The translations under genes were made by a program, and so were the position numbers. From assembly GCA_965237415.1 (NCBI GenBank), contig CBDEFM010000001.1, forward strand, positions 320,001 through 384,000: 64,000 bases of DNA. The letters are read 5' to 3'. Positions within the stretch are counted from its first letter, which is position 1; every line of letters begins with the position of its first letter. Positions 1 to 64,000 of this stretch are shown here, piece after piece. The notes below the pieces were generated by a model that saw nothing but the letters and a program-made list of their open reading frames with translations, was not told the DNA's origin and did no database searches. The DNA is from Alphaproteobacteria bacterium (GTDB lineage: Bacteria > Pseudomonadota > Alphaproteobacteria > UBA828).

Positions 1-86
1 TCTGGGAAACGCTGCGCGAGCTCCCGGTCGCGGGCGAGAGCTTCGGCTACCTGCTGTGGCGAAAACGCAACTGCTGTTTGCTGTGA
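1..86 (+). CDS. traU: TraU conjugative protein, C-terminal end (partial)
   Basis: Frame 3 reads WETLRELPVAGESFGYLLWRKRNCCLL*, the characteristic TraU C-terminus, directly upstream of trbC-traN. Confidence 0.85.
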   Translation, partial: WETLRELPVAGESFGYLLWRKRNCCLL

Positions 87-130
87 ACCCTTTGAAAACA
101 CAAGTGAAAACCGTCCGACAAGGCTCCGCA

Positions 131-871
131 ATGACCGCTATCCGCTCCCGCAACGTCGCTATCTCCCTCGCTGCTGCGATGCTGCTGGCCGCATGCTGCG
201 GCCCGGTCCGGGCGGACGACGCCGGGCCCGTCGCCGTTCCCGGCGATGGCGCGTCGAAGGCTGCGCGCACCCTCGTCGATGAGGTGCTGCGCAAGGCCGG
301 CGGTAGTGAAAACGGCCTCGGCGACTGGACGCAGAAGATCATCGGAGATGCCCTCGACCGCGCGTCCGGCGCCGCCGGGGCCACCCCCGCTCCGCTGCCG
401 GCCGAACGCCACGCAGCGGGCACGCGGGCAGGTCTCGCCGGGCGGCCGAACAGCGCGGAAATCATCGTCTTCACCAGCCTGTCCGTTCCCGCCGCGAGCT
501 GGGCGCAGTGGGCGTCCGAGGCGGCGCGGGTCGGCGTGCCGCTGGTGCTGCGCGGCGTCGGCGAAGACGGATTGCGCGCGACGGTCAAACGAATCGGCGA
601 CCGGATCGATACGCACAAGGTCGGCATCGCCATCGATCCGCGCCTGTTCCGGCTGTTCGGCGTGACCCGTGTCCCCGCCGTCGTCGCGGTCCCGGGCGGC
701 GTGCCGCCCTGCCGGAGCCGGGGCTGCTCGGACGATGCACAGCCGCCCTTCGATCGCGTCGCCGGGAATATCGGTCTCGCCGCCGCCCTCGAAGCCATCG
801 CCGCCGAGGGCGGGCCGGGCCGGGACATTGCACGGCAGCATCTCGGGCGGCTGAGAGGAGAAGAGCGATGA
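131..871 (+). CDS. trbC: F-type pilin assembly protein TrbC
   Basis: IIVFTSLSVPAASW, VPLVLRGV, IAIDPRLFRLFGVTRVPAVV and DRVAGNI motifs; signal peptide; position between traU and traN. Confidence 0.88.
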   Translation: MTAIRSRNVAISLAAAMLLAACCGPVRADDAGPVAVPGDGASKAARTLVDEVLRKAGGSENGLGDWTQKIIGDALDRASGAAGATPAPLPAERHAAGTRAGLAGRPNSAEIIVFTSLSVPAASWAQWASEAARVGVPLVLRGVGEDGLRATVKRIGDRIDTHKVGIAIDPRLFRLFGVTRVPAVVAVPGGVPPCRSRGCSDDAQPPFDRVAGNIGLAAALEAIAAEGGPGRDIARQHLGRLRGEER

Positions 872-2007
872 CCGTGGAGATTCAACCCGAGCGGATCGAC
901 GTCCTGGTCGACCGGGCGACACGGATTGTCCGCCTGCTGGCCTGGCTCGTGGCGCTTGCCTGTGCGGTGCTCCTGTTCGCCCTCCTCTCGGCGGCGGCGG
1001 CGGCGGCGGAAGATCCGAAGGCGGCCGCCCGCGAAATCGGCCGGGCGGGAACCACGGCGGCGGGCGCGATCGCGAAGAGCGCCGGCAGCGCGGCGACCGT
1101 GCCGGGCTATGCCGGGACCGACGTGCCCGAACGCGGCATCGGGGCGGGCGCGCTACAGGACGCGGCGAAAGCAAGGCTCGCCGATCCGCACGATCCCGGC
1201 GGGGCGGCCGGGCGCGCGGTGATCGAGGGCACCGTGAACCGGCCCGCCGCGGAGGTGCCGGCGAGCGATCCGGCGGTGGTCCGCTCGGAGGGTATCGCGG
1301 TGTCGCCGCAGTCCCCGGCCCATGGTGCTTCCGGGCTCGCCTCGGGCAGCGTCTCCGACTGCGGCAAGGAGCTTGAGGATGCCCAGGATGGCGGGGCCTG
1401 CGGCGCCGTGCGCTGGTGCGTGGGCGCGGGCTGCGAGAGCGTATCGGGGCAGTCCAACACCGGGTTCGTGAACGCCACGACCCGGCTCAACATGGCGCTG
1501 GAGCTCGGCGGCGAGGAATTCGACCGCGACGACATGCGCTTCTTCACCGGCAAGCGCCGGGCCTGCACCATCAGGCTGTTCGGCCTCGCCAACTGCTGCA
1601 AGAACTCGGGCGCCCTGGTCGGGCTCGCCGGGTGCAGCGCCGAAGAGATCGAGCTCGCGGAGGAACGCAACGGCGGCAACACCCACTATCTGGGGAGTTA
1701 CTGCGCGAAGCGCACCTTCTTCGGGGTGTGCATCCGCCGGGCGCGCGCCTGGTGCGTGTTCGGCTCCAAGCTCGGGCGCATCCTGCAGGAGCAGGGGCGC
1801 AGCCAGCTCGGGGTCGGCTGGGGCGACTGCCGGGGGCTGTCGGTCGCCGAGATCGAGGGCATCGACTTCGAGAGGCTCGACCTCTCCGAGTTCACCGAGA
1901 ACCTGATGGACGGTGGCCAGGAGCCCGCGATCTCGCTGCCCGAGGCGGGCGACACGCAGTCGGTCATGCGGGACCGCGTCCGCGACTTCTACCGGCGGGG
2001 CGAATGA
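868..2007 (+). CDS. traN: Mating-pair stabilisation protein TraN (short, 379 aa)
   Basis: Cys-rich C-terminus (FTGKRRAC, NCCKN, HYLGSYCAKR, WCVFGSKLGRILQEQGRSQLG, DCRG, IDFERLDLSEF); ATGA overlap with trbC. Confidence 0.88.
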   Translation: MTVEIQPERIDVLVDRATRIVRLLAWLVALACAVLLFALLSAAAAAAEDPKAAAREIGRAGTTAAGAIAKSAGSAATVPGYAGTDVPERGIGAGALQDAAKARLADPHDPGGAAGRAVIEGTVNRPAAEVPASDPAVVRSEGIAVSPQSPAHGASGLASGSVSDCGKELEDAQDGGACGAVRWCVGAGCESVSGQSNTGFVNATTRLNMALELGGEEFDRDDMRFFTGKRRACTIRLFGLANCCKNSGALVGLAGCSAEEIELAEERNGGNTHYLGSYCAKRTFFGVCIRRARAWCVFGSKLGRILQEQGRSQLGVGWGDCRGLSVAEIEGIDFERLDLSEFTENLMDGGQEPAISLPEAGDTQSVMRDRVRDFYRRGE

Positions 2008-2822
2008 TGACGCCCGGCATGAAACATGCGGTCGTGGCGTGTGGGGTCTCGATACTCCTTGCCGGGCCGCTCACGGCAGAGGCCGCGGGCGGCGAATGGC
2101 GGTCCTGGTGCAGCCCCGACGGCTCGAACGCTTCCCTCGGCTGGCACTTCTATTGCGACCGGGACGAGGCGTCGGAACCGGAGGTTCGTGCGCCCGCACC
2201 GCAATCCGGGCAGCAGAGCGCAACCGGGCGAATCCTGGAGATTCGCCGGCAACTGGAAGAGGCCCGCGCGGCGGCCGTGCTCGATCCGACGCCGGATAAG
2301 GTGGCCTCCTATCTGCGCCTGCAACAGGAAACCCTGCAACGCGCCGCCGCTTTTTCCGACGTGTTCCGCCGCACGGTTTGGGCGACGCCCGAGCTCGACT
2401 ACACCCTGAAACGCCCGGTCGGCGCGCTCGCCAAGCAGCTCTGGTCCGACGAGCGGCGCGAGGCACGAAACACGGCGCTGGCGCGGCTCGGGGAGCGCTA
2501 CGGGCTGATCTATCTCGGCCATGCCGGCTGCGCCGGATGCAAGGTGTTCGGCCCGCTGCTGCGTGCATTCGCGACGCGCCACGGCCTCGACGTGCTGGCC
2601 GTGTCGATGTCCGGCGAGGCGCTGGAAGGCTGGCCGGAGGCGGTGCCCGACAATGGCCGAGCCGCCAGGCTCGGGCTTGCCGGTTCCCCGGTCCCGGCCG
2701 TCGTGCTGTTCGACACGAAGACCAAGCGGGTGCTGCCGGTCGGCTTCGGCGTGATGGCCGAGGACCAGCTGGCGATGCGCATCTTCACCCTCACAGCGCA
2801 GGAGCCCGGCCGTGACTATTGA
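2004..2822 (+). CDS. traF: Thioredoxin-like pilus assembly protein TraF
   Basis: GWHFYCD motif, CAGC (CxxC), PAVVLFD...GFGVM; lies between traN and traH. Confidence 0.88.
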   Translation: MMTPGMKHAVVACGVSILLAGPLTAEAAGGEWRSWCSPDGSNASLGWHFYCDRDEASEPEVRAPAPQSGQQSATGRILEIRRQLEEARAAAVLDPTPDKVASYLRLQQETLQRAAAFSDVFRRTVWATPELDYTLKRPVGALAKQLWSDERREARNTALARLGERYGLIYLGHAGCAGCKVFGPLLRAFATRHGLDVLAVSMSGEALEGWPEAVPDNGRAARLGLAGSPVPAVVLFDTKTKRVLPVGFGVMAEDQLAMRIFTLTAQEPGRDY

Positions 2823-4248
2823 TCCGAGAATGGGCGCGATTTGCGCCGCCCTGGCGCTCGCGCTGACGGGCGCCATTCCCGGTGCAGGCCCCGCCTCCGC
2901 CGACGTGCTGTCGGAGATGAACCGCTTCTGGCAGGGCGCGGCGGTCAACACCACCGGCCCGACCGCGTTCCAGGGCCAGGCCTCGGGCCACTGGACGCTC
3001 GGCAATCTCTATCTGAGATCGCCGGTGCGCTCGGAGCAGGTCGCGACGGTGAACCTGCCCTCGTTCCGGGCCGGCTGCGGCGGCATCGACGCCTTCGCCG
3101 GCGCCTTCTCCTTCATCGACTCCGACCAGTTGATCGCGTTTGCCCGCGCGGTCGCCCAGAACGCCGCCGGCTTCGCCTTCGAGCTCGCCCTGGAGACCAT
3201 CTCGCCGGTGATCGCCGAGACCATGTCGAAGCTGCGGGCGCTGGCGCAGTGGGTCAACAGCCAGAACCTGAACAGCTGCGAGACCGCCCAGGCGCTGGTC
3301 GGCGCCGCGTGGTCGAAGAACGACCGTGCATCCGCCTCGATCTGCGCCGCCATCGGCACGTCGCAGGGGATCTTCTCGGACTATGCCGCGGCCAAGCACG
3401 GCTGCGGCTCGGAGGGCAAGCGCAACTCGACGCTGGCGTCCGCCTCGGGCGCCATGGCCGACCAGGTGCCGGTCAATGTCAACTATGCCTGGAAGGCGGT
3501 TCGGGCGTCGTCCTTCCTCGCGGGGGATGCGCAGCTTGCGGAGTTCGCGATGTCGGTCACCGGCACGGTGATCGTCACCGCGCCGACCTCGGACGGGGAT
3601 TCGTCGGGTCCGCGCGTCCGCATCCTCGAGCCGCTGGCCCTCGACCGCCGCGTGACGGAAATCCTGATGGAGGGCGGTGGCGACCTGCCGGTCTATCGCT
3701 GCGATACGACGGCGCTCTGCCTCAACCCGACGCTCGGGCGGGTGACCATACCGGCCGACCGGGGCTTCCGGGCCCGCGTCGCCGACCTGCTGCGCGATCT
3801 GGTCGACGCGGTACGGACCGACACCGCGCCGCCGGCCGAAGCGCTCGGGCTGGTCAACCTCACCACGCTTCCGGTCTACCGGGTCGCCAATACCGCCGCG
3901 GCCTATCGCGGCGCGGTGGTCGACCAGGAGATGGACGCGCTGGCCGAAGCCGTCGCGCTCGACATATTGCAGGTCTGGATCTCGGACCTGCACCGCACCG
4001 TCGAGGAACGCGCCGGGACGCTGGACATCGCCGACGGCGAGCAGTTGCGGCGCTGGCGCGAGGGGCTGCGCGCCAACCGCATTGCGCTCGCCCGCCACCG
4101 CCACGAGGGGCTGGAGCGTTTCAACACGGCGCTCTCCGTGGTCGAGAAGCTGCGCCTGATCGAGACCGAGCTCGCCGGTGCGCTCAGCGCCGACCTGCGT
4201 GCCGCCCTGGCCTTCGCGCGCGGCGGCGCCGGCGCCGGATCGCGATAG
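2812..4248 (+). CDS. traH: Pilus assembly protein TraH
   Basis: NTTGPTAFQGQASGHWTLG, LPSFRAGCGGIDAFAGAFSFI and NLNSCETAQALV motifs; start could be ATG 2830. Confidence 0.92.
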   Translation: MTIDPRMGAICAALALALTGAIPGAGPASADVLSEMNRFWQGAAVNTTGPTAFQGQASGHWTLGNLYLRSPVRSEQVATVNLPSFRAGCGGIDAFAGAFSFIDSDQLIAFARAVAQNAAGFAFELALETISPVIAETMSKLRALAQWVNSQNLNSCETAQALVGAAWSKNDRASASICAAIGTSQGIFSDYAAAKHGCGSEGKRNSTLASASGAMADQVPVNVNYAWKAVRASSFLAGDAQLAEFAMSVTGTVIVTAPTSDGDSSGPRVRILEPLALDRRVTEILMEGGGDLPVYRCDTTALCLNPTLGRVTIPADRGFRARVADLLRDLVDAVRTDTAPPAEALGLVNLTTLPVYRVANTAAAYRGAVVDQEMDALAEAVALDILQVWISDLHRTVEERAGTLDIADGEQLRRWREGLRANRIALARHRHEGLERFNTALSVVEKLRLIETELAGALSADLRAALAFARGGAGAGSR

Positions 4249-4251
4249 CGC

Positions 4252-7215
4252 ATGTTCGAACTCTTCACCCTCGGCGGCGGCACCTACCTGGTCGACCTGC
4301 TGAACGCGGTCGCCGCGATCACCGGCGGCGATGCCTATGTGACGCTGGCCCAGCTCGCGGGCGCGGCGGGCCTCGCCTGGGTCCTGTTCAGAACGGCGTT
4401 CGGCGGCTCGTGGAAGGACAATGCGAAGTGGATGCTGCTGTTCGTCGCCGTCTGGGGCGCGATGATCGTGCCCAAGGCGACGGTCCGGGTGGTCGACCGG
4501 ATCGACCCGGCGCTCGCGCCCGCCGTGGTCGCCAATGTGCCGATCGGTCTCGCGCTGTTCGCGTCATTGACCTCGCAGGTCGGCGACGGGCTGACGCGGC
4601 TCACCGAACAGGCCTTCACCCTGCCGGACGATCTCGCCTACCAGCGTCACGGCATGATCTTCGGGGCGCGCCTGGCCGCCGCCGCGACCCGCCTCGAAAT
4701 CACCGACACCGTGTTCGCCCGCAACCTCCGCAACTACGCCCGACAATGCATCTTCCACGCCCTGCTGCTCGGCCATATAACCGCCGACGATCTGCGCGAA
4801 TCGACCGATATATGGCGGCTGGTCACGGCTACCGGTTCGCCCTCGGCGGGCGCCTCGCCCGCGCGCATGTTCGAGTTCGCGACCCGGCTGCCCGCCGTCG
4901 GCACCGGGGCGACCCCGATGATGCGCGAGATCGTCACCTGCCAGGTCGGCGCGGGCCGGCTCAACGCGCTCTGGGCGGGCGAGATCGCACGGGCCGGCAC
5001 GGTGTTCGGGCGAAGGCTGTTCCCGGGCGAACGCACCGACGCGCTCGCCCGCGCGGAGTTTCTGGCGGCCCTGCCCGCCGCCCACGACTTCCTGGTCGGC
5101 GCCTCGCGCTCGGCCGGCGAGATCATGCGCCAGCAGATGGTGCTGAACGCGATCCACGACGCCGGCGAGCAATGGGCGGCGGAAGCCGGCAACGCCGCCG
5201 CCTTGCGCTCCTATACCGAGGCCCGCGCCGAGGCCCAGACCGTGTCCGCCTACCGGGCCATCGGCAGGCAGGCCGAGACCTGGGTGCCGCTGCTGCGCAT
5301 CGTCTTCGAGTGCCTCTATATCGGCGCCTTCCCGATGGCGGTGCTGCTGATGCTGACCCCGGCGGGGACCGCGATATTCCGCTCCTATGTCACGGGGTTG
5401 GTCTGGCTCCAGTCCTGGGGGCCGCTCTACGCCGTCCTGCACCGTATCGCCATGGGCGAGGCGGCCGAGCGCATGAACGCCATCGCGGCGATGCCGGGCG
5501 GCGATATCGGCATCTCGCTGGTGGCGCAGGCCGGAATCCGCGCCGTGGCGTCGGATGTCGCGGTGATGTCGGGCTATCTCTCGATGTCGGTGCCGTTCCT
5601 CGCCGCGGCGCTCGCCTACGGGCTTTCCAAGGCGACGGTGCTCGCGACCTCGGTGCTGGCCGTCGGCCAGGACGCGGCCTCCTCGGCGGCGCATGAAAGC
5701 ACGACCGGCAACCTGTCGCTCGCCAACACGAGCCAGGATACCCATCGCTTCGCCACGCTGGAGGGGCGCCAGATCCGCACGTCGGCCCATGTCGATACCG
5801 ACCGCTATACCGGCTATGCGCCGGCCGGCGCCGGGATGACGGTGACCGGCGACGGCACTGTGGTGGCGGATGCCGGGGGCGCAACCAGCCGCATACCGGC
5901 CGCCGGGGTCAGGTTGTCGGAGTCTCTGGCGACCAGCCACGAGAACCGCGCGTCCGAGGCGCGCACCCTGTCGCGCCACTGGTCGGCGGAGGCCGGCATG
6001 GCGCGCAACGCAGCCGTGACCGACGCCACTCAATTGGTCGAGCGCTACAGCCATGACGTTAATACGGGCGAGGCCCATGCCCGCGGGGTTACGGAAAGCG
6101 AGAGTTCCCAGGCGCAGGCGCTCGAATCGCATGTCGAGAAGATGTCGGAGACGGCCGGGATCACCCGGAACCAGATGGCGACCCTCGTCGGCGAGGCGAA
6201 GGTCGGCGGAGGCTGGGACTTCATCGTGAAGATCGGCGCCGACGGCTCGGCGTCATGGCGCGGCCAGACCATCGAGAAGGAGGCCTGGAACCGCGTGAAG
6301 GACTATGACGAGAGCAATCAGGTGACCGAGCTCTGGTCGCGCGTCTCGGACGCCTCGCGCCGCTATTCCACCGCCACCGGCGAGAGCGAGGTGGCGAGCC
6401 TCGACGAGAGCCTGTCGGCCAATCTCACCCGCATGCGCCGCTTCGAGGAGCGCGCTTCGCTCTCGCGCCAGGAATCCGAGACCTGGTCGGAGCAGGCGGC
6501 GCAGGTCCGCTCCGACGCCCAGTCGATCGAGCGCGAGCTCGGCCAGCCCTTCTTCGCCTGGCTGTCGGAGCGCGAGGGCGCGGACGGCCGGCCGATCGGC
6601 GCCGCCGGCGCGATGCGCCTCGCCTCGCCCCAGACCGCGGAGGATGCCGAGTCCTTGCGCGAGCACGCCGCCGCCTTCATCGCGGAGCGCTTCCCGGCGC
6701 CGGCCGGGCCGGATCCGGCGACGATCGGCGGCGAAGCGGAATACGGCGCGGCCCGTAACACCCTTTCCGAATCTTACGCCCGCGAGACCGCGGCCGCCCA
6801 TGGCGGCTGGTCCGAGGGCGTGCGCGACCGGGCCTATGTCGCCGGCGCGCCGATACCGGGCGAGGTGGAGGCGGCGGCCCGGGGCGAGCGGGCAGGAACG
6901 CGTGCCGACATGATGGTGAGCGAGGCCGGGCGCGAGGCGCGGACCGGACTGACGCAGCAGAAGGCGCGGGAAGGCCGCGTCGGCGTGGCGGTCGAGACGG
7001 AGAGGCCGTTCGAGGAACACGCCACCCGGGACCTGCCGGTGGTCGGCGACTGGCTCGCGGGCAAGCTCTACGGCACCGCGAAGAACGCCGTGCCGGACGG
7101 CAACGACGTATCGGGCGAGGACGCAGGGAGCGATGCCGGGGACGCGGAGACCCCGGCGCGCCCGTCCGCCGAAGACATGAAGCGGTGGCGCCACGGCGGC
7201 CGGAACAGGGATTAG
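4252..7215 (+). CDS. traG: Conjugal transfer protein TraG (TraG_N membrane domain plus long C-terminal region)
   Basis: MFELFTLGGG..LLNAVAA start, VANVPIGLA, several TM segments, LVWLQSWGPLYAVL; follows traH. Confidence 0.9.
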   Translation: MFELFTLGGGTYLVDLLNAVAAITGGDAYVTLAQLAGAAGLAWVLFRTAFGGSWKDNAKWMLLFVAVWGAMIVPKATVRVVDRIDPALAPAVVANVPIGLALFASLTSQVGDGLTRLTEQAFTLPDDLAYQRHGMIFGARLAAAATRLEITDTVFARNLRNYARQCIFHALLLGHITADDLRESTDIWRLVTATGSPSAGASPARMFEFATRLPAVGTGATPMMREIVTCQVGAGRLNALWAGEIARAGTVFGRRLFPGERTDALARAEFLAALPAAHDFLVGASRSAGEIMRQQMVLNAIHDAGEQWAAEAGNAAALRSYTEARAEAQTVSAYRAIGRQAETWVPLLRIVFECLYIGAFPMAVLLMLTPAGTAIFRSYVTGLVWLQSWGPLYAVLHRIAMGEAAERMNAIAAMPGGDIGISLVAQAGIRAVASDVAVMSGYLSMSVPFLAAALAYGLSKATVLATSVLAVGQDAASSAAHESTTGNLSLANTSQDTHRFATLEGRQIRTSAHVDTDRYTGYAPAGAGMTVTGDGTVVADAGGATSRIPAAGVRLSESLATSHENRASEARTLSRHWSAEAGMARNAAVTDATQLVERYSHDVNTGEAHARGVTESESSQAQALESHVEKMSETAGITRNQMATLVGEAKVGGGWDFIVKIGADGSASWRGQTIEKEAWNRVKDYDESNQVTELWSRVSDASRRYSTATGESEVASLDESLSANLTRMRRFEERASLSRQESETWSEQAAQVRSDAQSIERELGQPFFAWLSEREGADGRPIGAAGAMRLASPQTAEDAESLREHAAAFIAERFPAPAGPDPATIGGEAEYGAARNTLSESYARETAAAHGGWSEGVRDRAYVAGAPIPGEVEAAARGERAGTRADMMVSEAGREARTGLTQQKAREGRVGVAVETERPFEEHATRDLPVVGDWLAGKLYGTAKNAVPDGNDVSGEDAGSDAGDAETPARPSAEDMKRWRHGGRNRD

Positions 7216-7226
7216 GCGTGACGGTG

Positions 7227-7586
7227 TCAGCGCAAATGATTGTCGTCGTGCAGCAGCCGGTCTTCGTCCTCGCCGAGCCAGTCATAGCGGCCTGTGCGGG
7301 ACGCAAACTCGTCGATGTCCCCGTCATCCTCCGGAAACCGGTGGCGGCGGAAGGCGGACCAGTCGCCGTGCCGGAAACCGTGCAGGAGCGCGCCCGCGAG
7401 GCTGGCGAGCACCGTCCAGGCGATGGCCGCCAGCCACAGCGGCCCGAGGAGCGCGGTATCGGCGCCGGAGCCGAGCGCGGCGCCGGTCGCGAGGACGGCG
7501 AGCGCGAGCGGGCCGAGCACGGCGGCGGGCGCGCGCCAGGCCGCGCGGCGGCCGCTCTGCGTGGACATCGTTTGCACCATGGTCAT
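7227..7586 (-). CDS. Small membrane protein convergent on traG; candidate entry-exclusion factor
   Basis: 119 aa, two hydrophobic segments, acidic C-terminal tail, GGAGG RBS; 11 bp from the traG stop. Confidence 0.6.
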   Translation of the reverse strand: MTMVQTMSTQSGRRAAWRAPAAVLGPLALAVLATGAALGSGADTALLGPLWLAAIAWTVLASLAGALLHGFRHGDWSAFRRHRFPEDDGDIDEFASRTGRYDWLGEDEDRLLHDDNHLR

Positions 7587-7753
7587 GACCTCCGGGCATA
7601 CACAGGGGATTGCGTTGCGGATCGGGCCGGCGAAGCGCGCTTCACCCTCTCCGCCCCGGGTCCCTTCGCCCCGCCCCCCGCCCGCCTCGACCTCCGGGCG
7701 CAGCGAAGCAGGCGCCTGTCGAAGACACCGGATTGTTCGGGGAGGCCCCTGCC

Positions 7754-9991
7754 ATGAGAACGGTCGGCAGCAGCACGCTGCGCGGCGGCCAGACCGTGTT
7801 CCACGGGCTGCGCATGTGGGGACAGCTCCTGCGCGCCGCGGTCTTCCTCTCCGCCTTCGCCATCGTCGCGGCGCCCGGCTGGCACATCTGGCGCAACACC
7901 ACCGGCTACGAGTGGTATGCCGCCGGCCTCGTCACCGTGGCCGAGGCCAAGCTCGGCATCGGCTACCGCGAGACCGCGATGCAGGAGGTGCGTATGGCGG
8001 ACGGCAGCACCGCCGTGCTCTCGGTCCGCGAGCTCGCCCGCTCGCCCCGGGCTCTTGCCGTGCGCGATCGGCTCAAGGACGAGGTGTTCGCGAGCGCCTG
8101 GCTCGGCGCCAAGGCCTCGCTCGCCGTCATCGGGCTGTTCCTCGCGCTGTTCTGGTACCGGGGCTGGCAGCTCCACCGCGCGCGCCGGGTGCGCGGCGCC
8201 GAGCTCGCCACCGCGCGGCAGCTGCGCCGCCGCGTCCAGCCGCTGCCGGCCCGCCTGCTCCAGGGCCTCACCCTGCCGTTCGGTCCGGGCCGTCCCGGCC
8301 CCTACCGCATCGCCGGCGTGCCGTTTCCCGAACGCATCGAGACCCAGCACACCATCGTCTCGGGCACCACCGGCTCGGGCAAGACGGTGCTGATCTCCAA
8401 TCTCGTCACCCAGATCCGAGCCCGCGGCGAGCGCTGCGTCATCTACGACAAGATGGGGAGCTACACCCAGGCGTTCTACGATCCCGGCCGCGACGTGCTG
8501 ATGAACCCGCTCGATGCGAGGGCGCCGCGCTGGTCGCCCTTCTATGAGGCCCGCAGCCCGCGCGACTTCGACATGATGGCGGCGGCGCTGATCCCGCAGC
8601 AGAAGGACACCGTCGACCCGTTCTGGGTGACGGCCGCCCGCCAGCTCTTCTCGAACGGGGCCGGCGTGCTCTGGGAGCGCGGCGTCCGGGAGAACAAGGT
8701 CCTGGTCGACCATCTGCTCAAGACCGAGCTCACGGCGCTCGCCAAGGCGATGGAAGGCACCGTCGCCCAGTCGATCGTCGATCCCGAGAACCCCAAGACC
8801 GCGCTCTCGGTGCGGGCCATGCTGACCGCGCATCTGGGCGCGCTGGAGTTCCTGCCCGATACCGGCGATCCGTTCTCGATCCGCGACTGGATATCGCGCG
8901 AGGGCGGCGGCGGGTGCCTGTTCCTGACCTCGCGCGGCGACCAGCATGCGTCCTTGCGCGGCCTGATCTCGACCTGGCTGGAGATCGCGGTCAACGCGAT
9001 GCTGTCGCTCGCTCAGGACGACGGGCGGCGCATCTGGGTCATCCTCGACGAGCTCCCCACCCTCCACCAGGTGCCGTCGCTTCAGCCGGGCCTTTCGGAA
9101 TCGCGCCAGTTCGGCGGCTGCTTCGTGCTCGGCGTCCAGGTCATCTCGGCCCTGCGCGACCTCTACGGGAGGAACGGCGCCGAGACCGTCTCGGGGCTGT
9201 GCGGCACCCGCGTCGTGCTGGCCTCGCCCGACCGCGACACCGCGCAATGGTCGGCCGACAGCCTGGGCCGGAGCGAGGTCGAGGAGGTCGCCGAGGGCTT
9301 CTCCTACGGCGCCAACACCATCCGCGACGGCGTCTCGCTGACGCCGAAGCGCGAGCTCCGGGCGCTGGCGCTGCCGTCCGAGATCATGCGGCTCGAAAAC
9401 CTCGCAGGCTATCTCCGCTTCCCCGGCCCGCTTCCGGTCGCCACCATCCGCCTCGACTACGTCGACCGGCCCAAGGCGGCCGAGCGCTTCGTGCCGCGGG
9501 ACGACGCGCGGGACGACGCAGGGGACGACGGGCGGGGGGACGGGCCGAAGGCGGAGCCGTCGCCGGCCTTGCCGAAGCCGGACGATGGCGGCCCGGACAC
9601 GGCGGCGGCAACGGAAGCGGAGATGCCGGACCCGCAGGGCGAGCTCGAATTCTGGTCGCAGGCCTGTGACGGCGACTCCCGTGACGACTCCGGCAGCAAC
9701 CCTGGTTCGGAGCCGTCCCCGGCGGCACCCGACGCGGCGGTAGGAGAGGACCGCGAGGACGAGGCGGACGGCAAGGCGGGCGTTATGGACGTCCCGCCGT
9801 CGCCGGAGTTGCCGGCGGAGGAATCCGAGGCGGAACGAACGGACCGGCTGGCGGCCGTTGACGGTGAAACGCCTGGCTCTGCCGAACCCGCCGCTCCCGC
9901 CGGCAACCGGAAGCAAGACGGCATCGGCGGCTCCGGCTCCGCGTCGCAGGCTCCCGTTCCCGCCCGCTCCAGGGCACGCGAGTGGTTCTGA
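7754..9991 (+). CDS. traD: Type IV coupling protein TraD/TrwB
   Basis: Two N-terminal TM segments, Walker A GTTGSGKT, IYDKMG, Walker B WVILDEL, acidic disordered C-terminal tail. Confidence 0.93.
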   Translation: MRTVGSSTLRGGQTVFHGLRMWGQLLRAAVFLSAFAIVAAPGWHIWRNTTGYEWYAAGLVTVAEAKLGIGYRETAMQEVRMADGSTAVLSVRELARSPRALAVRDRLKDEVFASAWLGAKASLAVIGLFLALFWYRGWQLHRARRVRGAELATARQLRRRVQPLPARLLQGLTLPFGPGRPGPYRIAGVPFPERIETQHTIVSGTTGSGKTVLISNLVTQIRARGERCVIYDKMGSYTQAFYDPGRDVLMNPLDARAPRWSPFYEARSPRDFDMMAAALIPQQKDTVDPFWVTAARQLFSNGAGVLWERGVRENKVLVDHLLKTELTALAKAMEGTVAQSIVDPENPKTALSVRAMLTAHLGALEFLPDTGDPFSIRDWISREGGGGCLFLTSRGDQHASLRGLISTWLEIAVNAMLSLAQDDGRRIWVILDELPTLHQVPSLQPGLSESRQFGGCFVLGVQVISALRDLYGRNGAETVSGLCGTRVVLASPDRDTAQWSADSLGRSEVEEVAEGFSYGANTIRDGVSLTPKRELRALALPSEIMRLENLAGYLRFPGPLPVATIRLDYVDRPKAAERFVPRDDARDDAGDDGRGDGPKAEPSPALPKPDDGGPDTAAATEAEMPDPQGELEFWSQACDGDSRDDSGSNPGSEPSPAAPDAAVGEDREDEADGKAGVMDVPPSPELPAEESEAERTDRLAAVDGETPGSAEPAAPAGNRKQDGIGGSGSASQAPVPARSRAREWF

Positions 9992-9992
9992 G

Positions 9993-12974
9993 ATGCTCTC
10001 GATCGGGGCGCTGACCTCGGCGGCGCAAGGAGCGTCCTACTACGAACGCGATGGCTACTACGCGAAGGACGATCCCGACCACCGCGCCGCCAGCGCCTGG
10101 GCCGGAAAGGGCGCGGCCGAACTCGGGCTCGACGGCCCGGTCGACGCCGAGGTCTTCCGGGCGGTCCTGGAAGGCAAGGTGCCCGACGGCTCGGGGCAAC
10201 GACTCGGGCGCCGCGGCAAGGACGGGGAGATCGCCCACCGTCCGGGCCGCGACCTGACCTTCTCGGCGCCGAAATCGGCCTCTCTGGCGGCGCTGGTCGG
10301 CGGCGATGCGCGCATCGTCGAGGCCCACGACCGCGCGGTGAAGGCGACGCTCGGCTGGATCGAGAAGAACGCGGCCGAGACCCGGATGCAGGACCGGGAT
10401 ACCGGGAAGATGGTCCGCGTCGGCGGCCAGGAGATCGTCGCCGCCACCTTCCGCCATGACACCTCGCGCAATCTCGATCCGCAGCTCCATACCCATGCCG
10501 TACTGGCGAACATGGTGAAGGGCCCCGATGGCAAGTGGGACGGCAAGTGGCGGACCATGGCCAATGAAGGATTGTACGAACGCCAGAAGCTGATCGGCAT
10601 GCTCTACCGCAACGAGCTGGCAAGTGGTCTGGCTCGGCTCGGCTACGACATCGAGAAGACCCATGCCGACGGGCGCTTCGAGATCGGGGGCGTCTCGCGC
10701 CAGGTGGTTGAGGCGTTCTCGACGCGCCGCGCCGAGATCGAGGCGGCGATGGCGGAGCGCAATCTCGGGAACTCGGCGGACAATCCCCGCCTCGCCGAGC
10801 GGGCGGCGCTGATGACCCGCGCCGGGAAGCGCGATGTCGACCGGGACGAGCTCCGGGGCGTCTGGGAGAAGCAGGCGGCCGAAATCGGGTTCGATGTACG
10901 GGGACTGGTTGCCGACGCGGCGTCGAAGACCGCCGCGCCGGCCATGCAGGGCCCGGAAGCGGTGGCGGAACGGAGCACGGCGCGGGAATCGATGCCTGCC
11001 GGGAGCCGCGATGTGGCCGGTGCGCCGGGCGTGGATAGGGCGGCGGCGGACAGGTCCGACCTGGAGGGAAGACCGGCCGCGGGGGCCGTCGTCTGGGCGA
11101 TGGCGCATCTCTCTGAGCGCGAGGCGGTGTTCGCCCGCGCCGATCTCTTCGCCGCGGCGCTTGCACACGCGCCCGGAGCCGTCTCGATCGCCGACGCCGA
11201 ACGCGAAGTCGCCGCGCTGGAGAAGGACGGGACGCTGCACGCCGCGCGCCTGCCGGGCGCGGAGGACTCCCTGGCGACCGACCGGACCGTCGGCGAGGAA
11301 CGCGAGACGGTGGCGCTGATGCGCGCAGGGTCCGACCAGGGGCGCGCGCCGATGCGGGGCTGGTCGGTCCAGGGGTATCTCAACAAGGGACCGCTCACGG
11401 CCGGCCAGAAGGATGCCGTCAAGCTGATCCTGTCGGCGAAGGACCGGGTGGTCGGCGTCCAGGGCTATGCCGGTACCGGCAAGACGACGATGCTGGATAG
11501 AGCGCGGACCCTCGCCGGGAAGAAGGGCTACCGCATGCTCGGGCTCGCGCCCTCGGCCTCGGCGGTGAAGACGCTGGCGGCAGAGGCCGGCATCGAGAGC
11601 GAGACCCTGCAAAGGTTCCTCGCGCGCAATGCCGGCGTCGCCCAGGGCAGGCTCACGAAGAAGGGCGCGAAGGAGATGCGCGCGGCCTTTGCCAAGACCA
11701 TCCTGGTGGTCGACGAGGGCTCGCTCGCCTCGACCGTGCAGGCCCGCGACCTGCTGCGGATCGCCAACGAGGTCCGCATCCCGCGCGTGGTGCTGGTCGG
11801 CGACGCCAAGCAGCTGGATGCGGTCGATGCCGGCAAGCCGTTCGCCCAGCTCCAGGCCGCGGGCATGCGGACCGCGACCATGGACGAGATCATGCGCCAG
11901 CGCGATCCGGAGCTGAAAGCGGCCGTCGAGGCGAGCCTGAAGGGCGATATCGCCAAGGCCTTCGAGAAGCTCGGCAGCAATGTCGCCGAGGTGAAACCCG
12001 ACAATATCGCCGGCGCGGTCGCCGCGCGCTGGCTCAAGCTCTCCCCGGAGCAGCGCGAGAACACAGGCGTGATGGCGCCGAGCCATGCGCTGCGCCAGGA
12101 GATCAACGGCCATATCCGCGAGCGCCTCGCCCGCGAGGGCCGCATCCACGGGCCCGTGATGGCGGCCGAGCGCCTGGTCTCGAAGGGCTACACCAATGCC
12201 GAGAAGGCGCTCGCCGGGAACTATGCGGTCGGCGATGTCGTCGCTTTCCATCGTCCCTACAAACGGATCGGCGTCGAGAAAGGCGACGAACGCCGTGTCA
12301 CCGGCGTCGACCACAAGGCCCGCACCGTGCTGCTCGACGACGGGAACGGCAAGACCGCTCACTGGAAACCCGGCGAGATCGGCGGACGGCAGGGCGGAAC
12401 CGAGGTCTACCGGGCCGAAGGGATCGAGCTGCGCGCCGGCGACCGCATCCGCTGGACCCGCAACGATGCCGGTCTGGGGCTCGTGAACAGCCGCACCGCC
12501 GAGGTGGTCTCGGCGGCCAACGGACAGGTGGCGTTCAGGCTGGAGGATGGCCGCAGGCTGGATCTCGGCAGCGGCGATCCGCAACTGCGCCATCTCGACC
12601 ATGCCTGGGCCTCGACCGTGCATGCGTTTCAGGGGCGTACCGTCGATGCGGTGATCGCCGCCATGGAAGCGCGCCACCCGCATCTGACGACGCAGAAGTC
12701 GTTCTACGTGGAAATCAGCCGCGCAAGAGACAGAGCGGAGCTGGTCACCGACGACGCGGCGGAACTCCGGGCCCAGCTCCAGGCCGTCACGGGCGAGCGC
12801 ATCGCGGCGCTCGAAGGGATCGGCGAGATGCCCCGCGAGGCGGCGGGCAAGGGTGCCGAAGCGGCGAAAGTGGGGGCCGGGAAGGAACCGGACCAGCCCG
12901 TGGCACAACAGAAGGACCGCGATCTACTGGCACCCGAACGTGGCAAGGCGGCGGGGATGGATCTCGGGCTGTAA
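9993..12974 (+). CDS. traI: MOB_F relaxase-helicase (TrwC/TraI family)
   Basis: YYERDGYY tyrosines, DLTFSAPKS, HDTSRNLDPQLHTH, helicase motifs GYAGTGKT, VVDEGSL and TVHAFQGRT. Confidence 0.95.
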   Translation: MLSIGALTSAAQGASYYERDGYYAKDDPDHRAASAWAGKGAAELGLDGPVDAEVFRAVLEGKVPDGSGQRLGRRGKDGEIAHRPGRDLTFSAPKSASLAALVGGDARIVEAHDRAVKATLGWIEKNAAETRMQDRDTGKMVRVGGQEIVAATFRHDTSRNLDPQLHTHAVLANMVKGPDGKWDGKWRTMANEGLYERQKLIGMLYRNELASGLARLGYDIEKTHADGRFEIGGVSRQVVEAFSTRRAEIEAAMAERNLGNSADNPRLAERAALMTRAGKRDVDRDELRGVWEKQAAEIGFDVRGLVADAASKTAAPAMQGPEAVAERSTARESMPAGSRDVAGAPGVDRAAADRSDLEGRPAAGAVVWAMAHLSEREAVFARADLFAAALAHAPGAVSIADAEREVAALEKDGTLHAARLPGAEDSLATDRTVGEERETVALMRAGSDQGRAPMRGWSVQGYLNKGPLTAGQKDAVKLILSAKDRVVGVQGYAGTGKTTMLDRARTLAGKKGYRMLGLAPSASAVKTLAAEAGIESETLQRFLARNAGVAQGRLTKKGAKEMRAAFAKTILVVDEGSLASTVQARDLLRIANEVRIPRVVLVGDAKQLDAVDAGKPFAQLQAAGMRTATMDEIMRQRDPELKAAVEASLKGDIAKAFEKLGSNVAEVKPDNIAGAVAARWLKLSPEQRENTGVMAPSHALRQEINGHIRERLAREGRIHGPVMAAERLVSKGYTNAEKALAGNYAVGDVVAFHRPYKRIGVEKGDERRVTGVDHKARTVLLDDGNGKTAHWKPGEIGGRQGGTEVYRAEGIELRAGDRIRWTRNDAGLGLVNSRTAEVVSAANGQVAFRLEDGRRLDLGSGDPQLRHLDHAWASTVHAFQGRTVDAVIAAMEARHPHLTTQKSFYVEISRARDRAELVTDDAAELRAQLQAVTGERIAALEGIGEMPREAAGKGAEAAKVGAGKEPDQPVAQQKDRDLLAPERGKAAGMDLGL

Positions 12975-13150
12975 TGGGCAAAGCGAGGCGTGCGCACATC
13001 TGAGTCCGAAGCGGACCGCCGGAGACGGCGATATCCCCTTGCGGGGTGATGATGGCGGTTTGGGGAGACGCGCGAAAATGCCGGGCAGTCGAGCGCGGGC
13101 ACCTTCCTATCCGATCGATTTGGACTGAATGAGCGGTCCATTCTCTGAAT

Positions 13151-15355
13151 TCAACGAGGACCACCGGTCGATGTAAGTGCGTCGCTGGCGGAGGTGGGGG
13201 TGGTGTCAGTGTCGGGCTTTTCCAGCGCAAGGATTGCCGTTCGCATTTCTTCCAAGCGGTCAACGATATCCGACCTCATGCGGACGGATCGTGCGAATTG
13301 TTGCCAACGCTTGAACTGCTCAAGCAAGGCCCCGACCTGCCCCGATTTCCGATTCATTACTTCGTACATTGTGGCCGGCGAAGCGCCGTTGCGGTAGGCA
13401 TTCAAGCAACATTCGGCCACCATGGCGTCATCTCCTCCGAGGGAGTCTATATCTCGGAAGAGGAATTCGCTGTACCTTGATGCGGTGGCTGAATCGTCCG
13501 ATTCGGGCAAGCCGTCCGGTGTGGCCAGGCTACGAAACACGATTGGATGCAGGGCGAACAAGCACTTGATGTGCATCTCTATGCGTTCGGTCGGATTCCA
13601 TGGGGAATTCGTAAGCCAACAGTCCCGAACCCCTTCGAACACCTTGCCCCACAACGCCGCTGCATCGTCAGGGGATTCATCGGGCTGCGACATCAACCAA
13701 CGGATCGCCGACGTTCCGGTCGCGAGAAGGAACAGTGTAGGCGCCAGAGCATCGCCATCACGGGTTTCTCGGCAGTGCTGGGCACGCCGTCTGTGCTCGG
13801 TCAGCAATTCCCATGACTTTAGCCAGCGCGAGGCGGGTTCATCCGTGTTTGCCAGAAGGTATCCGCAATTCTTCGCCGGCATGCTGTCCGGGTCACGAAT
13901 CAGAGCGGCTTCGGTCTCGAAGGCCGAATCCCGTGAGACCAGCAAGGCATCGAGCCGGTCAAGCAGTGCACGTACGTTTTCTGAAGACCCGTTGCCGATC
14001 CTGTGGTCGAGCAACGCGATTATCGAAAGCGCTCCGAGGCGTGGACTTGTTTCACCGTCGTCGGGCGCCGCGGGCTTCACAGCGGTGATCTTGGCGAGGT
14101 CCGGGCGTTCCGGTAAGACCACAATGGCGGAGATCGCATCTTCCGCGAGACCTGCCCTGGCAAGACCGAGAGCGATCCATTCGATCAGTTCGTCTTCATG
14201 AAGGTGATCCTGGCGGTCACCTTCGGCAGCACGGCCCCGCCCGCGGTGCATGCGTTCATCCGATGTCTTGAGCAGAAGCCACCACGCACCAAGGAACCGC
14301 CCGTCCTGTCGCGCCATGATAATTTGGCCGATCTGTTCGAGCCATGTTGAAAGGGTGTCTTTGGTTTCATCGTTGGTTTCCGAAGCGACCCTTCGGTTGT
14401 CGTTGGCTCGGCATGCCGCGCGCCATAGTTCCCGGCAATGCTGCTCCACAGATTCCAGTAAGAGGAAGGCTGGTAACCGGTGATTCCACGACTGGTTGTC
14501 ATCGCTGCAAATTGGTGCGGCCTCAAGCGCGGCGGCGATCTGGCAACGGTCGTGCAGGATCGTGCAGTACTGAAGAACCTGGCGGATCGGGTGCGGAAAG
14601 TCGAAGCTGTCCACATGATCAAGGACGGCTGCTTCGTCAACCGAAAGTATGGCTGGAATCATATCGAGGCAGCGGTAGTGGACCGGAAACCATTGGCCTC
14701 CGTCCATCCAGAGATCCTCAATTGAGGGTTTCGAACGCCACTCGTCCACGGCGGCATTGAAAGCTGGTCGTTCTCTCGTAGTGGTTCCGATCCCCGGATC
14801 CCTCTTGATGGCGTCGATACACGCCTTCAGGTCCGACAGTATCGCCTCGAATGCCAACGGACACCTGCGCAACAGTTCGCGAAGTGACTCTTGGTATGCG
14901 CAGTCGACGGACCCGCCGGAACCGGAGAGCGTCCAGAGTATGCGAAGTCGGTGTCTCGGGACGGGATTCCCTGTTTGCAGTTCATCGACCAAGGCCTTAG
15001 CCAGAGCCTGTCCTAACAGCCAAGCCAGACCGTTCTTCTGGTCATCTTCGCCTCGCTCCAGCAGACCTTTGAAAGATTCCTCGAGAGATTGTCGCCGCGT
15101 TGGATCGGGAAGACGGTCGAAAGACCGCATGGGAGAGTGTTCAGGCGGAAGCGCGAGGAGGTCCGACAGGCCGTTGATTCCGCTCCGGACGTCCAAAACA
15201 TCCATGCTGAGCAATGCGCGCCTGCACCAAAGCGCGAGGGCAGAAACGATGTCCGGGGCGTCTGCGAGCGCTCGCGCGGCTTCCCGCGCGGCGTCGGCTT
15301 CCTGCCGAGATTCTGCGAGCCAAGCCTGATTGTGTTCGAACATCGGGTCACGCAT
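13151..15355 (-). CDS. Hypothetical protein, 734 aa, no motif recognised
   Basis: Long ORF in a lower-GC segment, GGAGG RBS, downstream of the VPA1262-like gene. Confidence 0.8.
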   Translation of the reverse strand: MRDPMFEHNQAWLAESRQEADAAREAARALADAPDIVSALALWCRRALLSMDVLDVRSGINGLSDLLALPPEHSPMRSFDRLPDPTRRQSLEESFKGLLERGEDDQKNGLAWLLGQALAKALVDELQTGNPVPRHRLRILWTLSGSGGSVDCAYQESLRELLRRCPLAFEAILSDLKACIDAIKRDPGIGTTTRERPAFNAAVDEWRSKPSIEDLWMDGGQWFPVHYRCLDMIPAILSVDEAAVLDHVDSFDFPHPIRQVLQYCTILHDRCQIAAALEAAPICSDDNQSWNHRLPAFLLLESVEQHCRELWRAACRANDNRRVASETNDETKDTLSTWLEQIGQIIMARQDGRFLGAWWLLLKTSDERMHRGRGRAAEGDRQDHLHEDELIEWIALGLARAGLAEDAISAIVVLPERPDLAKITAVKPAAPDDGETSPRLGALSIIALLDHRIGNGSSENVRALLDRLDALLVSRDSAFETEAALIRDPDSMPAKNCGYLLANTDEPASRWLKSWELLTEHRRRAQHCRETRDGDALAPTLFLLATGTSAIRWLMSQPDESPDDAAALWGKVFEGVRDCWLTNSPWNPTERIEMHIKCLFALHPIVFRSLATPDGLPESDDSATASRYSEFLFRDIDSLGGDDAMVAECCLNAYRNGASPATMYEVMNRKSGQVGALLEQFKRWQQFARSVRMRSDIVDRLEEMRTAILALEKPDTDTTPTSASDALTSTGGPR

Positions 15356-15592
15356 TGAGTGTCCTCCAGAAATCTACGAACGATTCCCCGACGCAAGTGC
15401 CGGTGACGAACCATGGTTTGCTAACCGCGGGCGAACCGGATATCTGCCACCCACGAGGGCGCAGGGATGCCGGAGGGCTGTGTGTCTCTGTTATATCCAG
15501 GGCCACGAAGGTTGCAGAGCATTTGATGCCGAAGGGGGGGGTATATGGTTGGATCGCAGAGACAGTGCCTATGGCTGGTCGCAGGAGCCTGT

Positions 15593-17188
15593 TCATCGAC
15601 ATGGGATCCAAGCTGCCAAACGGTCGAGCCATGACCGAAGGCGGCATTTCTTGGGTGTTGCCGCTTGACTTGACAACCACTCGGACAGGGCCGGAGCATC
15701 TTGCCAGAACTCTTCAAGCCGCAGGATGACCTGCGCCGGAGAGGGAAGGCGGACGATCATGCTGGCGCGCTCTCCTATCGTGTTTAAGGAGTTTCCCGAG
15801 AACCAGACGTTCTCATCAACGACCAAGAACCGGTCGTGCACAGCGGCCTTTTTGCCGGATAGGACACGAATCTCCGGCTTTACGCGATAGGTCGTGAATG
15901 TTTGATTTAGGTAGTCAAGAAGCTGCAACTCGGATTCTTTTCCTGCTTGAGCGCCCTGACCTGAAGCTTTGAGTCCTTGGGCTGAAGTAAGAATGCGCAA
16001 CTGAACGTCGGTGCGCCGAATAGCATGTCCAAACTGCAACAGTTCCCGGCCGGCGAAATAGGGATCGACGATCAAGACCTCATCACGAGCATCGCCGATC
16101 TTCTGGCGCACATATTTTTCAGCCTTGGATGTATCGTCATGGAACCATTGCTGATCGTAATCGCACGAGGCTCGCCGGCTTTTCGCAGCTGCCAAGCGTG
16201 AAACGATGTCAGAATCATCCAGCGCATCGCCAGTAACGGCTTCCCCCGCGTCTTCGAGTTCGTCGACTTCATACGTATGGGCCGGGCGTTTGCGGCCCCC
16301 CCGGGGCACCTGAATGCTTTTTCGGCGGCTTGCCACTTCGAAACCGACGCGTATCTTTCTTATGATGGTGCCAGGTTCGCGCCAGGAGAGCAGGCCGTGT
16401 TCAGGGTGCGTGACCGACCGCCCCTCCCTGTAGATTTTCGCCGGCGATTGGAAAATCGCTGTCGTTTCACTGCCGAACGGGTGAATGAACGGATCCATGC
16501 GTCCACGCAGACGCTCGTTGACAACCTCCAAGCGCAACCCGGCGAGAGATTGGCCCTTGCGGGGCACAATTTTGTACGCCACGGTTTCCGCGTCACCCAG
16601 GCCCGGCTGCTCAAGGTGCGACTTGGCGATGGACCGGAAGAGTGGGTTCGGGGCGACTAGACAAATCGCGCCCTGGTACTCGGAATAGATGTCGACCATG
16701 TCGAAATTCATCCACTCGGACAGTTTTGTTCGGATTTTTTCGTCACTAATGAGGCCAGTGATCCCCGAAGCGAGGGGGTTCTTTGGAAACAGGAAATGGG
16801 CCCGCGAACCCTGCATCCAGTCTGGTGCGAACGCCAGTTCGTTCGAGGTAACCAATGCAGGCCAAGGTGGTTCCTGAAAAAATGGGCCACCTAGGAGCTT
16901 CATACCGTCACCCGGCGTTAGGAGATCCGGATCGGCGGGCAGAACAGGGTCGGCGCAGAAGGCGGCCGTATACCATGAGATTGCGTCGCTCACGGAAAGA
17001 GCGAAACGCCGATAGTGGATGTGTCTGCGACCCTTGTTTCCGACGCGGGCATTCTTTGTTGGACAACCAGGTACGCGGCAGAACTCGGTGGGGCGCAGCT
17101 CCACCATGGCGAAGAGCAAATGCCGGATTTTGTCGTCGCGAAACCAGGCAAGGTGGATGACTGCCTGGTCATATCCGTCAAAGTTCAT
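15593..17188 (-). CDS. VPA1262-family protein with C-terminal PLD-like domain
   Basis: C-terminal VLIVDPYF...LRILTS...VHDRFLVVDENVWFSGNSLN (variant HKD PLD fold). Confidence 0.72.
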   Translation of the reverse strand: MNFDGYDQAVIHLAWFRDDKIRHLLFAMVELRPTEFCRVPGCPTKNARVGNKGRRHIHYRRFALSVSDAISWYTAAFCADPVLPADPDLLTPGDGMKLLGGPFFQEPPWPALVTSNELAFAPDWMQGSRAHFLFPKNPLASGITGLISDEKIRTKLSEWMNFDMVDIYSEYQGAICLVAPNPLFRSIAKSHLEQPGLGDAETVAYKIVPRKGQSLAGLRLEVVNERLRGRMDPFIHPFGSETTAIFQSPAKIYREGRSVTHPEHGLLSWREPGTIIRKIRVGFEVASRRKSIQVPRGGRKRPAHTYEVDELEDAGEAVTGDALDDSDIVSRLAAAKSRRASCDYDQQWFHDDTSKAEKYVRQKIGDARDEVLIVDPYFAGRELLQFGHAIRRTDVQLRILTSAQGLKASGQGAQAGKESELQLLDYLNQTFTTYRVKPEIRVLSGKKAAVHDRFLVVDENVWFSGNSLNTIGERASMIVRLPSPAQVILRLEEFWQDAPALSEWLSSQAATPKKCRLRSWLDRLAAWIPCR

Positions 17189-17564
17189 CGCCGTAACTCC
17201 CGATACCCCTGTCGCAGTCGCAGCGGGGTTCCGGAACAAGGGACGCGGCTGCGCAACACAAGGTCAATCCCGGATTCCGTCTCAAAAAAATGCACACGCA
17301 TCTCAGGAGTCGGCGAAATGAGGCGGAACCCAGCGGTGTCAGTCTGGCTGATCCGGTGGAGGTCGTGCGTTTTCGGGCGTATATGACGAGAGCGCCCCAT
17401 CCAGATTTCGGCCTGACCCGCTCGATTGACGGCTTGTCGAAATTCCAAGGCTGGAGGTCGTCGAGGCGGTCGCTGGCGGTGGCTTTGACGGCAAAGTGCG
17501 GGCCAATTGCCCGCGGTCCGGGACGGTGAAGTGAATTCCGGGAAATACCAGTGGAGCGGGCGCA

Positions 17565-17945
17565 TCACTTGCCCTCTCGCGATGTCTCGCGGACCAGCTC
17601 GGCCTGAGAGTCACGTGCCGCCTCGATGATCTTTTCCAACGCGTCATCGCGTCCTTCGGAGAGCATTTCATCGCGCTTCAGGGTCGCAACGATATAGGTG
17701 CTCCGGTAAATCCGGCGGATCGTTTCGACCATCTCGGCATCGAGGGCGGCGATTCTGCCCTCGGCGACGTCGACCGCGGCGGTGCGGACGTACTCGGCCG
17801 CGGGGATTCCCCGCTTGTTTGCGGCGCGTTCGACGCTTTCCCACTCTGGATCGGAGAAGCGGATGGTCTTCGCGCGGCGCGTGTCGGCCCGTTTTTCCTG
17901 GCCTTCCGCGGCTTTTTCGTTCGGTTTCTCGTCGTTTTCATCCAT
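17565..17945 (-). CDS. Ribbon-helix-helix protein, probable relaxosome accessory factor
   Basis: KTIRFSDPEWESVERAANKRGIPAAEYVRTAA RHH pattern; adjacent to predicted oriT; alternative start at 17963. Confidence 0.75.
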   Translation of the reverse strand: MDENDEKPNEKAAEGQEKRADTRRAKTIRFSDPEWESVERAANKRGIPAAEYVRTAAVDVAEGRIAALDAEMVETIRRIYRSTYIVATLKRDEMLSEGRDDALEKIIEAARDSQAELVRETSREGK

Positions 17946-18035
17946 GTTTTTTTTCCGAGGCATAGCGGTGGCTGCCCGCAAAACGGCTTGAAGGCGCGCG
18001 AAACGGGGCGCCCGAATGTCGAGTGTGCACGCATC

Positions 18036-18098
18036 GGCGAATGCCAAATAGCATGCGCGTAGGAAACTACCTGATTCGGGGCGAATGCCAAATAGCAT
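18036..18098. repeat. 19-bp perfect direct repeat GGCGAATGCCAAATAGCAT (18036-18054, 18080-18098)
   Basis: Seen directly, 44-bp period; lies between the RHH gene and nic, so a likely accessory-protein binding site. Confidence 0.8.
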
Positions 18099-18231
18099 CC
18101 GCTCGCACGAACTCCAGTCAAAACAAGGGGTTGGCGCGTATGCTCCAGAGCATTCGCTCGGTCCAACAACACCCAGGCGTCGAAAGGCACCGAGAGAGGC
18201 CGAAAGGGCACGACATAAGTGCCAATGGCAT

Positions 18232-18262
18232 ACACCCGCAGCCTGCTGCGTGGGGTGTGAGA
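18232..18262 (+). promoter_or_regulatory. oriT: oriT core, predicted nic between 18258 and 18259
   Basis: TGCGTGGGGTGT^G matches the F-plasmid nic sequence; overlapping hairpin CGCAGC-CT-GCTGCG; MOB_F relaxase on the element. Confidence 0.8.
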
Positions 18263-18618
18263 CCCAAGGCCGCCCCGGCGGTACGGAACAGCCAATCGAG
18301 CGGCAGAAGCGATGGGGGAATCGATGCCGGCGAAGCCGGCGGAGGGGAGCCGCCACGGCGCTTGAGTGGCGGGCACTGCGGCCAGCGCCGAAGGCAGTCG
18401 CGCGAAGCGCGCTGCCGGAGGCGCGGGCGGAGGTGTCCGAACTGGTGCGGACACCGATGCACGGCGCGGTGCGCGGCCCGGTGACGGGCGAAGCCCGCAC
18501 CGGCGACGCGGGAGCGGAACGCGACACGGCGAGCGCTGCGCGAAGCGCGAGCGCGAGAACCGGACGGCGGATGCCGGGCACGGTGTGCGGAACTTCGGCA
18601 CGGCCTGTCAGCCTGGAG

Positions 18619-18727
18619 GGCAAGCGGAGCGCGCAGTGAGCGTAGCGAACGGAGGCGATAGGGATTGCAGTGGAAATCGGAGCGCAGCGGAGATTGGAGC
18701 GGAAAGCCCGGCCCGAAGGGATCGCCC
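18619..18727 (+). repeat. 109-bp structured repeat, copy A
   Basis: Ungapped alignment to 20371-20479 with 16 mismatches (hand count). Confidence 0.85.
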
Positions 18728-19048
18728 AAATCGAACGCATGAACAATCGCAAGCCTATGCCTATGGAGCACCAACACCATCGGCATGATGACCAGCATCG
18801 GCCTCGGAGTCACCGTCAGCATCAGCGACACTGCCATCAGCATCGGCGTCGTCACCGACAGGGCGCGGACATCGCCATCACGGACAACGACGGAAGGGGA
18901 AACACCGAAGCGGGGACGATGGCGCACGAAGTGAAGAGGCTTGCGCTGGCGTTGCGGACTCGTCGAGTGCACGCGGCGATGCAGGGGAAGAGCGGCGTAG
19001 GCGCCGCGCGCAGCGAAGGCGGTCGCGGCGGTGCTCGTGGTGACAACC

Positions 19049-19085
19049 AAAAAGAAAGGGCCACGCCGCCGAAGCGACGCGGCCC
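19049..19085 (-). terminator. Intrinsic terminator after the DUF2493 gene
   Basis: Minus-strand GC hairpin with TTCG loop followed by TTTCTTTTT. Confidence 0.7.
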
Positions 19086-19100
19086 GTAGTGGCGGTGCGG

Positions 19101-20024
19101 CTATGCGGCGCAGCGTTGCACCGGGATGCCGAGCTTCACGGCCTTGTCGACCAGGTTATCGGTGATGCCGGAGCCGGGGAAGGCGATGACGCCCTTCGGC
19201 AGGAGGTTCAGCAGCTCGTCGTTGCGCCGGAACGGAGCGGCCCGCCCGTGAGCGTTCCAGTCCGGCTTGCACACCACCTGGTGGACGCCGTTCCGCTCTG
19301 CCCACTGCGCCGCGATGCGCTCGATGCCGGGGCCGCCGCCGTGCACGAGGATGATGTCCGCGTACTTCGCCTTCGCCCTGTCGAGGCGGGCGATGACGGC
19401 GTTCGCGTCGGTGACCTGCTTCCCGCCCGCGATGGCGACCAGCGTTCCCTGGGGCAGGTGCGCCCTGGTCTGGCGGTCCTTCCTCGCGCGCATGAAGTCG
19501 CGTGCGTCGATGGCCGCCGAGGTGAGCTGCTTCGTCTGGCTGGTGTTCGAGCCGCGTCGCGGTCGCCAGGTGTCGCCGGTCTCGATGCGGTAGGCGTCGG
19601 CCACTGCGTCGCGTAGCTGCTCGAAGGCGTCGCGCCGGTCGCCGAGGTTCTGTGCGCGGTCGGTGACCAGCTCCAGCTCGCGGGACTTTATCTCGGTGCC
19701 GTCCTGGCTGGTCTGAAGGTCGCGGAGGTCCGGGCTGAGGCGGTCGACGCTGCGGTCGAGTCTGCGGACCTGAGCGTCGAAGGTGTTCACGAACCCCCAG
19801 AGCAGGCTCTCGCGTTCGTCGGCCATCTGGAACCCGTCCGGTCCCACCCCTTCGGCGATGATGCGGAACGCTTCGCTCACCGCGCAGGTGGCGTCGTCTT
19901 CGTCCCAGACTTCGCGGGGGTCGAACTCGCCGCGCTCGGGCGTCGCGCCGAAGAGCTGCGCGTTCTCGCAGACCGTCGCGGTCGCTGACTGGTTCTGTGT
20001 GTCGATGCTGTCGATATCGTGCAT
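19101..20024 (-). CDS. DUF2493 / YspA-related SLOG-domain protein
   Basis: C-terminal VAIAGG, LVHGGGPGIERIAAQWA, PDWNAHGRAAPFRRND, VIAFPGSGIT; AGGAG RBS. Confidence 0.85.
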   Translation of the reverse strand: MHDIDSIDTQNQSATATVCENAQLFGATPERGEFDPREVWDEDDATCAVSEAFRIIAEGVGPDGFQMADERESLLWGFVNTFDAQVRRLDRSVDRLSPDLRDLQTSQDGTEIKSRELELVTDRAQNLGDRRDAFEQLRDAVADAYRIETGDTWRPRRGSNTSQTKQLTSAAIDARDFMRARKDRQTRAHLPQGTLVAIAGGKQVTDANAVIARLDRAKAKYADIILVHGGGPGIERIAAQWAERNGVHQVVCKPDWNAHGRAAPFRRNDELLNLLPKGVIAFPGSGITDNLVDKAVKLGIPVQRCAA

Positions 20025-20074
20025 GTCATTCTCCTGATTGGAAGTGAAGAGGCATCTGCCCCTGTGCGCCGGAC

Positions 20075-20332
20075 CCTCCCGACGTGTTCGTATTGATTCA
20101 CGCGCGCGCAGGGGAGCCACCGGGGCCGGAATGAATGGCCCGGTGGTGTGCGCGAGTGGTGCGGGCGCAGGGAGCGCAGCGACTGAGCCACGGTCGCGCG
20201 CGCCGACGGGACTAGGCGCTTCAGCGCCGTTTCATTGCGAGTCCCGGCCGCAACGGAGCGCTAGCGGAGTGGAGGACCCCGAAGGGGTTGGCGCACTGAG
20301 CACGTGTGGGACAATGCGAATACGTCGGGAGG
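20075..20332 (+). promoter_or_regulatory. Long imperfect stem-loop, candidate Frpo-type single-stranded promoter
   Basis: 20075-20095 pairs with 20312-20332; its two non-Watson-Crick pairs are G.T only on the + strand; sits just upstream of the DUF2493 gene. Confidence 0.6.
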
Positions 20333-20370
20333 AGTAATTGTTTGGGACCCCTCCAACCCCGTCTTGCTTT

Positions 20371-20479
20371 GGCAAGCGGAGCGCGCAGCGACCGAAGGAA
20401 GCGGAGGCGAGAGGGATCGCAGCGGAAATTGGAGCGAAGCGGAGATTGCAGCGAAGAGCCCGGCCCGCAGGGCTCGCCC
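20371..20479 (+). repeat. 109-bp structured repeat, copy B
   Basis: About 85% identical to 18619-18727. Confidence 0.85.
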
Positions 20480-20518
20480 GAATTCCCCTGTTGGAAGCGC
20501 ACCGCCCCCGAGGCTGAC

Positions 20519-20854
20519 TCACGCATCGGCCTGCTCGGCGAGCTTGTCGGACGCCCAGGCTGCCGCACGCGCCAGCACCGTGCCGTGACAGGGCAAGGGC
20601 ACGCAGTGACAGGCCAGCCAACACCCGTCGAGCTCGGCGAGCTCTTCGAGCGTGACCTCACCCGCGCGGATGCGGCGCCAGAGGTCGGTGCGGTAGAGCG
20701 CGATGACTTCTTCGCGGCTTCCGTCGCGACCGATCTTGAACTTGTTCCCCCACTTCGTGCGCCGGTCGACCAGCACGGTGTTGTTGTGGATGTGGGCATA
20801 TTCGAACTCCTCGCGGAGCCGGGGCTCGTGCTTCAGATTGATGACTGCGTCCAT
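20519..20854 (-). CDS. DUF4326-domain protein
   Basis: DRRTKWGNKF...SREEVIALY...LACHCVPLPCHGTVL pattern; GAGG RBS. Confidence 0.85.
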   Translation of the reverse strand: MDAVINLKHEPRLREEFEYAHIHNNTVLVDRRTKWGNKFKIGRDGSREEVIALYRTDLWRRIRAGEVTLEELAELDGCWLACHCVPLPCHGTVLARAAAWASDKLAEQADA

Positions 20855-21879
20855 GACCTCTCTCCTCTCTCCCGAAGGGCTTGCCCTTCACTCGGCTCTC
20901 CTCTTCCTCCCGCGAAGCGGAACAAGGAGCTGAGCCGCGCGGCGAGCGATACGGGACCGAGTGCAACGAGGTCGTCGTTGAAGTCCCCGCCTTCGGGGGC
21001 GATGACGAAGGCGGCGACGCCCGCGCGCGCGCAGCGCCGGGCGAGGCGCATCGCCGCCTGCTCGCCTTCGATGTCGTTGTCGCGGGCGATGACGAGGCGC
21101 GCGACGCCGGGCGGAGGCGCGAACGCGCCGAGGCTCCCGGCGGAGAGCGCCGCCGCGGCGGTGATCGCGGGGACCGCGGTCACGAGCGACAGCACCGTCT
21201 CGATGCCCTCGCCGACGAGGAGCGAAGCGCCGTCGGCGGGCTTGCCGAACCGGACGGCGCGCCCGTAGATGCGCCCGAGCGCCTTCCTCGGCGTTGCGAC
21301 GCCCGCCTTGGCGGGCGCGCGGGCGTCGAGCCAGGTGCGCTGCACGCCGGTGACGGCGCCGTCGTCGCCGGTCACGGCGGCGACCAGCGCCGGGAGGCGG
21401 CGCACCGTCGGGCCTTCGCGGTAGCGAAGCTCGGGGTGGAAGCGCAGCGCCGCGAAGCGGCAGCGTGCGAGACCGCGTGCATGGAGATAGCGCTCCGCGT
21501 GGGTGCCGTCGATGGCGCGGCAACGCTGCCACAGACGGCGCGCCGCTTGCGCCGCGTCGTAGCTGTCGCCCTCGCTCGCGGCCGGCGCAGCCGGCAGGGC
21601 GAGGAAGGCGCGGGCCTCGTCGAGCGCCGCGCGCAGCGTCGGCGCGCCCGAGCGATGGCGGACGAGGTCGAGCAGGTCGCCATGCTGTCCCGTCGCGCTG
21701 TCGGTCCACTTCCCGCGCGTACCGGGGCCGGCGAGGCGGACGTAGAGCGAGCGGCCGCGGGCGCCGTCGAGGTCGCCTGCGACCCAGTAGCGGCCCTGCT
21801 TGCGACCATGGGGGAGATAGCGCCGGCAGACGGACTCGGCCTGGGCGCCGAGCGCGGCGGCGATGCCGGCCGCGTTCAC
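20833..21879 (-). CDS. Toprim-domain primase-like protein
   Basis: GKWTDSATGQHGDLLDL N-terminal domain, GVQRTWL, VGEGIETVLS, VIARDND, DFNDDL; GTG start with GGAG RBS. Confidence 0.85.
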   Translation of the reverse strand: MNAAGIAAALGAQAESVCRRYLPHGRKQGRYWVAGDLDGARGRSLYVRLAGPGTRGKWTDSATGQHGDLLDLVRHRSGAPTLRAALDEARAFLALPAAPAASEGDSYDAAQAARRLWQRCRAIDGTHAERYLHARGLARCRFAALRFHPELRYREGPTVRRLPALVAAVTGDDGAVTGVQRTWLDARAPAKAGVATPRKALGRIYGRAVRFGKPADGASLLVGEGIETVLSLVTAVPAITAAAALSAGSLGAFAPPPGVARLVIARDNDIEGEQAAMRLARRCARAGVAAFVIAPEGGDFNDDLVALGPVSLAARLSSLFRFAGGRGEPSEGQALRERGERSWTQSSI

Positions 21880-22048
21880 GGCGCGGCTCCGGCGGGAGCG
21901 AAGCGAGATATCGGCATGAAGGACTCCTCGGGTCTCACGGGGGACACCCGATACCGGCCGGCCCGGCTCTCGCCGGCGCCGGATGGCGAGCGTGCCGCGC
22001 GAAGCGCGGGCGCGATGCCCGAACGGGAGCGGACTCGAAACACATTGG

Positions 22049-22081
22049 AAAGAGAAACGGCCGGGGCGCGAAGCGCCGGCC
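22049..22081 (-). terminator. Terminator-like hairpin after the NADAR gene
   Basis: GGCGC-GAA-GCGCC hairpin with a minus-strand TTTCTCTTT tail. Confidence 0.55.
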
Positions 22082-22085
22082 CGGC

Positions 22086-22631
22086 TCACGGGGCGCCGGC
22101 AAGCCGTCCGACGTCTATCCGGCCAATCCATGCGGCGGAGCGCGCCGCGGGGTCGTCGTCGCGAAGGTGCTGGCGGAGCTCCATCCACAGGCGCCCCAGC
22201 ACGTTCGCGCCGAAGTAGCTGTCGCCCGCCGGCTTGGCGCCCCACCAGGCGTCGCGGGTCGATATCTCCACGATGGCGCGCTCACCGGTACGCACGAGCT
22301 CGGCGTCGACGGCGGCCGCGTTCTTCTCGCGCTTCATGCGCAGGACCCAGCGCATCACGTTCACCCGCCGGGCGGTCCAGCGCGGGTCCAGGCCCGGTAC
22401 CGGGCTGCGTCCGATGGCGGCGGCCTCGCGCGCCGTCGGGGCGTTCGCAATCCGCTGCTGCACATCGGGGGCGGCGGCGAACTTGGCGGCCTGGTACAGG
22501 TGTTCCGAGGTGGCAAAGGTCCACGGGCCAGCGGCGATCGGCACGGCCAGCGGCTGGAAGTTGCTGAACGCGCCCCAAGCCTCGCGGGTAAACCGAAACC
22601 CGCACACGTCGTCCTTCTCGTAGATTCGCAT
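22086..22631 (-). CDS. NADAR (YbiA-like) family protein
   Basis: FSNF, FATSEHLYQAAKF, VMRWVLRMK, IVEISTRDAWWG, GANVLGRLWMELR. Confidence 0.9.
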   Translation of the reverse strand: MRIYEKDDVCGFRFTREAWGAFSNFQPLAVPIAAGPWTFATSEHLYQAAKFAAAPDVQQRIANAPTAREAAAIGRSPVPGLDPRWTARRVNVMRWVLRMKREKNAAAVDAELVRTGERAIVEISTRDAWWGAKPAGDSYFGANVLGRLWMELRQHLRDDDPAARSAAWIGRIDVGRLAGAP

Positions 22632-22770
22632 GCTGTCGTCCTCCGTTGCGGGCGGCGGGCTCTACTCGTTTCTTCCGCCCCTCACGAACCCAAACGCTCG
22701 CCTCTGCCCGGCTCGGGGAAGCGCGCGCGCGAGGCTCCGACCGATACGGTCTCCAATCGGTCCGCACGAG

Positions 22771-22800
22771 AAAGGGGCCGACGCGCGAAGCGCCGGCCCC
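22771..22800 (-). terminator. Terminator-like hairpin
   Basis: GGGGCCG...GCGAAGC...CGGCCCC with a short T tail on the minus strand. Confidence 0.5.
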
Positions 22801-22814
22801 TGTCGGTTCTCGTC

Positions 22815-23156
22815 TCACTCGTAGCGTGGCCGCGTTCTCGGAAAGTCCGCGCCGGCGTGCGGCTCGATGCGCAGCACGGGCCACCCGGTGCAGAGCACCG
22901 AATCCGGCGGGTGAAGCCCCTGCCGGCGTTCGGCGATGGCCGGCGCCATCGCATCGCGGGCCGCCGTCGCCGAGGCGATGGTGGAATACGTGCCGCGGCA
23001 CGCGACGAAGGCGCCGGTGTCGTACCACCACCCGCCTTCCTCCGGCCCGCCGAAGGCGCGGTTCGTCCGGTACTCGTTCAGATGGAACGGCACTTCCGGC
23101 GCCGGCCGTCCGGCGTCGGCGTCCCGGCAGGCGATTGCGTTTGCTGCGTCGCTCAT
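22815..23156 (-). CDS. Hypothetical protein with GGPEEGGWWYD motif
   Basis: 113 aa, plausible codon usage, distinctive motif, C-terminal RPRYE. Confidence 0.7.
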   Translation of the reverse strand: MSDAANAIACRDADAGRPAPEVPFHLNEYRTNRAFGGPEEGGWWYDTGAFVACRGTYSTIASATAARDAMAPAIAERRQGLHPPDSVLCTGWPVLRIEPHAGADFPRTRPRYE

Positions 23157-23243
23157 GTGCGGGTCTCTTTCAGCGTGGGGGATGCGGGACTCTCTCGACA
23201 CGAGTCCCGTTCACCCTCTCGACGCGCGCCTCGTGCTCCGGCG

Positions 23244-23813
23244 CTACCCGGCCAACGTGCGGAACGTCGCCGAGACGCGCGTCGCGGACTCGCGCACGCT
23301 GTCGGCGCGGTCGATGCCATGCACCCACCGCTGGCGTGCTGGCCCGGCGAGGACCAGGACCGAGCGCCGGGGGAGCACCGCGACCTCGTCGCCGGGCATG
23401 GCGCCGCTGGCGTACGGACGGGTGCCGCGGGGCCGGAACCGCATCGGCCAGTCGGCGCCGAGCGAGAGCGAGGCCACGACGGGACCAAAGTCGCGGTGGT
23501 CGGCGTGCATGCCGATACCCTGTCCGGGGCGGTACTCGTTGACGATGCACTGCACCGGGAGCGCGCCGCCGAAGTGCGGCCGGAGCCGAACGGCCATCGC
23601 GTCGGTCCAGCGTGGGAACGGCGTGGCCGGGAGCGGCCGGCTCGACCCCCTGTAGTCGTAGCGGAACCCGTAGTGCTGCACGCGGCGGCGGAGCTCGGTG
23701 AACCAGGGGGCCTCGGCGATGCGCAGGAGGATGCGCCCCTCCTCGGCGGGGGTGACGAAGTCCGGGGCGATGACCGCCCCGCTGTCGAAGATGCTGGTGG
23801 TGTCGCGCGGCAT
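23244..23813 (-). CDS. AlkB-family 2OG-Fe(II) dioxygenase
   Basis: RRVQHYG.RYDY, IVNEYRPGQGIGMHAD (HxD), WVHGI, RVSATFR (RxxxxxR). Confidence 0.9.
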   Translation of the reverse strand: MPRDTTSIFDSGAVIAPDFVTPAEEGRILLRIAEAPWFTELRRRVQHYGFRYDYRGSSRPLPATPFPRWTDAMAVRLRPHFGGALPVQCIVNEYRPGQGIGMHADHRDFGPVVASLSLGADWPMRFRPRGTRPYASGAMPGDEVAVLPRRSVLVLAGPARQRWVHGIDRADSVRESATRVSATFRTLAG

Positions 23814-23901
23814 GCTCTCTCTCCTTCCCGATATGGACATCCACACGGGCATCCACTCGGACTCCGGCGGACGGTGGGCGGGGAGACTCGAAGCCATCGG
23901 C

Positions 23902-23936
23902 AAAAAAAAGGGGACCGACGCCGAAGCGCCGGCCCC
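23902..23936 (-). terminator. Intrinsic terminator after ssb
   Basis: GC hairpin with TTCG loop followed by T8 on the minus strand. Confidence 0.75.
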
Positions 23937-23968
23937 CGAGGTGGGAGGGAGGAGGAAGCGACGGTCCG

Positions 23969-24430
23969 CTAGAAGGGGATCTCGTCGTCGAGGTCGGTGG
24001 GCGCCGGGGTGCCGCCGGCAGGCATGGCCGACCCGTTCGCGGGCGCCTGGTCGCCGGAGGTCGCCCCGCCGTTGCCGTTCGGGCGGTCGAGGAACTGCAC
24101 CCGCCCGCCGGGGACGAGGAGAATCTCGGTCGAGAACCGGTCGCCGTCCTCACCCGGCTTCGTCCAGCGCCGCGTCTGCAGCTTGCCGTCGATGTAGACC
24201 AGGCGGCCCTTCTTCGCGTGCCGCTCGAACATGTCGATGAGCCCGTCCTGGAAGGTCACGATGCGGTGCCACTCGGTCTTGTCGACCTTCTCACCGGTCT
24301 GCTTGTTGATGTACGACTCGTCGGTCGCGATGCTCAGGTTGGCCACGCGGCCCCCCGAGGTGAGGTGATTGACGGTGACGTCGGCGCCGAGGCGGCCAAT
24401 CAGTTCCACGCGGTTGAGTCCGAAAGCCAT
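23969..24430 (-). CDS. ssb: Single-stranded DNA-binding protein
   Basis: NRVELIGRLGAD, TEWHRIV, YIDGKLQTRRW, acidic tail DDEIPF. Confidence 0.95.
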   Translation of the reverse strand: MAFGLNRVELIGRLGADVTVNHLTSGGRVANLSIATDESYINKQTGEKVDKTEWHRIVTFQDGLIDMFERHAKKGRLVYIDGKLQTRRWTKPGEDGDRFSTEILLVPGGRVQFLDRPNGNGGATSGDQAPANGSAMPAGGTPAPTDLDDEIPF

Positions 24431-24530
24431 GGGTAGTCTCCTTCATGGTCTGGATATTGACGATGGGTTTGAACCCGCCGGGGGCCTGGGACACTCTCCC
24501 TAACCCCCTTCGGTTCACTTCTCACTCGCT

Positions 24531-24668
24531 TCACTCCTCCTCTACGGCGTCGCCCCGAGGGTCGAACGGGGCGGGCTCTGCGAGGATGTCGTGGATGGCA
24601 CGGCTGCCGAGGCCGATGTGCGCGAGCAGGTCTGAGCCGGAATGCGATTCGATGTCGTAGTCGAACAT
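24531..24668 (-). CDS. Small acidic protein (45 aa)
   Basis: MFDYDIESHSG...AVEEE with an AGGAG RBS; upstream of ssb. Confidence 0.45.
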   Translation of the reverse strand: MFDYDIESHSGSDLLAHIGLGSRAIHDILAEPAPFDPRGDAVEEE

Positions 24669-24784
24669 GGGACGGGTCTCCTGTACGGGTGTCGCGCCCG
24701 ACACCGGGAGGGGAGCGCATCTCCCTCTCCCCTGCCGGGCGTTCGCCCGGCTCGCAGCAACGCTCTGGCTCGAAAGACGTGGGG

Positions 24785-25312
24785 TCAGGCAGCGCGGCGA
24801 ATGGCGAGGAGTCGCTCGCAGGCTTCGCGCGGACACATGGCGCCGAGATTCAGCACGGGAATGCCATGCTCGGCGGCGATGCGCAGCCCCATCCCCGTGC
24901 CACCGGCAATCGCGCCGCCGGACGTGAACGCGACCACGGCATCGACGGGCCGGTCGAGGGAAGGCCGAAGCAGAATCGCGGAGTTCCGAGCGTGCAGCTT
25001 CCGTGCGGCCGGCGAGCAGCGATGCCAGGCGGGGTGCAGACGCGCTGCCACGGCCATGCAGACGGAGAGCTCGTCCGGTGTGAGGGCGCGGCAGTCCGGC
25101 CCCCCGTGCCCGTTATAGCCGCGCCACGGGAGATAGAGTGTGCGCTGGCCGGCCGGCGAGCCCCCGGCAAACGCGGTATCGGCACCGTCCGCGCCGCCGC
25201 TCGCGAGATGCCAGCCCGTTCGCGCGAGCCATCCCGCCATCACGGTCATGTCGCGCAAAGTGGCGGCGGGTGTGGCGCGTGAGCCGATGCCGGCATAGGT
25301 CAATGTCGTCAT
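24785..25312 (-). CDS. SLOG-superfamily (DprA-like, phage type) protein
   Basis: YAGIGSRATP, SGGADGADTAF, YLPW, HPAW, KLHARN, GGTGMGLRIA..GIPVLNL; GGAGG RBS. Confidence 0.8.
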   Translation of the reverse strand: MTTLTYAGIGSRATPAATLRDMTVMAGWLARTGWHLASGGADGADTAFAGGSPAGQRTLYLPWRGYNGHGGPDCRALTPDELSVCMAVAARLHPAWHRCSPAARKLHARNSAILLRPSLDRPVDAVVAFTSGGAIAGGTGMGLRIAAEHGIPVLNLGAMCPREACERLLAIRRAA

Positions 25313-25442
25313 GTCGCGGTTCCTCCCGGGGACGATGGGTGCCGCGTCACTCTCTCCGGTCGCGGCTGTCACCCTCCACTGGCTGTCCTCGAACCCGGAC
25401 AGGGAGGGTCGGCCATGCGCGCCCGGAGAGGATTCGGTCCGC

Positions 25443-25698
25443 TCAGAGGAGTCCGCGTTCCGCGAACGAGACCACCTCTCCGTCGCCGACGACGAAGTGG
25501 TCGATAAGACGGACGTCGACGAGCGTGAGCGCCTCGGCGAGTCGCTTGGTGATGGCGCGGTCGGCGAAACTTGGCTCGGCAACGCCACTGGGGTGTCCGT
25601 GGGCGACGACGATCGCGGAGGCGTTGTGCATCAGCGCTCTTCGCACCACCACGCGCGGATGAACGGAGGCGCCATCGACGGTGCCGTTGAACAGCTCC
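25443..25698 (-). pseudogene. radC: RadC/JAB-domain gene, 3' part (interrupted)
   Basis: [15 protein letters not shown]...[15 protein letters not shown]...LIDHFVVG; joins in frame to 29136-29590. Confidence 0.9.
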
Positions 25699-25722
25699 AG
25701 ATGTTGCATGCAACATCTGGAG
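25695..25722. repeat. Perfect 28-bp palindrome CTCCAGATGTTGCATGCAACATCTGGAG at the RIT left junction
   Basis: Seen directly. Confidence 0.9.
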
Positions 25723-25863
25723 ATTAATGTTGCGGCCACTGTTATGTTGTAAACTGTAGCAACTAATTGTTTCATATGAATTTACTTAGGATATACATAA
25801 CATAATTCTCTTCATGGCACGGGTCGGGCATGCTCGTGACTCCAACAACACGGAGACACGACC

Positions 25864-27114
25864 ATGTTCGAATCACTGTTCACAGGACGCAGAACGCTTG
25901 AGACATACAGGGCAGCGCCCCTCTTGGACTGCCGGGTGCGATACCTCGGGAATCGTGCTGAGTCGGGTGCCAACGTCGTCACATTGCGTACCATTGCAGT
26001 GCATCAGCTTCGTCTCGTTCTCCTTCTCGATTTCGCGGAAGGCGATACCGTCAGCCTTGGACAGATAAAGGCCGCTGCCGAAGAGTGGTCCTGTCCTGGA
26101 CTGCACAGAATTTACAAGCCCTCATCATCGAGGCGGAGAGCGGATTTTGTTGGGCAAGTCGTCCAGTGGCTCCGATTCCTGGGCATGTTTGAAGAATCCG
26201 ACGACGTCAAACACGCTCACACTGCCGAGGTCGGCGCGTATGAGGATTGGATGCGCGACGAGCGCGGTTTCTCAGAAGCCTCCATCTACCGTTATTGCAG
26301 TTACGCGGATGAGTTTTTGGAATGGCTGGGCGCCAACGATCTGACGCTAGGTTCGGTTCGGATTACCGACATCGATCGCGCGATCGCGGCCAAGCAGGCC
26401 AGAAGACGCTACAGCCGCTGGACGATACGGAACTACGCTGTCGGTTTACGCACGTTCTTCCGCTTTGCCGAACGTCAGCGCTGGTGCACGCAAGGCATGG
26501 CCGAGGGAATCATCCCTCCACGGATCTATGCGACGGAGTCGGTGCCTTTGGGCCCGACCCGGGACGACGTGCAGTTGCTGCTCGCGAGTACCGAGCGCGG
26601 CAGACCAATGGACAAGCGCGACCGCGCAATCCTGATGATTCTTATTGCTTACGGGCTGCGAAGCGGGGAAGTCTGCGGACTGCAGCTCAACGATGTCGAT
26701 TGGGAGAACGAGAGGTTGCGAGTGCGCCGATCGAAGTCAGGTCGAACGCATTTCTACCCCCTGTCCCGGGGCGTGGGCCAGGCCATCATCCGGTACGTTC
26801 TCGAGGTCCGTCCGCCGCTCGCCGAACGCACTCTCTTCGTTACCGTGAGAGCTCCATTCAGACCGCTCAGTCCGAGCGGCATGGCGGAAGTCGTTAGAAG
26901 CCGCTTCGAACGTCTCGGCATCGTCGCCCGGCGTATGGGGCCCCACGGACTACGACATGCGGCCGCTCAGCATCTTCTCGACCAGGGCATGTCAATGAAG
27001 GTTGTTGGGGATTTTCTCGGACACCGTCACCCGTCGAGTACGGGGGTTTACGCCAAGGTCGACCTCAGCACCCTTCGGGAAGTGGCCGATTTCGACTTGG
27101 AGGTGCTGGCATGA
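25864..27114 (+). CDS. RIT tyrosine recombinase A
   Basis: RDRAIL..YGLRSGEV, KSGR, HGLRH, LGH, TGVY. Confidence 0.9.
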   Translation: MFESLFTGRRTLETYRAAPLLDCRVRYLGNRAESGANVVTLRTIAVHQLRLVLLLDFAEGDTVSLGQIKAAAEEWSCPGLHRIYKPSSSRRRADFVGQVVQWLRFLGMFEESDDVKHAHTAEVGAYEDWMRDERGFSEASIYRYCSYADEFLEWLGANDLTLGSVRITDIDRAIAAKQARRRYSRWTIRNYAVGLRTFFRFAERQRWCTQGMAEGIIPPRIYATESVPLGPTRDDVQLLLASTERGRPMDKRDRAILMILIAYGLRSGEVCGLQLNDVDWENERLRVRRSKSGRTHFYPLSRGVGQAIIRYVLEVRPPLAERTLFVTVRAPFRPLSPSGMAEVVRSRFERLGIVARRMGPHGLRHAAAQHLLDQGMSMKVVGDFLGHRHPSSTGVYAKVDLSTLREVADFDLEVLA

Positions 27115-28055
27115 CTCTCCAAGAAGCAATGGGGCAATACATTGAGTGGCGACAAGCCCACGGCGCGCGTTTCGAGAGTGTTGGGGCCGTGCTCAGGATG
27201 TTCGTCAGATTCGTTGGTGGCGAGACGGACTGCGATGCCGTTACCAATGCGCAGGTCTGCGCGTTTCTCGCGGGGAATCGGCCACTTACCCACTACCGTG
27301 TCGCGAAGTACTCGTCACTGTCGGTGTTCTACCGGTATGCGATCAGCCGCGGTTACGCGAGCCGATCGCCGCTGCCTGACAATGAGCCGAGGACTCCGGC
27401 GCGATTGCCGCCGTACATATACTCGTACGAGGAACTGCGGCGTCTCTTTGAGGCGATAGACGTCAGCCGAACGCGGGCGTTGCAGCTTGACGCGTACACA
27501 CTCCGCACCCTGCTGCTTCTTCTGTACGGGGCCGGCTTGCGCCGCGGTGAAGCGCTGGGCCTCACGGTAGCGGATGTCGACCTCTCAGATGCGGTGCTCA
27601 CCGTGCGCGACACGAAGTTCTTCAAATCCCGCCTGGTTCCCGTGGGTCGTCCTCTCGGCGATGCGCTGAGATCGTATGCGATACAGCGCATGAAACGGCC
27701 TCTCCAGAAAGGGAAGGAATCAGCCTTCTTGGCGAGCTGGGACGGCGCAAAGCTGAAGGTAACGACCGTTCGGGCCGCGTTCGAAAATCTCCTGCGTGAT
27801 GCTGGAATCCCCAAGGCAAACGATTTGCGCCAACCCCCGCGCCTGCATTCGTTCAGGCACAGCTTTGCCGTCCATCGGCTGACTTCATGGTATCGGGAGG
27901 GCGCGGACTTGCAACGGTTACTGCCAGCGCTTTCTACCTACCTTGGCCACAAGAATCTGGCAGGCACGCAAGTCTACCTCACGATGACACCAGAACTGCT
28001 GCACCAAGCTTCACTTCGGTTCGAGCGCTACGCGCGGGGAGAAAACGATGAGTGA
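27111..28055 (+). CDS. RIT tyrosine recombinase B
   Basis: GLRRGEAL, TKFFKSRLVP, HSFRHSFA, LPALSTYLGH, TQVY. Confidence 0.9.
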   Translation: MTLQEAMGQYIEWRQAHGARFESVGAVLRMFVRFVGGETDCDAVTNAQVCAFLAGNRPLTHYRVAKYSSLSVFYRYAISRGYASRSPLPDNEPRTPARLPPYIYSYEELRRLFEAIDVSRTRALQLDAYTLRTLLLLLYGAGLRRGEALGLTVADVDLSDAVLTVRDTKFFKSRLVPVGRPLGDALRSYAIQRMKRPLQKGKESAFLASWDGAKLKVTTVRAAFENLLRDAGIPKANDLRQPPRLHSFRHSFAVHRLTSWYREGADLQRLLPALSTYLGHKNLAGTQVYLTMTPELLHQASLRFERYARGENDE

Positions 28056-29043
28056 GACACAGACCGTGGGACCCTGGATCGAACGGTTTCTCTTCCAGCA
28101 CATCGTCACGGAGCGCAATCTCTCGCGGAATACCCAGAAGAGCTACCGCGATGCATTCTTGCAGTTGATGCCATTCGTCAGCGGCAAGGCCAGAAAGCCC
28201 ATAGAGCGACTGGCGTTCCGCGACTTCACGGCCAAGCGCATCCTGCAGTTCCTCGCCCATGTCGAGGAGGACCGGGGGTGCACTGTTCAGACCCGCAACC
28301 AGCGCTTGGCGGCTATCCGGGCGTTTGCCGGCTACGTGGCCAGCCGTGAGCCAGGGCACATCGGATGGTGCGGTCACATCCGCGCTCTTCAATCGAAGAA
28401 GAGCACACCCCAACAGATCACCTGGCTGACCTTGCAGGAGATTAATGCGTTGCTCGAGGTGCCTGACCGAAGCACGGTACGCGGTCGAAATGAATACGCC
28501 CTCCTGCTGTTTTTGTATAAAACTGGAGCTCGTGTCTCGGAAGCGATACAGCTACGCGTAGGCGATCTGCAGATCATGCGTCGAGACCAGGGACATGCGC
28601 TCGTTACCCTACATGGTAAGGGCGGTAAGGTACGACAGTGCCCGCTGCGGCCAAACACGGAAGGCGTGCTGGCGGACCTCGTAGACGGACGCGACCCGGG
28701 CGAACCGGTCTTCCTTAGCAGGCTTCGAAAGCCGTTTACTCGGTTCGGCGTGTATTGGGTTGTCGACCGTTGTTCGGCCCGCGTTCCAGCGTTGTCCGGG
28801 AAGAAAGTAACGCCCCACGTGCTGAGGCACACCACGGCGTGCCACCTCGTCGACGCCGGTGTAGATCCCAACACCGTGCGCGCGTGGCTTGGCCACGCGT
28901 CGCTCAATACCACCAACATCTACGCCGAGATCAGCCTCGAAATGAAGGCCAAGGCGATTGCAATGTGCGACATGGCTGAAGACGGACCGACGCAACCGTG
29001 GAAGGAGAACAAGGGTCTCATGGCAGCACTGCGAGCTTTGTGA
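28048..29043 (+). CDS. RIT tyrosine recombinase C
   Basis: TRNQRLAAIR, TGARVSE, HGKGGK, PHVLRHTTA, WLGH, TNIY. Confidence 0.9.
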   Translation: MSETQTVGPWIERFLFQHIVTERNLSRNTQKSYRDAFLQLMPFVSGKARKPIERLAFRDFTAKRILQFLAHVEEDRGCTVQTRNQRLAAIRAFAGYVASREPGHIGWCGHIRALQSKKSTPQQITWLTLQEINALLEVPDRSTVRGRNEYALLLFLYKTGARVSEAIQLRVGDLQIMRRDQGHALVTLHGKGGKVRQCPLRPNTEGVLADLVDGRDPGEPVFLSRLRKPFTRFGVYWVVDRCSARVPALSGKKVTPHVLRHTTACHLVDAGVDPNTVRAWLGHASLNTTNIYAEISLEMKAKAIAMCDMAEDGPTQPWKENKGLMAALRAL

Positions 29044-29135
29044 TTGCAGGAGATTATGTTGCGGCGGTCTGAGTCCTTCTGACAGCCAGTCAAGAACCTT
29101 GTGATCGCCGTAACATAACAGTGGCCGCAACATTA

Positions 29136-29590
29136 AGCTCCTCGTAGGCGATGGGCTGGTGCCTGTTGTCGAGGAAGATGGCGACGAAGACCTCGTTCCG
29201 GCGTCCGCGAAGGCGGGCTTCGAGGTAGCGCCGGGTGTGGTTGGGCGAAGTGAGCGCGCCGTCGCGCCGAAGCCGGGCCTCCATCCAGCGGGCATGCAGC
29301 TCGAGGACGGCATGGACACGCGCCCGGTCGTCGGCAGGCAGGAGGAACAGGCGCAGCGTGTCGTCGGGATCGTCGAGGAGCTCGCGCAGGCCGCCCGCGG
29401 CGGCGAGCGTGGCAGCGTCGATGTCGACTCCGAGGAGGCCGAGCAGCTCATGGTCGTCGAGGGCGGCGGGACCCGCACGCCCGACGCGGGCAAGCAGCGG
29501 CTCGGTCGGCGTCGATGCGGCGCCCGGCGCGGCATAGAGAGCGGGGGCTTCGGAGCGCACGGCGGGGGCGAGTGCGGTTTCGTGGGACAT
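29136..29590 (-). pseudogene. radC: RadC/JAB-domain gene, 5' part (interrupted)
   Basis: GPAALDDHELL...NEVFVAIFLDNRHQPIAYEEL, then runs into the RIT IR. Confidence 0.88.
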
Positions 29591-29827
29591 GACGGCTCCA
29601 TCGTCGGCAAGGGGGGGAGCGGCCCGGAGGCTCTCTACTGCCTCCGGGGACCGCGCCCTTCCGACGCTCGACTCCGCCTCGCGGACGGCGAGGCGGCGTG
29701 GCGTGGCCGTTATCTCAGTGGGAGGGCGACGAGGGTGCCGGTAGGGGGCGCATCGGGGCGGATCGCGCGATGGAGTTGAAGGCAGCGGACGGCGGGCCGG
29801 CTGCGCAGCTACGCGGCCCGCCTCGGC

Positions 29828-30097
29828 TCAGTGCCAGGAGTCGTCGCCGGGCTCGGGGGTCTCGGCGCGCATGGACCGGGCCGCCAGCGCGGTCCAGTCC
29901 TCTCTCGAATGCCCGAGCTTCCGGTTCAGCTTGTCGCACAGCGTCTCCGCATCGTCGACGGTGAGCGCTACAAGGGCCGTGGGCACATAGCCCTCCATGC
30001 CCTCGAAGACGATGCGGATTTGCTGCACTTCATCCTCGATGTCGTAGGCGGGGCAGAATGCGTAGTTCGGGTCGTCCGGCAGGGTGTGGGCGGCCAT
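29828..30097 (-). CDS. Small acidic hypothetical protein (89 aa)
   Basis: GGAG RBS, typical codon usage. Confidence 0.65.
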   Translation of the reverse strand: MAAHTLPDDPNYAFCPAYDIEDEVQQIRIVFEGMEGYVPTALVALTVDDAETLCDKLNRKLGHSREDWTALAARSMRAETPEPGDDSWH

Positions 30098-30244
30098 GAC
30101 GGTGCTCCGTTCGATGGAGTGAAGCCCGCGGACGGCAGGCCGGCGGTACGTACCCCGCCGGGCCGGCAACGGGCGTGAATGGCGGTCGAACGGCCGGCCC
30201 TCGCTGGCGGACGAAGGGCCGGCCATACGTATCACGTCTGTGGC

Positions 30245-33200
30245 TCAAGCGGCGAGCGGCCAGCGTTCGAGGATGCGTTCCAGCACCTCGGCGCCGGGGG
30301 CGAAGGCGCGCGCCCGGAAGGACACGATCTCGACCGTGCAGCCGATGCGCCTGAGGGTGGCGGTATCGGTGTCGGCCGGTCCCTCGATCTCGACGCGGTC
30401 GGCGCCCATGATGCGCCGGCGCGAGAGCCGCCATCCGTTGGCGAGAGGAAGCGCGGTGCCGCGTCCCATGATGGCCTCGAAGGCTTCCGGTCCGGTCATG
30501 GCGAAGCCGCCGTCGAGGCCGAAGGCGGTGCGCGCGGCGCTGACCTGCTCGGCGTCGAGCACCCGGCCGATGAGGGATTCCCCGGTATCGGCGGTGAGCC
30601 GGCGCACGCGCATGTTCTCGAAGGGCAGCCGGTCCCAGATGGGCAGCAGCAGGCCGGCGGCGAGCCAGAAGCGCGACTCCCGGTGCGTGGGCAGCTCCGC
30701 AATTTCGTGCTCCCAGAGCATGTGCCACTGCGCCTCGTCGGCACGCCGCCAGTTGGACGCGTCGAGCTCGGCGCGTGCCATGGTCTCGCGCGTCGCGGGA
30801 CGTACCAGCCGGACCCGCTCCTGCACCCCGCCATCGTCGAACATGCGCGACGGCGCCGGCAGCAGGACGGCGGCGCGTTTGGAGCGGGCGTTGACGACCA
30901 GCCTCGGCTTGCCGTTCGGTCCGGGCTCGCGTTCGCCGATGGCGATTGCGGTCTCGGCGGTGGTGGGCTCCAGCCGGTCGCGGCGCAGGATTTCCACCAG
31001 CTCGGTGGCGGCCCCGGTGCCGGGGTGCTCATACAGGGTCTCCCGGCCGGCCAGGACAAGCGAATCGGCGCGCACGGTCTCGACCCCGACCTCGAAGGTG
31101 CCGGCCTCGACGGCCTGCTCGATATTCTCCGCGATCCGGGCCTCCAGCTCGGCGAAGAGCTCGTTCTGCTCGTCGATGGGGAGGGCCAGCAGCCGGTTGA
31201 GGAACCGGGACATGGGCGGCAGATCCTCCTTGAGATTGCCCTCGTGGACGAGCTTGAGGCCGGTGGCGTCCTCGAAGCGCGCGATGGCCCAGCCCGGGAT
31301 GTGGCCCCGCCAGAGCGCGATGTAGAAGCGCCGCAGCGCCGCCTTGGCGTAGGCGCTCTCCAGGTTGTCGCTCTCGCGGAACAGTGCCGCATCGCCGCCG
31401 CCCATGGCGGTCTGGGAATCGCGCTGCCCCCTTGTAATCGCACCCAGGGAGTCGAGCCTGCGCGCGATCGTGGCGATGAACCGCCGCTCGCCCTTCACAT
31501 CGGTGGCGACGGGCCGGAACAGCGGCGCGCTGGCCTGGTGCGTGCGGTGGGTGCGCCCGAGCCCCTGGATGGCCTGATCGGCGCGCCAACCGGGTTCCAG
31601 CAAGTAGTGGATGCGCCGCTCGGTATTGCCGCAGGAGAGATCGGCGTGATAGCTGCGCCCGGTGCCGCCCGCCATCGAGAACACCAGGATGTGCTTGCTT
31701 CCGTCCATGAACGCGGCGGTCTCGGCGAGATTGGCGGAAGCGGGCCGGCTGCGAAGCGCCAGGCGCTCGCCGCGCGCGTCCGCAATCTTCACCACCCGGC
31801 GCGACCGGCCGGTGACCTCGGCGACGGCGTCGTTCCCGAAACGGTGCACGATCTGGTCGAGCGCCGACTGCACCGGCGGCAATGCCGCGAGCTTCTCGAT
31901 GAGCGCGTCGCGGCGGGCAACGGCCTCTTGGCACAGCACCGGATTGCCGTCGTCGTCGAACACCGGGCGCGACATCACATTGCCGTCGTCGTCGGAGAAC
32001 GGCTCCTGCAACTGCACCGGGAAGGCGTGGGCCAGGAACTCGATGACGGTCTCCCTCGGCGTGAGGTCGACGGAGAGGTCGTCCCATTCCGATGCCGGGA
32101 TCTCGGCGATGCGCCGCTCCAGCAGCGCCTCGCCGGTCGAGACGAGCTGGATCACCGCGGACCGGCCGGATGCGAGATCGGCCTCGATCGCGCGGATCAG
32201 GCTCGGGCACTTCATGGCCGTCAACAGGTGCCCGAAGAAGCGCTGCTTCGCGCCCTCGAAGGCGCTCATTGCGGCCGACTTGGCGTTGCGGTTCAGGGTC
32301 GACTCGTCGTCGACGATGCCGGTCGCCTTGAGCGCCTCCTGGATGTTCTTGTGGATGACCTTGAAGGCGCCGGCGTAGGCGTCGTAGATGCGCCGCTGTT
32401 CCGGCGTCAGGGGGTGCTCCAGAATCTGGACCTCGACGCCGTCATAGGAGAGTGCGCGGGCCTGGTAGAGCCCGAGCGCCTTCAGGTCGCGCGCGACGAC
32501 CTCCATTGCGGCGACCCCGCCCGCCTCCATCGCCGAGACGAAATCGGTGCGGGTCTCGAACGGCGTGTCGCCGGCGGCCCACAAGCCCAGCCGTCCGGCA
32601 TAGGCGAGGCCCGGGACCGTGGTGGCCCCGGTCGCGGAGACATAGGCGATGCGGGCGTCGGGCAGCGCGTTCTGCAACCGCAGCCCGGCGCGGCCCTGCT
32701 GCGACGGCTTGACCTCGCCGCGGTTGCCCTTCGACCCCGCCGCGTTCGCCATCGCATGCGCCTCGTCGAACACGATGACGCCGGCGAAGGCGTGGCGGTC
32801 GTCCTCGTCCATGCCGCCGGCCAGCCATTCCACGATCTGGTCGAGCCGGGACTGCTTGCCCTGGCGGGCTGGCGAGCGCAGCGTCGCGTAGGTTGCGAAC
32901 AGGATGCCTTGGCTGAGCGGGATGTCGGCGCCCTGGCGGAAGTTGGATATGGGGAACACGTCGTCCTCGGCTCCGCCGAGCGCGGTCCAGTCGCGGCGCG
33001 CGTCTTCGACCAGCTTGTCGGACTGTGAGAGCCACAGCGCCCGCCTCCTTCCGCGCAGCCAGTTGTCGAGCACCATGGCGGCGACCTGGCGGCCCTTGCC
33101 CGCGCCGGTGCCGTCGCCGAGCATCCAGCCGCGGCGGAACCGGACCGGCGCCGACAGCACTTCGCCGTCCGCGGTGACGGACTCGGTGTCGTCCGCGTCG

Positions 33201-34741
33201 TCGTCCTCGCCGCAGCGCTGGACGGTCTCCCAGCCCGAGCCGATGCGGTAGTCGGCGCCGAGATGGCGCGAATGGGCCTCGCCCGCCAATACGACGCTTT
33301 CGAGCTGGGCGTCGGAGAGGAGTCCCTCGCTCACCACGCGTTCGGGCAACATGGGGCGGTACGAAGGCGTCGGATGCGGCACCGCGGCCATGGCGCCGGA
33401 CTGCACCAACGGGGTGGGATGCTCGACGGCGCCGGGGATGCGCACGACACCCGGTCGCCATGCCTCGTAGGGGCCGGCGGTCGAAACGGCGGCGGGTGCC
33501 TCGGCACCGGAATCCGAAGGGCCGGTCTCGATGGCGAGCTCGGCGACCGGACCCCATTCATGGGCGGGCTTCGGAGATGCCGCCCCAGACTGTGCGGCGG
33601 CAGCGCGCTTGGCGGCGGGTTTGGGGATTGCGTTGCCGAACAAGTCCCGGCCGGGGCCGGTGACGGTGCGGACGGGTTCCGCCTGGACGGGCAGACGGGC
33701 CGGCACGCCGGCGATGACGGCGTCGAGCAGGGCGGCGGCGTTCTCCGCGCGGGCCTGCGCGTCGACCGCGATGCCGGGCGCCTCGCTGCGGTCGAGGACA
33801 GTAAGCCTGGTGTCGAAGCCGGTGCCGCGCCGGGCATAGGCCCGTCCGTCGATGGCCATCGTGAAAACGATGCGGGCGTTTCCCGCGAGTCTTGAGAAGG
33901 CGTCGCGCCAGGCGGTATCGCCGGGCACGCAATTGGCCGAGGTGATCGCGGCGAGCCGCCCGCCATAGGGCAGCATGGCGAAGGCCGAGCGGAGATGGCG
34001 CAGGTCGGCGTCGTGGCGGATGCTGGAAACACCCGGGGTTGCCGAGAACGGCGGGTTCATCAGGACGACGGTCGGCCGGATGCCCGGCAGGTGGTCGGCG
34101 ATGTTCTCGGCGTTGTGGCGGGTGACGCGGGTGGCGGGAAAGAGCTCGCCGAGGAGCCCGGCGCGCGCATTCGCGATCTCGTTCAGATGGAGCGCGCCGG
34201 TGGCCTGGTTGCCGAGGGCGCACTCGGCCATGACGGCCAGCATGCCGGTGCCGGCGGAGGGTTCGAGCACGACATCGCCCGGGCGGATGGCGGCGGCCCG
34301 GAGCGCGGCATAGGCAAGGGTGAGCGGTGTCGAGAACTGCTGGAGGCGGATTTGGTCCTCGGAGCGCTTGGTGTGCGAGGGCTCCAGAGCGCCAATCGCG
34401 GCCAGCATCGCCAGCATGCGGCGGGGTCCGTCCGGACCGGCGCCGGCCTGCCTGCGCATCGCACGCCCATAGCGCTGCACGAACAGCACCACGGCGGCTT
34501 CGGCGGCCTCATAGGCGTCCTTCCAGATCCAGCCGCCCTCGGCATCGCTGGCGCCGAAGGCGCGGGTCATGGCGGTGCGGATGGTGGCGGCGTCGAGGGG
34601 CCGGCCGGCTTCGAGGGCAGGAAGCAGGGTCCGGGCCGCGGCGATGAGCGCGCTCGGGCCGGCGGGCGCCGGGATGGCCGTCACGGTGTGGGTGGGATGC
34701 GGGCGCGCGGGTACGACCGCCGCCTGGGAGGCGTCGAGCAT
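30245..34741 (-). CDS. Strawberry-notch family methyltransferase/SF2 helicase
   Basis: QQFSTP, LEPSAGTG, MNPPF (N6/N4 MTase); GDGTGAGKGR, VFDEAH, YVSATGA, QGLGRTHR. Confidence 0.92.
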   Translation of the reverse strand: MLDASQAAVVPARPHPTHTVTAIPAPAGPSALIAAARTLLPALEAGRPLDAATIRTAMTRAFGASDAEGGWIWKDAYEAAEAAVVLFVQRYGRAMRRQAGAGPDGPRRMLAMLAAIGALEPSHTKRSEDQIRLQQFSTPLTLAYAALRAAAIRPGDVVLEPSAGTGMLAVMAECALGNQATGALHLNEIANARAGLLGELFPATRVTRHNAENIADHLPGIRPTVVLMNPPFSATPGVSSIRHDADLRHLRSAFAMLPYGGRLAAITSANCVPGDTAWRDAFSRLAGNARIVFTMAIDGRAYARRGTGFDTRLTVLDRSEAPGIAVDAQARAENAAALLDAVIAGVPARLPVQAEPVRTVTGPGRDLFGNAIPKPAAKRAAAAQSGAASPKPAHEWGPVAELAIETGPSDSGAEAPAAVSTAGPYEAWRPGVVRIPGAVEHPTPLVQSGAMAAVPHPTPSYRPMLPERVVSEGLLSDAQLESVVLAGEAHSRHLGADYRIGSGWETVQRCGEDDDADDTESVTADGEVLSAPVRFRRGWMLGDGTGAGKGRQVAAMVLDNWLRGRRRALWLSQSDKLVEDARRDWTALGGAEDDVFPISNFRQGADIPLSQGILFATYATLRSPARQGKQSRLDQIVEWLAGGMDEDDRHAFAGVIVFDEAHAMANAAGSKGNRGEVKPSQQGRAGLRLQNALPDARIAYVSATGATTVPGLAYAGRLGLWAAGDTPFETRTDFVSAMEAGGVAAMEVVARDLKALGLYQARALSYDGVEVQILEHPLTPEQRRIYDAYAGAFKVIHKNIQEALKATGIVDDESTLNRNAKSAAMSAFEGAKQRFFGHLLTAMKCPSLIRAIEADLASGRSAVIQLVSTGEALLERRIAEIPASEWDDLSVDLTPRETVIEFLAHAFPVQLQEPFSDDDGNVMSRPVFDDDGNPVLCQEAVARRDALIEKLAALPPVQSALDQIVHRFGNDAVAEVTGRSRRVVKIADARGERLALRSRPASANLAETAAFMDGSKHILVFSMAGGTGRSYHADLSCGNTERRIHYLLEPGWRADQAIQGLGRTHRTHQASAPLFRPVATDVKGERRFIATIARRLDSLGAITRGQRDSQTAMGGGDAALFRESDNLESAYAKAALRRFYIALWRGHIPGWAIARFEDATGLKLVHEGNLKEDLPPMSRFLNRLLALPIDEQNELFAELEARIAENIEQAVEAGTFEVGVETVRADSLVLAGRETLYEHPGTGAATELVEILRRDRLEPTTAETAIAIGEREPGPNGKPRLVVNARSKRAAVLLPAPSRMFDDGGVQERVRLVRPATRETMARAELDASNWRRADEAQWHMLWEHEIAELPTHRESRFWLAAGLLLPIWDRLPFENMRVRRLTADTGESLIGRVLDAEQVSAARTAFGLDGGFAMTGPEAFEAIMGRGTALPLANGWRLSRRRIMGADRVEIEGPADTDTATLRRIGCTVEIVSFRARAFAPGAEVLERILERWPLAA

Positions 34742-34874
34742 GGCGTTCTCCGGATGGGAATTGGGTGAAACCGCCGGCGGTGCGGCGCGGGAGGGTCCTC
34801 CCGCACCGTCTCACCGGTCGTGACCGGGGACGGCTGCCCCGCCTCGTGGCGGCGGGGACCGGGGATGCGGGGGA

Positions 34875-35168
34875 TCAGGCGGCGGCGGTGTTCCGGCGCT
34901 CGGCCGCGCGGGCGCGGCAGGACTCGACCAGTTGGGCGTAGTCGGCGGGATCGAGCACGCGGGCGACGTCGAGCAAGTGCGCGAGTTGCAGGCCGATGAG
35001 CCGGACGGCGGGGTCGTCACGCTGCCGGCCGCCCTCGGCGAGAACCTGCCGGCAGGCGTGGTGCAGCGTGGCCGAGATACCGGACGGGTTGCAGGCTCCG
35101 GACTCGGCGATGATGAGCGCGTCGGCGTGCCGGTCGAATCCGGGTGGCGGGCCGTCGAGGGCGTTCAC
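34875..35168 (-). CDS. Hypothetical protein (97 aa)
   Basis: GTGA overlap with the upstream ORF, GGAGG RBS. Confidence 0.6.
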   Translation of the reverse strand: MNALDGPPPGFDRHADALIIAESGACNPSGISATLHHACRQVLAEGGRQRDDPAVRLIGLQLAHLLDVARVLDPADYAQLVESCRARAAERRNTAAA

Positions 35169-35503
35169 CGCGATGCCCTCCGAACCTTGTCGACGAGGCC
35201 GTCGACGACAACGGACTCCGCACGGCAGGCGTGGCCCCAGCCGCGGAGGTTGGCCTCGACGTCGGTCCACGAGCCGATGAGGGCGTTGAAGAACGGGTCG
35301 TCCGTGGTGGCGGCAAATACGCATCCGCCGGTCACCACGGCGCCGGTGATGGCGGGCTCGGTCATCGCCGGCCGTCCTATCAGGCAACAAAGCAGCGCTC
35401 CGAATGCGGGCGAGAGGTTCTCGGCCTTCGCGGGGTCCATCGGGTGCATGGCCGGCGGCGGGCCGGCGGGCGCGGCGTGTGCCGCGGTCTCGATGTGGGG
35501 CAT
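35165..35503 (-). CDS. Hypothetical protein (112 aa)
   Basis: AGGAG RBS; coupled to the downstream ORF. Confidence 0.65.
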   Translation of the reverse strand: MPHIETAAHAAPAGPPPAMHPMDPAKAENLSPAFGALLCCLIGRPAMTEPAITGAVVTGGCVFAATTDDPFFNALIGSWTDVEANLRGWGHACRAESVVVDGLVDKVRRASR

Positions 35504-35527
35504 GGTCGTCTCCTGCGTAAGATGACG

Positions 35528-35568
35528 AAAAGAAAACGCCCCGCCCCGGAACGGGCCGGGACGGGGCG
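35528..35568 (-). terminator. Intrinsic terminator after DUF2958
   Basis: CGCCCCG...CGGGGCG stem plus TTTTCTTT on the minus strand. Confidence 0.65.
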
Positions 35569-35589
35569 AGAAGCGACGGGTCGAGGGGG

Positions 35590-35976
35590 TCAGGCCGTGG
35601 CGGTGGCGGTCTTGCGGCGGTTCGCGGTGGCCTCGAGCTCGGGGCCACGTTCGACGATTCGTCCGGCGGCGCGGGCGGCTTCGGCATACACCGACAAGCT
35701 GTATTTCGGACGAAAATGCAGATCCCGCTCGATGCCGAGGCCGAACCGGACGCGGATCGCGGCGATCTCGGCAAGGCTGCTGTATCCCAACTCCGGGGTG
35801 CCGAAGCCGAGACAGGCCAGACCGAACAGCGTGTCTCCGTCTTCATCGAGCTCCGCAAACAGCCACGTCGCCGCGCCGCACGGATTGAAAAATTTCAATG
35901 GCGGGGGGTGGTCCTGGTCTCGTTTCTTTCCGTTCGCGAGCAGCTTCTCCCGCAACGCTTTGGTGAGAAGTTTCAT
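35590..35976 (-). CDS. DUF2958-domain protein
   Basis: LLANG, KFFNPCGAATWL, FGLACLG.G.PELGY.SL.E, IERDLHF. Confidence 0.88.
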   Translation of the reverse strand: MKLLTKALREKLLANGKKRDQDHPPPLKFFNPCGAATWLFAELDEDGDTLFGLACLGFGTPELGYSSLAEIAAIRVRFGLGIERDLHFRPKYSLSVYAEAARAAGRIVERGPELEATANRRKTATATA

Positions 35977-35988
35977 CGGGACCTCCGG

Positions 35989-36207
35989 TCAGTGCGGGAT
36001 GGGCTGGCCGGTGGCGCCCGGCGGGCCGATGGCGACGTCGATGTGGTCGCCGTCGACGGTGATGGTGACCGTGCGGTCGCGAGGCATGAGCCAGTGGATC
36101 TCGGTCCAGAGGGCGTTGGCGATGGCGCGGCGCTGCGCGTCGTCGCCCGAGCACGCCGGGGCGGGCGTTGCGCCGGTGTCCCGGCGGGAAGCGCTGAGAA
36201 GGTCCAT
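35989..36207 (-). CDS. Small protein homologous to the C-terminal domain of the GHKL protein
   Basis: IANALWTEIHWLMPRDRTV aligns to IADALSREIFWLFPRDRDV. Confidence 0.6.
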   Translation of the reverse strand: MDLLSASRRDTGATPAPACSGDDAQRRAIANALWTEIHWLMPRDRTVTITVDGDHIDVAIGPPGATGQPIPH

Positions 36208-36446
36208 GGGCGGAATCTCCGGTGAAATGATGAAGGGACTTGGCGGACCGGGGACGCTCCCTCGCCCCGGCTCTCGCTCGCCCGCGCGAAGGCCGGACCC
36301 GGCTCCGGGCGGCGCCGGGTCCGGACTGGCGGTCGATGAAAGGGCGGCGGTGAACCGGGGGTTGGTCGTCGAGGAGGCGGTTTCGGGCGCGTCCTCGCCT
36401 GTCCGTCACGTCAGGGGTGCGCGTCCGGGATGCGCCCGGACGAGTG

Positions 36447-36788
36447 TCAGGCGGGGCTGGTTTCGCGCGTGTGCGCCCAGGGGCATTGCTCCCACAGCGT
36501 GCGGAGCGTGCGCGGCATGCCCGCGTACTCGCCGTCGTTGTGGTTGTAGGAGGGCCAGTCCTGGTCGCGCATCCAGGTGGAGCCGTCGAGGTAGTAGACG
36601 CCGCCGGGGCATGTGCGCCGGATTGGGGCGCCGTCCGCGGGCCGCCATTCGTAGCCGATGAGCGGCCGGTCGTGGTGGTCGGAGCGGTAAAGGGTCAGCC
36701 GCCATTCGTGCTTGCCGATCGTCATGGGCTCGGACTGGCGGATAACCCGGTTGCCGGCGAAGTCGAATGCGCTCCCGCCCTCCATCAT
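36447..36788 (-). CDS. Hypothetical Trp/Tyr-rich protein (113 aa)
   Basis: ATGA overlap with the upstream zinc-ribbon gene, GGAG RBS. Confidence 0.6.
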   Translation of the reverse strand: MMEGGSAFDFAGNRVIRQSEPMTIGKHEWRLTLYRSDHHDRPLIGYEWRPADGAPIRRTCPGGVYYLDGSTWMRDQDWPSYNHNDGEYAGMPRTLRTLWEQCPWAHTRETSPA

Positions 36789-37150
36789 GCGGTCTCCGCG
36801 ACGGGCTTCATCGTGTAGCTGCACTCGACATCGCAGTCGGCGCAGATCGCGGCGGGCTCGTATGTGCTGTGCAACGCCCAGCGCTGGGCATCGACGTCCC
36901 AGCAGGCCCACGCATCCACTTGGACACCGGTGCCGCCGCAGGTGTTGCAGACGGGCTGCATGCGCGGTCCCGCCGCGGGCTCGCGCGGGTTCAGCATCGC
37001 TGCGCCGCCGCACCCCTCGACCGGGCAGTCGCCGGCGGGCATGACGTCGCCGGGATGCACGCGCTCATGCAGGTGACGGAATTCCAGCGTGTCGTCGACC
37101 GGACCCGTCCAGCCGCAGTCCTGGCACGCGGCGGTCTCTATCTGGCCCAT
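36785..37150 (-). CDS. Double zinc-ribbon-like protein
   Basis: CQDC, CPVEGC, CNTC, CADC; GAGGAG RBS. Confidence 0.7.
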   Translation of the reverse strand: MGQIETAACQDCGWTGPVDDTLEFRHLHERVHPGDVMPAGDCPVEGCGGAAMLNPREPAAGPRMQPVCNTCGGTGVQVDAWACWDVDAQRWALHSTYEPAAICADCDVECSYTMKPVAETA

Positions 37151-37178
37151 GGGGCTTCTCCTCGAATCGCAGGGGAAT

Positions 37179-37282
37179 TGGTGGGGCGGGCGGGATTCGA
37201 ACCCGCGAGGTCGGTCCCTCCAGTTGACTCCGACCACTCCCGCGCAGAGGGCGTTCACAGCTTGGCCGGAGCCTCACGCCCC
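37179..37282 (-). ncRNA. tRNA-like element with a non-canonical anticodon domain
   Basis: Acceptor GGGGCG/CGCCCC-ACCA, D arm GGCT-CCGGCCA-AGCT, T arm GCGGG-TTCGAAT-CCCGC, 51-nt central region. Confidence 0.65.
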
Positions 37283-37339
37283 GATGGCGCTCGACCGAAG
37301 GGCGAGTCCGAAATCCCTGTCCCCGGTCGGAATCGCAGC

Positions 37340-37678
37340 TCAGTGCAACAGGTCGGCGACGCCGAGCCTCTCGAAGGCGTGGCGCAATCCGTCGTCACTT
37401 CCGGGGTCGATCTTCATCGGGCCGTAGCCGGCTTCGTCGTTCCACCGCGCGAGCTCGCGCAGCTGCTCTGTGAACTCGGCATCGGTGTCGCAGACCGTCG
37501 TGGTGAGATCTCCTTCGGCGAAGTTGACGATCGTGCGCACGGCGGGCGAACACCATGTGCCGTAATAAGAGGCATCCTGCTTCGTATCGACCTGGGCGAA
37601 GCCGTTGGCGATTGAGCATGGGCCGCAGTCGAAGCTGTAGCGGTCCGACAGCGGCTTGAAGTCTCGGCTGGTTTTCAT
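37340..37678 (-). CDS. Hypothetical protein (112 aa)
   Basis: DRYSFD...GFAQVDTKQDASYYGTW...NFAEGD; good codon usage. Confidence 0.7.
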   Translation of the reverse strand: MKTSRDFKPLSDRYSFDCGPCSIANGFAQVDTKQDASYYGTWCSPAVRTIVNFAEGDLTTTVCDTDAEFTEQLRELARWNDEAGYGPMKIDPGSDDGLRHAFERLGVADLLH

Positions 37679-37744
37679 GGGGTCTTGGTCCCTCGTAGCG
37701 AACGCTTGGATGGCGCTCGATGGAGCGGTGGGGCCGGCCTGGCG

Positions 37745-38233
37745 TCAGTTGTCGAATCCGCAGATGCGAATCCGGGCCCGTCCTTCGGTGACCGTCACGT
37801 CCGGGCGGCCCCCGGGTCCGGGCGTGACGATGACGAGCGGTTTGTTGGCTGGGGGATGCGGCGGATCGCGCACCTCCGCGGTGACCGTGCCGGCGGTGCT
37901 CGCGAAACGCATGAGCACCCGCCCGCGGGTGACTTCGATACCGCCGCCGGGCTTTGCCGGGTCGGTGATGGTGACGATCGGCGGCTCGCCCTGCTCGGTG
38001 AAGCGGTCGGGCACCGGCAACGCGGTATCCGTGGCCCACGGATCGGCATCGGCGCCCTCGCACACGGCATCGACGTGCGAGTCGCCGCAATGGTCGAGGG
38101 AGCGCCAGGCATCGCTCTGGTTGGCGGCCTCGAGGGCCTTCTCCAGCGCCTCATCGAGGGTCTCCGCCTCGACGGTGACGGTGTTCGCGAAATACGCCGG
38201 ATACACACACTGGACAGTGAACGGTCTGGTCAT
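37745..38233 (-). CDS. Hypothetical protein with a duplicated C-terminal beta-rich unit
   Basis: TGATG overlap with the GHKL gene, GAGG RBS. Confidence 0.65.
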   Translation of the reverse strand: MTRPFTVQCVYPAYFANTVTVEAETLDEALEKALEAANQSDAWRSLDHCGDSHVDAVCEGADADPWATDTALPVPDRFTEQGEPPIVTITDPAKPGGGIEVTRGRVLMRFASTAGTVTAEVRDPPHPPANKPLVIVTPGPGGRPDVTVTEGRARIRICGFDN

Positions 38234-39981
38234 CACGCCACCTCTGCAACGGGCTCGCCCAGCGTGACCGTCACCTTGCGGTCGCGCACCGCGATGTCGA
38301 CGTCGCGGTCGCGGGGGAAGAGCCAGAAGATCTCGCGCGAGAGCGCATCGGCGATGGAAACCTTGCGTGCCTCGTCGTCCGAACAAAGAAGCCTCGTGGC
38401 AATGTGAAGGGCCTCGTGGTCGAAGTCCGCCCTTTGCCGGTCCCACGAGTCGGCGTCGGCGTCATCGGAAGGCGAGAAGAACCCGGCCCGCATCAGCTCG
38501 GCGAGCGCATGGGGTTCGAGAGTGCTGGCGATGGTCACCAGCGGCAGGGCGTCGCCGACCCACGACCAGGCTTCGCCGGCGAACGCGAGATCGGTGTCGA
38601 GGTCGACGATGCGCCCCGGCCCCTCGGCCGGCCTGACCGCGAGGCCGATGCAGATCGCGTCGGGCTGCTGCGGCAGGGGCGCCTGCGGCGCGCCCGTCCG
38701 GTCGGGCACGGGATACGTATCAAGGGCGCAGGCTCGCCCCCCGGCCGTGACCGTGGTGTGGATGTTGCGGACCCGGTCGAGCCGGTCGTACCACGCATAG
38801 CCTTCGAGACGGCGGTCGGTCTCGAACAGGCGGTCCGCGATGCCGGCCCGCTTCGCCGCGCGCGCAAACGCCTGAGCTTCCGGCGGCTCGGGGTCGCAGG
38901 CCATGACCAGCGCGCCATCGCCGACGGCGGCACGCTTCGGCGGCTCGCGCCAGTCGTCGACGTCGGCGAGGCTCGCGCGCCAGGGGCGAAGCTCGGCCGG
39001 CGGCGCGGCGATGTCGATGTCGGCCTCGTGCGCCCGCTTGCGGTCCTCGAAGCACGGGCGCGGGTCCGGATCGGCGGCCATGGCGCGGAAGATGGCAAGG
39101 CGCGCGGCCTCGCGCATCCCGGCAAGGAACGGCGTCTCGACCGCCTCCTTGCGGGCGGGCAGCACCAGCTCCAGGTCGGGGCAGTCGTCGATATCGGCGG
39201 CCACCGTCCACTGGGGACCATGCACGGCTTCGACGGTCGGCAGGCGGACGGCCACGGTGAGGCCGTGGAAGTTCACATCCGGGTCGTTCAGGCCGAAGCC
39301 GTTCCAGCGGTCCTTGAACACGCCGAAGACCAACCCCTGCCAACGCTCGGCATGCAGCGCGCCGTCGAGGAAGGCGCAGCGTTCGAGCGCCGCGCCGCCG
39401 GCCGGGGTGTCCGGCACGTTCTCGAAGAAGACCGGCAGCGGATAATGGCGCGCGGCGGTCTCGGCGGCCCGGCGGATGGCCTCGGCGGTCTCGGTCTCCG
39501 TCGCCTGGAAGGTGACGGCGGTGCCATAGCGCCAGGGCGCGGCATCGTCGGGATAAACGTGGGCTTCGGCTTCGCCCAGGAAGTGCGCGGGCGTCAGCTC
39601 GACACGCCAGCCCGGGGCGGGGTCGTAGCCCGTGGTCCGGGTCCGGGACGAGACGGTGCAGCCGCGTCGCGCGAGGCTCAGCATGCCCATGCCGGCGGCG
39701 TCCTCGCGGCGGACCAGGTCCTCGTTCCAGCCGTTCTCGCCGAACGACAGCAGGACGGACGCGTCGGCGATGCCGGCGCCATCGTCGGCGACGGTGACGG
39801 TCAGGGGGCCGGTCTCAGGGCCGCCGACGATGACGTGGACGCGCGTGGCGCCGGCCCGACGGCAGTTCTGAAAGGTCTCGGTGAAGATGTCCGCGAGCCC
39901 GGCGGCATACATCCTTGTGACGCGGCGGATGGCGCCGTCATGGACCCGCGCGCGGATGGGCGAGGCGATGGAATCGTTCAT
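38233..39981 (-). CDS. GHKL (HATPase_c)-type ATP-binding protein
   Basis: ETFQNCRRAGA, VADDGAGI, AGMGMLSL, GTAVTF (Bergerat-fold motifs). Confidence 0.8.
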   Translation of the reverse strand: MNDSIASPIRARVHDGAIRRVTRMYAAGLADIFTETFQNCRRAGATRVHVIVGGPETGPLTVTVADDGAGIADASVLLSFGENGWNEDLVRREDAAGMGMLSLARRGCTVSSRTRTTGYDPAPGWRVELTPAHFLGEAEAHVYPDDAAPWRYGTAVTFQATETETAEAIRRAAETAARHYPLPVFFENVPDTPAGGAALERCAFLDGALHAERWQGLVFGVFKDRWNGFGLNDPDVNFHGLTVAVRLPTVEAVHGPQWTVAADIDDCPDLELVLPARKEAVETPFLAGMREAARLAIFRAMAADPDPRPCFEDRKRAHEADIDIAAPPAELRPWRASLADVDDWREPPKRAAVGDGALVMACDPEPPEAQAFARAAKRAGIADRLFETDRRLEGYAWYDRLDRVRNIHTTVTAGGRACALDTYPVPDRTGAPQAPLPQQPDAICIGLAVRPAEGPGRIVDLDTDLAFAGEAWSWVGDALPLVTIASTLEPHALAELMRAGFFSPSDDADADSWDRQRADFDHEALHIATRLLCSDDEARKVSIADALSREIFWLFPRDRDVDIAVRDRKVTVTLGEPVAEVA

Positions 39982-40005
39982 GGGCGGTCTCCTCAAACGA
40001 TGCGG

Positions 40006-40074
40006 AAACGAAAGCGCCCCGCGCGGCCTGCCCCGGCCTGTGAGCCGGGACGGGTTGCCGGCGGGGCGCTTCGT
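40006..40074 (-). terminator. Long terminator-like hairpin after the ParB-like gene
   Basis: AAGCGCCCCGC...GCGGGGCGCTT inverted repeat with a T-rich minus-strand tail. Confidence 0.6.
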
Positions 40075-40088
40075 GGGATGGCGGACGG

Positions 40089-42593
40089 TCAGTGGACGCG
40101 GCGCAGGAACTCGGGGATCTCCAGCGCGTCGTCGGCCACGGTGCGGCCGTTGACGCGTCCGGGGTGCGGCACGGTCGCGTCCGTGTCGATCGCCTCGGCG
40201 AGCTGCGGGTCGGCCGGGGGTTCCTCCGGTCCGTCCCGTCCGTTCACCGGTTCCGGGCCGGCCTCGCCCTCCGCACGGGAGGGAGCCGCGTGGCCGTTGC
40301 CGTTGGCAGGGCCGTCCGGGACGTGCGCGTCGCCCGGCGCAGGCTCGGCGGAGTCGCCACTGCCGTTCGAAGCATCGACCGCACGGGCGACAGCGAGGCG
40401 TTCGGCGACAGCCGGCGAGTCGATGCTCTCGACCACCGACGTCGTGCGCGGCTTCTCCTCGGACTCGGATGTTGCCGTTGCATCCTCCGATGCGTCCGCG
40501 GGTTTCGCCGGCTCGTCCGCCACGGCGGGTTCGGCATTGGCGTCGTCTTCAACGCCGCCGCCCCCGTCGAACGCCGCGAAACCGGGCGGCGCCCAGGCGA
40601 GCGCGGCGGCATGCGCCGTGGCGCCGAGGCCGACCGGCGTGGCGCCGGCCGCGAACGCGGTCTCCATCGCGTCGGCGAGCTTCGTCTTCTTGTACTTCGC
40701 GCGCGCCGACGTCCAGGCTGCGCCGAACGTGTCTCTGGCGACGTCGAGGATGCGGCTCTTCGTGATGCGCGACCACAGCATGGCGGCGGTCGGCCGGACA
40801 TGCTTCGCGAAGTCGATGTCGAGCCGTGCGACGGTGGCTTCGAGCTCGGGCCGGGCGTCGTGCTCGAAGGCGAGCTGGCCCTTGACCGTGCGCGCGATCG
40901 CGGCCGCGAACAGCTTTTCCTTGTCGGACCGGGGCAATGCCCGGAGTGCTGCGAAGCAGGCCGCGTCGTCGTCCCCTTCCATCCACTCGAACGGCAGGTG
41001 CGACCAGTCGGCGAGCATTGCTTCGCCCGGGCTCCAGGCGGCGAAGTCCTCGTCGTTGGCCCGCATGGTGGGCCGGTCGGCGGTCTCGTTGAAGACGATG
41101 TCGAGCGCGTGATACGAGCCGGTGTAGCCGCGCGCGAACACGGCGCGCACGAGCTGGAACACCACGAGGTCGAAGGCGGCCTCGAAGTCCTCGGCCAGAT
41201 ACGCCTTCACGAGCGCGGTGCGGATGGCGCGCAGATCGTCGCCGAGCCCGATGCCGACGCCGGCTTCCGCGCGCGCCACGGCACGCGGGTCCACCGGTGA
41301 GGCGATCGGCGTCGTGATGGCGGGGCCGTCCACGCGTCCCGAATCTGTGCCGTCGCCATTTGCGCCGGTGCCGGCATCCTGGGCGTTGCTGTCGGCGGCG
41401 GGCTCCTTCGGCATGTCCTCGGGCTTCACCAACCCCTGGATGACCTGGAGCGAGCCGTCGCGCCCGACGGTGGCGATGCAGCCGGCAATCGCGAAATCCT
41501 CCCGCCGGAACGTCGCCCTCGCCTCGACATCGGCCTCGATCGCGTCGAGACGCGGCTCAATGGCTTCGGCCTCCTCGACCAGCTCGTCGGTCCAGTCGTC
41601 CTCGTCGAGGTTGACGAGCTCGTCATGGCGGAGCCGCAGCTTCTCGATCTCGGCGGTCTCCTCGGCCGTCGGCTGGCCGGGCTCGGGATGGATGCGGCCG
41701 TAGCGCGCGGTGGCGCTCCAGTCGACGTCCGGCACCGCCTCGGCCCACTTCCAGCGGGTCGCGAGCTCGTCGGCGGCGGCGGTTAGCTTCGCGATGGCGA
41801 GCTGGTTCAGAAGCGCCGGGTCCTCGAGCCAGACGCCGTTCTCGTGCTCGTCGGCGAAGAGGTCGCGCAACACCGGGCCGCCCGCGGCCTCGTAGGCGTC
41901 GACGCCGACATAGCGGGCCATGGCGGCGCCTGCCGGCACCCGTTCCTCGGTCAGCATGCGCTTCACCTGCCAGGCGCTCGGCCGGTGACCCTGGGCCGAG
42001 ACCTGCTCCCACACCGCGCGCTGGCGGTCGTGGTCGGTGGTGACGGCGAATGCCTTCAGCGTCTCGAGGTCGATCTCATCGGCGCGGTAGGCATCCAGCA
42101 GCTCGGGCGCGGCGTTGCCGAGCCGGAGGCGCTGCTCGACGATGCGCTCGCTGACGCCGAAACGCGCGGCGATGGAAGCCACCGTGACACCGGCCCCGGC
42201 GAGCTCGCTGAACGCGACCACCTGGTCGGCGGGGTGCATCGCGATGCGGATGACGTTCTCCGCGAGCGAGAGCTCGCCCGCATTGCCGTTCGCGGCGATC
42301 TTGCAGGGAACGGGGTGATCGGCATGGAGCGTGCCGTCCTCGGCGAGCGCCTTCAGCGCCGCGAGGCGGCGTCCGCCGGCGACGACGGCGAAGCATTCGA
42401 CGCCGTCATCATCCGCACCGTCGGCGCGGGCGACGAGGTTCTCCAGCAGGCCGTGGGCCTTGATGGACGCGCGGAGCTGGACCTGGGCGAAGTCGTCGGG
42501 CGGGGTCTTGCGCACGTTCTCGGGCGCAAGCGCGAGCCGGCAGAGCGGGATTTCCCGGATGAGCGGCTCGGGAGGGGAAGCGATCTGGTTCAT
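40089..42593 (-). CDS. Orphan ParB/RepB/Spo0J-family protein with long C-terminal region
   Basis: PENVRK, SIKAHGLLENL, VVAGGRRLAAL, SLAEN..R..MHPAD, HTH; ORF stays open upstream to ATG 43022. Confidence 0.88.
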   Translation of the reverse strand: MNQIASPPEPLIREIPLCRLALAPENVRKTPPDDFAQVQLRASIKAHGLLENLVARADGADDDGVECFAVVAGGRRLAALKALAEDGTLHADHPVPCKIAANGNAGELSLAENVIRIAMHPADQVVAFSELAGAGVTVASIAARFGVSERIVEQRLRLGNAAPELLDAYRADEIDLETLKAFAVTTDHDRQRAVWEQVSAQGHRPSAWQVKRMLTEERVPAGAAMARYVGVDAYEAAGGPVLRDLFADEHENGVWLEDPALLNQLAIAKLTAAADELATRWKWAEAVPDVDWSATARYGRIHPEPGQPTAEETAEIEKLRLRHDELVNLDEDDWTDELVEEAEAIEPRLDAIEADVEARATFRREDFAIAGCIATVGRDGSLQVIQGLVKPEDMPKEPAADSNAQDAGTGANGDGTDSGRVDGPAITTPIASPVDPRAVARAEAGVGIGLGDDLRAIRTALVKAYLAEDFEAAFDLVVFQLVRAVFARGYTGSYHALDIVFNETADRPTMRANDEDFAAWSPGEAMLADWSHLPFEWMEGDDDAACFAALRALPRSDKEKLFAAAIARTVKGQLAFEHDARPELEATVARLDIDFAKHVRPTAAMLWSRITKSRILDVARDTFGAAWTSARAKYKKTKLADAMETAFAAGATPVGLGATAHAAALAWAPPGFAAFDGGGGVEDDANAEPAVADEPAKPADASEDATATSESEEKPRTTSVVESIDSPAVAERLAVARAVDASNGSGDSAEPAPGDAHVPDGPANGNGHAAPSRAEGEAGPEPVNGRDGPEEPPADPQLAEAIDTDATVPHPGRVNGRTVADDALEIPEFLRRVH

Positions 42594-43154
42594 GGAAGTC
42601 TCCGTCGATGAGGGAAATGGCGCGGCACGCGGCCTCTCCGGCCCGCCCGCGTCCGCCCGGCCGGGGCTCGTCTCCGCCTCGACAGGGCGCGCAGGCGGGG
42701 ACACGGAAATGTCGGCGGGACTGTGGCCGAGAGCCCCGGTTGGGTCGGCCGGGTGGCACGGGAGGGTGGTTGCCGGCTCGACAGTTCGAGCCGGCGGGTC
42801 GGCCTGGTCCGCGGCGTCGTCGAGAAGGCGCGCGGCCTTGTGGAGCGCTGTGGCTGCATCGCGCATGCACCGGGCGCTCACCGGTATCTCGGGGTACAGG
42901 TCGGGATCGGAGGTCCAGGCAATCCAGAAGGACAGCCCGGCGAGGGCTTCGAGCGCCTGCCTGAGGGCCTCGGCAGGGGCGCCGTGGATGGCGCGTTCGA
43001 ATACGGTCCTGTCGCGGGACATGTCGGACTCCTCCGATGGCGGAAACCGGCCCACCGCCCCCGCGCCATGGCGAGGCACGGGCGGCACGGGGGCATGTGC
43101 GGATATGGCGGGCGCGGAATTGGCGGGGCCGGTCGCGGCCGGATAGCGGGCGCT

Positions 43155-44495
43155 TCAACCCGTGGGAATGTCGATGCGTTCGCCCCAGGGCTCGCGGTTC
43201 CAGTCCGACGGCGGGTCCGAATAGTTGACCCAGCAGACCCCGAAATCAGGCTCAACCTCGGGGTAGCTGGAGCACTCCATGTCCGTGAAATACAGGCACA
43301 CCCCCGGCCGGATACCCTGCTCGTCGAGCCAGGCGAAGCCCGGCCGGAAGTCGGTGCCGCCCCGGCCCCTGATCACGATCTCGTCGGGGAGATCGTCGGC
43401 GGTGTATTCGGCCGCGTCCTGTACCGCCGAGTCGACCTGGAGGACGATGACGCGCTCCGGCTGGATCTCGGTCGCGACCTCGCGCAGCTCGGCCCAGAAC
43501 TCGGCAAGGGTCGCCGCGGGGAGCGAGCCCGAGGTGTCGACGATGACCGCGATCGCGTCGATGCCCTCGGAGCGGATCGAGGGCAAATAGAGTCCCGAGT
43601 CGATGAAGCGCCGGTTGGGCAGGCTCCAGCTGTAGTCGCGGCGCGCGGCGTCGGTCATGTAGCGGCGCAGCAGCGCACGCCAATCCAGCATGCTGGCGTG
43701 GGCGCCCTTCACCGTCTCCTCGACCCCGCCCGGCGCCTTGCCCTCGGCCTTGGCGAGATTGAGGGCCTGATGCATGGCCTCGTCCCACGCCTGCTCCTCG
43801 GCGATGACATCCACCGGCGACTCGTCCGCCTCGCCGTTGCCGCCGCCGCGGGCGCCCGCGTCCATGATCTCTCCGGTGCCGGAGGGATCGTGGCTCGCCG
43901 GTGCGTCGGACCCATCGCCCTGGCCATCCCCGTCCTGGCCGTCCGCATCCTCGTCGCCGCCATCGTCCGGGGAAGCGGAGGAACTGTCCGACTCCCCGTC
44001 ATCGTCACCGGGCGGCGACGGGGCGACTGCTCCGGCGCCGGAGCTTCCGCCGGACGGCGCGTTGCCGTCGTCGCCGGGATCTCCGTCCTGCGGCTCGGTC
44101 AGGCGGTCGTAGGCCTGCTCGACACTGAGCCCGTCCCAAGCCTCGGCCTCGGGCGGCAGGGTGAAGCCCGCGTCGCGCACGAGCGCGTGGGTGACGAGCT
44201 GCGAGGCCTGCTGCCAGCGCTCCGGGTCGCGCTCGCCCCGGCGGGTGTGGTGCTTCAAGGCGCAGGCCATCACAACGCGTGCCATCGCGGTCTCGATGAC
44301 ATGGGCATCGGTGTCGGCGATCCAGCGGGGCGAGTAGCGGATCTCGTGCCCGTCGCTCGCCAGTGTCTCGCGGCTCGGATCGGCGCGGAGCGGGAGCCGG
44401 AGCGCGAGGCTGCCGAAGAAGGGCTGCTTGCGCAGGAGCTCGGTCACGGTGGCGCTGGTGCGCTGCGCCGATTCCGTCTGCACGCGGCCGGCCAT
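43155..44495 (-). CDS. DUF2201-type metallopeptidase-like plus vWA domain protein
   Basis: QPFFGSLAL, acidic linker, VIVDTSGS (MIDAS), GRGGTDFRP, YFTDME. Confidence 0.85.
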   Translation of the reverse strand: MAGRVQTESAQRTSATVTELLRKQPFFGSLALRLPLRADPSRETLASDGHEIRYSPRWIADTDAHVIETAMARVVMACALKHHTRRGERDPERWQQASQLVTHALVRDAGFTLPPEAEAWDGLSVEQAYDRLTEPQDGDPGDDGNAPSGGSSGAGAVAPSPPGDDDGESDSSSASPDDGGDEDADGQDGDGQGDGSDAPASHDPSGTGEIMDAGARGGGNGEADESPVDVIAEEQAWDEAMHQALNLAKAEGKAPGGVEETVKGAHASMLDWRALLRRYMTDAARRDYSWSLPNRRFIDSGLYLPSIRSEGIDAIAVIVDTSGSLPAATLAEFWAELREVATEIQPERVIVLQVDSAVQDAAEYTADDLPDEIVIRGRGGTDFRPGFAWLDEQGIRPGVCLYFTDMECSSYPEVEPDFGVCWVNYSDPPSDWNREPWGERIDIPTG

Positions 44496-45406
44496 CACGC
44501 CGCCTCCCGTGCGGGCTCGGCGGCGGGTTCGGCCGGGGCCGCGAAGTAGCCCGCGAACTTCTCCATCAGCGCATCGGCGTCGCGCTTCACGCGGGTGCGG
44601 GCGAGTGGGTCGAAGCTCCGCGACGGGCGCAGCGTATCGGGATCGACACTCGCGATCTTGTCCTTCACCTGCTCGCAGAGGCGCGCGAGATCGTCGTCGC
44701 CGAAGATGTTGAGACGTGGCACAACGTCAACGAGCTCGCGGATGTTCGCGATCATGGAGTCGCGGAACACCAGCGGCTTGCCGTTCTCGTCCTCCTGCAG
44801 GCGCTCGGAGACGCGCTCGACGGCCTCGCCGAAGCGGCGGTAGAGGTCGCCCACCGCACCGTGCAGGCGCTCCTCGATCTGTTGCTCGATGTCGCGCTTG
44901 ACCCGTTCGATGTCGTCCGTCGCGAGCTTGGCCATGAACTGCTCGGCGTCCTCGACCGCAGTGATGCGGTAGCGGATGGAGAACTTGCCCCGCAGCGCCT
45001 CCTTCGAGGGATAGTCCTCGATGCGGAAGAGCTTGCCGAGGTCGAGGCGGGCCTGGTCGATGTTCTCGTCGTAGTCCTCGATGAAGCGGGCGCGCTCGCG
45101 CACGATGCGCTCGCGGAAGCCGTCCATGAGCGCGGTGTAGCGGTCGTAGTTGGCGACGGTGAGGAGGCGCAAGCCCTGGTCGTCCCAGGGAAGCGTCTGC
45201 TCGTAGTGGGTCGAGCGAATCTTGCTCACGGTTGCCGTCAGGGCGGCGAAGGCGGCCTTGGGCAGGAGGCGTTTGTTGTAGCGCCCGGCGCTGGCCGCGG
45301 CGTCGTGGTGGGCGGCGACGTGGTTCGAGGCCTGGCGGTCGTAGAGCCGGCCGGACCAGGCGGTGATGCGCAAGCTGACCTGCATGGCGTCGTCGGTGAG
45401 GTTCAT
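44495..45406 (-). CDS. Helical protein of the MoxR/vWA module (DUF3150-like)
   Basis: SLRITAWSG, NKRLLP, HYEQTLPW, LGKLFRIEDYPS; coupled to the vWA gene. Confidence 0.65.
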   Translation of the reverse strand: MNLTDDAMQVSLRITAWSGRLYDRQASNHVAAHHDAAASAGRYNKRLLPKAAFAALTATVSKIRSTHYEQTLPWDDQGLRLLTVANYDRYTALMDGFRERIVRERARFIEDYDENIDQARLDLGKLFRIEDYPSKEALRGKFSIRYRITAVEDAEQFMAKLATDDIERVKRDIEQQIEERLHGAVGDLYRRFGEAVERVSERLQEDENGKPLVFRDSMIANIRELVDVVPRLNIFGDDDLARLCEQVKDKIASVDPDTLRPSRSFDPLARTRVKRDADALMEKFAGYFAAPAEPAAEPAREAA

Positions 45407-45425
45407 GGGTTTCTCCCTGGTTGGG

Positions 45426-45575
45426 TTACCGGAGCGTCCACACGGGCACGCCCAGGGTCCGGGCGAGCTTCTCTCTCGCCGCTTCGAGGCTGGATGCGCG
45501 CACCTTGTATTCGCGCGAACCCCGCCTGCCGGCGGGGTAGTGGGTGATGCGCCAGAGCATGGCTTCCTCCGTCAT
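45426..45575 (-). CDS. Small basic protein (49 aa)
   Basis: ATGA overlap with the MoxR stop; fills the gap in the operon. Confidence 0.45.
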   Translation of the reverse strand: MTEEAMLWRITHYPAGRRGSREYKVRASSLEAAREKLARTLGVPVWTLR

Positions 45576-46597
45576 TGCGTCTTGGCCGCGGCCCAGCGGA
45601 TGAAGGCCGGGGAGCGCTGCAACGCCGGCTCGCGGCGCACGCAGGACCCGACGAGGAACTCGCCGACCTCGCGCCGGAGCCGCGTGGCGTAGGTGACGAT
45701 GGCGTCGAAGTTGATGTCGCTGGCGAGGCGGTAGAGCGAGCCGCAGAGCGCCATCAGCGCGCTCGCGTTCTCCGGGATGTCGGCGTTCGCGGGGTCGTTG
45801 ATGACGGCCCTCGGATGAGGCAGCTCGCGCCAGACCTTCAGGAACGCGGCAAACTCGACCGCCGCGGCCTCGCCGATGGTGCCGCGGAACAGCGCGCGCT
45901 CGGCCGCCGGGTCGAGGCCGTTGCGGCGCTGCACGATGTTGCTCGCGAAATGCCAGGTCCTCGGACACGCAAACGCGCGTTCACGCGACTGTGGATCGAA
46001 GTGATGCAGGAGGTCCGGTTCGAGCTGGACGAAGAAGATCACCTCGGCCGCGATGCCGTTGGTGGCGGCCCAGGCGCACCAGTCGTCCGCATCGACGCGG
46101 ATCTCGAGGTGGACGAAGCGCGAGGCGAGCGGGGTCGGCATCCGGTGCACGACGCCGCGGTCGGATTCCCGGTTGCCGCAGGCGATGAGCGATGCACCCT
46201 CGGGCAGCTCGTATTCGCCGACTTTCCGGTCCAGCACCAACTGATACAGCGCCGCCTGTACCATGGGTACAGCCGAGGGCAGCTCTTCGAGATTGATGAG
46301 CCAGAGGCCGGGATCGTCCGACGGCGGCAGGAAGGCGGGCGGCGCCCAGCGGGTGCGGTCGGCGCTGTCGCGCCAGGGGATGCCGCGCAGGTCCACGGGG
46401 TCGAGAAGCAGCGCGCGGACGTCGACATACTGGCGGTTCGCGTCGGCCGCGACCTGCTGGGCGATCATCGATTTGGCGGCTCCGGGCGGTCCCCAGACCA
46501 TACAGGGCTGGCGGGCCTCGACGAGGAGCGCGAGCGTGCTGGCGAGCTCACTCGGGCGCAGCGTGTAGTCGGCGGAGATAGTGGCGGGATTAGTCAT
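45572..46597 (-). CDS. MoxR-family AAA+ ATPase
   Basis: WGPPGAAKS, DPVDLRGIP, INLEEL, IACGNR, LASRFVH, CPRTW. Confidence 0.88.
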   Translation of the reverse strand: MTNPATISADYTLRPSELASTLALLVEARQPCMVWGPPGAAKSMIAQQVAADANRQYVDVRALLLDPVDLRGIPWRDSADRTRWAPPAFLPPSDDPGLWLINLEELPSAVPMVQAALYQLVLDRKVGEYELPEGASLIACGNRESDRGVVHRMPTPLASRFVHLEIRVDADDWCAWAATNGIAAEVIFFVQLEPDLLHHFDPQSRERAFACPRTWHFASNIVQRRNGLDPAAERALFRGTIGEAAAVEFAAFLKVWRELPHPRAVINDPANADIPENASALMALCGSLYRLASDINFDAIVTYATRLRREVGEFLVGSCVRREPALQRSPAFIRWAAAKTQ

Positions 46598-46852
46598 GGG
46601 CAGGGCTCCGAATGGCAGGGAATCGGCGCGGATGCCCTCCCCGGACATCCGGCCTTCGCCCCACCGGCTGCTCCGCTCCTGCTCTCTGCGGTTCGGCCTC
46701 ATGCGGCCGGCTGGATGACGGCGGCGGGGCGAACAGCGGGCAGGCCTGCCGTCAGGTGGGTGCGGCGGCCGGCTGTCGCGGAGAGGCAACGGAGAGGGCC
46801 GTCGTATACGGACGCGTCGGAGGCGTTGCCGGGTGCGCGGACGGCGTGTTAA

Positions 46853-47152
46853 ATGCCAGTCATGACCGGTTGGAGCGACAACATCGAGGCCGTCGCGCGT
46901 GCCGTGTGCGCGAAGAGGCTGGCGCATGACGGCATTAGCGAGGAGCAGCTCGCTGCCGACGTAGACATGTGGTGGCACTTGACTGCGGCGGAGCTCGAAT
47001 GCGGGGTCATCGACGAGACCGGGGAGTACGTGGGCGACGAGATCGACTGGAAACGCAATATGGACGGTTACCGCGACTGGATGCGCCGCCATCCCGAGAG
47101 CCGCGCGGTCTGGGAGACCGCCCGGTACGGGGCGCCGCTACCGCGAAATTGA
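46853..47152 (+). CDS. Hypothetical protein (96-99 aa), opposite orientation to neighbours
   Basis: Protein-like composition; converges on the PAPS-reductase-like gene. Confidence 0.55.
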   Translation: MPVMTGWSDNIEAVARAVCAKRLAHDGISEEQLAADVDMWWHLTAAELECGVIDETGEYVGDEIDWKRNMDGYRDWMRRHPESRAVWETARYGAPLPRN

Positions 47153-48015
47153 TGGATGCCGCGGCCGGGCGGAGACGTGCTTGCGAAGGCCGAGCGCCCG
47201 GCGCGCCGACGCCGCATCGGCGTCCACGGGAATGCCGGTCAGGTCCGGCAGGTACTGCCGCGTGGGCGACAGGGTGTGACCGATTCGCCGTTCGAGGGCC
47301 GCGTATTTGACGTAGAGATCGGGGCGCAGCTCGGCCGCGCGGCGCAAGTCTGGTCGCGATGCGAAAATGCAGAACGAGCACGAGCATCTCGACAACCCGA
47401 ATGAGTAAACGGGGTGCGGCGATTGGCCGGCCTCGGCGATGATGCGGAAGACGTCTTCTGTGGTGAGCTCGAACACCGGCAGCCAGTCAAAGACCTCACG
47501 GCCCGCGACGCTCATGCGCTCGTTGCGGCGCCACGGGATGCGCCTGGCGCGCCCTCGGCTCTCGTCGCGCCGCAAGCCGAGGGCGTTGACGAGCCGTCCT
47601 TCGAAGCGGGGATGGGCTTTCAGGTAGCGGCGGAGCCGCGCTGGATAGGTCCGCGCTTCGCATCCGACGTGCACCATCTTGCTGATTTCGAGGGCCACAT
47701 CCCCCTCTCCTCGACGCGTTCGAGCAAGGTCTTGCCGGAGGCGACGGGAGCCGTGATGAGCGGCACGCCCGGCGGAATCGTGTTCTCGATATGCGCGATG
47801 GTGCCAGGCCACTCCACCTCGCCCAGGGGGGCATGAACGACGAGAAGCTGCTCGCGGGGAACGAGCTGCGAGAGCAGGACCGTCATGGATTGGCTGTCCT
47901 TGCCGCCGGAGTGATTGACGGCGACGAGAGTGCCGCGCCGGATCATGTCGCGGCACTCGGGAGGAATGGAAATATCGGAAGTGGGACGGCGATGAAGCGG
48001 AGTGCGCGTGCTCAT
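47138..48015 (-). pseudogene. PAPS-reductase-family protein with a 1-nt frameshift near 47636
   Basis: SGGKDS and RWCTSDAKRGPI in one frame; GLRRDES, WLPV and RCSCSFC in another; restoring one A gives PIQRELRRYL. Confidence 0.82.
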
Positions 48016-48251
48016 GCCTCGTGTCCGTCGTGGTCAGTGAGGACCATGAATTTCGGAATCGAAACGAAGATCGGCGCGATCTGGTATCCGGTCTCGGCAT
48101 GGTGGTTGTCGGGCTCATGTCCGGTAGTGGCGACGATTGCTGCTGCGGGTTCGCCGTTCACGTGGGAACTAAATGGAGCGAAGTAGTCGTAGTCACCGCT
48201 CATGAGTGTCTGGAAGGCGCGCCGGTGTTCCTCGGTGATGTTGGTCGTCAT
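48012..48251 (-). CDS. Small hypothetical protein (79 aa)
   Basis: GAGG RBS; ATGA overlap with the PAPS-reductase-like gene. Confidence 0.6.
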   Translation of the reverse strand: MTTNITEEHRRAFQTLMSGDYDYFAPFSSHVNGEPAAAIVATTGHEPDNHHAETGYQIAPIFVSIPKFMVLTDHDGHEA

Positions 48252-48601
48252 GGCAGTATCCCTCTGGATGGCGCATCGCGCGGAAACGGCGCGGCGGCCT
48301 CGCTCGGGCACACGCGCCTCGACCGGCTGCCGCAGAGCTCGCCTCGTCATGCAGGTCGGCAGGCTCACGGAGTCGAGACAGAGCGTTATCGTGCAGATGG
48401 GAGCGAACGGGTCTGCGGCTGGCAGAGGGTCAGGTGGGTGCTAAGGTAGGGCCTGAGGATGAAATGAATTCAAGGGGTCGGGGATTGCCTGGGTGCAGTG
48501 GCGAAATCGCACGGGACAACGAGAGACTAGGCAATGAAGGCGCGCCGGATTGCTTTGGCGGCAGTGGGCGGTGCGGGAACGCTGATCAGGGGAGACGTCA
48601 A

Positions 48602-48874
48602 GTGAGAAAGTCGGACCGGGCGAATCGCATCGCTGCAGAGGCGCTTGTGACCCCGCTCGCCGCGCAGACAGTGGTCGATATAACGTTCTCCGAGATCGCG
48701 GAGGTTCTGGCGTGGGGAGAGAAAGCCACTATTCGCGGGTTCGGTACATTCGCGACCACGCGCAGGACTGAGCGCGTCGGGAGAAACCCTCGCACCGGCG
48801 AACCAGCCGCGATACCGGCCTCGACATCCCGGTCATTTAGGGCATCCACAAGTCTCAGTGACGCGGCATACTGA
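48602..48874 (+). CDS. HU/IHF-family DNA-binding protein (divergent)
   Basis: IRGFGTF...RVGRNPRTGE..IPA signature; GGAG RBS, GTG start. Confidence 0.8.
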   Translation: MRKSDRANRIAAEALVTPLAAQTVVDITFSEIAEVLAWGEKATIRGFGTFATTRRTERVGRNPRTGEPAAIPASTSRSFRASTSLSDAAY

Positions 48875-48965
48875 GTAACGGACAGTCTCCGCCAAAGAGG
48901 AACGGCAGATGCATCCTTACACCGTTCGTGGGGCTAGGTGACGAATCGTCAACGTGGCGGATTCA

Positions 48966-50015
48966 ATGAAGTTGACCGACTTAAAACGACACATACAGGA
49001 GCACTTTCGTGACCGACTGGTTGCGGTGGTCGGGTCCGGGCTGTCGGCGGCCGAGGGTTTGCCCACAATGGTTCAGCTCGAATCCCATCTCCGAACGGAA
49101 GTCCCAAAGCATCTACCGGCTGGGTCGGCTGGAGAGTGGAAGCGAGTCGAGGCAGAGCTTGCAGTCGGAGACGGCCTCGAAGCAGCACTTCATCGTGTCC
49201 AGATTTCGGAAGACCTGGGAGCCACGATTCTCTCCCTAACCGGTACGTACGTTTTGGAATGCGAACGCGAGGTTATACGAAGCGCAGTGGCCGGCGAACG
49301 GATTCTAAGGTTCGCCAGCCTATTGCCCTACTTGAATCCCAAGCCCAATGATCCCGTTTCGGTTGTAACCGTCAACTACGATCGCCTGGTTGAGCTCGGT
49401 GCAGAGATTTCAGGCTGGGGTGTGGACACAATGTTTATAGGGACAAGATTTGGGGTCTTGGACCCTGCCCTCAGCGAACGGTCGTTCGTCCAGGACATCG
49501 CCCGGAGACCCAAGGGCGGGTATCGGTTGATCTACAGAAATCGCATTCGTGTCTACAAACCACACGGAAGTCTCGACTGGTTCAAGAGCGATCGAGGTCC
49601 GTTGTACTGCCCAATTGACTTTCCGGGCGAACGTCTGATCGTAACGCCTGGTGTGACGAAGTATCGGCAGGGCTACGAGCGTCCCTTTGATATACACCGG
49701 GAGAAGGCCAATGAGCAAATCGATGCCTGTCGGCGGCTATTCTGCGTGGGCTATGGGTTTAACGACGACCACCTGCAGGTCCACCTGAGGGACAAGATGC
49801 GGGCGGGTACACCGACTTTAATACTCACTCGAACCTTATCGACGTCAGCCATGGATCTAATTGAACAGTCTTCCGGTGCTATTGCGGTGTCCAACAACGA
49901 AGAAGACCCGACAGGTTCGACAATAGTGGTAGTAACGGCGACTGACTCGGAGGTGATTGCAGCTCCACCTCTGTGGGACCTCGCTGTACTCATCGATGAG
50001 GTACTTTCACCATGA
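48966..50015 (+). CDS. SIR2-family NADase of a Sir2-HerA defence system
   Basis: VVGSGLS, TVNYD, KPHGSLDW, VGYGFNDDH; ATGA overlap with HerA. Confidence 0.88.
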   Translation: MKLTDLKRHIQEHFRDRLVAVVGSGLSAAEGLPTMVQLESHLRTEVPKHLPAGSAGEWKRVEAELAVGDGLEAALHRVQISEDLGATILSLTGTYVLECEREVIRSAVAGERILRFASLLPYLNPKPNDPVSVVTVNYDRLVELGAEISGWGVDTMFIGTRFGVLDPALSERSFVQDIARRPKGGYRLIYRNRIRVYKPHGSLDWFKSDRGPLYCPIDFPGERLIVTPGVTKYRQGYERPFDIHREKANEQIDACRRLFCVGYGFNDDHLQVHLRDKMRAGTPTLILTRTLSTSAMDLIEQSSGAIAVSNNEEDPTGSTIVVVTATDSEVIAAPPLWDLAVLIDEVLSP

Positions 50016-51781
50016 CCGAAGCAGCCCTGCAATTTGGCGACCAGGACCGTATAGGTCGGGTTATTGCGGTAGACACAAGCCGCGTAGCGATTGACGTTGA
50101 AGACCATGGGCTAATGACCACCTTGGCCGTTGGCAATTTGGTCGCCATCCGAGGTTTGACAGCACAGGAATTTTTGATCGGCATTATCGAAAGAGCCACC
50201 CGAAGCGTTCGAGAGGAACTGCTGACGGAAGACGCTGATGAAGAGGGCAACGTTCCGGTTGGCGAGGTACAGGAGGACATAATCCGGGCCGTACTTGTTG
50301 GAACGTTCCGGGTGCTCGATGGGGACATTGTAAATATTTTCAAGCGAGGCGCGGATTCATTTCCACAGATTGACCGCGAGTGTTTTCTTATTTCAGCAGC
50401 AAATCTGCAACGGTTCATGAATTTACTGAGTGCCAATGTTGAGGAAGGGGAGAGACTTCAGCTTGGCCAGTACGTATCAGATAGCAATGCAATTGCAATC
50501 GCAAATGGTGACAAGTTCTTTCAAAGACATGCAGCCGTACTAGGCAGTACGGGTTCGGGTAAGAGTTGGTGCACGGCGCTGATCCTGGAGCGCGCCAGTA
50601 AACTTGCGCATCCCAATCTCATCGTGCTGGACATGCACGGGGAGTATTCTCCGATAGCCGACGAATGTAAGGGATACGCAGCGCAGTTTCGTATCGCTGG
50701 CCCAGGGGACCTGGAAGCGCCGACGAATGAGAACGTATTCTTGCCATACTGGTTACTCAATCGAGAAGAAATGCTTGCCATGATTCTCGATCGGAGTGAT
50801 CAAAATGCTCCCAACCAAGCGTCACGTTTCACGCACCACGTTAAGGAGTTGAAGGACCAGACACTTGACGAAGCGGGAAAGCAAGATGTGCGAAAGACCT
50901 TCACCGTCGATTCTCCAGTATTCTATTCTCTTGACGAACTACTAAAGCGGCTTGAATCGGACGATAGTGGCATGAAACCTGGTGCTGGGAAAAACTTAAT
51001 TAAGGGTGATTGGAATGGAAAGCTGACCAGATTCGTTGCCCGACTAAAAGCGAAGGTCGATGATCGTCGCTATGGATTCATGTTTCGCCCACCCGTTGAA
51101 TCGGCACGTTACGAGTGGTTGGGAGAGCAAGTCGTTAGGCTGCTCGACTCGTCGGAGAAGCGACGTGGGATTAAGGTTGTCGACTTCTCGGAAGTCCCCT
51201 CAGATGTGCTTCCCGTCGTGGCTGGTGTTTTTGCCCGACTATTGTATGACGCACAGTTTTGGATTGAGAAAGCCAGTCGTACACCGATTTGCTTGGTATG
51301 TGACGAGGCTCACCTGTACCTGCCGGTGAAGGCCGAGGCTGAAGCAGTGGAACGGCGGGCACTCGAAACGTTCGAGAGAATCGCCAAGGAGGGGCGCAAG
51401 TATGGCGTTGCCTTGATGGTTGTGAGTCAGCGACCATCAGATGTGAGCCGCACCATTTTGAGTCAATGCAACAATTTTCTGGTTCTAAGATTGACGAACG
51501 ACCAAGATCAGTCAGTCGTAAGAAGGCTGATGCCGGATTCAATGGTCAGTTTCACGGAGATGCTGCCGCTGCTGGAAACTGGGGAGGCGCTGCTCTTGGG
51601 AGACGCTGTCCTTCTTCCAACAAGAATTCGCCTTGATGTTCCTGAACTGAAGCCCGCAAGTGCCACCCGAGATTTCTGGACAGAATGGCGAGAGCGAACC
51701 CCGAAGGAGAAAGCGATTCAAGACGCAATTGAGACATTGCGTCGGCAAAGTCGTTTGAACTCCCAGGATGGAGGTTGCTAG
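50012..51781 (+). CDS. HerA/FtsK-family ATPase of a Sir2-HerA defence system
   Basis: N-terminal HAS-like barrel, GSTGSGKS, LDMHGEY, CDEAHLY, AKEGRKYG, SQRPSD. Confidence 0.9.
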   Translation: MTEAALQFGDQDRIGRVIAVDTSRVAIDVEDHGLMTTLAVGNLVAIRGLTAQEFLIGIIERATRSVREELLTEDADEEGNVPVGEVQEDIIRAVLVGTFRVLDGDIVNIFKRGADSFPQIDRECFLISAANLQRFMNLLSANVEEGERLQLGQYVSDSNAIAIANGDKFFQRHAAVLGSTGSGKSWCTALILERASKLAHPNLIVLDMHGEYSPIADECKGYAAQFRIAGPGDLEAPTNENVFLPYWLLNREEMLAMILDRSDQNAPNQASRFTHHVKELKDQTLDEAGKQDVRKTFTVDSPVFYSLDELLKRLESDDSGMKPGAGKNLIKGDWNGKLTRFVARLKAKVDDRRYGFMFRPPVESARYEWLGEQVVRLLDSSEKRRGIKVVDFSEVPSDVLPVVAGVFARLLYDAQFWIEKASRTPICLVCDEAHLYLPVKAEAEAVERRALETFERIAKEGRKYGVALMVVSQRPSDVSRTILSQCNNFLVLRLTNDQDQSVVRRLMPDSMVSFTEMLPLLETGEALLLGDAVLLPTRIRLDVPELKPASATRDFWTEWRERTPKEKAIQDAIETLRRQSRLNSQDGGC

Positions 51782-52128
51782 CTGTGGGAAATGGGATGCG
51801 TGGTGCTGTATCCGTTTCCGGGAAAAAGTTGCACTACCTGCCGGAGTCGATCAACGGACGAGCACAATTTGTACATCGAACGGTGTCGGTGATTTGTCAA
51901 TGGCGAAGATATGCGAGGGCAAGGGACGGAGCAAGAGAGTGCCAGCTTGGTTTTGGGCGCGGCTGAGCGTTCGCTCGGTTCGGACTGGGAGCTCCGGTGC
52001 GTCAGGCTTCTCCGGACGCCGGTTGATCTCCTTCCGGGGGGGCTGCTTGGTAGTGGAGGACCGAATGGCGCCTAGCCGCTGTGCCGCGGCTGCACAGTCG
52101 ATATCCGCCTAACGGAGGTCTGTTTGGG

Positions 52129-53361
52129 ATGAACGGCGGCGATAGGGTACAGAAGTGCAAACCAACACTCAACCATGCTTTGAGACAGTTCGAGTTGGCT
52201 GAAGCGAACCTGGCTAGGCTCGAAACGCTCTGGCAGAAGATTGAAGGCGAGTTGCCGAACGGACCAGCATTTGGTGCTCCTCCTAAGTACGACGAGTGGT
52301 GCATTGCGTTCAAAAGCATCCTCGCGATGTTGCCTGCCGTGGATGGCTTTCGCGTCGAAGATCACCTGTACGAGTACGATGAAGCGGGGCAGATGCAGTT
52401 TGATGCGTTAGAGTTGGGTGAGGTCGAAGCGCAGCTTAGTGTTTCTAGGGAGTTGGCGGAACAGGGACGTCAACTCAGAGAGTATCGTGTTCACTTCCAA
52501 GCGAAACGGCGGAAGTTGGTGCGCGACAGGATTTTGAAGAGAATGAGTGAGCTGGACCAAGTAGTGGCCCAGTTTGACCGTAAGGGCTCCGGAGGGCGGG
52601 GCAAGCCAAACGTTGCGATTGGGGCGTGGAGCCAGCTACGAAAGGCAGTCGACGAGATCGAGACATTGCTTGGCAGCAGTGGTCGGCCAGAACAGTGGAG
52701 CACCCTGAAGCGGCCACGGCACGATGACAACGATGCTCAAGTCGCCGGGGAACTCATGGAGGCCGCTTTTCGCGTTTGGCCGAGTGTCAGGGCCTCACTG
52801 AGCGACGGTCTGTACGGCGAGTTAGATCCGATTCCTGTTGGTGCTAACGACTTGGGCGAGGTCGTCAACGAAGATCCAGCAGGGCCGGTGTCGACCAAGT
52901 TGGAGTGGTCTGCGTTGGACGATGAGGATTTCGAACGCTTGGTGTACCAACTGATCTCCGAAGCCAAGGGGTACGAGAACGTACAATGGCTACAAAAGAC
53001 TCATGCGCCGGACCGCGGCCGGGATCTTTCTGCGGACAGAGTGTACGCCGACGCTTTAGGCAGCGTGCGAAGGTTTCGCACAATCATCCAGTGCAAACAC
53101 TGGTTGTCAAGAAGTGTGGGACGCAGTGAGATAGGGGAGGCTCGGGACGCAATGGAACTCTGGCAGCCCCCTCGGGTGGACATCTTGGTCATCGTAACGT
53201 CGGGACGATTTACGGCAGACGCGGTGGCGATAGTGGAGAATCACAACCAGTCCGACAAGGCGCTTGCCATCGAGATGTGGCCGGAGAGTCACCTGGAGAC
53301 GCTCTTGGCTGCCCGACCCCACTTGATCGGTCAGTTTGGCTTGCGTAGCGCAAGCCAGTAG
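52129..53361 (+). CDS. Protein with a C-terminal Mrr-like restriction endonuclease domain
   Basis: DFERLVYQL...DRGRDL...IIQCKHW...IVTSGRFT, the PD-(D/E)xK Mrr_cat pattern. Confidence 0.8.
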   Translation: MNGGDRVQKCKPTLNHALRQFELAEANLARLETLWQKIEGELPNGPAFGAPPKYDEWCIAFKSILAMLPAVDGFRVEDHLYEYDEAGQMQFDALELGEVEAQLSVSRELAEQGRQLREYRVHFQAKRRKLVRDRILKRMSELDQVVAQFDRKGSGGRGKPNVAIGAWSQLRKAVDEIETLLGSSGRPEQWSTLKRPRHDDNDAQVAGELMEAAFRVWPSVRASLSDGLYGELDPIPVGANDLGEVVNEDPAGPVSTKLEWSALDDEDFERLVYQLISEAKGYENVQWLQKTHAPDRGRDLSADRVYADALGSVRRFRTIIQCKHWLSRSVGRSEIGEARDAMELWQPPRVDILVIVTSGRFTADAVAIVENHNQSDKALAIEMWPESHLETLLAARPHLIGQFGLRSASQ

Positions 53362-53515
53362 AACGTCAGCAAGCGTCTAGGTTGGCGAGAGAGCCAGCCC
53401 CCGAGCGGACCACGTTCGCATAAGGCACCGAGCCGTCGCTGACCCTCGACATCACGGCGCGAACCAATGTTCGCAATGGAAGCAGTCCTGGCCGAACGGA
53501 TGCATTTGGGGAGAC

Positions 53516-53953
53516 CTAGACAGGCGTGGCGCCCGTGGCGCTGCGAATGCGGCACTGGACGAACGAGTAGTGTCCGCCTTTCAACCTCTCTGCCTGCTTG
53601 CCGGTCACGATCACCCAGTCTCCCACATCGACGGACGGTCGGGACTTATCATCCCGATCTCCCTCCAAGCGGTACCGAGGCGAATTTTTCTCGCCCTCGT
53701 CCGCTAAGAATTCATGAAGGTCCATGATACGAGTGATCTGGAGCGGCCTCAGAGTCATGAACGGCGTGCGCCACATCCACCACTGGCGGCGCACTTCCGA
53801 CCAGTACGATGCGATAAACGCCAGGCCCGAGACCACAAGAATCGCCCACGCTGCGGGGTCTGCCTGCCCGGGAGGGAAATACGAATCAAAGGTACGTCCG
53901 GCGCCAGCGCCTATACCGATGGCCGATATGGTTCGGAACACCTCTCGAATCAT
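53516..53953 (-). CDS. Hypothetical membrane protein
   Basis: Two N-terminal hydrophobic segments; follows 53982-54359. Confidence 0.45.
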   Translation of the reverse strand: MIREVFRTISAIGIGAGAGRTFDSYFPPGQADPAAWAILVVSGLAFIASYWSEVRRQWWMWRTPFMTLRPLQITRIMDLHEFLADEGEKNSPRYRLEGDRDDKSRPSVDVGDWVIVTGKQAERLKGGHYSFVQCRIRSATGATPV

Positions 53954-53981
53954 CTGAGCCTATCCAGGACGACTCGCCTCG

Positions 53982-54359
53982 TCAGTGTTGCGACCACACG
54001 GCGTAGACGTTGTTCAATTCTCCGATCCAGCATGTATCTGGATCGGAGATGTCTCGCCCGCGTTCTTCGGCCATTTCGAAGAACCCAGAGCCTGGTGCCC
54101 CGTCGTCCTTATGGACGACCAAGGCTGTCAGTAAGCCACGCCGCGCTTCGTCTTCCTCGGACGCTATCTCGTAGAGCATGTGGTTCAAGCGAACGTCGTG
54201 GGGCTCAAGGTCGCATTTCGTAATCTTCTGCACGAGGTCAGAGTAATAGATCACATCGTTGTGCCGCGCTCGATCGATCATGACTCGTCGTGCCTCGTCT
54301 TTCGCGGCCTCCCAAGTACGGCGGTCGCAGCATCCAGGATCGAAACCGTCGCGCCTCAT
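53982..54359 (-). CDS. Hypothetical protein, possibly winged-helix
   Basis: IYYSDLV...LYEIASEE...LLTALVVHK...PGSGFF; AAGGAG RBS. Confidence 0.7.
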   Translation of the reverse strand: MRRDGFDPGCCDRRTWEAAKDEARRVMIDRARHNDVIYYSDLVQKITKCDLEPHDVRLNHMLYEIASEEDEARRGLLTALVVHKDDGAPGSGFFEMAEERGRDISDPDTCWIGELNNVYAVWSQH

Positions 54360-54949
54360 GCAATTCTCCTTTCCGGCAGAGCCGTGGCGCCCCTGCGTTG
54401 GTAGGAGTCTACGGAGTGGAGCAGCGGTGGTCTATGGCGGAAACGGGAGCGCGAGAGGAGCTCGGTCGCTTCGTCAAGTGACTGTGGAAAACGCCGCGAC
54501 GGATGTCTAGCGCAGCCCCGATTGGTGCCGAAATTTGGAGAACGGGGAACATCTCGGCCACTTGGCCGCATCGATTCGGTGGCCGGGTGATGGCGGTCAT
54601 GAATGCACTGGTGCGAGCTCATTGCGGGCAGCCAGGACGTCGGGTTGCCGGTTCCCTCGTGCAGGTTTCACCCCAAGACCGAACGGTATCCAGCGGGTAA
54701 CTGTTGGGTCTTGGGGGATGGAGGCGCAGATGTCGCACCAGTTTGGCGTCAAGCCGTGCCCAGTCGGGGCTGAGTTCCATTCCATCCCCCGGCCGACGAG
54801 CGGGTAAGGGTTCGGTTGGGCCGGTAGACCGTCGCCAGGACCCTCAGCATCGTCTTGTTCTGACCGACCGTGGCCAGCTCTCAGCAGTGCTTTCGCCTGC
54901 CCCATACCGGCCCGACCGAACCTTTACACGAGCGGTTACCGGAATTTCA

Positions 54950-55153
54950 GGGTGCTTGGCGAGCCACAGGACAATCGCGGCATGGAGGCCCAGGATTGCG
55001 GGTCACATTGATTGCAGAATGCTTACGCAAATCAGCGAAGCAGGATCAGGCGGCTTGAGAGAAAACTGGAAAAATCGTTTTATAACGCTTAGTTAGGAGA
55101 TCGATTGGCGTAGGAAGTTCCCAGGTGCTGGCACAAGTGTGCCGTAGGTGATG
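54950..55153. repeat. Diverged ~200-bp att-like repeat, copy 1
   Basis: Shares GGACAA, CAGGATT, GCTTACGCAAATCA, GGCGTAGGAAG and TGGCACAAGTRTGYCGTAGGTSATG blocks, in order, with 57088-57292. Confidence 0.75.
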
Positions 55154-55174
55154 AAGAACAGCAACTCGGCGGCG

Positions 55175-55344
55175 ATCGCCGAACGCACCTTCGCATGGCT
55201 CGGGCGCTGCCGACGGCTCGCAAAGGACTGGGAGAAATCCATCGCATCCAGCGAGACATGGATCGACATCGCCCACATCCGACTAACAACACGCCGCCTC
55301 GCAAGGCTTTGAAAAATAGCGACGAGTTTCGAGTCAGGCTCTAA
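55175..55344 (+). mobile_element. IS5-family remnant (transposase C-terminus and right end)
   Basis: IAERTFAWLGRCRRLAKDWEKSIASSETW...RRLARL*, then TTTCGAGTCAGGCTC-TAA. Confidence 0.8.
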
Positions 55345-55378
55345 GAGATAGGCGAGTAGCCGACCTGATGATCCACCT

Positions 55379-55798
55379 TCATCCCCCGCCGCCGGAGACC
55401 TGCGAGTCGGGATTCGCGAGGAACCGGTCCAGCATCGGGCAATCGGTCCGGCCGGCATCGCATCGGTCGACCAACTCCGCGAGGGCGCGCTCGAGCTTGC
55501 CAAGTTCCTCGATCTTCCGCCTGACACCCCGCAGGTGCCGCTCCCCCAGGGTCTTCACCTCCGCGCACGGCGCCTCGCTGCCCGCCGACAGCTCAAGCAG
55601 TGTGCGGATATCCGCGATCGAAAACCCGAGATCCCTGCAACGCCTGACGAATCGCAAGCGCCCAATGTCCCCTTCGGCGTAGAGTCTGCGGCCGGTTGGG
55701 CCCCGCGCCGCCCGGGGAACAATGCCCTCGCGCTCGTAATACCGGATGGTTTCGATGGTTACGCCGCTTATCTTCGCGGCGGCTCCGATGGGACGCAT
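55379..55798 (-). CDS. MerR-family metal-responsive regulator
   Basis: ETIRYYEREG, RLRFVRRCRDLGFS, three Cys in the sensing region. Confidence 0.9.
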   Translation of the reverse strand: MRPIGAAAKISGVTIETIRYYEREGIVPRAARGPTGRRLYAEGDIGRLRFVRRCRDLGFSIADIRTLLELSAGSEAPCAEVKTLGERHLRGVRRKIEELGKLERALAELVDRCDAGRTDCPMLDRFLANPDSQVSGGGG

Positions 55799-55810
55799 CG
55801 CTGATTCCCC

Positions 55811-55841
55811 TTGATCCTGTAGTGGCTACAGGATGTATACA
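55811..55841 (+). promoter_or_regulatory. MerR-type promoter/operator
   Basis: TTGATC, 19-bp spacer, TATACA, with dyad ATCCTGTAG-TGG-CTACAGGAT. Confidence 0.85.
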
Positions 55842-55848
55842 GGCGGTC

Positions 55849-56256
55849 ATGAATACAAGAACCGTTCGAATCGCCCCGGCCGAGGACGGCCGTCCGCTAG
55901 AAAACAGTGGCCGAAAGAGCTGGATTGCCGCCGGCGGCATTCTGGGCGCGATCGCCGCGTCGTCCTGCTGCATCCTGCCGCTCGTGCTGTTCAGCCTCGG
56001 AGCCGGCGGTGCATGGATCGGCAACCTCACCGCCCTTGCGCCCTTCCAGCCGGTCTTCGTGGCGATCACGCTTGGCTTTCTCGGTTACGGCTACTGGCTG
56101 GTTTATCGCAAGCCCAGGGCGGCCTGCGCCGACGGGGAAGCCTGCGCCACGCCGATGGCCGGCCGGATCGTGAAGCTGGCCCTGTGGCTTGCCACTGTGC
56201 TGGTCGTGGCAGCGGTCGCCTTTCCGTATATCGCCCCGATCCTGCTCGGCACCTAG
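55849..56256 (+). CDS. merT: MerT-family heavy-metal transporter
   Basis: AASSCCILPLVL.SLG.GGAWIGNLT, cytoplasmic Cys pair CADGEAC, three TM segments. Confidence 0.88.
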   Translation: MNTRTVRIAPAEDGRPLENSGRKSWIAAGGILGAIAASSCCILPLVLFSLGAGGAWIGNLTALAPFQPVFVAITLGFLGYGYWLVYRKPRAACADGEACATPMAGRIVKLALWLATVLVVAAVAFPYIAPILLGT

Positions 56257-56281
56257 AGATCCACGAAAGGACAACGTCAGC

Positions 56282-56566
56282 ATGAAGACCATTCTGAAGG
56301 CGGCGATCTTCGCCGGCGGCATCCTGGCCGTTACGCCGGCATTTGCCGGGGAACGGACCGTCGTCCTCGAGGTCAGCGGGATGACCTGCGCGTCCTGTCC
56401 TTACATCGTCAGGAAAACCCTGGCCGCCGTTGAGGGCGTGACGTCTGTCAATGTTTCCCTTGCGGACAAGGTTGCCGTCGTCTCCTTCGACGACAGCAAG
56501 ACCGAAGTGGCGGCGCTTACCGAAGCGACCGGAGACATGGGCTTTCCGTCTGCCGTGAAAGAGTAG
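56282..56566 (+). CDS. merP: MerP-like periplasmic metal-binding protein
   Basis: Signal peptide plus GMTCASC HMA domain. Confidence 0.85.
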   Translation: MKTILKAAIFAGGILAVTPAFAGERTVVLEVSGMTCASCPYIVRKTLAAVEGVTSVNVSLADKVAVVSFDDSKTEVAALTEATGDMGFPSAVKE

Positions 56567-56631
56567 ACGGCACGGATGAAAGGCCGCTCGCCGGGCGCGT
56601 CGGTCTTTCCTGCGATCGAGAGGTACGCGAT

Positions 56632-56853
56632 ATGGCGGCGCAAAGGACGGTGACGATACTCGAGACAACCATAACCTGCCCGGCGTGCGGCCGTTCGCAG
56701 ACCGAGACGATGCCGACCGACGCCTGTCAGTGGTTCTACGATTGCCGTCACTGCGGGACGGTCCTGAAGCCCAAGCCCGGCGACTGCTGCGTATATTGCT
56801 CATACGCGACCGTGCCCTGTCCGCCGGTACAGGCCGGCACCGCCTGCCACTGA
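56632..56853 (+). CDS. GDCCVxC-domain Cys-rich protein
   Basis: TCPACG..ETMPTDACQWFYDC..C..LKPKPGDCCVYCSY..VPCPP. Confidence 0.88.
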   Translation: MAAQRTVTILETTITCPACGRSQTETMPTDACQWFYDCRHCGTVLKPKPGDCCVYCSYATVPCPPVQAGTACH

Positions 56854-57087
56854 CCGTTGGCGGGCAAGACTACGCGGTCGTGAGGGACGATCGCAGGCCC
56901 GTGGGAATGGAGGATCCCCGGCGCATCCGTCCTCCCGCCTAGGCCCGTTTCATGGGTGCGAACGCGGGAACCCCGACCGGTCGGGTCACAATCCGAGGTG
57001 GGTCCCCGCGACCTTGCTGCGCTCGGTTGCCGGCAACTCCCGACACTTGCCTCGCACGGCTTGTCGGAACGGTTGCCTCCGAAATCG

Positions 57088-57292
57088 GGGCGCTGGGCGG
57101 GCTAAAGGACAACTGCGAATAGAGTAGGCAGGATTACGGATCAGATCGGTTTCAAAACGCTTACGCAAATCACAGAGGCGTGGTCAAGCGGTTTGAGGTG
57201 ATGTTTGAAAACTCCTGAAAAAAATAATGCGTTAGATGATTGGCCGGCGTAGGAAGCGCCATAGAGTTGGCACAAGTATGTCGTAGGTCATG
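57088..57292. repeat. Diverged ~200-bp att-like repeat, copy 2
   Basis: Direct repeat of 54950-55153; 25 bp from the integrase stop. Confidence 0.75.
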
Positions 57293-57316
57293 CGGGAGCA
57301 GGCTGCCGAGCTTCGC

Positions 57317-58564
57317 TCAAGCTAAGGACCCGTCCCCGTGCGCGTCGGCGCTCATCAGCTGGTCGATTCGGTCGGCCACCCGCTGGGCGGGGTCGCGGAG
57401 CTGTTCGACGGTCCAGTCGGCGGCGTAGCCCTCGGTGATGTCATCGTCGCGGGCGTGGTTGACCAGCCGCTTGGTCAGCGAGCGCGGCAGCATCAGCTCG
57501 CGCTCGGCCACGGTGATGAAAACATTGCGCAGGCCGTGGAACCAGAACCGGGTTCCGGCGGCGCGCCCGATTTCTTCGTAGTACTGGTGAATGCCGCCCA
57601 GATGGCCCGACGCGCTCATCGTGGACGGGAACAGCCAGCCGTCCGGGTCATCGCTGTCCTCCCGGCGGCGTTTGAAGATCGCGGCCAGTTGCCGGGTGAC
57701 GGGAAGCTCCAGCGGCTCTCCGGTCTTGGTCTCCTCGACCCGGAGGGTAAGGCGTTCAAGGTTCACCCGCTCCCATTTCAGCGACACGATCTCGCCCAGG
57801 CGCATGCCGGTGTAGACCCCAATGAGGAAAATGCCGCGGTGCGCGGGCGGGAGCCCGACCTCCTCGATGCCGGCGCGCCAGCGCGGCAGCACCTCGCTCG
57901 GGGCGGAGATGCGCCGCCGCCGTTTCGGGTGATAGCGCCCGCCGCCGGCGAGCCAGAGCTCGACCGGATTGCGCAGGCCCTCGTGATCGACGCAGGACCG
58001 GCGGTAGATCGAGCGCAGCAACGAGATCGTCTGGTTGGCGGTCGCCCAGCCGTGGTTCATGGTGATGTGATTGAACCGCCCCTCGATGTCGCGCCGGGTG
58101 ATGGCGTCGAGCGGGCGGGAGCGCCAGTCGGGTATATTGACCCGCACGTTCTGGCGGTAGCGCTCGACGGTCCTTGCCTTGCGGTTGGGGTTGGCGGCCA
58201 TGTAGTCCTTGAACGCTTCTTCGAGGGTGGGAATTCCCCGGGCCACGGCGCGTTCGTTGGCGGGGTCGTCCCCTGCGGCGACGCGCCCGAAAAGTTCCTG
58301 GGCCATGCGCCGCGCCTGGTCGGGGGTGATGCGGCCGTAGCGTCCGAGGGTGACGCGCTTGTTGGGCGCCTTGCGCCCGCCGTCTCCGGCGCGATAGTTG
58401 GCGATGAAGGTCCTGGTGCCCGAGGGCTGGACGCGGACGCCGAAGCCCGAAAGCTTGTCGTCCCATGCAATCCAGGGCTTGTCGGTGGGCTCGAGGGCGT
58501 CGAGATTGCGCTTGGTCAGCGTCAGCTTGACCTTGGCGATGCGTTTTGCTGAGAGATTTTCCAT
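57317..58564 (-). CDS. Tyrosine integrase with N-terminal arm-binding domain
   Basis: WDDKLSGFGVRV..SG, TGMRLGE, TKTG, HGLRNVF, LVNH, EGY. Confidence 0.92.
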   Translation of the reverse strand: MENLSAKRIAKVKLTLTKRNLDALEPTDKPWIAWDDKLSGFGVRVQPSGTRTFIANYRAGDGGRKAPNKRVTLGRYGRITPDQARRMAQELFGRVAAGDDPANERAVARGIPTLEEAFKDYMAANPNRKARTVERYRQNVRVNIPDWRSRPLDAITRRDIEGRFNHITMNHGWATANQTISLLRSIYRRSCVDHEGLRNPVELWLAGGGRYHPKRRRRISAPSEVLPRWRAGIEEVGLPPAHRGIFLIGVYTGMRLGEIVSLKWERVNLERLTLRVEETKTGEPLELPVTRQLAAIFKRRREDSDDPDGWLFPSTMSASGHLGGIHQYYEEIGRAAGTRFWFHGLRNVFITVAERELMLPRSLTKRLVNHARDDDITEGYAADWTVEQLRDPAQRVADRIDQLMSADAHGDGSLA

Positions 58565-58757
58565 GCGGGCATTATGCCGGGACCTGCGAAATGTTCAACC
58601 CTGTATTCAACACGAGAAAGAGAAACGGAGGCTGGTCAAGCGGGATGCAGAGGCCTTGTGGCACTTGAGGAATCCTACTAACCTGTTGATTGATAAGCGT
58701 TGAGGTCAGCATATGCGCTTTCGAGAGCATCCATGCCGAAATGTCGTCCATGAATGC

Positions 58758-58915
58758 TGGGAGGATGTCGACCTCGAGCATGACGAAATCCGGTTGCGCG
58801 ATGCCAAGACTGGCGCACGCGCGGTCCCGCTGTCGCCGATGGCGAGACAGGTGCTGACCTCTCTGCCCGGGCAACCGGATAATCCGTGGGTTATTTCGGG
58901 GCGTGGGCCTGGCGC
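58758..58915 (+). pseudogene. Internal fragment of another tyrosine integrase
   Basis: WEDVDLEHDEIRLRDAKTGARAVPLSPMARQVL...NPWVISGR, lacking both termini. Confidence 0.75.
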
Positions 58916-59174
58916 TCGAGAACGCGACCCACGCCACGGCGAGCCTCGGCGCCGACGCCTCGGGGGTCCCGGACAGTCCGATGCGCTCGACGATGCGCTA
59001 CCGCGTCAAGCGCGGCGTCTACCTGATGGAGGAAGGCTTCCTCAAGCTCGCTGCGCGCCGCTAGGCGTGCGTTTCCGAAGCGGCGCAGCGCGGCGGTGGG
59101 CATTCGAGTTTGCTGTTCAGGTGGCGGCGTCGGTATCGCAAGGCGGCGGACACGGGCACCCGGCTCCGGTCTCG

Positions 59175-60593
59175 CTACGGTTCATTTCCTGCGACCACCA
59201 ACTCGTCCCAGTCCCCCGGCGGGCCCGCTCGCAAGCGCTTGAACAGCGTCCTTCCGGCGATATCGAAGCCCATGGCAAAAGCCTGTAGTCGCGTTTCCTC
59301 CGACACCTGCTTCTTTCCGGCATGGACGATCTTCGAGCGCATGTCGTAGAACTCCTTCGCCGCCTTCATGTACCCGAGCCTGCTTGCCGCGTCCGTTCCG
59401 AGATACCAGGCCACCCTGGTACGCATCTTGTGGGCAATCTCGCCGCCTTCCGGTCGATACATCCGCTCCAGCGCAATCGCGACGTCCAGGATCTTGTCAT
59501 CACCGGCAAACGGTCCACTCCGTGCCTGCGCCTCGGCAAGCCGGCTGACGATCGGAGCCATCGCTTGATGGCGTGCGGTTCTCAGGTTGCCGAAGGCTTC
59601 CCTTGCCTCGTCCAAGGCTTCCCGAGCCAATCGCGGACGGTCGGCCAACCCGTCGAATCGGTGCGCCGACAAGCTCCGATAGGACCCGGGACCGCGACGC
59701 TCCAGCCCCAACAGCCTGCCGGCAGACCGATGGATGCAATCGGGCAGTTCGGCAAGACGAAGGACGGGCGCCGCATGCGCCACGGCAATCAGTTCCAGGA
59801 AGGTCCGAGCGTCCTGGAAAAACTCTCCCCGCGGCTTCGACCCTGCAGCCTCCGGGTCGCCCGGCATGCGAAACGAGGGCGTCCATTGGAACGGCCTGAT
59901 GATCGCGCCGACCGAACGCCAGCCGCGCATCTCCGTTTCCGCCGGGGCGAGCTCTTGCACCAACTTCTCGTCCACGAATGCCCTTACCCGCTCGAACGGA
60001 ACGATTGCCATGCCATCGGCGAGGCCGCTCTCCTCCGCCAGCGTCGGGCCGTAGAACAGCACGACGTCGCATCCGACATCGGGGCCGGCCGATACGCGCA
60101 CGGAACCGGTGTTCGTGATCGGAGCGAGGAGTGCGCTCAACTCGCCGGCAGCCGCCCGGAAACGGTCGCCGTCGAGCTCCGCGGCCCGCGCCATCAATCC
60201 GGCGATGAGGTCCGTCAGCGAGGTTAAGCGGCCTGAACCGAGGGCCTGCACCCGGAATTCGTCACGACCGGCAATCGAATCCGGAACGTCGGCCAATGTC
60301 GGGTGCGCCAGCAAGATGCTTCCCACGACATCCGCCTGTGACGCCTTTGACGTCTGGCTCTTCGCCCGGCGTGGCACCCAATCCCAACCGCGTCCTTGCA
60401 TGGCGAAGTGACCCCATACCTGCTCCGGCGAGTAGGTATGCGGTGCGCCTTCAGGCCCGCCGAACAGGAGACCCATGTCCGGGGCCAGCCCGTAATACTT
60501 CCGCAGCATGTTTTCGTGCCCTTCAGCCAGTTCCGAAAGCGCCTGCGCAAGGCGTTCAGTCCAGGCTTCGGCGTCGAACTCATCAGGCTTCAT
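59175..60593 (-). CDS. Apea-like HEPN-domain protein
   Basis: C-terminal ILDVAIALERMY...KMRTRVAWYLG...FYDMRSKIVHAG with RxxxxH. Confidence 0.8.
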   Translation of the reverse strand: MKPDEFDAEAWTERLAQALSELAEGHENMLRKYYGLAPDMGLLFGGPEGAPHTYSPEQVWGHFAMQGRGWDWVPRRAKSQTSKASQADVVGSILLAHPTLADVPDSIAGRDEFRVQALGSGRLTSLTDLIAGLMARAAELDGDRFRAAAGELSALLAPITNTGSVRVSAGPDVGCDVVLFYGPTLAEESGLADGMAIVPFERVRAFVDEKLVQELAPAETEMRGWRSVGAIIRPFQWTPSFRMPGDPEAAGSKPRGEFFQDARTFLELIAVAHAAPVLRLAELPDCIHRSAGRLLGLERRGPGSYRSLSAHRFDGLADRPRLAREALDEAREAFGNLRTARHQAMAPIVSRLAEAQARSGPFAGDDKILDVAIALERMYRPEGGEIAHKMRTRVAWYLGTDAASRLGYMKAAKEFYDMRSKIVHAGKKQVSEETRLQAFAMGFDIAGRTLFKRLRAGPPGDWDELVVAGNEP

Positions 60594-60829
60594 GCGCGCA
60601 GCTCTCTTGCGAACGTCGATGTCGTGCTGCCGGCGGCCCCGAATGCGACGTGGAACGCGCCGTCACCCTTGCGGGTCTCGAACCTGCCGGACGGGCGGCT
60701 GCCATCCCCGGCATCAGGCACCCGATGATGCGTGAGTCCAAGACCGGCCTTGCGCCCGGAACGCGGTTCCTGTCCCCAGCACGCTTCGCCCACGCTGCCT
60801 CTCCCCTCGGGTGGACGACCTCCTGCACC

Positions 60830-61354
60830 TCACCGGGGGCCGGCGGCGGAGACGGCGCCTGCCTCACAGCAGCCGGTCCTGGCGGGGGTGCGCCTTCCCT
60901 TCGCCCGCCTTGCGGAACCTTCGCCCGCTTCGCGGCAGACGGCACGACCGAGGCCGCAGCGATGCGCGCCCGTTCCTCGCCCACCACCCGAGGCGAGCGC
61001 CGCGCACAGCTCTTCCGAGCGGCCCGACGCGACCAGGGCAGATGCCCAGGCGGCGAACATCACCGCGATCCGCTCCTGCATGTCGCGCACCAGGGGACCC
61101 GCATCCTCCCCCTCCAGCATCAGCGCGCGAACCTCCCGCACCGCCTCCAGCAGCTCCCGCTGCTCTTCCGCAGCGAGCGTCAGCTCAGGACCGGCGTCCT
61201 CTTCCGAAGCGTCCCGCTCCACCAGCTCTACAAGGTATCGCGCGATCGACAGGCCGCGCCGCTTTGCGTTGCGGCGAACGATCTCCCAATCCGCGTCCGT
61301 CGCCGAGAGCGAGATGTGCTTGCCCACCTTCCGGCGGCGCCGCTTCCGGCTCAC
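60830..61354 (-). CDS. RHH-domain protein 3 (probable +1 frameshift near 60988; corrected frame ends at 60583)
   Basis: KHISLSATDADWEIVRRNAKRRGLSIARYLVEL; GTGA overlap with the upstream gene. Confidence 0.65.
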   Translation of the reverse strand: MSRKRRRRKVGKHISLSATDADWEIVRRNAKRRGLSIARYLVELVERDASEEDAGPELTLAAEEQRELLEAVREVRALMLEGEDAGPLVRDMQERIAVMFAAWASALVASGRSEELCAALASGGGRGTGAHRCGLGRAVCREAGEGSARRAKGRRTPARTGCCEAGAVSAAGPR

Positions 61355-61662
61355 GGCGCCCGCTCCCGTGCAAGGACAGAGACCGCGCTCAGCAGGCTCA
61401 GCCCGCTGCCGCCCGGAAGCTCGCGCCGGAGAGCCCGCGCCAATGCCTGCAACTCCCGCACCCCATCCCGCAACTCAGCCTGTTCCTCTTCCGTCAGCAC
61501 CAGGGGATGACGGTCCGGATCGTCGGCGAGCGCAAGCTCCATCACATAACGCGACACGGTCTTGCCCGCCGCCTCCGCGCGCTCCCGGATCATCGCCTGC
61601 TCTGCAGGCTTGCAGTGCAGGCTCCGCTGCCGCCTGCCGGGCCGCTCCGCCGCCTCCGTCAC
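61351..61662 (-). CDS. RHH-domain protein 2
   Basis: RQRSLHCKPAEQAMIRERAEAAGKTVSRYVMELAL; GTGA overlaps on both sides. Confidence 0.7.
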   Translation of the reverse strand: MTEAAERPGRRQRSLHCKPAEQAMIRERAEAAGKTVSRYVMELALADDPDRHPLVLTEEEQAELRDGVRELQALARALRRELPGGSGLSLLSAVSVLARERAP

Positions 61663-62030
61663 GGCTCGTCCTCCCCTTCCGGCCCCACTGCCTTCCAGCG
61701 GTTCGCCGCGCCAGGATCGGTCAGCCCCTCCAGCATGCCCTCCCGCTCGATCCATTCGTCAACCGCGTCGCAGGCGTCCTCCCAGGCCTCGCCGGCGCCG
61801 GCGCCGCGCAGCCGCCTCTCCTCCAGCCTGGCCAGCACCAGCATCTCGCGAACAGCCCGGCGCAGAACCTCCGGCGGCAGTGGGTCCCAGTCCAGCGCGC
61901 GATGGATCACGAAGCGCGACAGGTCCATGCCGCTCTCCGCAGCCGCCCGGCCGATCCGATCCCACTCCGCATCGGTCGCCATCACGGCCCGCTGGCGCCG
62001 CCCGCTGGCATCCTCCTTCATGGTCGCCAT
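61659..62030 (-). CDS. RHH-domain protein 1
   Basis: RQRAVMATDAEWDRIGRAAAESGMDLSRFVIHRAL. Confidence 0.7.
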   Translation of the reverse strand: MATMKEDASGRRQRAVMATDAEWDRIGRAAAESGMDLSRFVIHRALDWDPLPPEVLRRAVREMLVLARLEERRLRGAGAGEAWEDACDAVDEWIEREGMLEGLTDPGAANRWKAVGPEGEDEP

Positions 62031-62280
62031 CCGTCTGAAAAAGCCTGCATCAACTGTGACACACCAGACCCATTTAGGGAAACTATAGTACGAAACTTCC
62101 CAAGAAAATCCTCATCGTCATACGACTCGCATCACTTATAGGTTACGTACAGAACCCATTTATCGCATTATCAGCATCACTCCAATGTCCCAATCCAGCT
62201 TCCACACCCATGTCCCCGAATGCAACTCCTCAATGACACACAATCAAATTCTATGTCGTTCCAACCATCCCCACCCGTCC

Positions 62281-62309
62281 TTGACAACAACCCTAAGCCA
62301 CTGTATTAT
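62281..62309 (+). promoter_or_regulatory. Near-consensus sigma70 promoter
   Basis: TTGACA, 17 bp, TATTAT inside the G-poor tract. Confidence 0.5.
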
Positions 62310-62620
62310 AACCCTCTTACAGGAGAAACCTGCAACCCTACATCAGCCTCAATGTACCTAAATCAAGAATATAAACTACACACCTCCTCAACTACATCAA
62401 TCTCAGCCCCTGTGCCTGATCCGTCCGACGCATCGCCTCCCTCCACACCACAGAGGCGTTCCAAAACCGGACAGATCATCTGGTACATGGGACGGACATA
62501 TCCTGTGTTGCCGACGTTCACGAAATTCGGTTCTTTTGCGATCTCAAGAAATCGAAGACAATCGCCGGTTGTCTTGAAGAAGCGAGAAAGCGATCTTCGG
62601 AAGCAGGGGAGTGAAGACCG

Positions 62621-62974
62621 ATCGGGCGGTTGACGACACATGTGCTTGATTTGACGTCGGGCACGCCGGCGGGAGGATTGAAGCTGGAGCTCTGGCGCCT
62701 GGACGGCGCGGCGGCGGAACGACTCAAGACAGTCGTGACGAACAGCGACGGCCGGATCGATGGCGCCTTGCTGGAAGGGGAGGCGTTTGCCGCGGGGACC
62801 TATGAGCTGCGCTTCATGGCGGGCGACTATCGAAGGCGCACCGGCGGGCCGTTTCCCGAACCGTTGTTCCTCGATGTCGTGCCGGTGCGCTTCGGCGTGG
62901 CGGATCCACAAGACCACTACCACGTCCCGCTGCTGCTTTCCGCCTATGGCTATTCCACCTATCGCGGAAGTTGA
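62621..62974 (+). CDS. uraH: 5-hydroxyisourate hydrolase (transthyretin-like)
   Basis: GRLTTHVLD, TNSDGR, HYHVPLLLS, C-terminal YRGS; start codon uncertain (ATC 62621 or TTG 62630). Confidence 0.92.
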   Translation: MGRLTTHVLDLTSGTPAGGLKLELWRLDGAAAERLKTVVTNSDGRIDGALLEGEAFAAGTYELRFMAGDYRRRTGGPFPEPLFLDVVPVRFGVADPQDHYHVPLLLSAYGYSTYRGS

Positions 62975-62977
62975 CGC

Positions 62978-64000
62978 ATGACGCGCTCGTCGGTTCGGTT
63001 TCTCCACCGCGGCGAGGTCGTCTCGCTCTCCGATGTGGCCGCGAACGAGACCCTCCTCGACTATCTGCGGCTGCGCCGCCATGCCTGCGGGAGCAAGGAG
63101 GGCTGCGCCGAGGGCGACTGCGGCGCCTGCACTGTGGCTCTCGGCACCCTGCAGGGCGGCAGGCTGGAATACGCGCCGGTCAACAGCTGCATCTGCCTTC
63201 TGGGCATGATCGACGGCAAGGAGCTGGTCGCCGTGGAAGACCTGGCCGGCCCGGACGGCGCACTGCACCCCGTGCAGGACGCCGTCCTGAGGCATCACGG
63301 CAGCCAGTGTGGCTTCTGCACGCCGGGCATCGTGATGAGTCTCTTCACCCTGTACCACGCTGGCGGGCGCTGTGACCGGCAGGCGGTGAACGACACACTC
63401 GCCGGCAATCTCTGCCGCTGCACCGGCTACCGGCCGATCGTCGATGGCGCGCTGGAGGCGTGCGCCGGAACGCCGCGCGACGCATTCGCGGCGCGCCGTG
63501 CAGCCACCGTCGAACGATTGGCGGCCCTGGACGACGGCGAGGACCTCTTCATCGGCGATGAGGCGACGGGATTCTTCGCGGCGCCGGCCACGGTCGAGGC
63601 CCTGGCCCGGCTTTACGCGCGGCATCCGGACGCCACACTGGTCGCGGGCGCCACGGATGTCGGGTTGTGGATCACCAAGCAGATGCGGGCCCTGCCCAAG
63701 ATCGTTCACCTGGGGCGGGCGGGCGGTCTGGCGGACATGCGCGAGACCGAAGCGGGCTTCAGTATCGGCGCCGGCGTCACCTATGAGCGCGCGGAGAGCG
63801 CCATGGCGGCGATCGATCCCGATCTCGTCGAGTTGTTCCGCCGTCTCGGTGCCAAGCAGGTCCGCGCGGTGGGGACGCTTGGCGGCAACATCGCCAACGG
63901 CTCTCCGATCGGCGATACGCTGCCCGCTCTGATCGCGCTCGGTGCGACACTGCACCTGCGCCGGGACCAGGCGACGCGGTCGATGCCGCTAGAGGACTTC
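62978..64000 (+). CDS. xdhA: Xanthine dehydrogenase small subunit (partial)
   Basis: KEGCAEGDCGACTV, QCGFCTPG, GNLCRCTGY, AGATDVG, GGNIANGSPIGD; runs off the window end. Confidence 0.93.
   Translation, partial: MTRSSVRFLHRGEVVSLSDVAANETLLDYLRLRRHACGSKEGCAEGDCGACTVALGTLQGGRLEYAPVNSCICLLGMIDGKELVAVEDLAGPDGALHPVQDAVLRHHGSQCGFCTPGIVMSLFTLYHAGGRCDRQAVNDTLAGNLCRCTGYRPIVDGALEACAGTPRDAFAARRAATVERLAALDDGEDLFIGDEATGFFAAPATVEALARLYARHPDATLVAGATDVGLWITKQMRALPKIVHLGRAGGLADMRETEAGFSIGAGVTYERAESAMAAIDPDLVELFRRLGAKQVRAVGTLGGNIANGSPIGDTLPALIALGATLHLRRDQATRSMPLEDF

What the first reader, a model, noticed from the sequence alone, without database searches (positions are those of the whole stretch)
37179..37282. 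104-nt tRNA mimic inside the leading-region operon
On the minus strand: acceptor stem GGGGCG/CGCCCC (6 bp plus one mismatch) ending ACCA, a 4-bp D stem with GG in the loop, and a perfect T arm with TTCGAAT. The anticodon/variable region is 51 nt with alternative stems (GGTCGG/CCGACC; CCC-TCTGCGC-GGG) and no canonical anticodon loop. Both acceptor strands are present, so it is not a simple att remnant, and it lacks the tmRNA G3.U70 pair. It could be a decoy for tRNA-targeting defence toxins or an RNase P/Z processing signal (inference).
Basis: partly seen in the sequence, partly recalled or inferred. Interest (0 to 1): 0.85.

Follow-up and report, generated by a model that had tools for sequence, protein, structure and literature searches.

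The report
Conserved tRNA mimic inside conjugative-element operon
A 104-base piece of RNA-coding DNA that keeps the top half of a tRNA but has no anticodon sits, highly conserved, just upstream of one small gene in a family of conjugative elements, and most likely marks a cutting or stabilising point in a long transcript.

Summary
Window 37282..37179 (minus strand) has a 6-bp acceptor stem with a U.C mismatch, a perfect T arm and an ACCA end. A composite motif of this kind occurred in 0 of 300 simulated windows.

It is not an ordinary tRNA. ARAGORN finds nothing and Rfam finds nothing at gathering score; the only weak match is tmRNA, 28.3 bits against a cut-off of 47.

It is conserved. I found 17 further copies in 10 same-genus genomes, 16 loci in the species collection, two of them in one gammaproteobacterial MAG chromosome, and 8 metagenome contigs. 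It is the most conserved stretch of its locus. It always lies about 28-30 nt upstream of a Zn-ribbon gene.

Homologues instead share one long hairpin plus a short hairpin.

No proteobacterial tRNA shares its 3' end, so it is not an att remnant.

Best reading, untested, is a tRNA-derived "t-element"-like RNase P processing or stability signal. A trans-acting decoy is not excluded. No RNA data were available.

The parts
37179..37282 (-). tRNA-like element (TLE), 104 nt
   Evidence: Read. Covariance model R1 scores it 106.3 bits. Homologues. Mean pairwise identity 0.856, the highest in the locus.
37277..37282 (-). Acceptor stem, 5' strand (GGGGCG)
   Evidence: Pairs with 37183-37188. On A2, pairs 1-6/103-108 form in 95.8% of cells with no double changes.
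37183..37188 (-). Acceptor stem, 3' strand (CGCCCC), preceded by C at 37189 opposite U7
   Evidence: Of the 8 metagenome copies, 4 carry A at position 68 and 3 lack one C.
37179..37182 (-). Discriminator A plus CCA
   Evidence: In the family the discriminator is A in 15 and G in 9 of 24, CC is kept in 23 of 24, and the last base varies.
37190..37206 (-). T arm: GCGGG / TTCGAAT / CCCGC
   Evidence: All five pairs never vary across the 24 sequences of A2; one row has a gap at two of them.
37228..37271 (-). Long irregular hairpin (P2 outer stem CUCCGG/CCGGAG, extended in this window; P3 inner GC stem 37241-37253) in place of the D and anticodon arms
   Evidence: RNAalifold. P2 holds the only 3 pairs with changes on both sides. 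The P3 loop has 2- and 4-nt indels. The P2 5' strand can also pair with a second GGAG stretch (87.5% of cells, no double changes).
37207..37220 (-). Short hairpin (GAGG / 6-nt loop / CCUC) abutting the T stem, in the position of a class II variable arm
   Evidence: 96.7% of cells pair, no covariation, 3 uncompensated breaks. The loop sequence is not conserved.
37151..37178 (-). 28-nt spacer carrying the Shine-Dalgarno GAGGAG (37158-37163) of the downstream gene
   Evidence: Mean pairwise identity 0.695.
36785..37150 (-). Gene B: 121-aa double Zn-ribbon protein (CQxCGW motif), the constant downstream partner of the element
   Evidence: No Pfam or NCBIfam family. 98 unnamed homologues.
37340..37678 (-). 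Upstream 112-aa ORF; this partner varies, and other copies have a different upstream gene
   Evidence: Matches phrog_24512, unknown function.

Best explanation
The element is a tRNA-derived structured RNA embedded in a long, co-directional operon of an F-type (MPF-F) conjugative element.

It keeps only the part of a tRNA that the tRNA-processing machinery reads:
- the coaxial acceptor/T-arm minihelix;
- a canonical T loop;
- a purine-C-C 3' tail.

The D and anticodon half is replaced by a non-decoding hairpin. Its nearest tRNA relatives are class II tRNAs (Ser, Leu, Tyr type).

The most likely mechanism is inferred and not shown. Host type A RNase P cuts the polycistronic transcript immediately 5' of G1 at window 37282. 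The cut uncouples the variable upstream cistron from the Zn-ribbon gene B. It leaves either a structured, protected 5' end on the gene B mRNA or, after a 3' cut, a free tRNA-like RNA of about 100 nt. This is how plant-mitochondrial 't-elements' are thought to work.
For: Shown by tools:
- The tRNA features are present and non-random.
- The element is non-coding. Its P3 loop carries 2- and 4-nt indels.
- It is co-oriented with its flanking ORFs. It lies in an intergenic gap in the window and in all 19 related copies examined.
- No promoter-like or terminator-like site was found in 36000-40500.
- It is more conserved than codon positions 1 and 2 of the adjacent gene: 0.856 against 0.744 and 0.731. 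The spacer is 0.695 and the upstream flank 0.492.
- The T arm never varies, and R-C-C is kept while the next base varies. That fits recognition of the RCC tail rather than a need for an encoded A76.
- The upstream gene changes between copies while gene B stays, about 28-30 nt downstream.
- Two 'empty' loci, G047 and G005:C2, have the same two genes. In place of the element they carry only a GC hairpin followed by CCCC-ACC-G.
- The paralogous upstream gene A is likewise preceded by a GC hairpin in 16 of 16 leaders folded, often followed by RCC(A/G) (the tails were read by eye).
- The host has a type A RNase P RNA, 268.3 bits.
- Model R1's next-best hits in the host are its four tRNA-Ser genes, 23-29 bits.

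From the literature:
- Non-canonical tRNA-like t-elements with the GGTTCRANYCC motif, and acceptor-like stem-loops, coincide with mRNA ends and are assigned to RNase P/Z (PMC1920247; abstract and passages read).

Recalled, not checked here:
- Bacterial RNase P cleaves minimal helix-plus-RCCA substrates.
- Bacterial RNase P cleaves some intercistronic mRNA sites.
Against: - There is no RNA evidence of any kind; no RNA run was listed.
- Covariation is thin. Only 3 of 29 pairs have changes on both sides, all in P2. The acceptor and T stems show none.
- Single substitutions in stems show no strand bias: 12 G.U against 16 A.C cells. The data therefore do not prove an RNA on this strand.
- In the metagenome sample, which did not constrain the acceptor 3' strand, 7 of 8 copies deviate from the consensus there. 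Four have a C5.A68 mismatch and 3 have a one-base deletion. The deletions may be assembly errors, or they may mean relaxed constraint.
- The base at -1 is mostly C, not the U that I recall as preferred by RNase P.
- Fold stability is not significant.
Confidence: 0.4

Rival explanations
1. Trans-acting tRNA mimic. The excised ~100-nt RNA is itself the product. It would act as a decoy or sponge for host factors or defence toxins that recognise tRNA acceptor ends or T arms. Alternatively it would be CCA-repaired and aminoacylated for a non-ribosomal purpose.
For: - Every nucleotide of the T arm is under strong purifying selection, and selection on the acceptor is strong. That is more than a mere cleavage signal might need.
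- The neighbourhood looks like establishment or anti-defence genes: NADAR, SSB, AlkB-like, ParB-like, SNF2-type helicase.
- The element resembles class II tRNAs. As I recall, their synthetases (Ser, Leu) do not read the anticodon.
Against: - There is no anticodon loop, so it cannot decoy anticodon nucleases.
- A76 is encoded in only 7 of 24 copies, whereas 42 of 52 host tRNA calls end in CCA.
- The discriminator varies between A and G.
- No tRNA-dependent enzyme family was seen among the window proteins scanned.
- There is no expression data.
Confidence: 0.2
2. Cis-regulatory leader of gene B. The structure is bound by a protein, for example the Zn-ribbon product itself in an autoregulatory mimicry loop. 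Alternatively it switches between two pairings of the CUCCGG strand to control gene B translation.
For: - Its position is fixed at about 28-30 nt upstream of the gene B start, whatever the upstream gene.
- Paralogue A also has a GC hairpin in its leader.
- The P2 5' strand can pair with either of two conserved GGAG stretches: 84.7% of cells for the 9-pair P2 helix and 87.5% for the alternative.
- The Shine-Dalgarno sequence is a third GGAG.
Against: - The element ends 28 nt before the AUG and does not cover the ribosome-binding site.
- Gene B has no recognisable RNA-binding family or fold: no Pfam or NCBIfam hit, and a model with pLDDT 70.7 gave no Foldseek match at E <= 0.001.
- This idea does not explain why a canonical T loop is kept.
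Confidence: 0.15
3. DNA-level site. The tRNA-like sequence is a recombination target (att-like landing pad) or a structure formed in transferred single-stranded DNA, not an RNA.
For: - The conservation is of sequence, without compensatory change in the T and acceptor stems.
- There is no G.U over A.C bias.
- Tyrosine recombinases are encoded in the window, at 57317-58594 and as a trio at 25864-29043.
Against: - No proteobacterial tRNA in the collections shares the 3' end. The best host tRNA matches 23 of 30. The exact 21-mer occurs in 0 of 400 other genomes of the class. Outside the element it occurs only in tRNAs of other phyla.
- The downstream side is element DNA in every copy examined (gene B in 19 of 20; broken in L012), so the site is not an element boundary and no insertion was seen at it.
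- The two acceptor strands lie about 90 nt apart, which only makes sense if they pair in a single strand.
Confidence: 0.08
4. Functionless relic. It is a class II tRNA gene that was captured by the element, has lost its anticodon arm and is decaying.
For: - It resembles class II tRNAs.
- Some copies are damaged: L012, L028 and 7 of 8 metagenome copies.
- Loci exist without it.
Against: - It is the most conserved stretch of its locus in a comparison of 19 copies whose flanking coding sequence is about 61-74% identical.
- The non-tRNA central hairpin is itself conserved, with indels confined to a loop.
Confidence: 0.07

Closest known systems
Plant-mitochondrial t-elements (tRNA-like mRNA processing signals; PMC1920247)
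   Same: - Non-canonical cloverleaf that keeps the acceptor stem and a T arm with the GGTTCRANYCC motif.
- Embedded beside protein-coding genes in longer transcripts.
- Simple acceptor-like stem-loops occur at equivalent sites.
   Different: - This one is bacterial and on a conjugative element.
- Cleavage has not been shown.
- It has a conserved long hairpin in place of the D and anticodon arms.
- No RNase Z was found in the host with TIGR02651.
tmRNA tRNA-like domain (Rfam RF00023)
   Same: The acceptor stem, T arm and ACCA align to the two ends of the model, E 1.5e-9. A long helix leaves the domain where the anticodon stem would be.
   Different: - 28.3 bits against a gathering score of 47.
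- G3-C70 instead of G3.U70 in 24 of 24 sequences.
- No tag reading frame or pseudoknots in 104 nt.
- The 5' strand used by the Rfam alignment (starting at 37240) appears not to be kept in homologues, judged by eye; no pair count was made for it.
- The host has its own two-piece tmRNA.
Class II tRNAs (Ser, Leu, Tyr)
   Same: - The exact 3' 21-mer is shared with sequences I read by eye as class II tRNAs in other phyla: tRNA-Leu(UAA) of Chloroflexi and tRNA-Tyr of Actinomadura.
- The host's tRNA-Ser genes are the next-best matches to model R1.
- A short hairpin sits where the long variable arm would be.
   Different: - No D arm.
- No 7-nt anticodon loop.
- ARAGORN makes 0 calls on 24 family members at default settings and inconsistent calls when relaxed.
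Other RNase P-processed non-tRNA RNAs: mascRNA of MALAT1 and the C4 antisense RNA of phages P1/P7 (both recalled from memory, not checked here)
   Same: A tRNA-like or helix-plus-CCA module inside a longer transcript is used to create RNA ends. C4 is an example on a mobile element.
   Different: No sequence relation was tested beyond Rfam, which gave no match. Processing here is inferred only.
Bacterial Y RNA tRNA-like module (YrlA)
   Same: A tRNA mimic that lacks an anticodon.
   Different: No Rfam match to any Y-RNA family at E <= 10 in 701 nt. Here the acceptor stem is terminal and ends in ACC. I did not search the window for a Ro/Rsr gene; none was seen among the proteins scanned.

Membership tests
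Canonical tRNA | Detected by tRNA finders or by the Rfam tRNA model | tested here: not met
   ARAGORN found 0 genes in the window and made 0 calls on 24 family members at default settings. Rfam gave no match at gathering score.
Canonical tRNA | D arm, and anticodon arm with a 7-nt loop | tested here: not met
The hairpin loops vary in sequence and length.
Canonical tRNA | 7-bp acceptor stem, 5-bp T stem with a T-Psi-C loop, NCCA end | tested here: met
   6 bp plus a U.C mismatch; a perfect T arm; ACCA in the window. In the family, RCC is kept and the final A is not.
tmRNA | Score over the Rfam gathering threshold; G3.U70; tag ORF and pseudoknots | tested here: not met
   28.3 bits against 47. 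G3-C70 in 24 of 24 sequences. Only 104 nt long.
t-element-like tRNA-derived processing signal | Non-canonical tRNA-like fold with a conserved T-loop motif, lying between cistrons on the coding strand | tested here: met
   The definition is taken from PMC1920247.
t-element-like tRNA-derived processing signal | RNA ends coincide with the element; cleavage by RNase P (and a 3' nuclease) | not testable with these tools
   No RNA run was listed. The host has a type A RNase P RNA.
att-site remnant of a tRNA-targeting integrase | Identity to the 3' part of a host tRNA or tmRNA gene | tested here: not met
   The best host tRNA matches 23 of 30. The 21-mer occurs in 0 of 400 other genomes of the class. 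Elsewhere it occurs only in tRNAs of other phyla.
att-site remnant of a tRNA-targeting integrase | Lies at an element boundary or next to an integrase | tested here: not met
   Element genes lie on both sides in 19 of the 20 copies examined; in L012 the downstream gene is broken. The nearest recombinase genes in the window start about 8 kb and about 20 kb away.
Bacterial Y RNA (YrlA) | Match to Rfam Y-RNA families | tested here: not met
   No such match at E <= 10.

The most novel reading that the evidence does not exclude
The conjugative element uses the host's tRNA-processing enzymes to cut a free, anticodon-less tRNA mimic out of its establishment operon. That RNA then acts in trans. It might serve as a decoy or antidote for defence toxins that attack tRNA acceptor ends or T arms, or as a chargeable acceptor for a non-ribosomal reaction. 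This would be an RNA-based counter-defence carried by a conjugative element.
Probability: 0.15. Interest if true: 0.85.

Novelty: new variant of a known kind. Interest (0 to 1): 0.55.

Why it matters
tRNA-like processing signals are documented in organelles, in archaea and in a few phage and eukaryotic transcripts.

I found no paper that links a tRNA-like element to conjugative elements or their leading regions. The search 'tRNA-like' + 'conjugative' + 'leading region' returned 0 papers. The search 'tRNA-like' + 'integrative and conjugative' + 'RNase P' returned 4 papers, none relevant by title or abstract start. Rfam 15 has no model for it.

If the element is an RNase P site, mobile elements would be using host tRNA-maturation enzymes to punctuate very long establishment operons.

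If the excised RNA acts in trans, it would be a new kind of RNA counter-defence.

Either way it is a compact, highly conserved and easily testable RNA. A covariance model (R1) is ready for wider searches.

Tried and rejected
- Ordinary or decayed tRNA: rejected.
- tmRNA: rejected. The score is below threshold, there is no G3.U70, and the Rfam 5' strand appears not to be kept in homologues, judged by eye.
- Protein-coding N-terminal extension of gene B: an in-frame ORF runs through the element in several copies. It is rejected because the family has 2- and 4-nt indels.
- att remnant: rejected.
- Plasmid collection: a 1051-nt query that included the element gave one unrelated 95-nt match in the upstream ORF.
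- Strand test (G.U against A.C): uninformative, 12 against 16.
- Gene B as a clue: no Pfam or NCBIfam family; one weak PHROG of unknown function. 98 unnamed homologues. AlphaFold model with pLDDT 70.7, and no Foldseek PDB match at E <= 0.001. This led nowhere.
- Expression: no RNA holder was listed. Read laying was not used, because contigs cannot show RNA ends.
- Six long ARAGORN calls in the host genome (84-98 nt) were inspected. They lack canonical T loops and look like false positives.
- PMC8265657 was opened because it uses the words 'tRNA-like' and 'plasmid'. It concerns ssrA as a qPCR reference and is irrelevant.
- Supplementary files of papers were not consulted.
- Rows left out of A2: 4 of the 8 metagenome members. 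L170 is identical to L163 in the element. L138, L143 and L156 were not caught by my extraction pattern, which needed the full-length 3' strand. L012 was left out.

Full report
**What is there**

On the minus strand, 37282..37179 reads as a tRNA-like sequence.
- GGGGCG at the 5' end pairs with CGCCCC near the 3' end. The seventh position is a U.C mismatch.
- There is a perfect 5-bp T stem with a TTCGAAT loop at 37206-37190.
- The 3' end is a discriminator A plus CCA.

The element lies in a 189-nt gap. Upstream is the stop codon of a 112-aa ORF (37340-37678). Downstream is the ATG at 37150 of a 121-aa ORF, which is preceded by GAGGAG.

A composite acceptor, T-arm and NCC motif occurs once in the window and in 0 of 300 simulated windows.

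Standard detectors do not call it.
- ARAGORN reports no tRNA or tmRNA in the window.
- Rfam reports nothing at gathering score.
- A permissive Rfam scan of 701 nt gives only tmRNA at 28.3 bits (cut-off 47). That alignment covers just the two ends of the model.

Fold energy is not distinctive. The z-score is -1.91 for the element alone and +0.61 in context.

**Setting**

The window is part of a 713-kb contig of a two-contig, 4.75-Mb genome with a permuted tmRNA, so the host is an alphaproteobacterium.

On the plus strand, 2.7-13 kb encodes TraH, TraG, the coupling protein and a TrwC-type relaxase.

The element sits in a block of co-oriented minus-strand genes at 19-47 kb. The block is broken at about 25-29 kb by a plus-strand recombinase insertion. 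It encodes:
- a SLOG/YAcAr protein, DUF4326 and Toprim/DUF7146;
- NADAR, an AlkB-like oxygenase and SSB;
- a 1498-aa SNF2/Strawberry-notch-type helicase;
- a ParB-like protein, DUF2201 and an ATPase.

This content resembles an establishment or anti-defence region. No oriT was located, so 'leading region' remains a label by content only.

No promoter-like or terminator-like site was found in 36000-40500.

**Conservation**

- BLAST in 61 relatives found 17 further copies in 10 genomes of the same genus, at about 76-83% identity and up to three per genome.
- Covariance model R1 scores 18 places in 11 of 21 genomes of the genus at 84-130 bits. Nothing in 28 other genomes of the order scores above 32 bits.
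- The exact 21-mer of 37183-37203 occurs in no other of 400 genomes sampled across the class.
- In the 185,579-species collection it occurs in 55 stretches. By reading them, 16 are this element: alphaproteobacterial MAGs, one Rhodospirillales MAG and three loci in two records labelled Gammaproteobacteria. Most of the rest read as ordinary tRNAs of other phyla, for example tRNA-Leu(UAA) of Chloroflexi and tRNA-Tyr of Actinomadura; a few do not look like tRNAs, such as the mycobacterial loci listed under things noticed in passing.
- A gapped pattern found 8 family members among 56 metagenome stretches.
- Across 19 copies the element is more conserved than anything around it. Mean pairwise identity is 0.856 for the element and 0.897 for its 3' 44 nt. 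It is 0.744, 0.731 and 0.613 for codon positions 1, 2 and 3 of the next gene. It is 0.695 for the spacer and 0.492 for the upstream flank.

**Structure**

The family consensus has five helices:
- the acceptor stem;
- a long irregular hairpin, with an outer P2 stem CUCCGG/CCGGAG and an inner GC-rich P3 stem whose loop carries 2- and 4-nt indels;
- a short GAGG/CCUC hairpin abutting the T stem;
- the T arm.

On 24 sequences, 93.0% of cells pair, against at most 54.5% when partners are slid. Only 3 of 29 pairs show changes on both sides, all in P2. The T and acceptor stems show no changes on both sides; the T stem never varies.

The P2 5' strand can alternatively pair with a second conserved GGAG stretch. 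That pairing holds in 87.5% of cells, with no double changes. The two sequences that covary in P2 break it.

No hairpin loop is conserved, so there is no anticodon. The indels rule out coding.

Relaxed ARAGORN runs give mutually inconsistent calls.

In the host genome, model R1's next-best hits are the four tRNA-Ser genes, at 23-29 bits. Together with the shared 3' end with Leu and Tyr tRNAs elsewhere, this points to descent from a class II tRNA.

**Results against a tidy RNA story**

- Single substitutions in stems give 12 G.U and 16 A.C cells, so there is no strand bias.
- In the metagenome sample, which did not constrain the acceptor 3' strand, 7 of 8 copies deviate there. Four have a C.A mismatch and 3 have a one-base deletion in C runs.
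- Two genome copies, L012 and L028, are degenerate. In L012 the downstream start codon is mutated.
- The encoded final A of CCA is present in only 7 of 24 copies, although CC is kept in 23 of 24.

**Modularity**

The downstream partner is always the Zn-ribbon gene B, about 28-30 nt away. The upstream gene differs between copies:
- a paralogue of gene B (gene A) in most copies;
- the 112-aa gene in the window and the gammaproteobacterial copies;
- a 107-aa gene in four others.

Two loci, G047 and G005:C2, have the window's gene pair without the element. In its place is a short GC hairpin followed by CCCC-ACC-G.

The leader of paralogue A also begins with a GC hairpin in 16 of 16 cases folded, and 9 of the 16 have z <= -2. 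By eye, about 13 of the 16 are followed within 0-2 nt by purine-C-C-(A/G), although in several the minimum-energy stem extends into these bases.

What the three solutions share is therefore a GC helix starting with G and followed by RCC.

**Interpretation**

A helix with a T-loop elbow and a 3' RCC tail is what bacterial type A RNase P reads (recalled). The host has such an RNase P RNA, at 268.3 bits. No RNase Z was found above the cut-off with TIGR02651.

Plant-mitochondrial t-elements are non-canonical tRNA-like folds with the same T-loop motif, and they occur alongside acceptor-like stem-loops. Both coincide with mRNA ends and are assigned to RNase P/Z (PMC1920247; abstract and passages read).

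I therefore read the element as a tRNA-derived processing or stability signal for gene B inside a long operon, with confidence 0.4.

This reading also supplies the route by which a free tRNA mimic could be made. The decoy or chargeable-RNA reading (0.2) therefore stays open, and it is the most novel possibility.

A protein-bound or switching leader (0.15), a DNA-level site (0.08) and a functionless relic (0.07) are less well supported, for the reasons given under the rival explanations.

**Novelty**

There is no Rfam family. The literature searches found nothing relevant: 0 papers for 'tRNA-like' + 'conjugative' + 'leading region'. Four papers came up for 'tRNA-like' + 'integrative and conjugative' + 'RNase P', none relevant by title or abstract start. 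The leading-region anti-defence paper PMC11541004 shows 0 occurrences of 'tRNA-like' in the search listing.

I rate it a new variant of a known kind: tRNA-like processing elements, here on a bacterial conjugative element.

Noticed in passing
window 48954-53361 (+): A low-GC island (52-59% GC) encodes a SIR2-like protein followed by a HerA-type ATPase, then an Mrr-cat restriction-endonuclease-domain protein. This looks like a defence cargo cluster on the element.
   Followed up: partly
window 25864-29043 (+): Three tandem, overlapping tyrosine-recombinase genes lie in a lower-GC stretch that interrupts the minus-strand operon between SSB and the SNF2-type helicase. This resembles a 'recombinase in trio' insertion (name recalled).
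   Followed up: no
window 19101-24430 (-): A run of establishment or anti-defence-like genes: SLOG/YAcAr, DUF4326, DUF7146+Toprim, NADAR, AlkB-like 2OG oxygenase and SSB.
   Followed up: partly
L003:2110-2155 and 15 other related loci: Right after the DUF2201 stop codon, the leader of the gene B paralogue (gene A) forms a GC hairpin. In one subgroup the stem has the same sequence as the element's acceptor stem and is followed by ACCA or GCCA. The hairpin loop of that subgroup contains an in-frame AUG.
   Followed up: partly
L051, L058, L076 (Mycobacterium / Mycolicibacterium records): The same 21-mer T-arm/acceptor end follows about 75 nt that do not look like a tRNA. This could be another tRNA-like element or an att remnant.
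   Followed up: no
G000:C2:3246729-3247055: The host's own tmRNA is of the permuted two-piece type, with predicted tag ANDNEVALAA.
   Followed up: no
window 60830-62030 (-): Two small ORFs give weak NikA-like (relaxosome accessory) matches, both below Pfam's cut-off. They lie near the integrase gene at 57317-58594 and might help locate an oriT.
   Followed up: no
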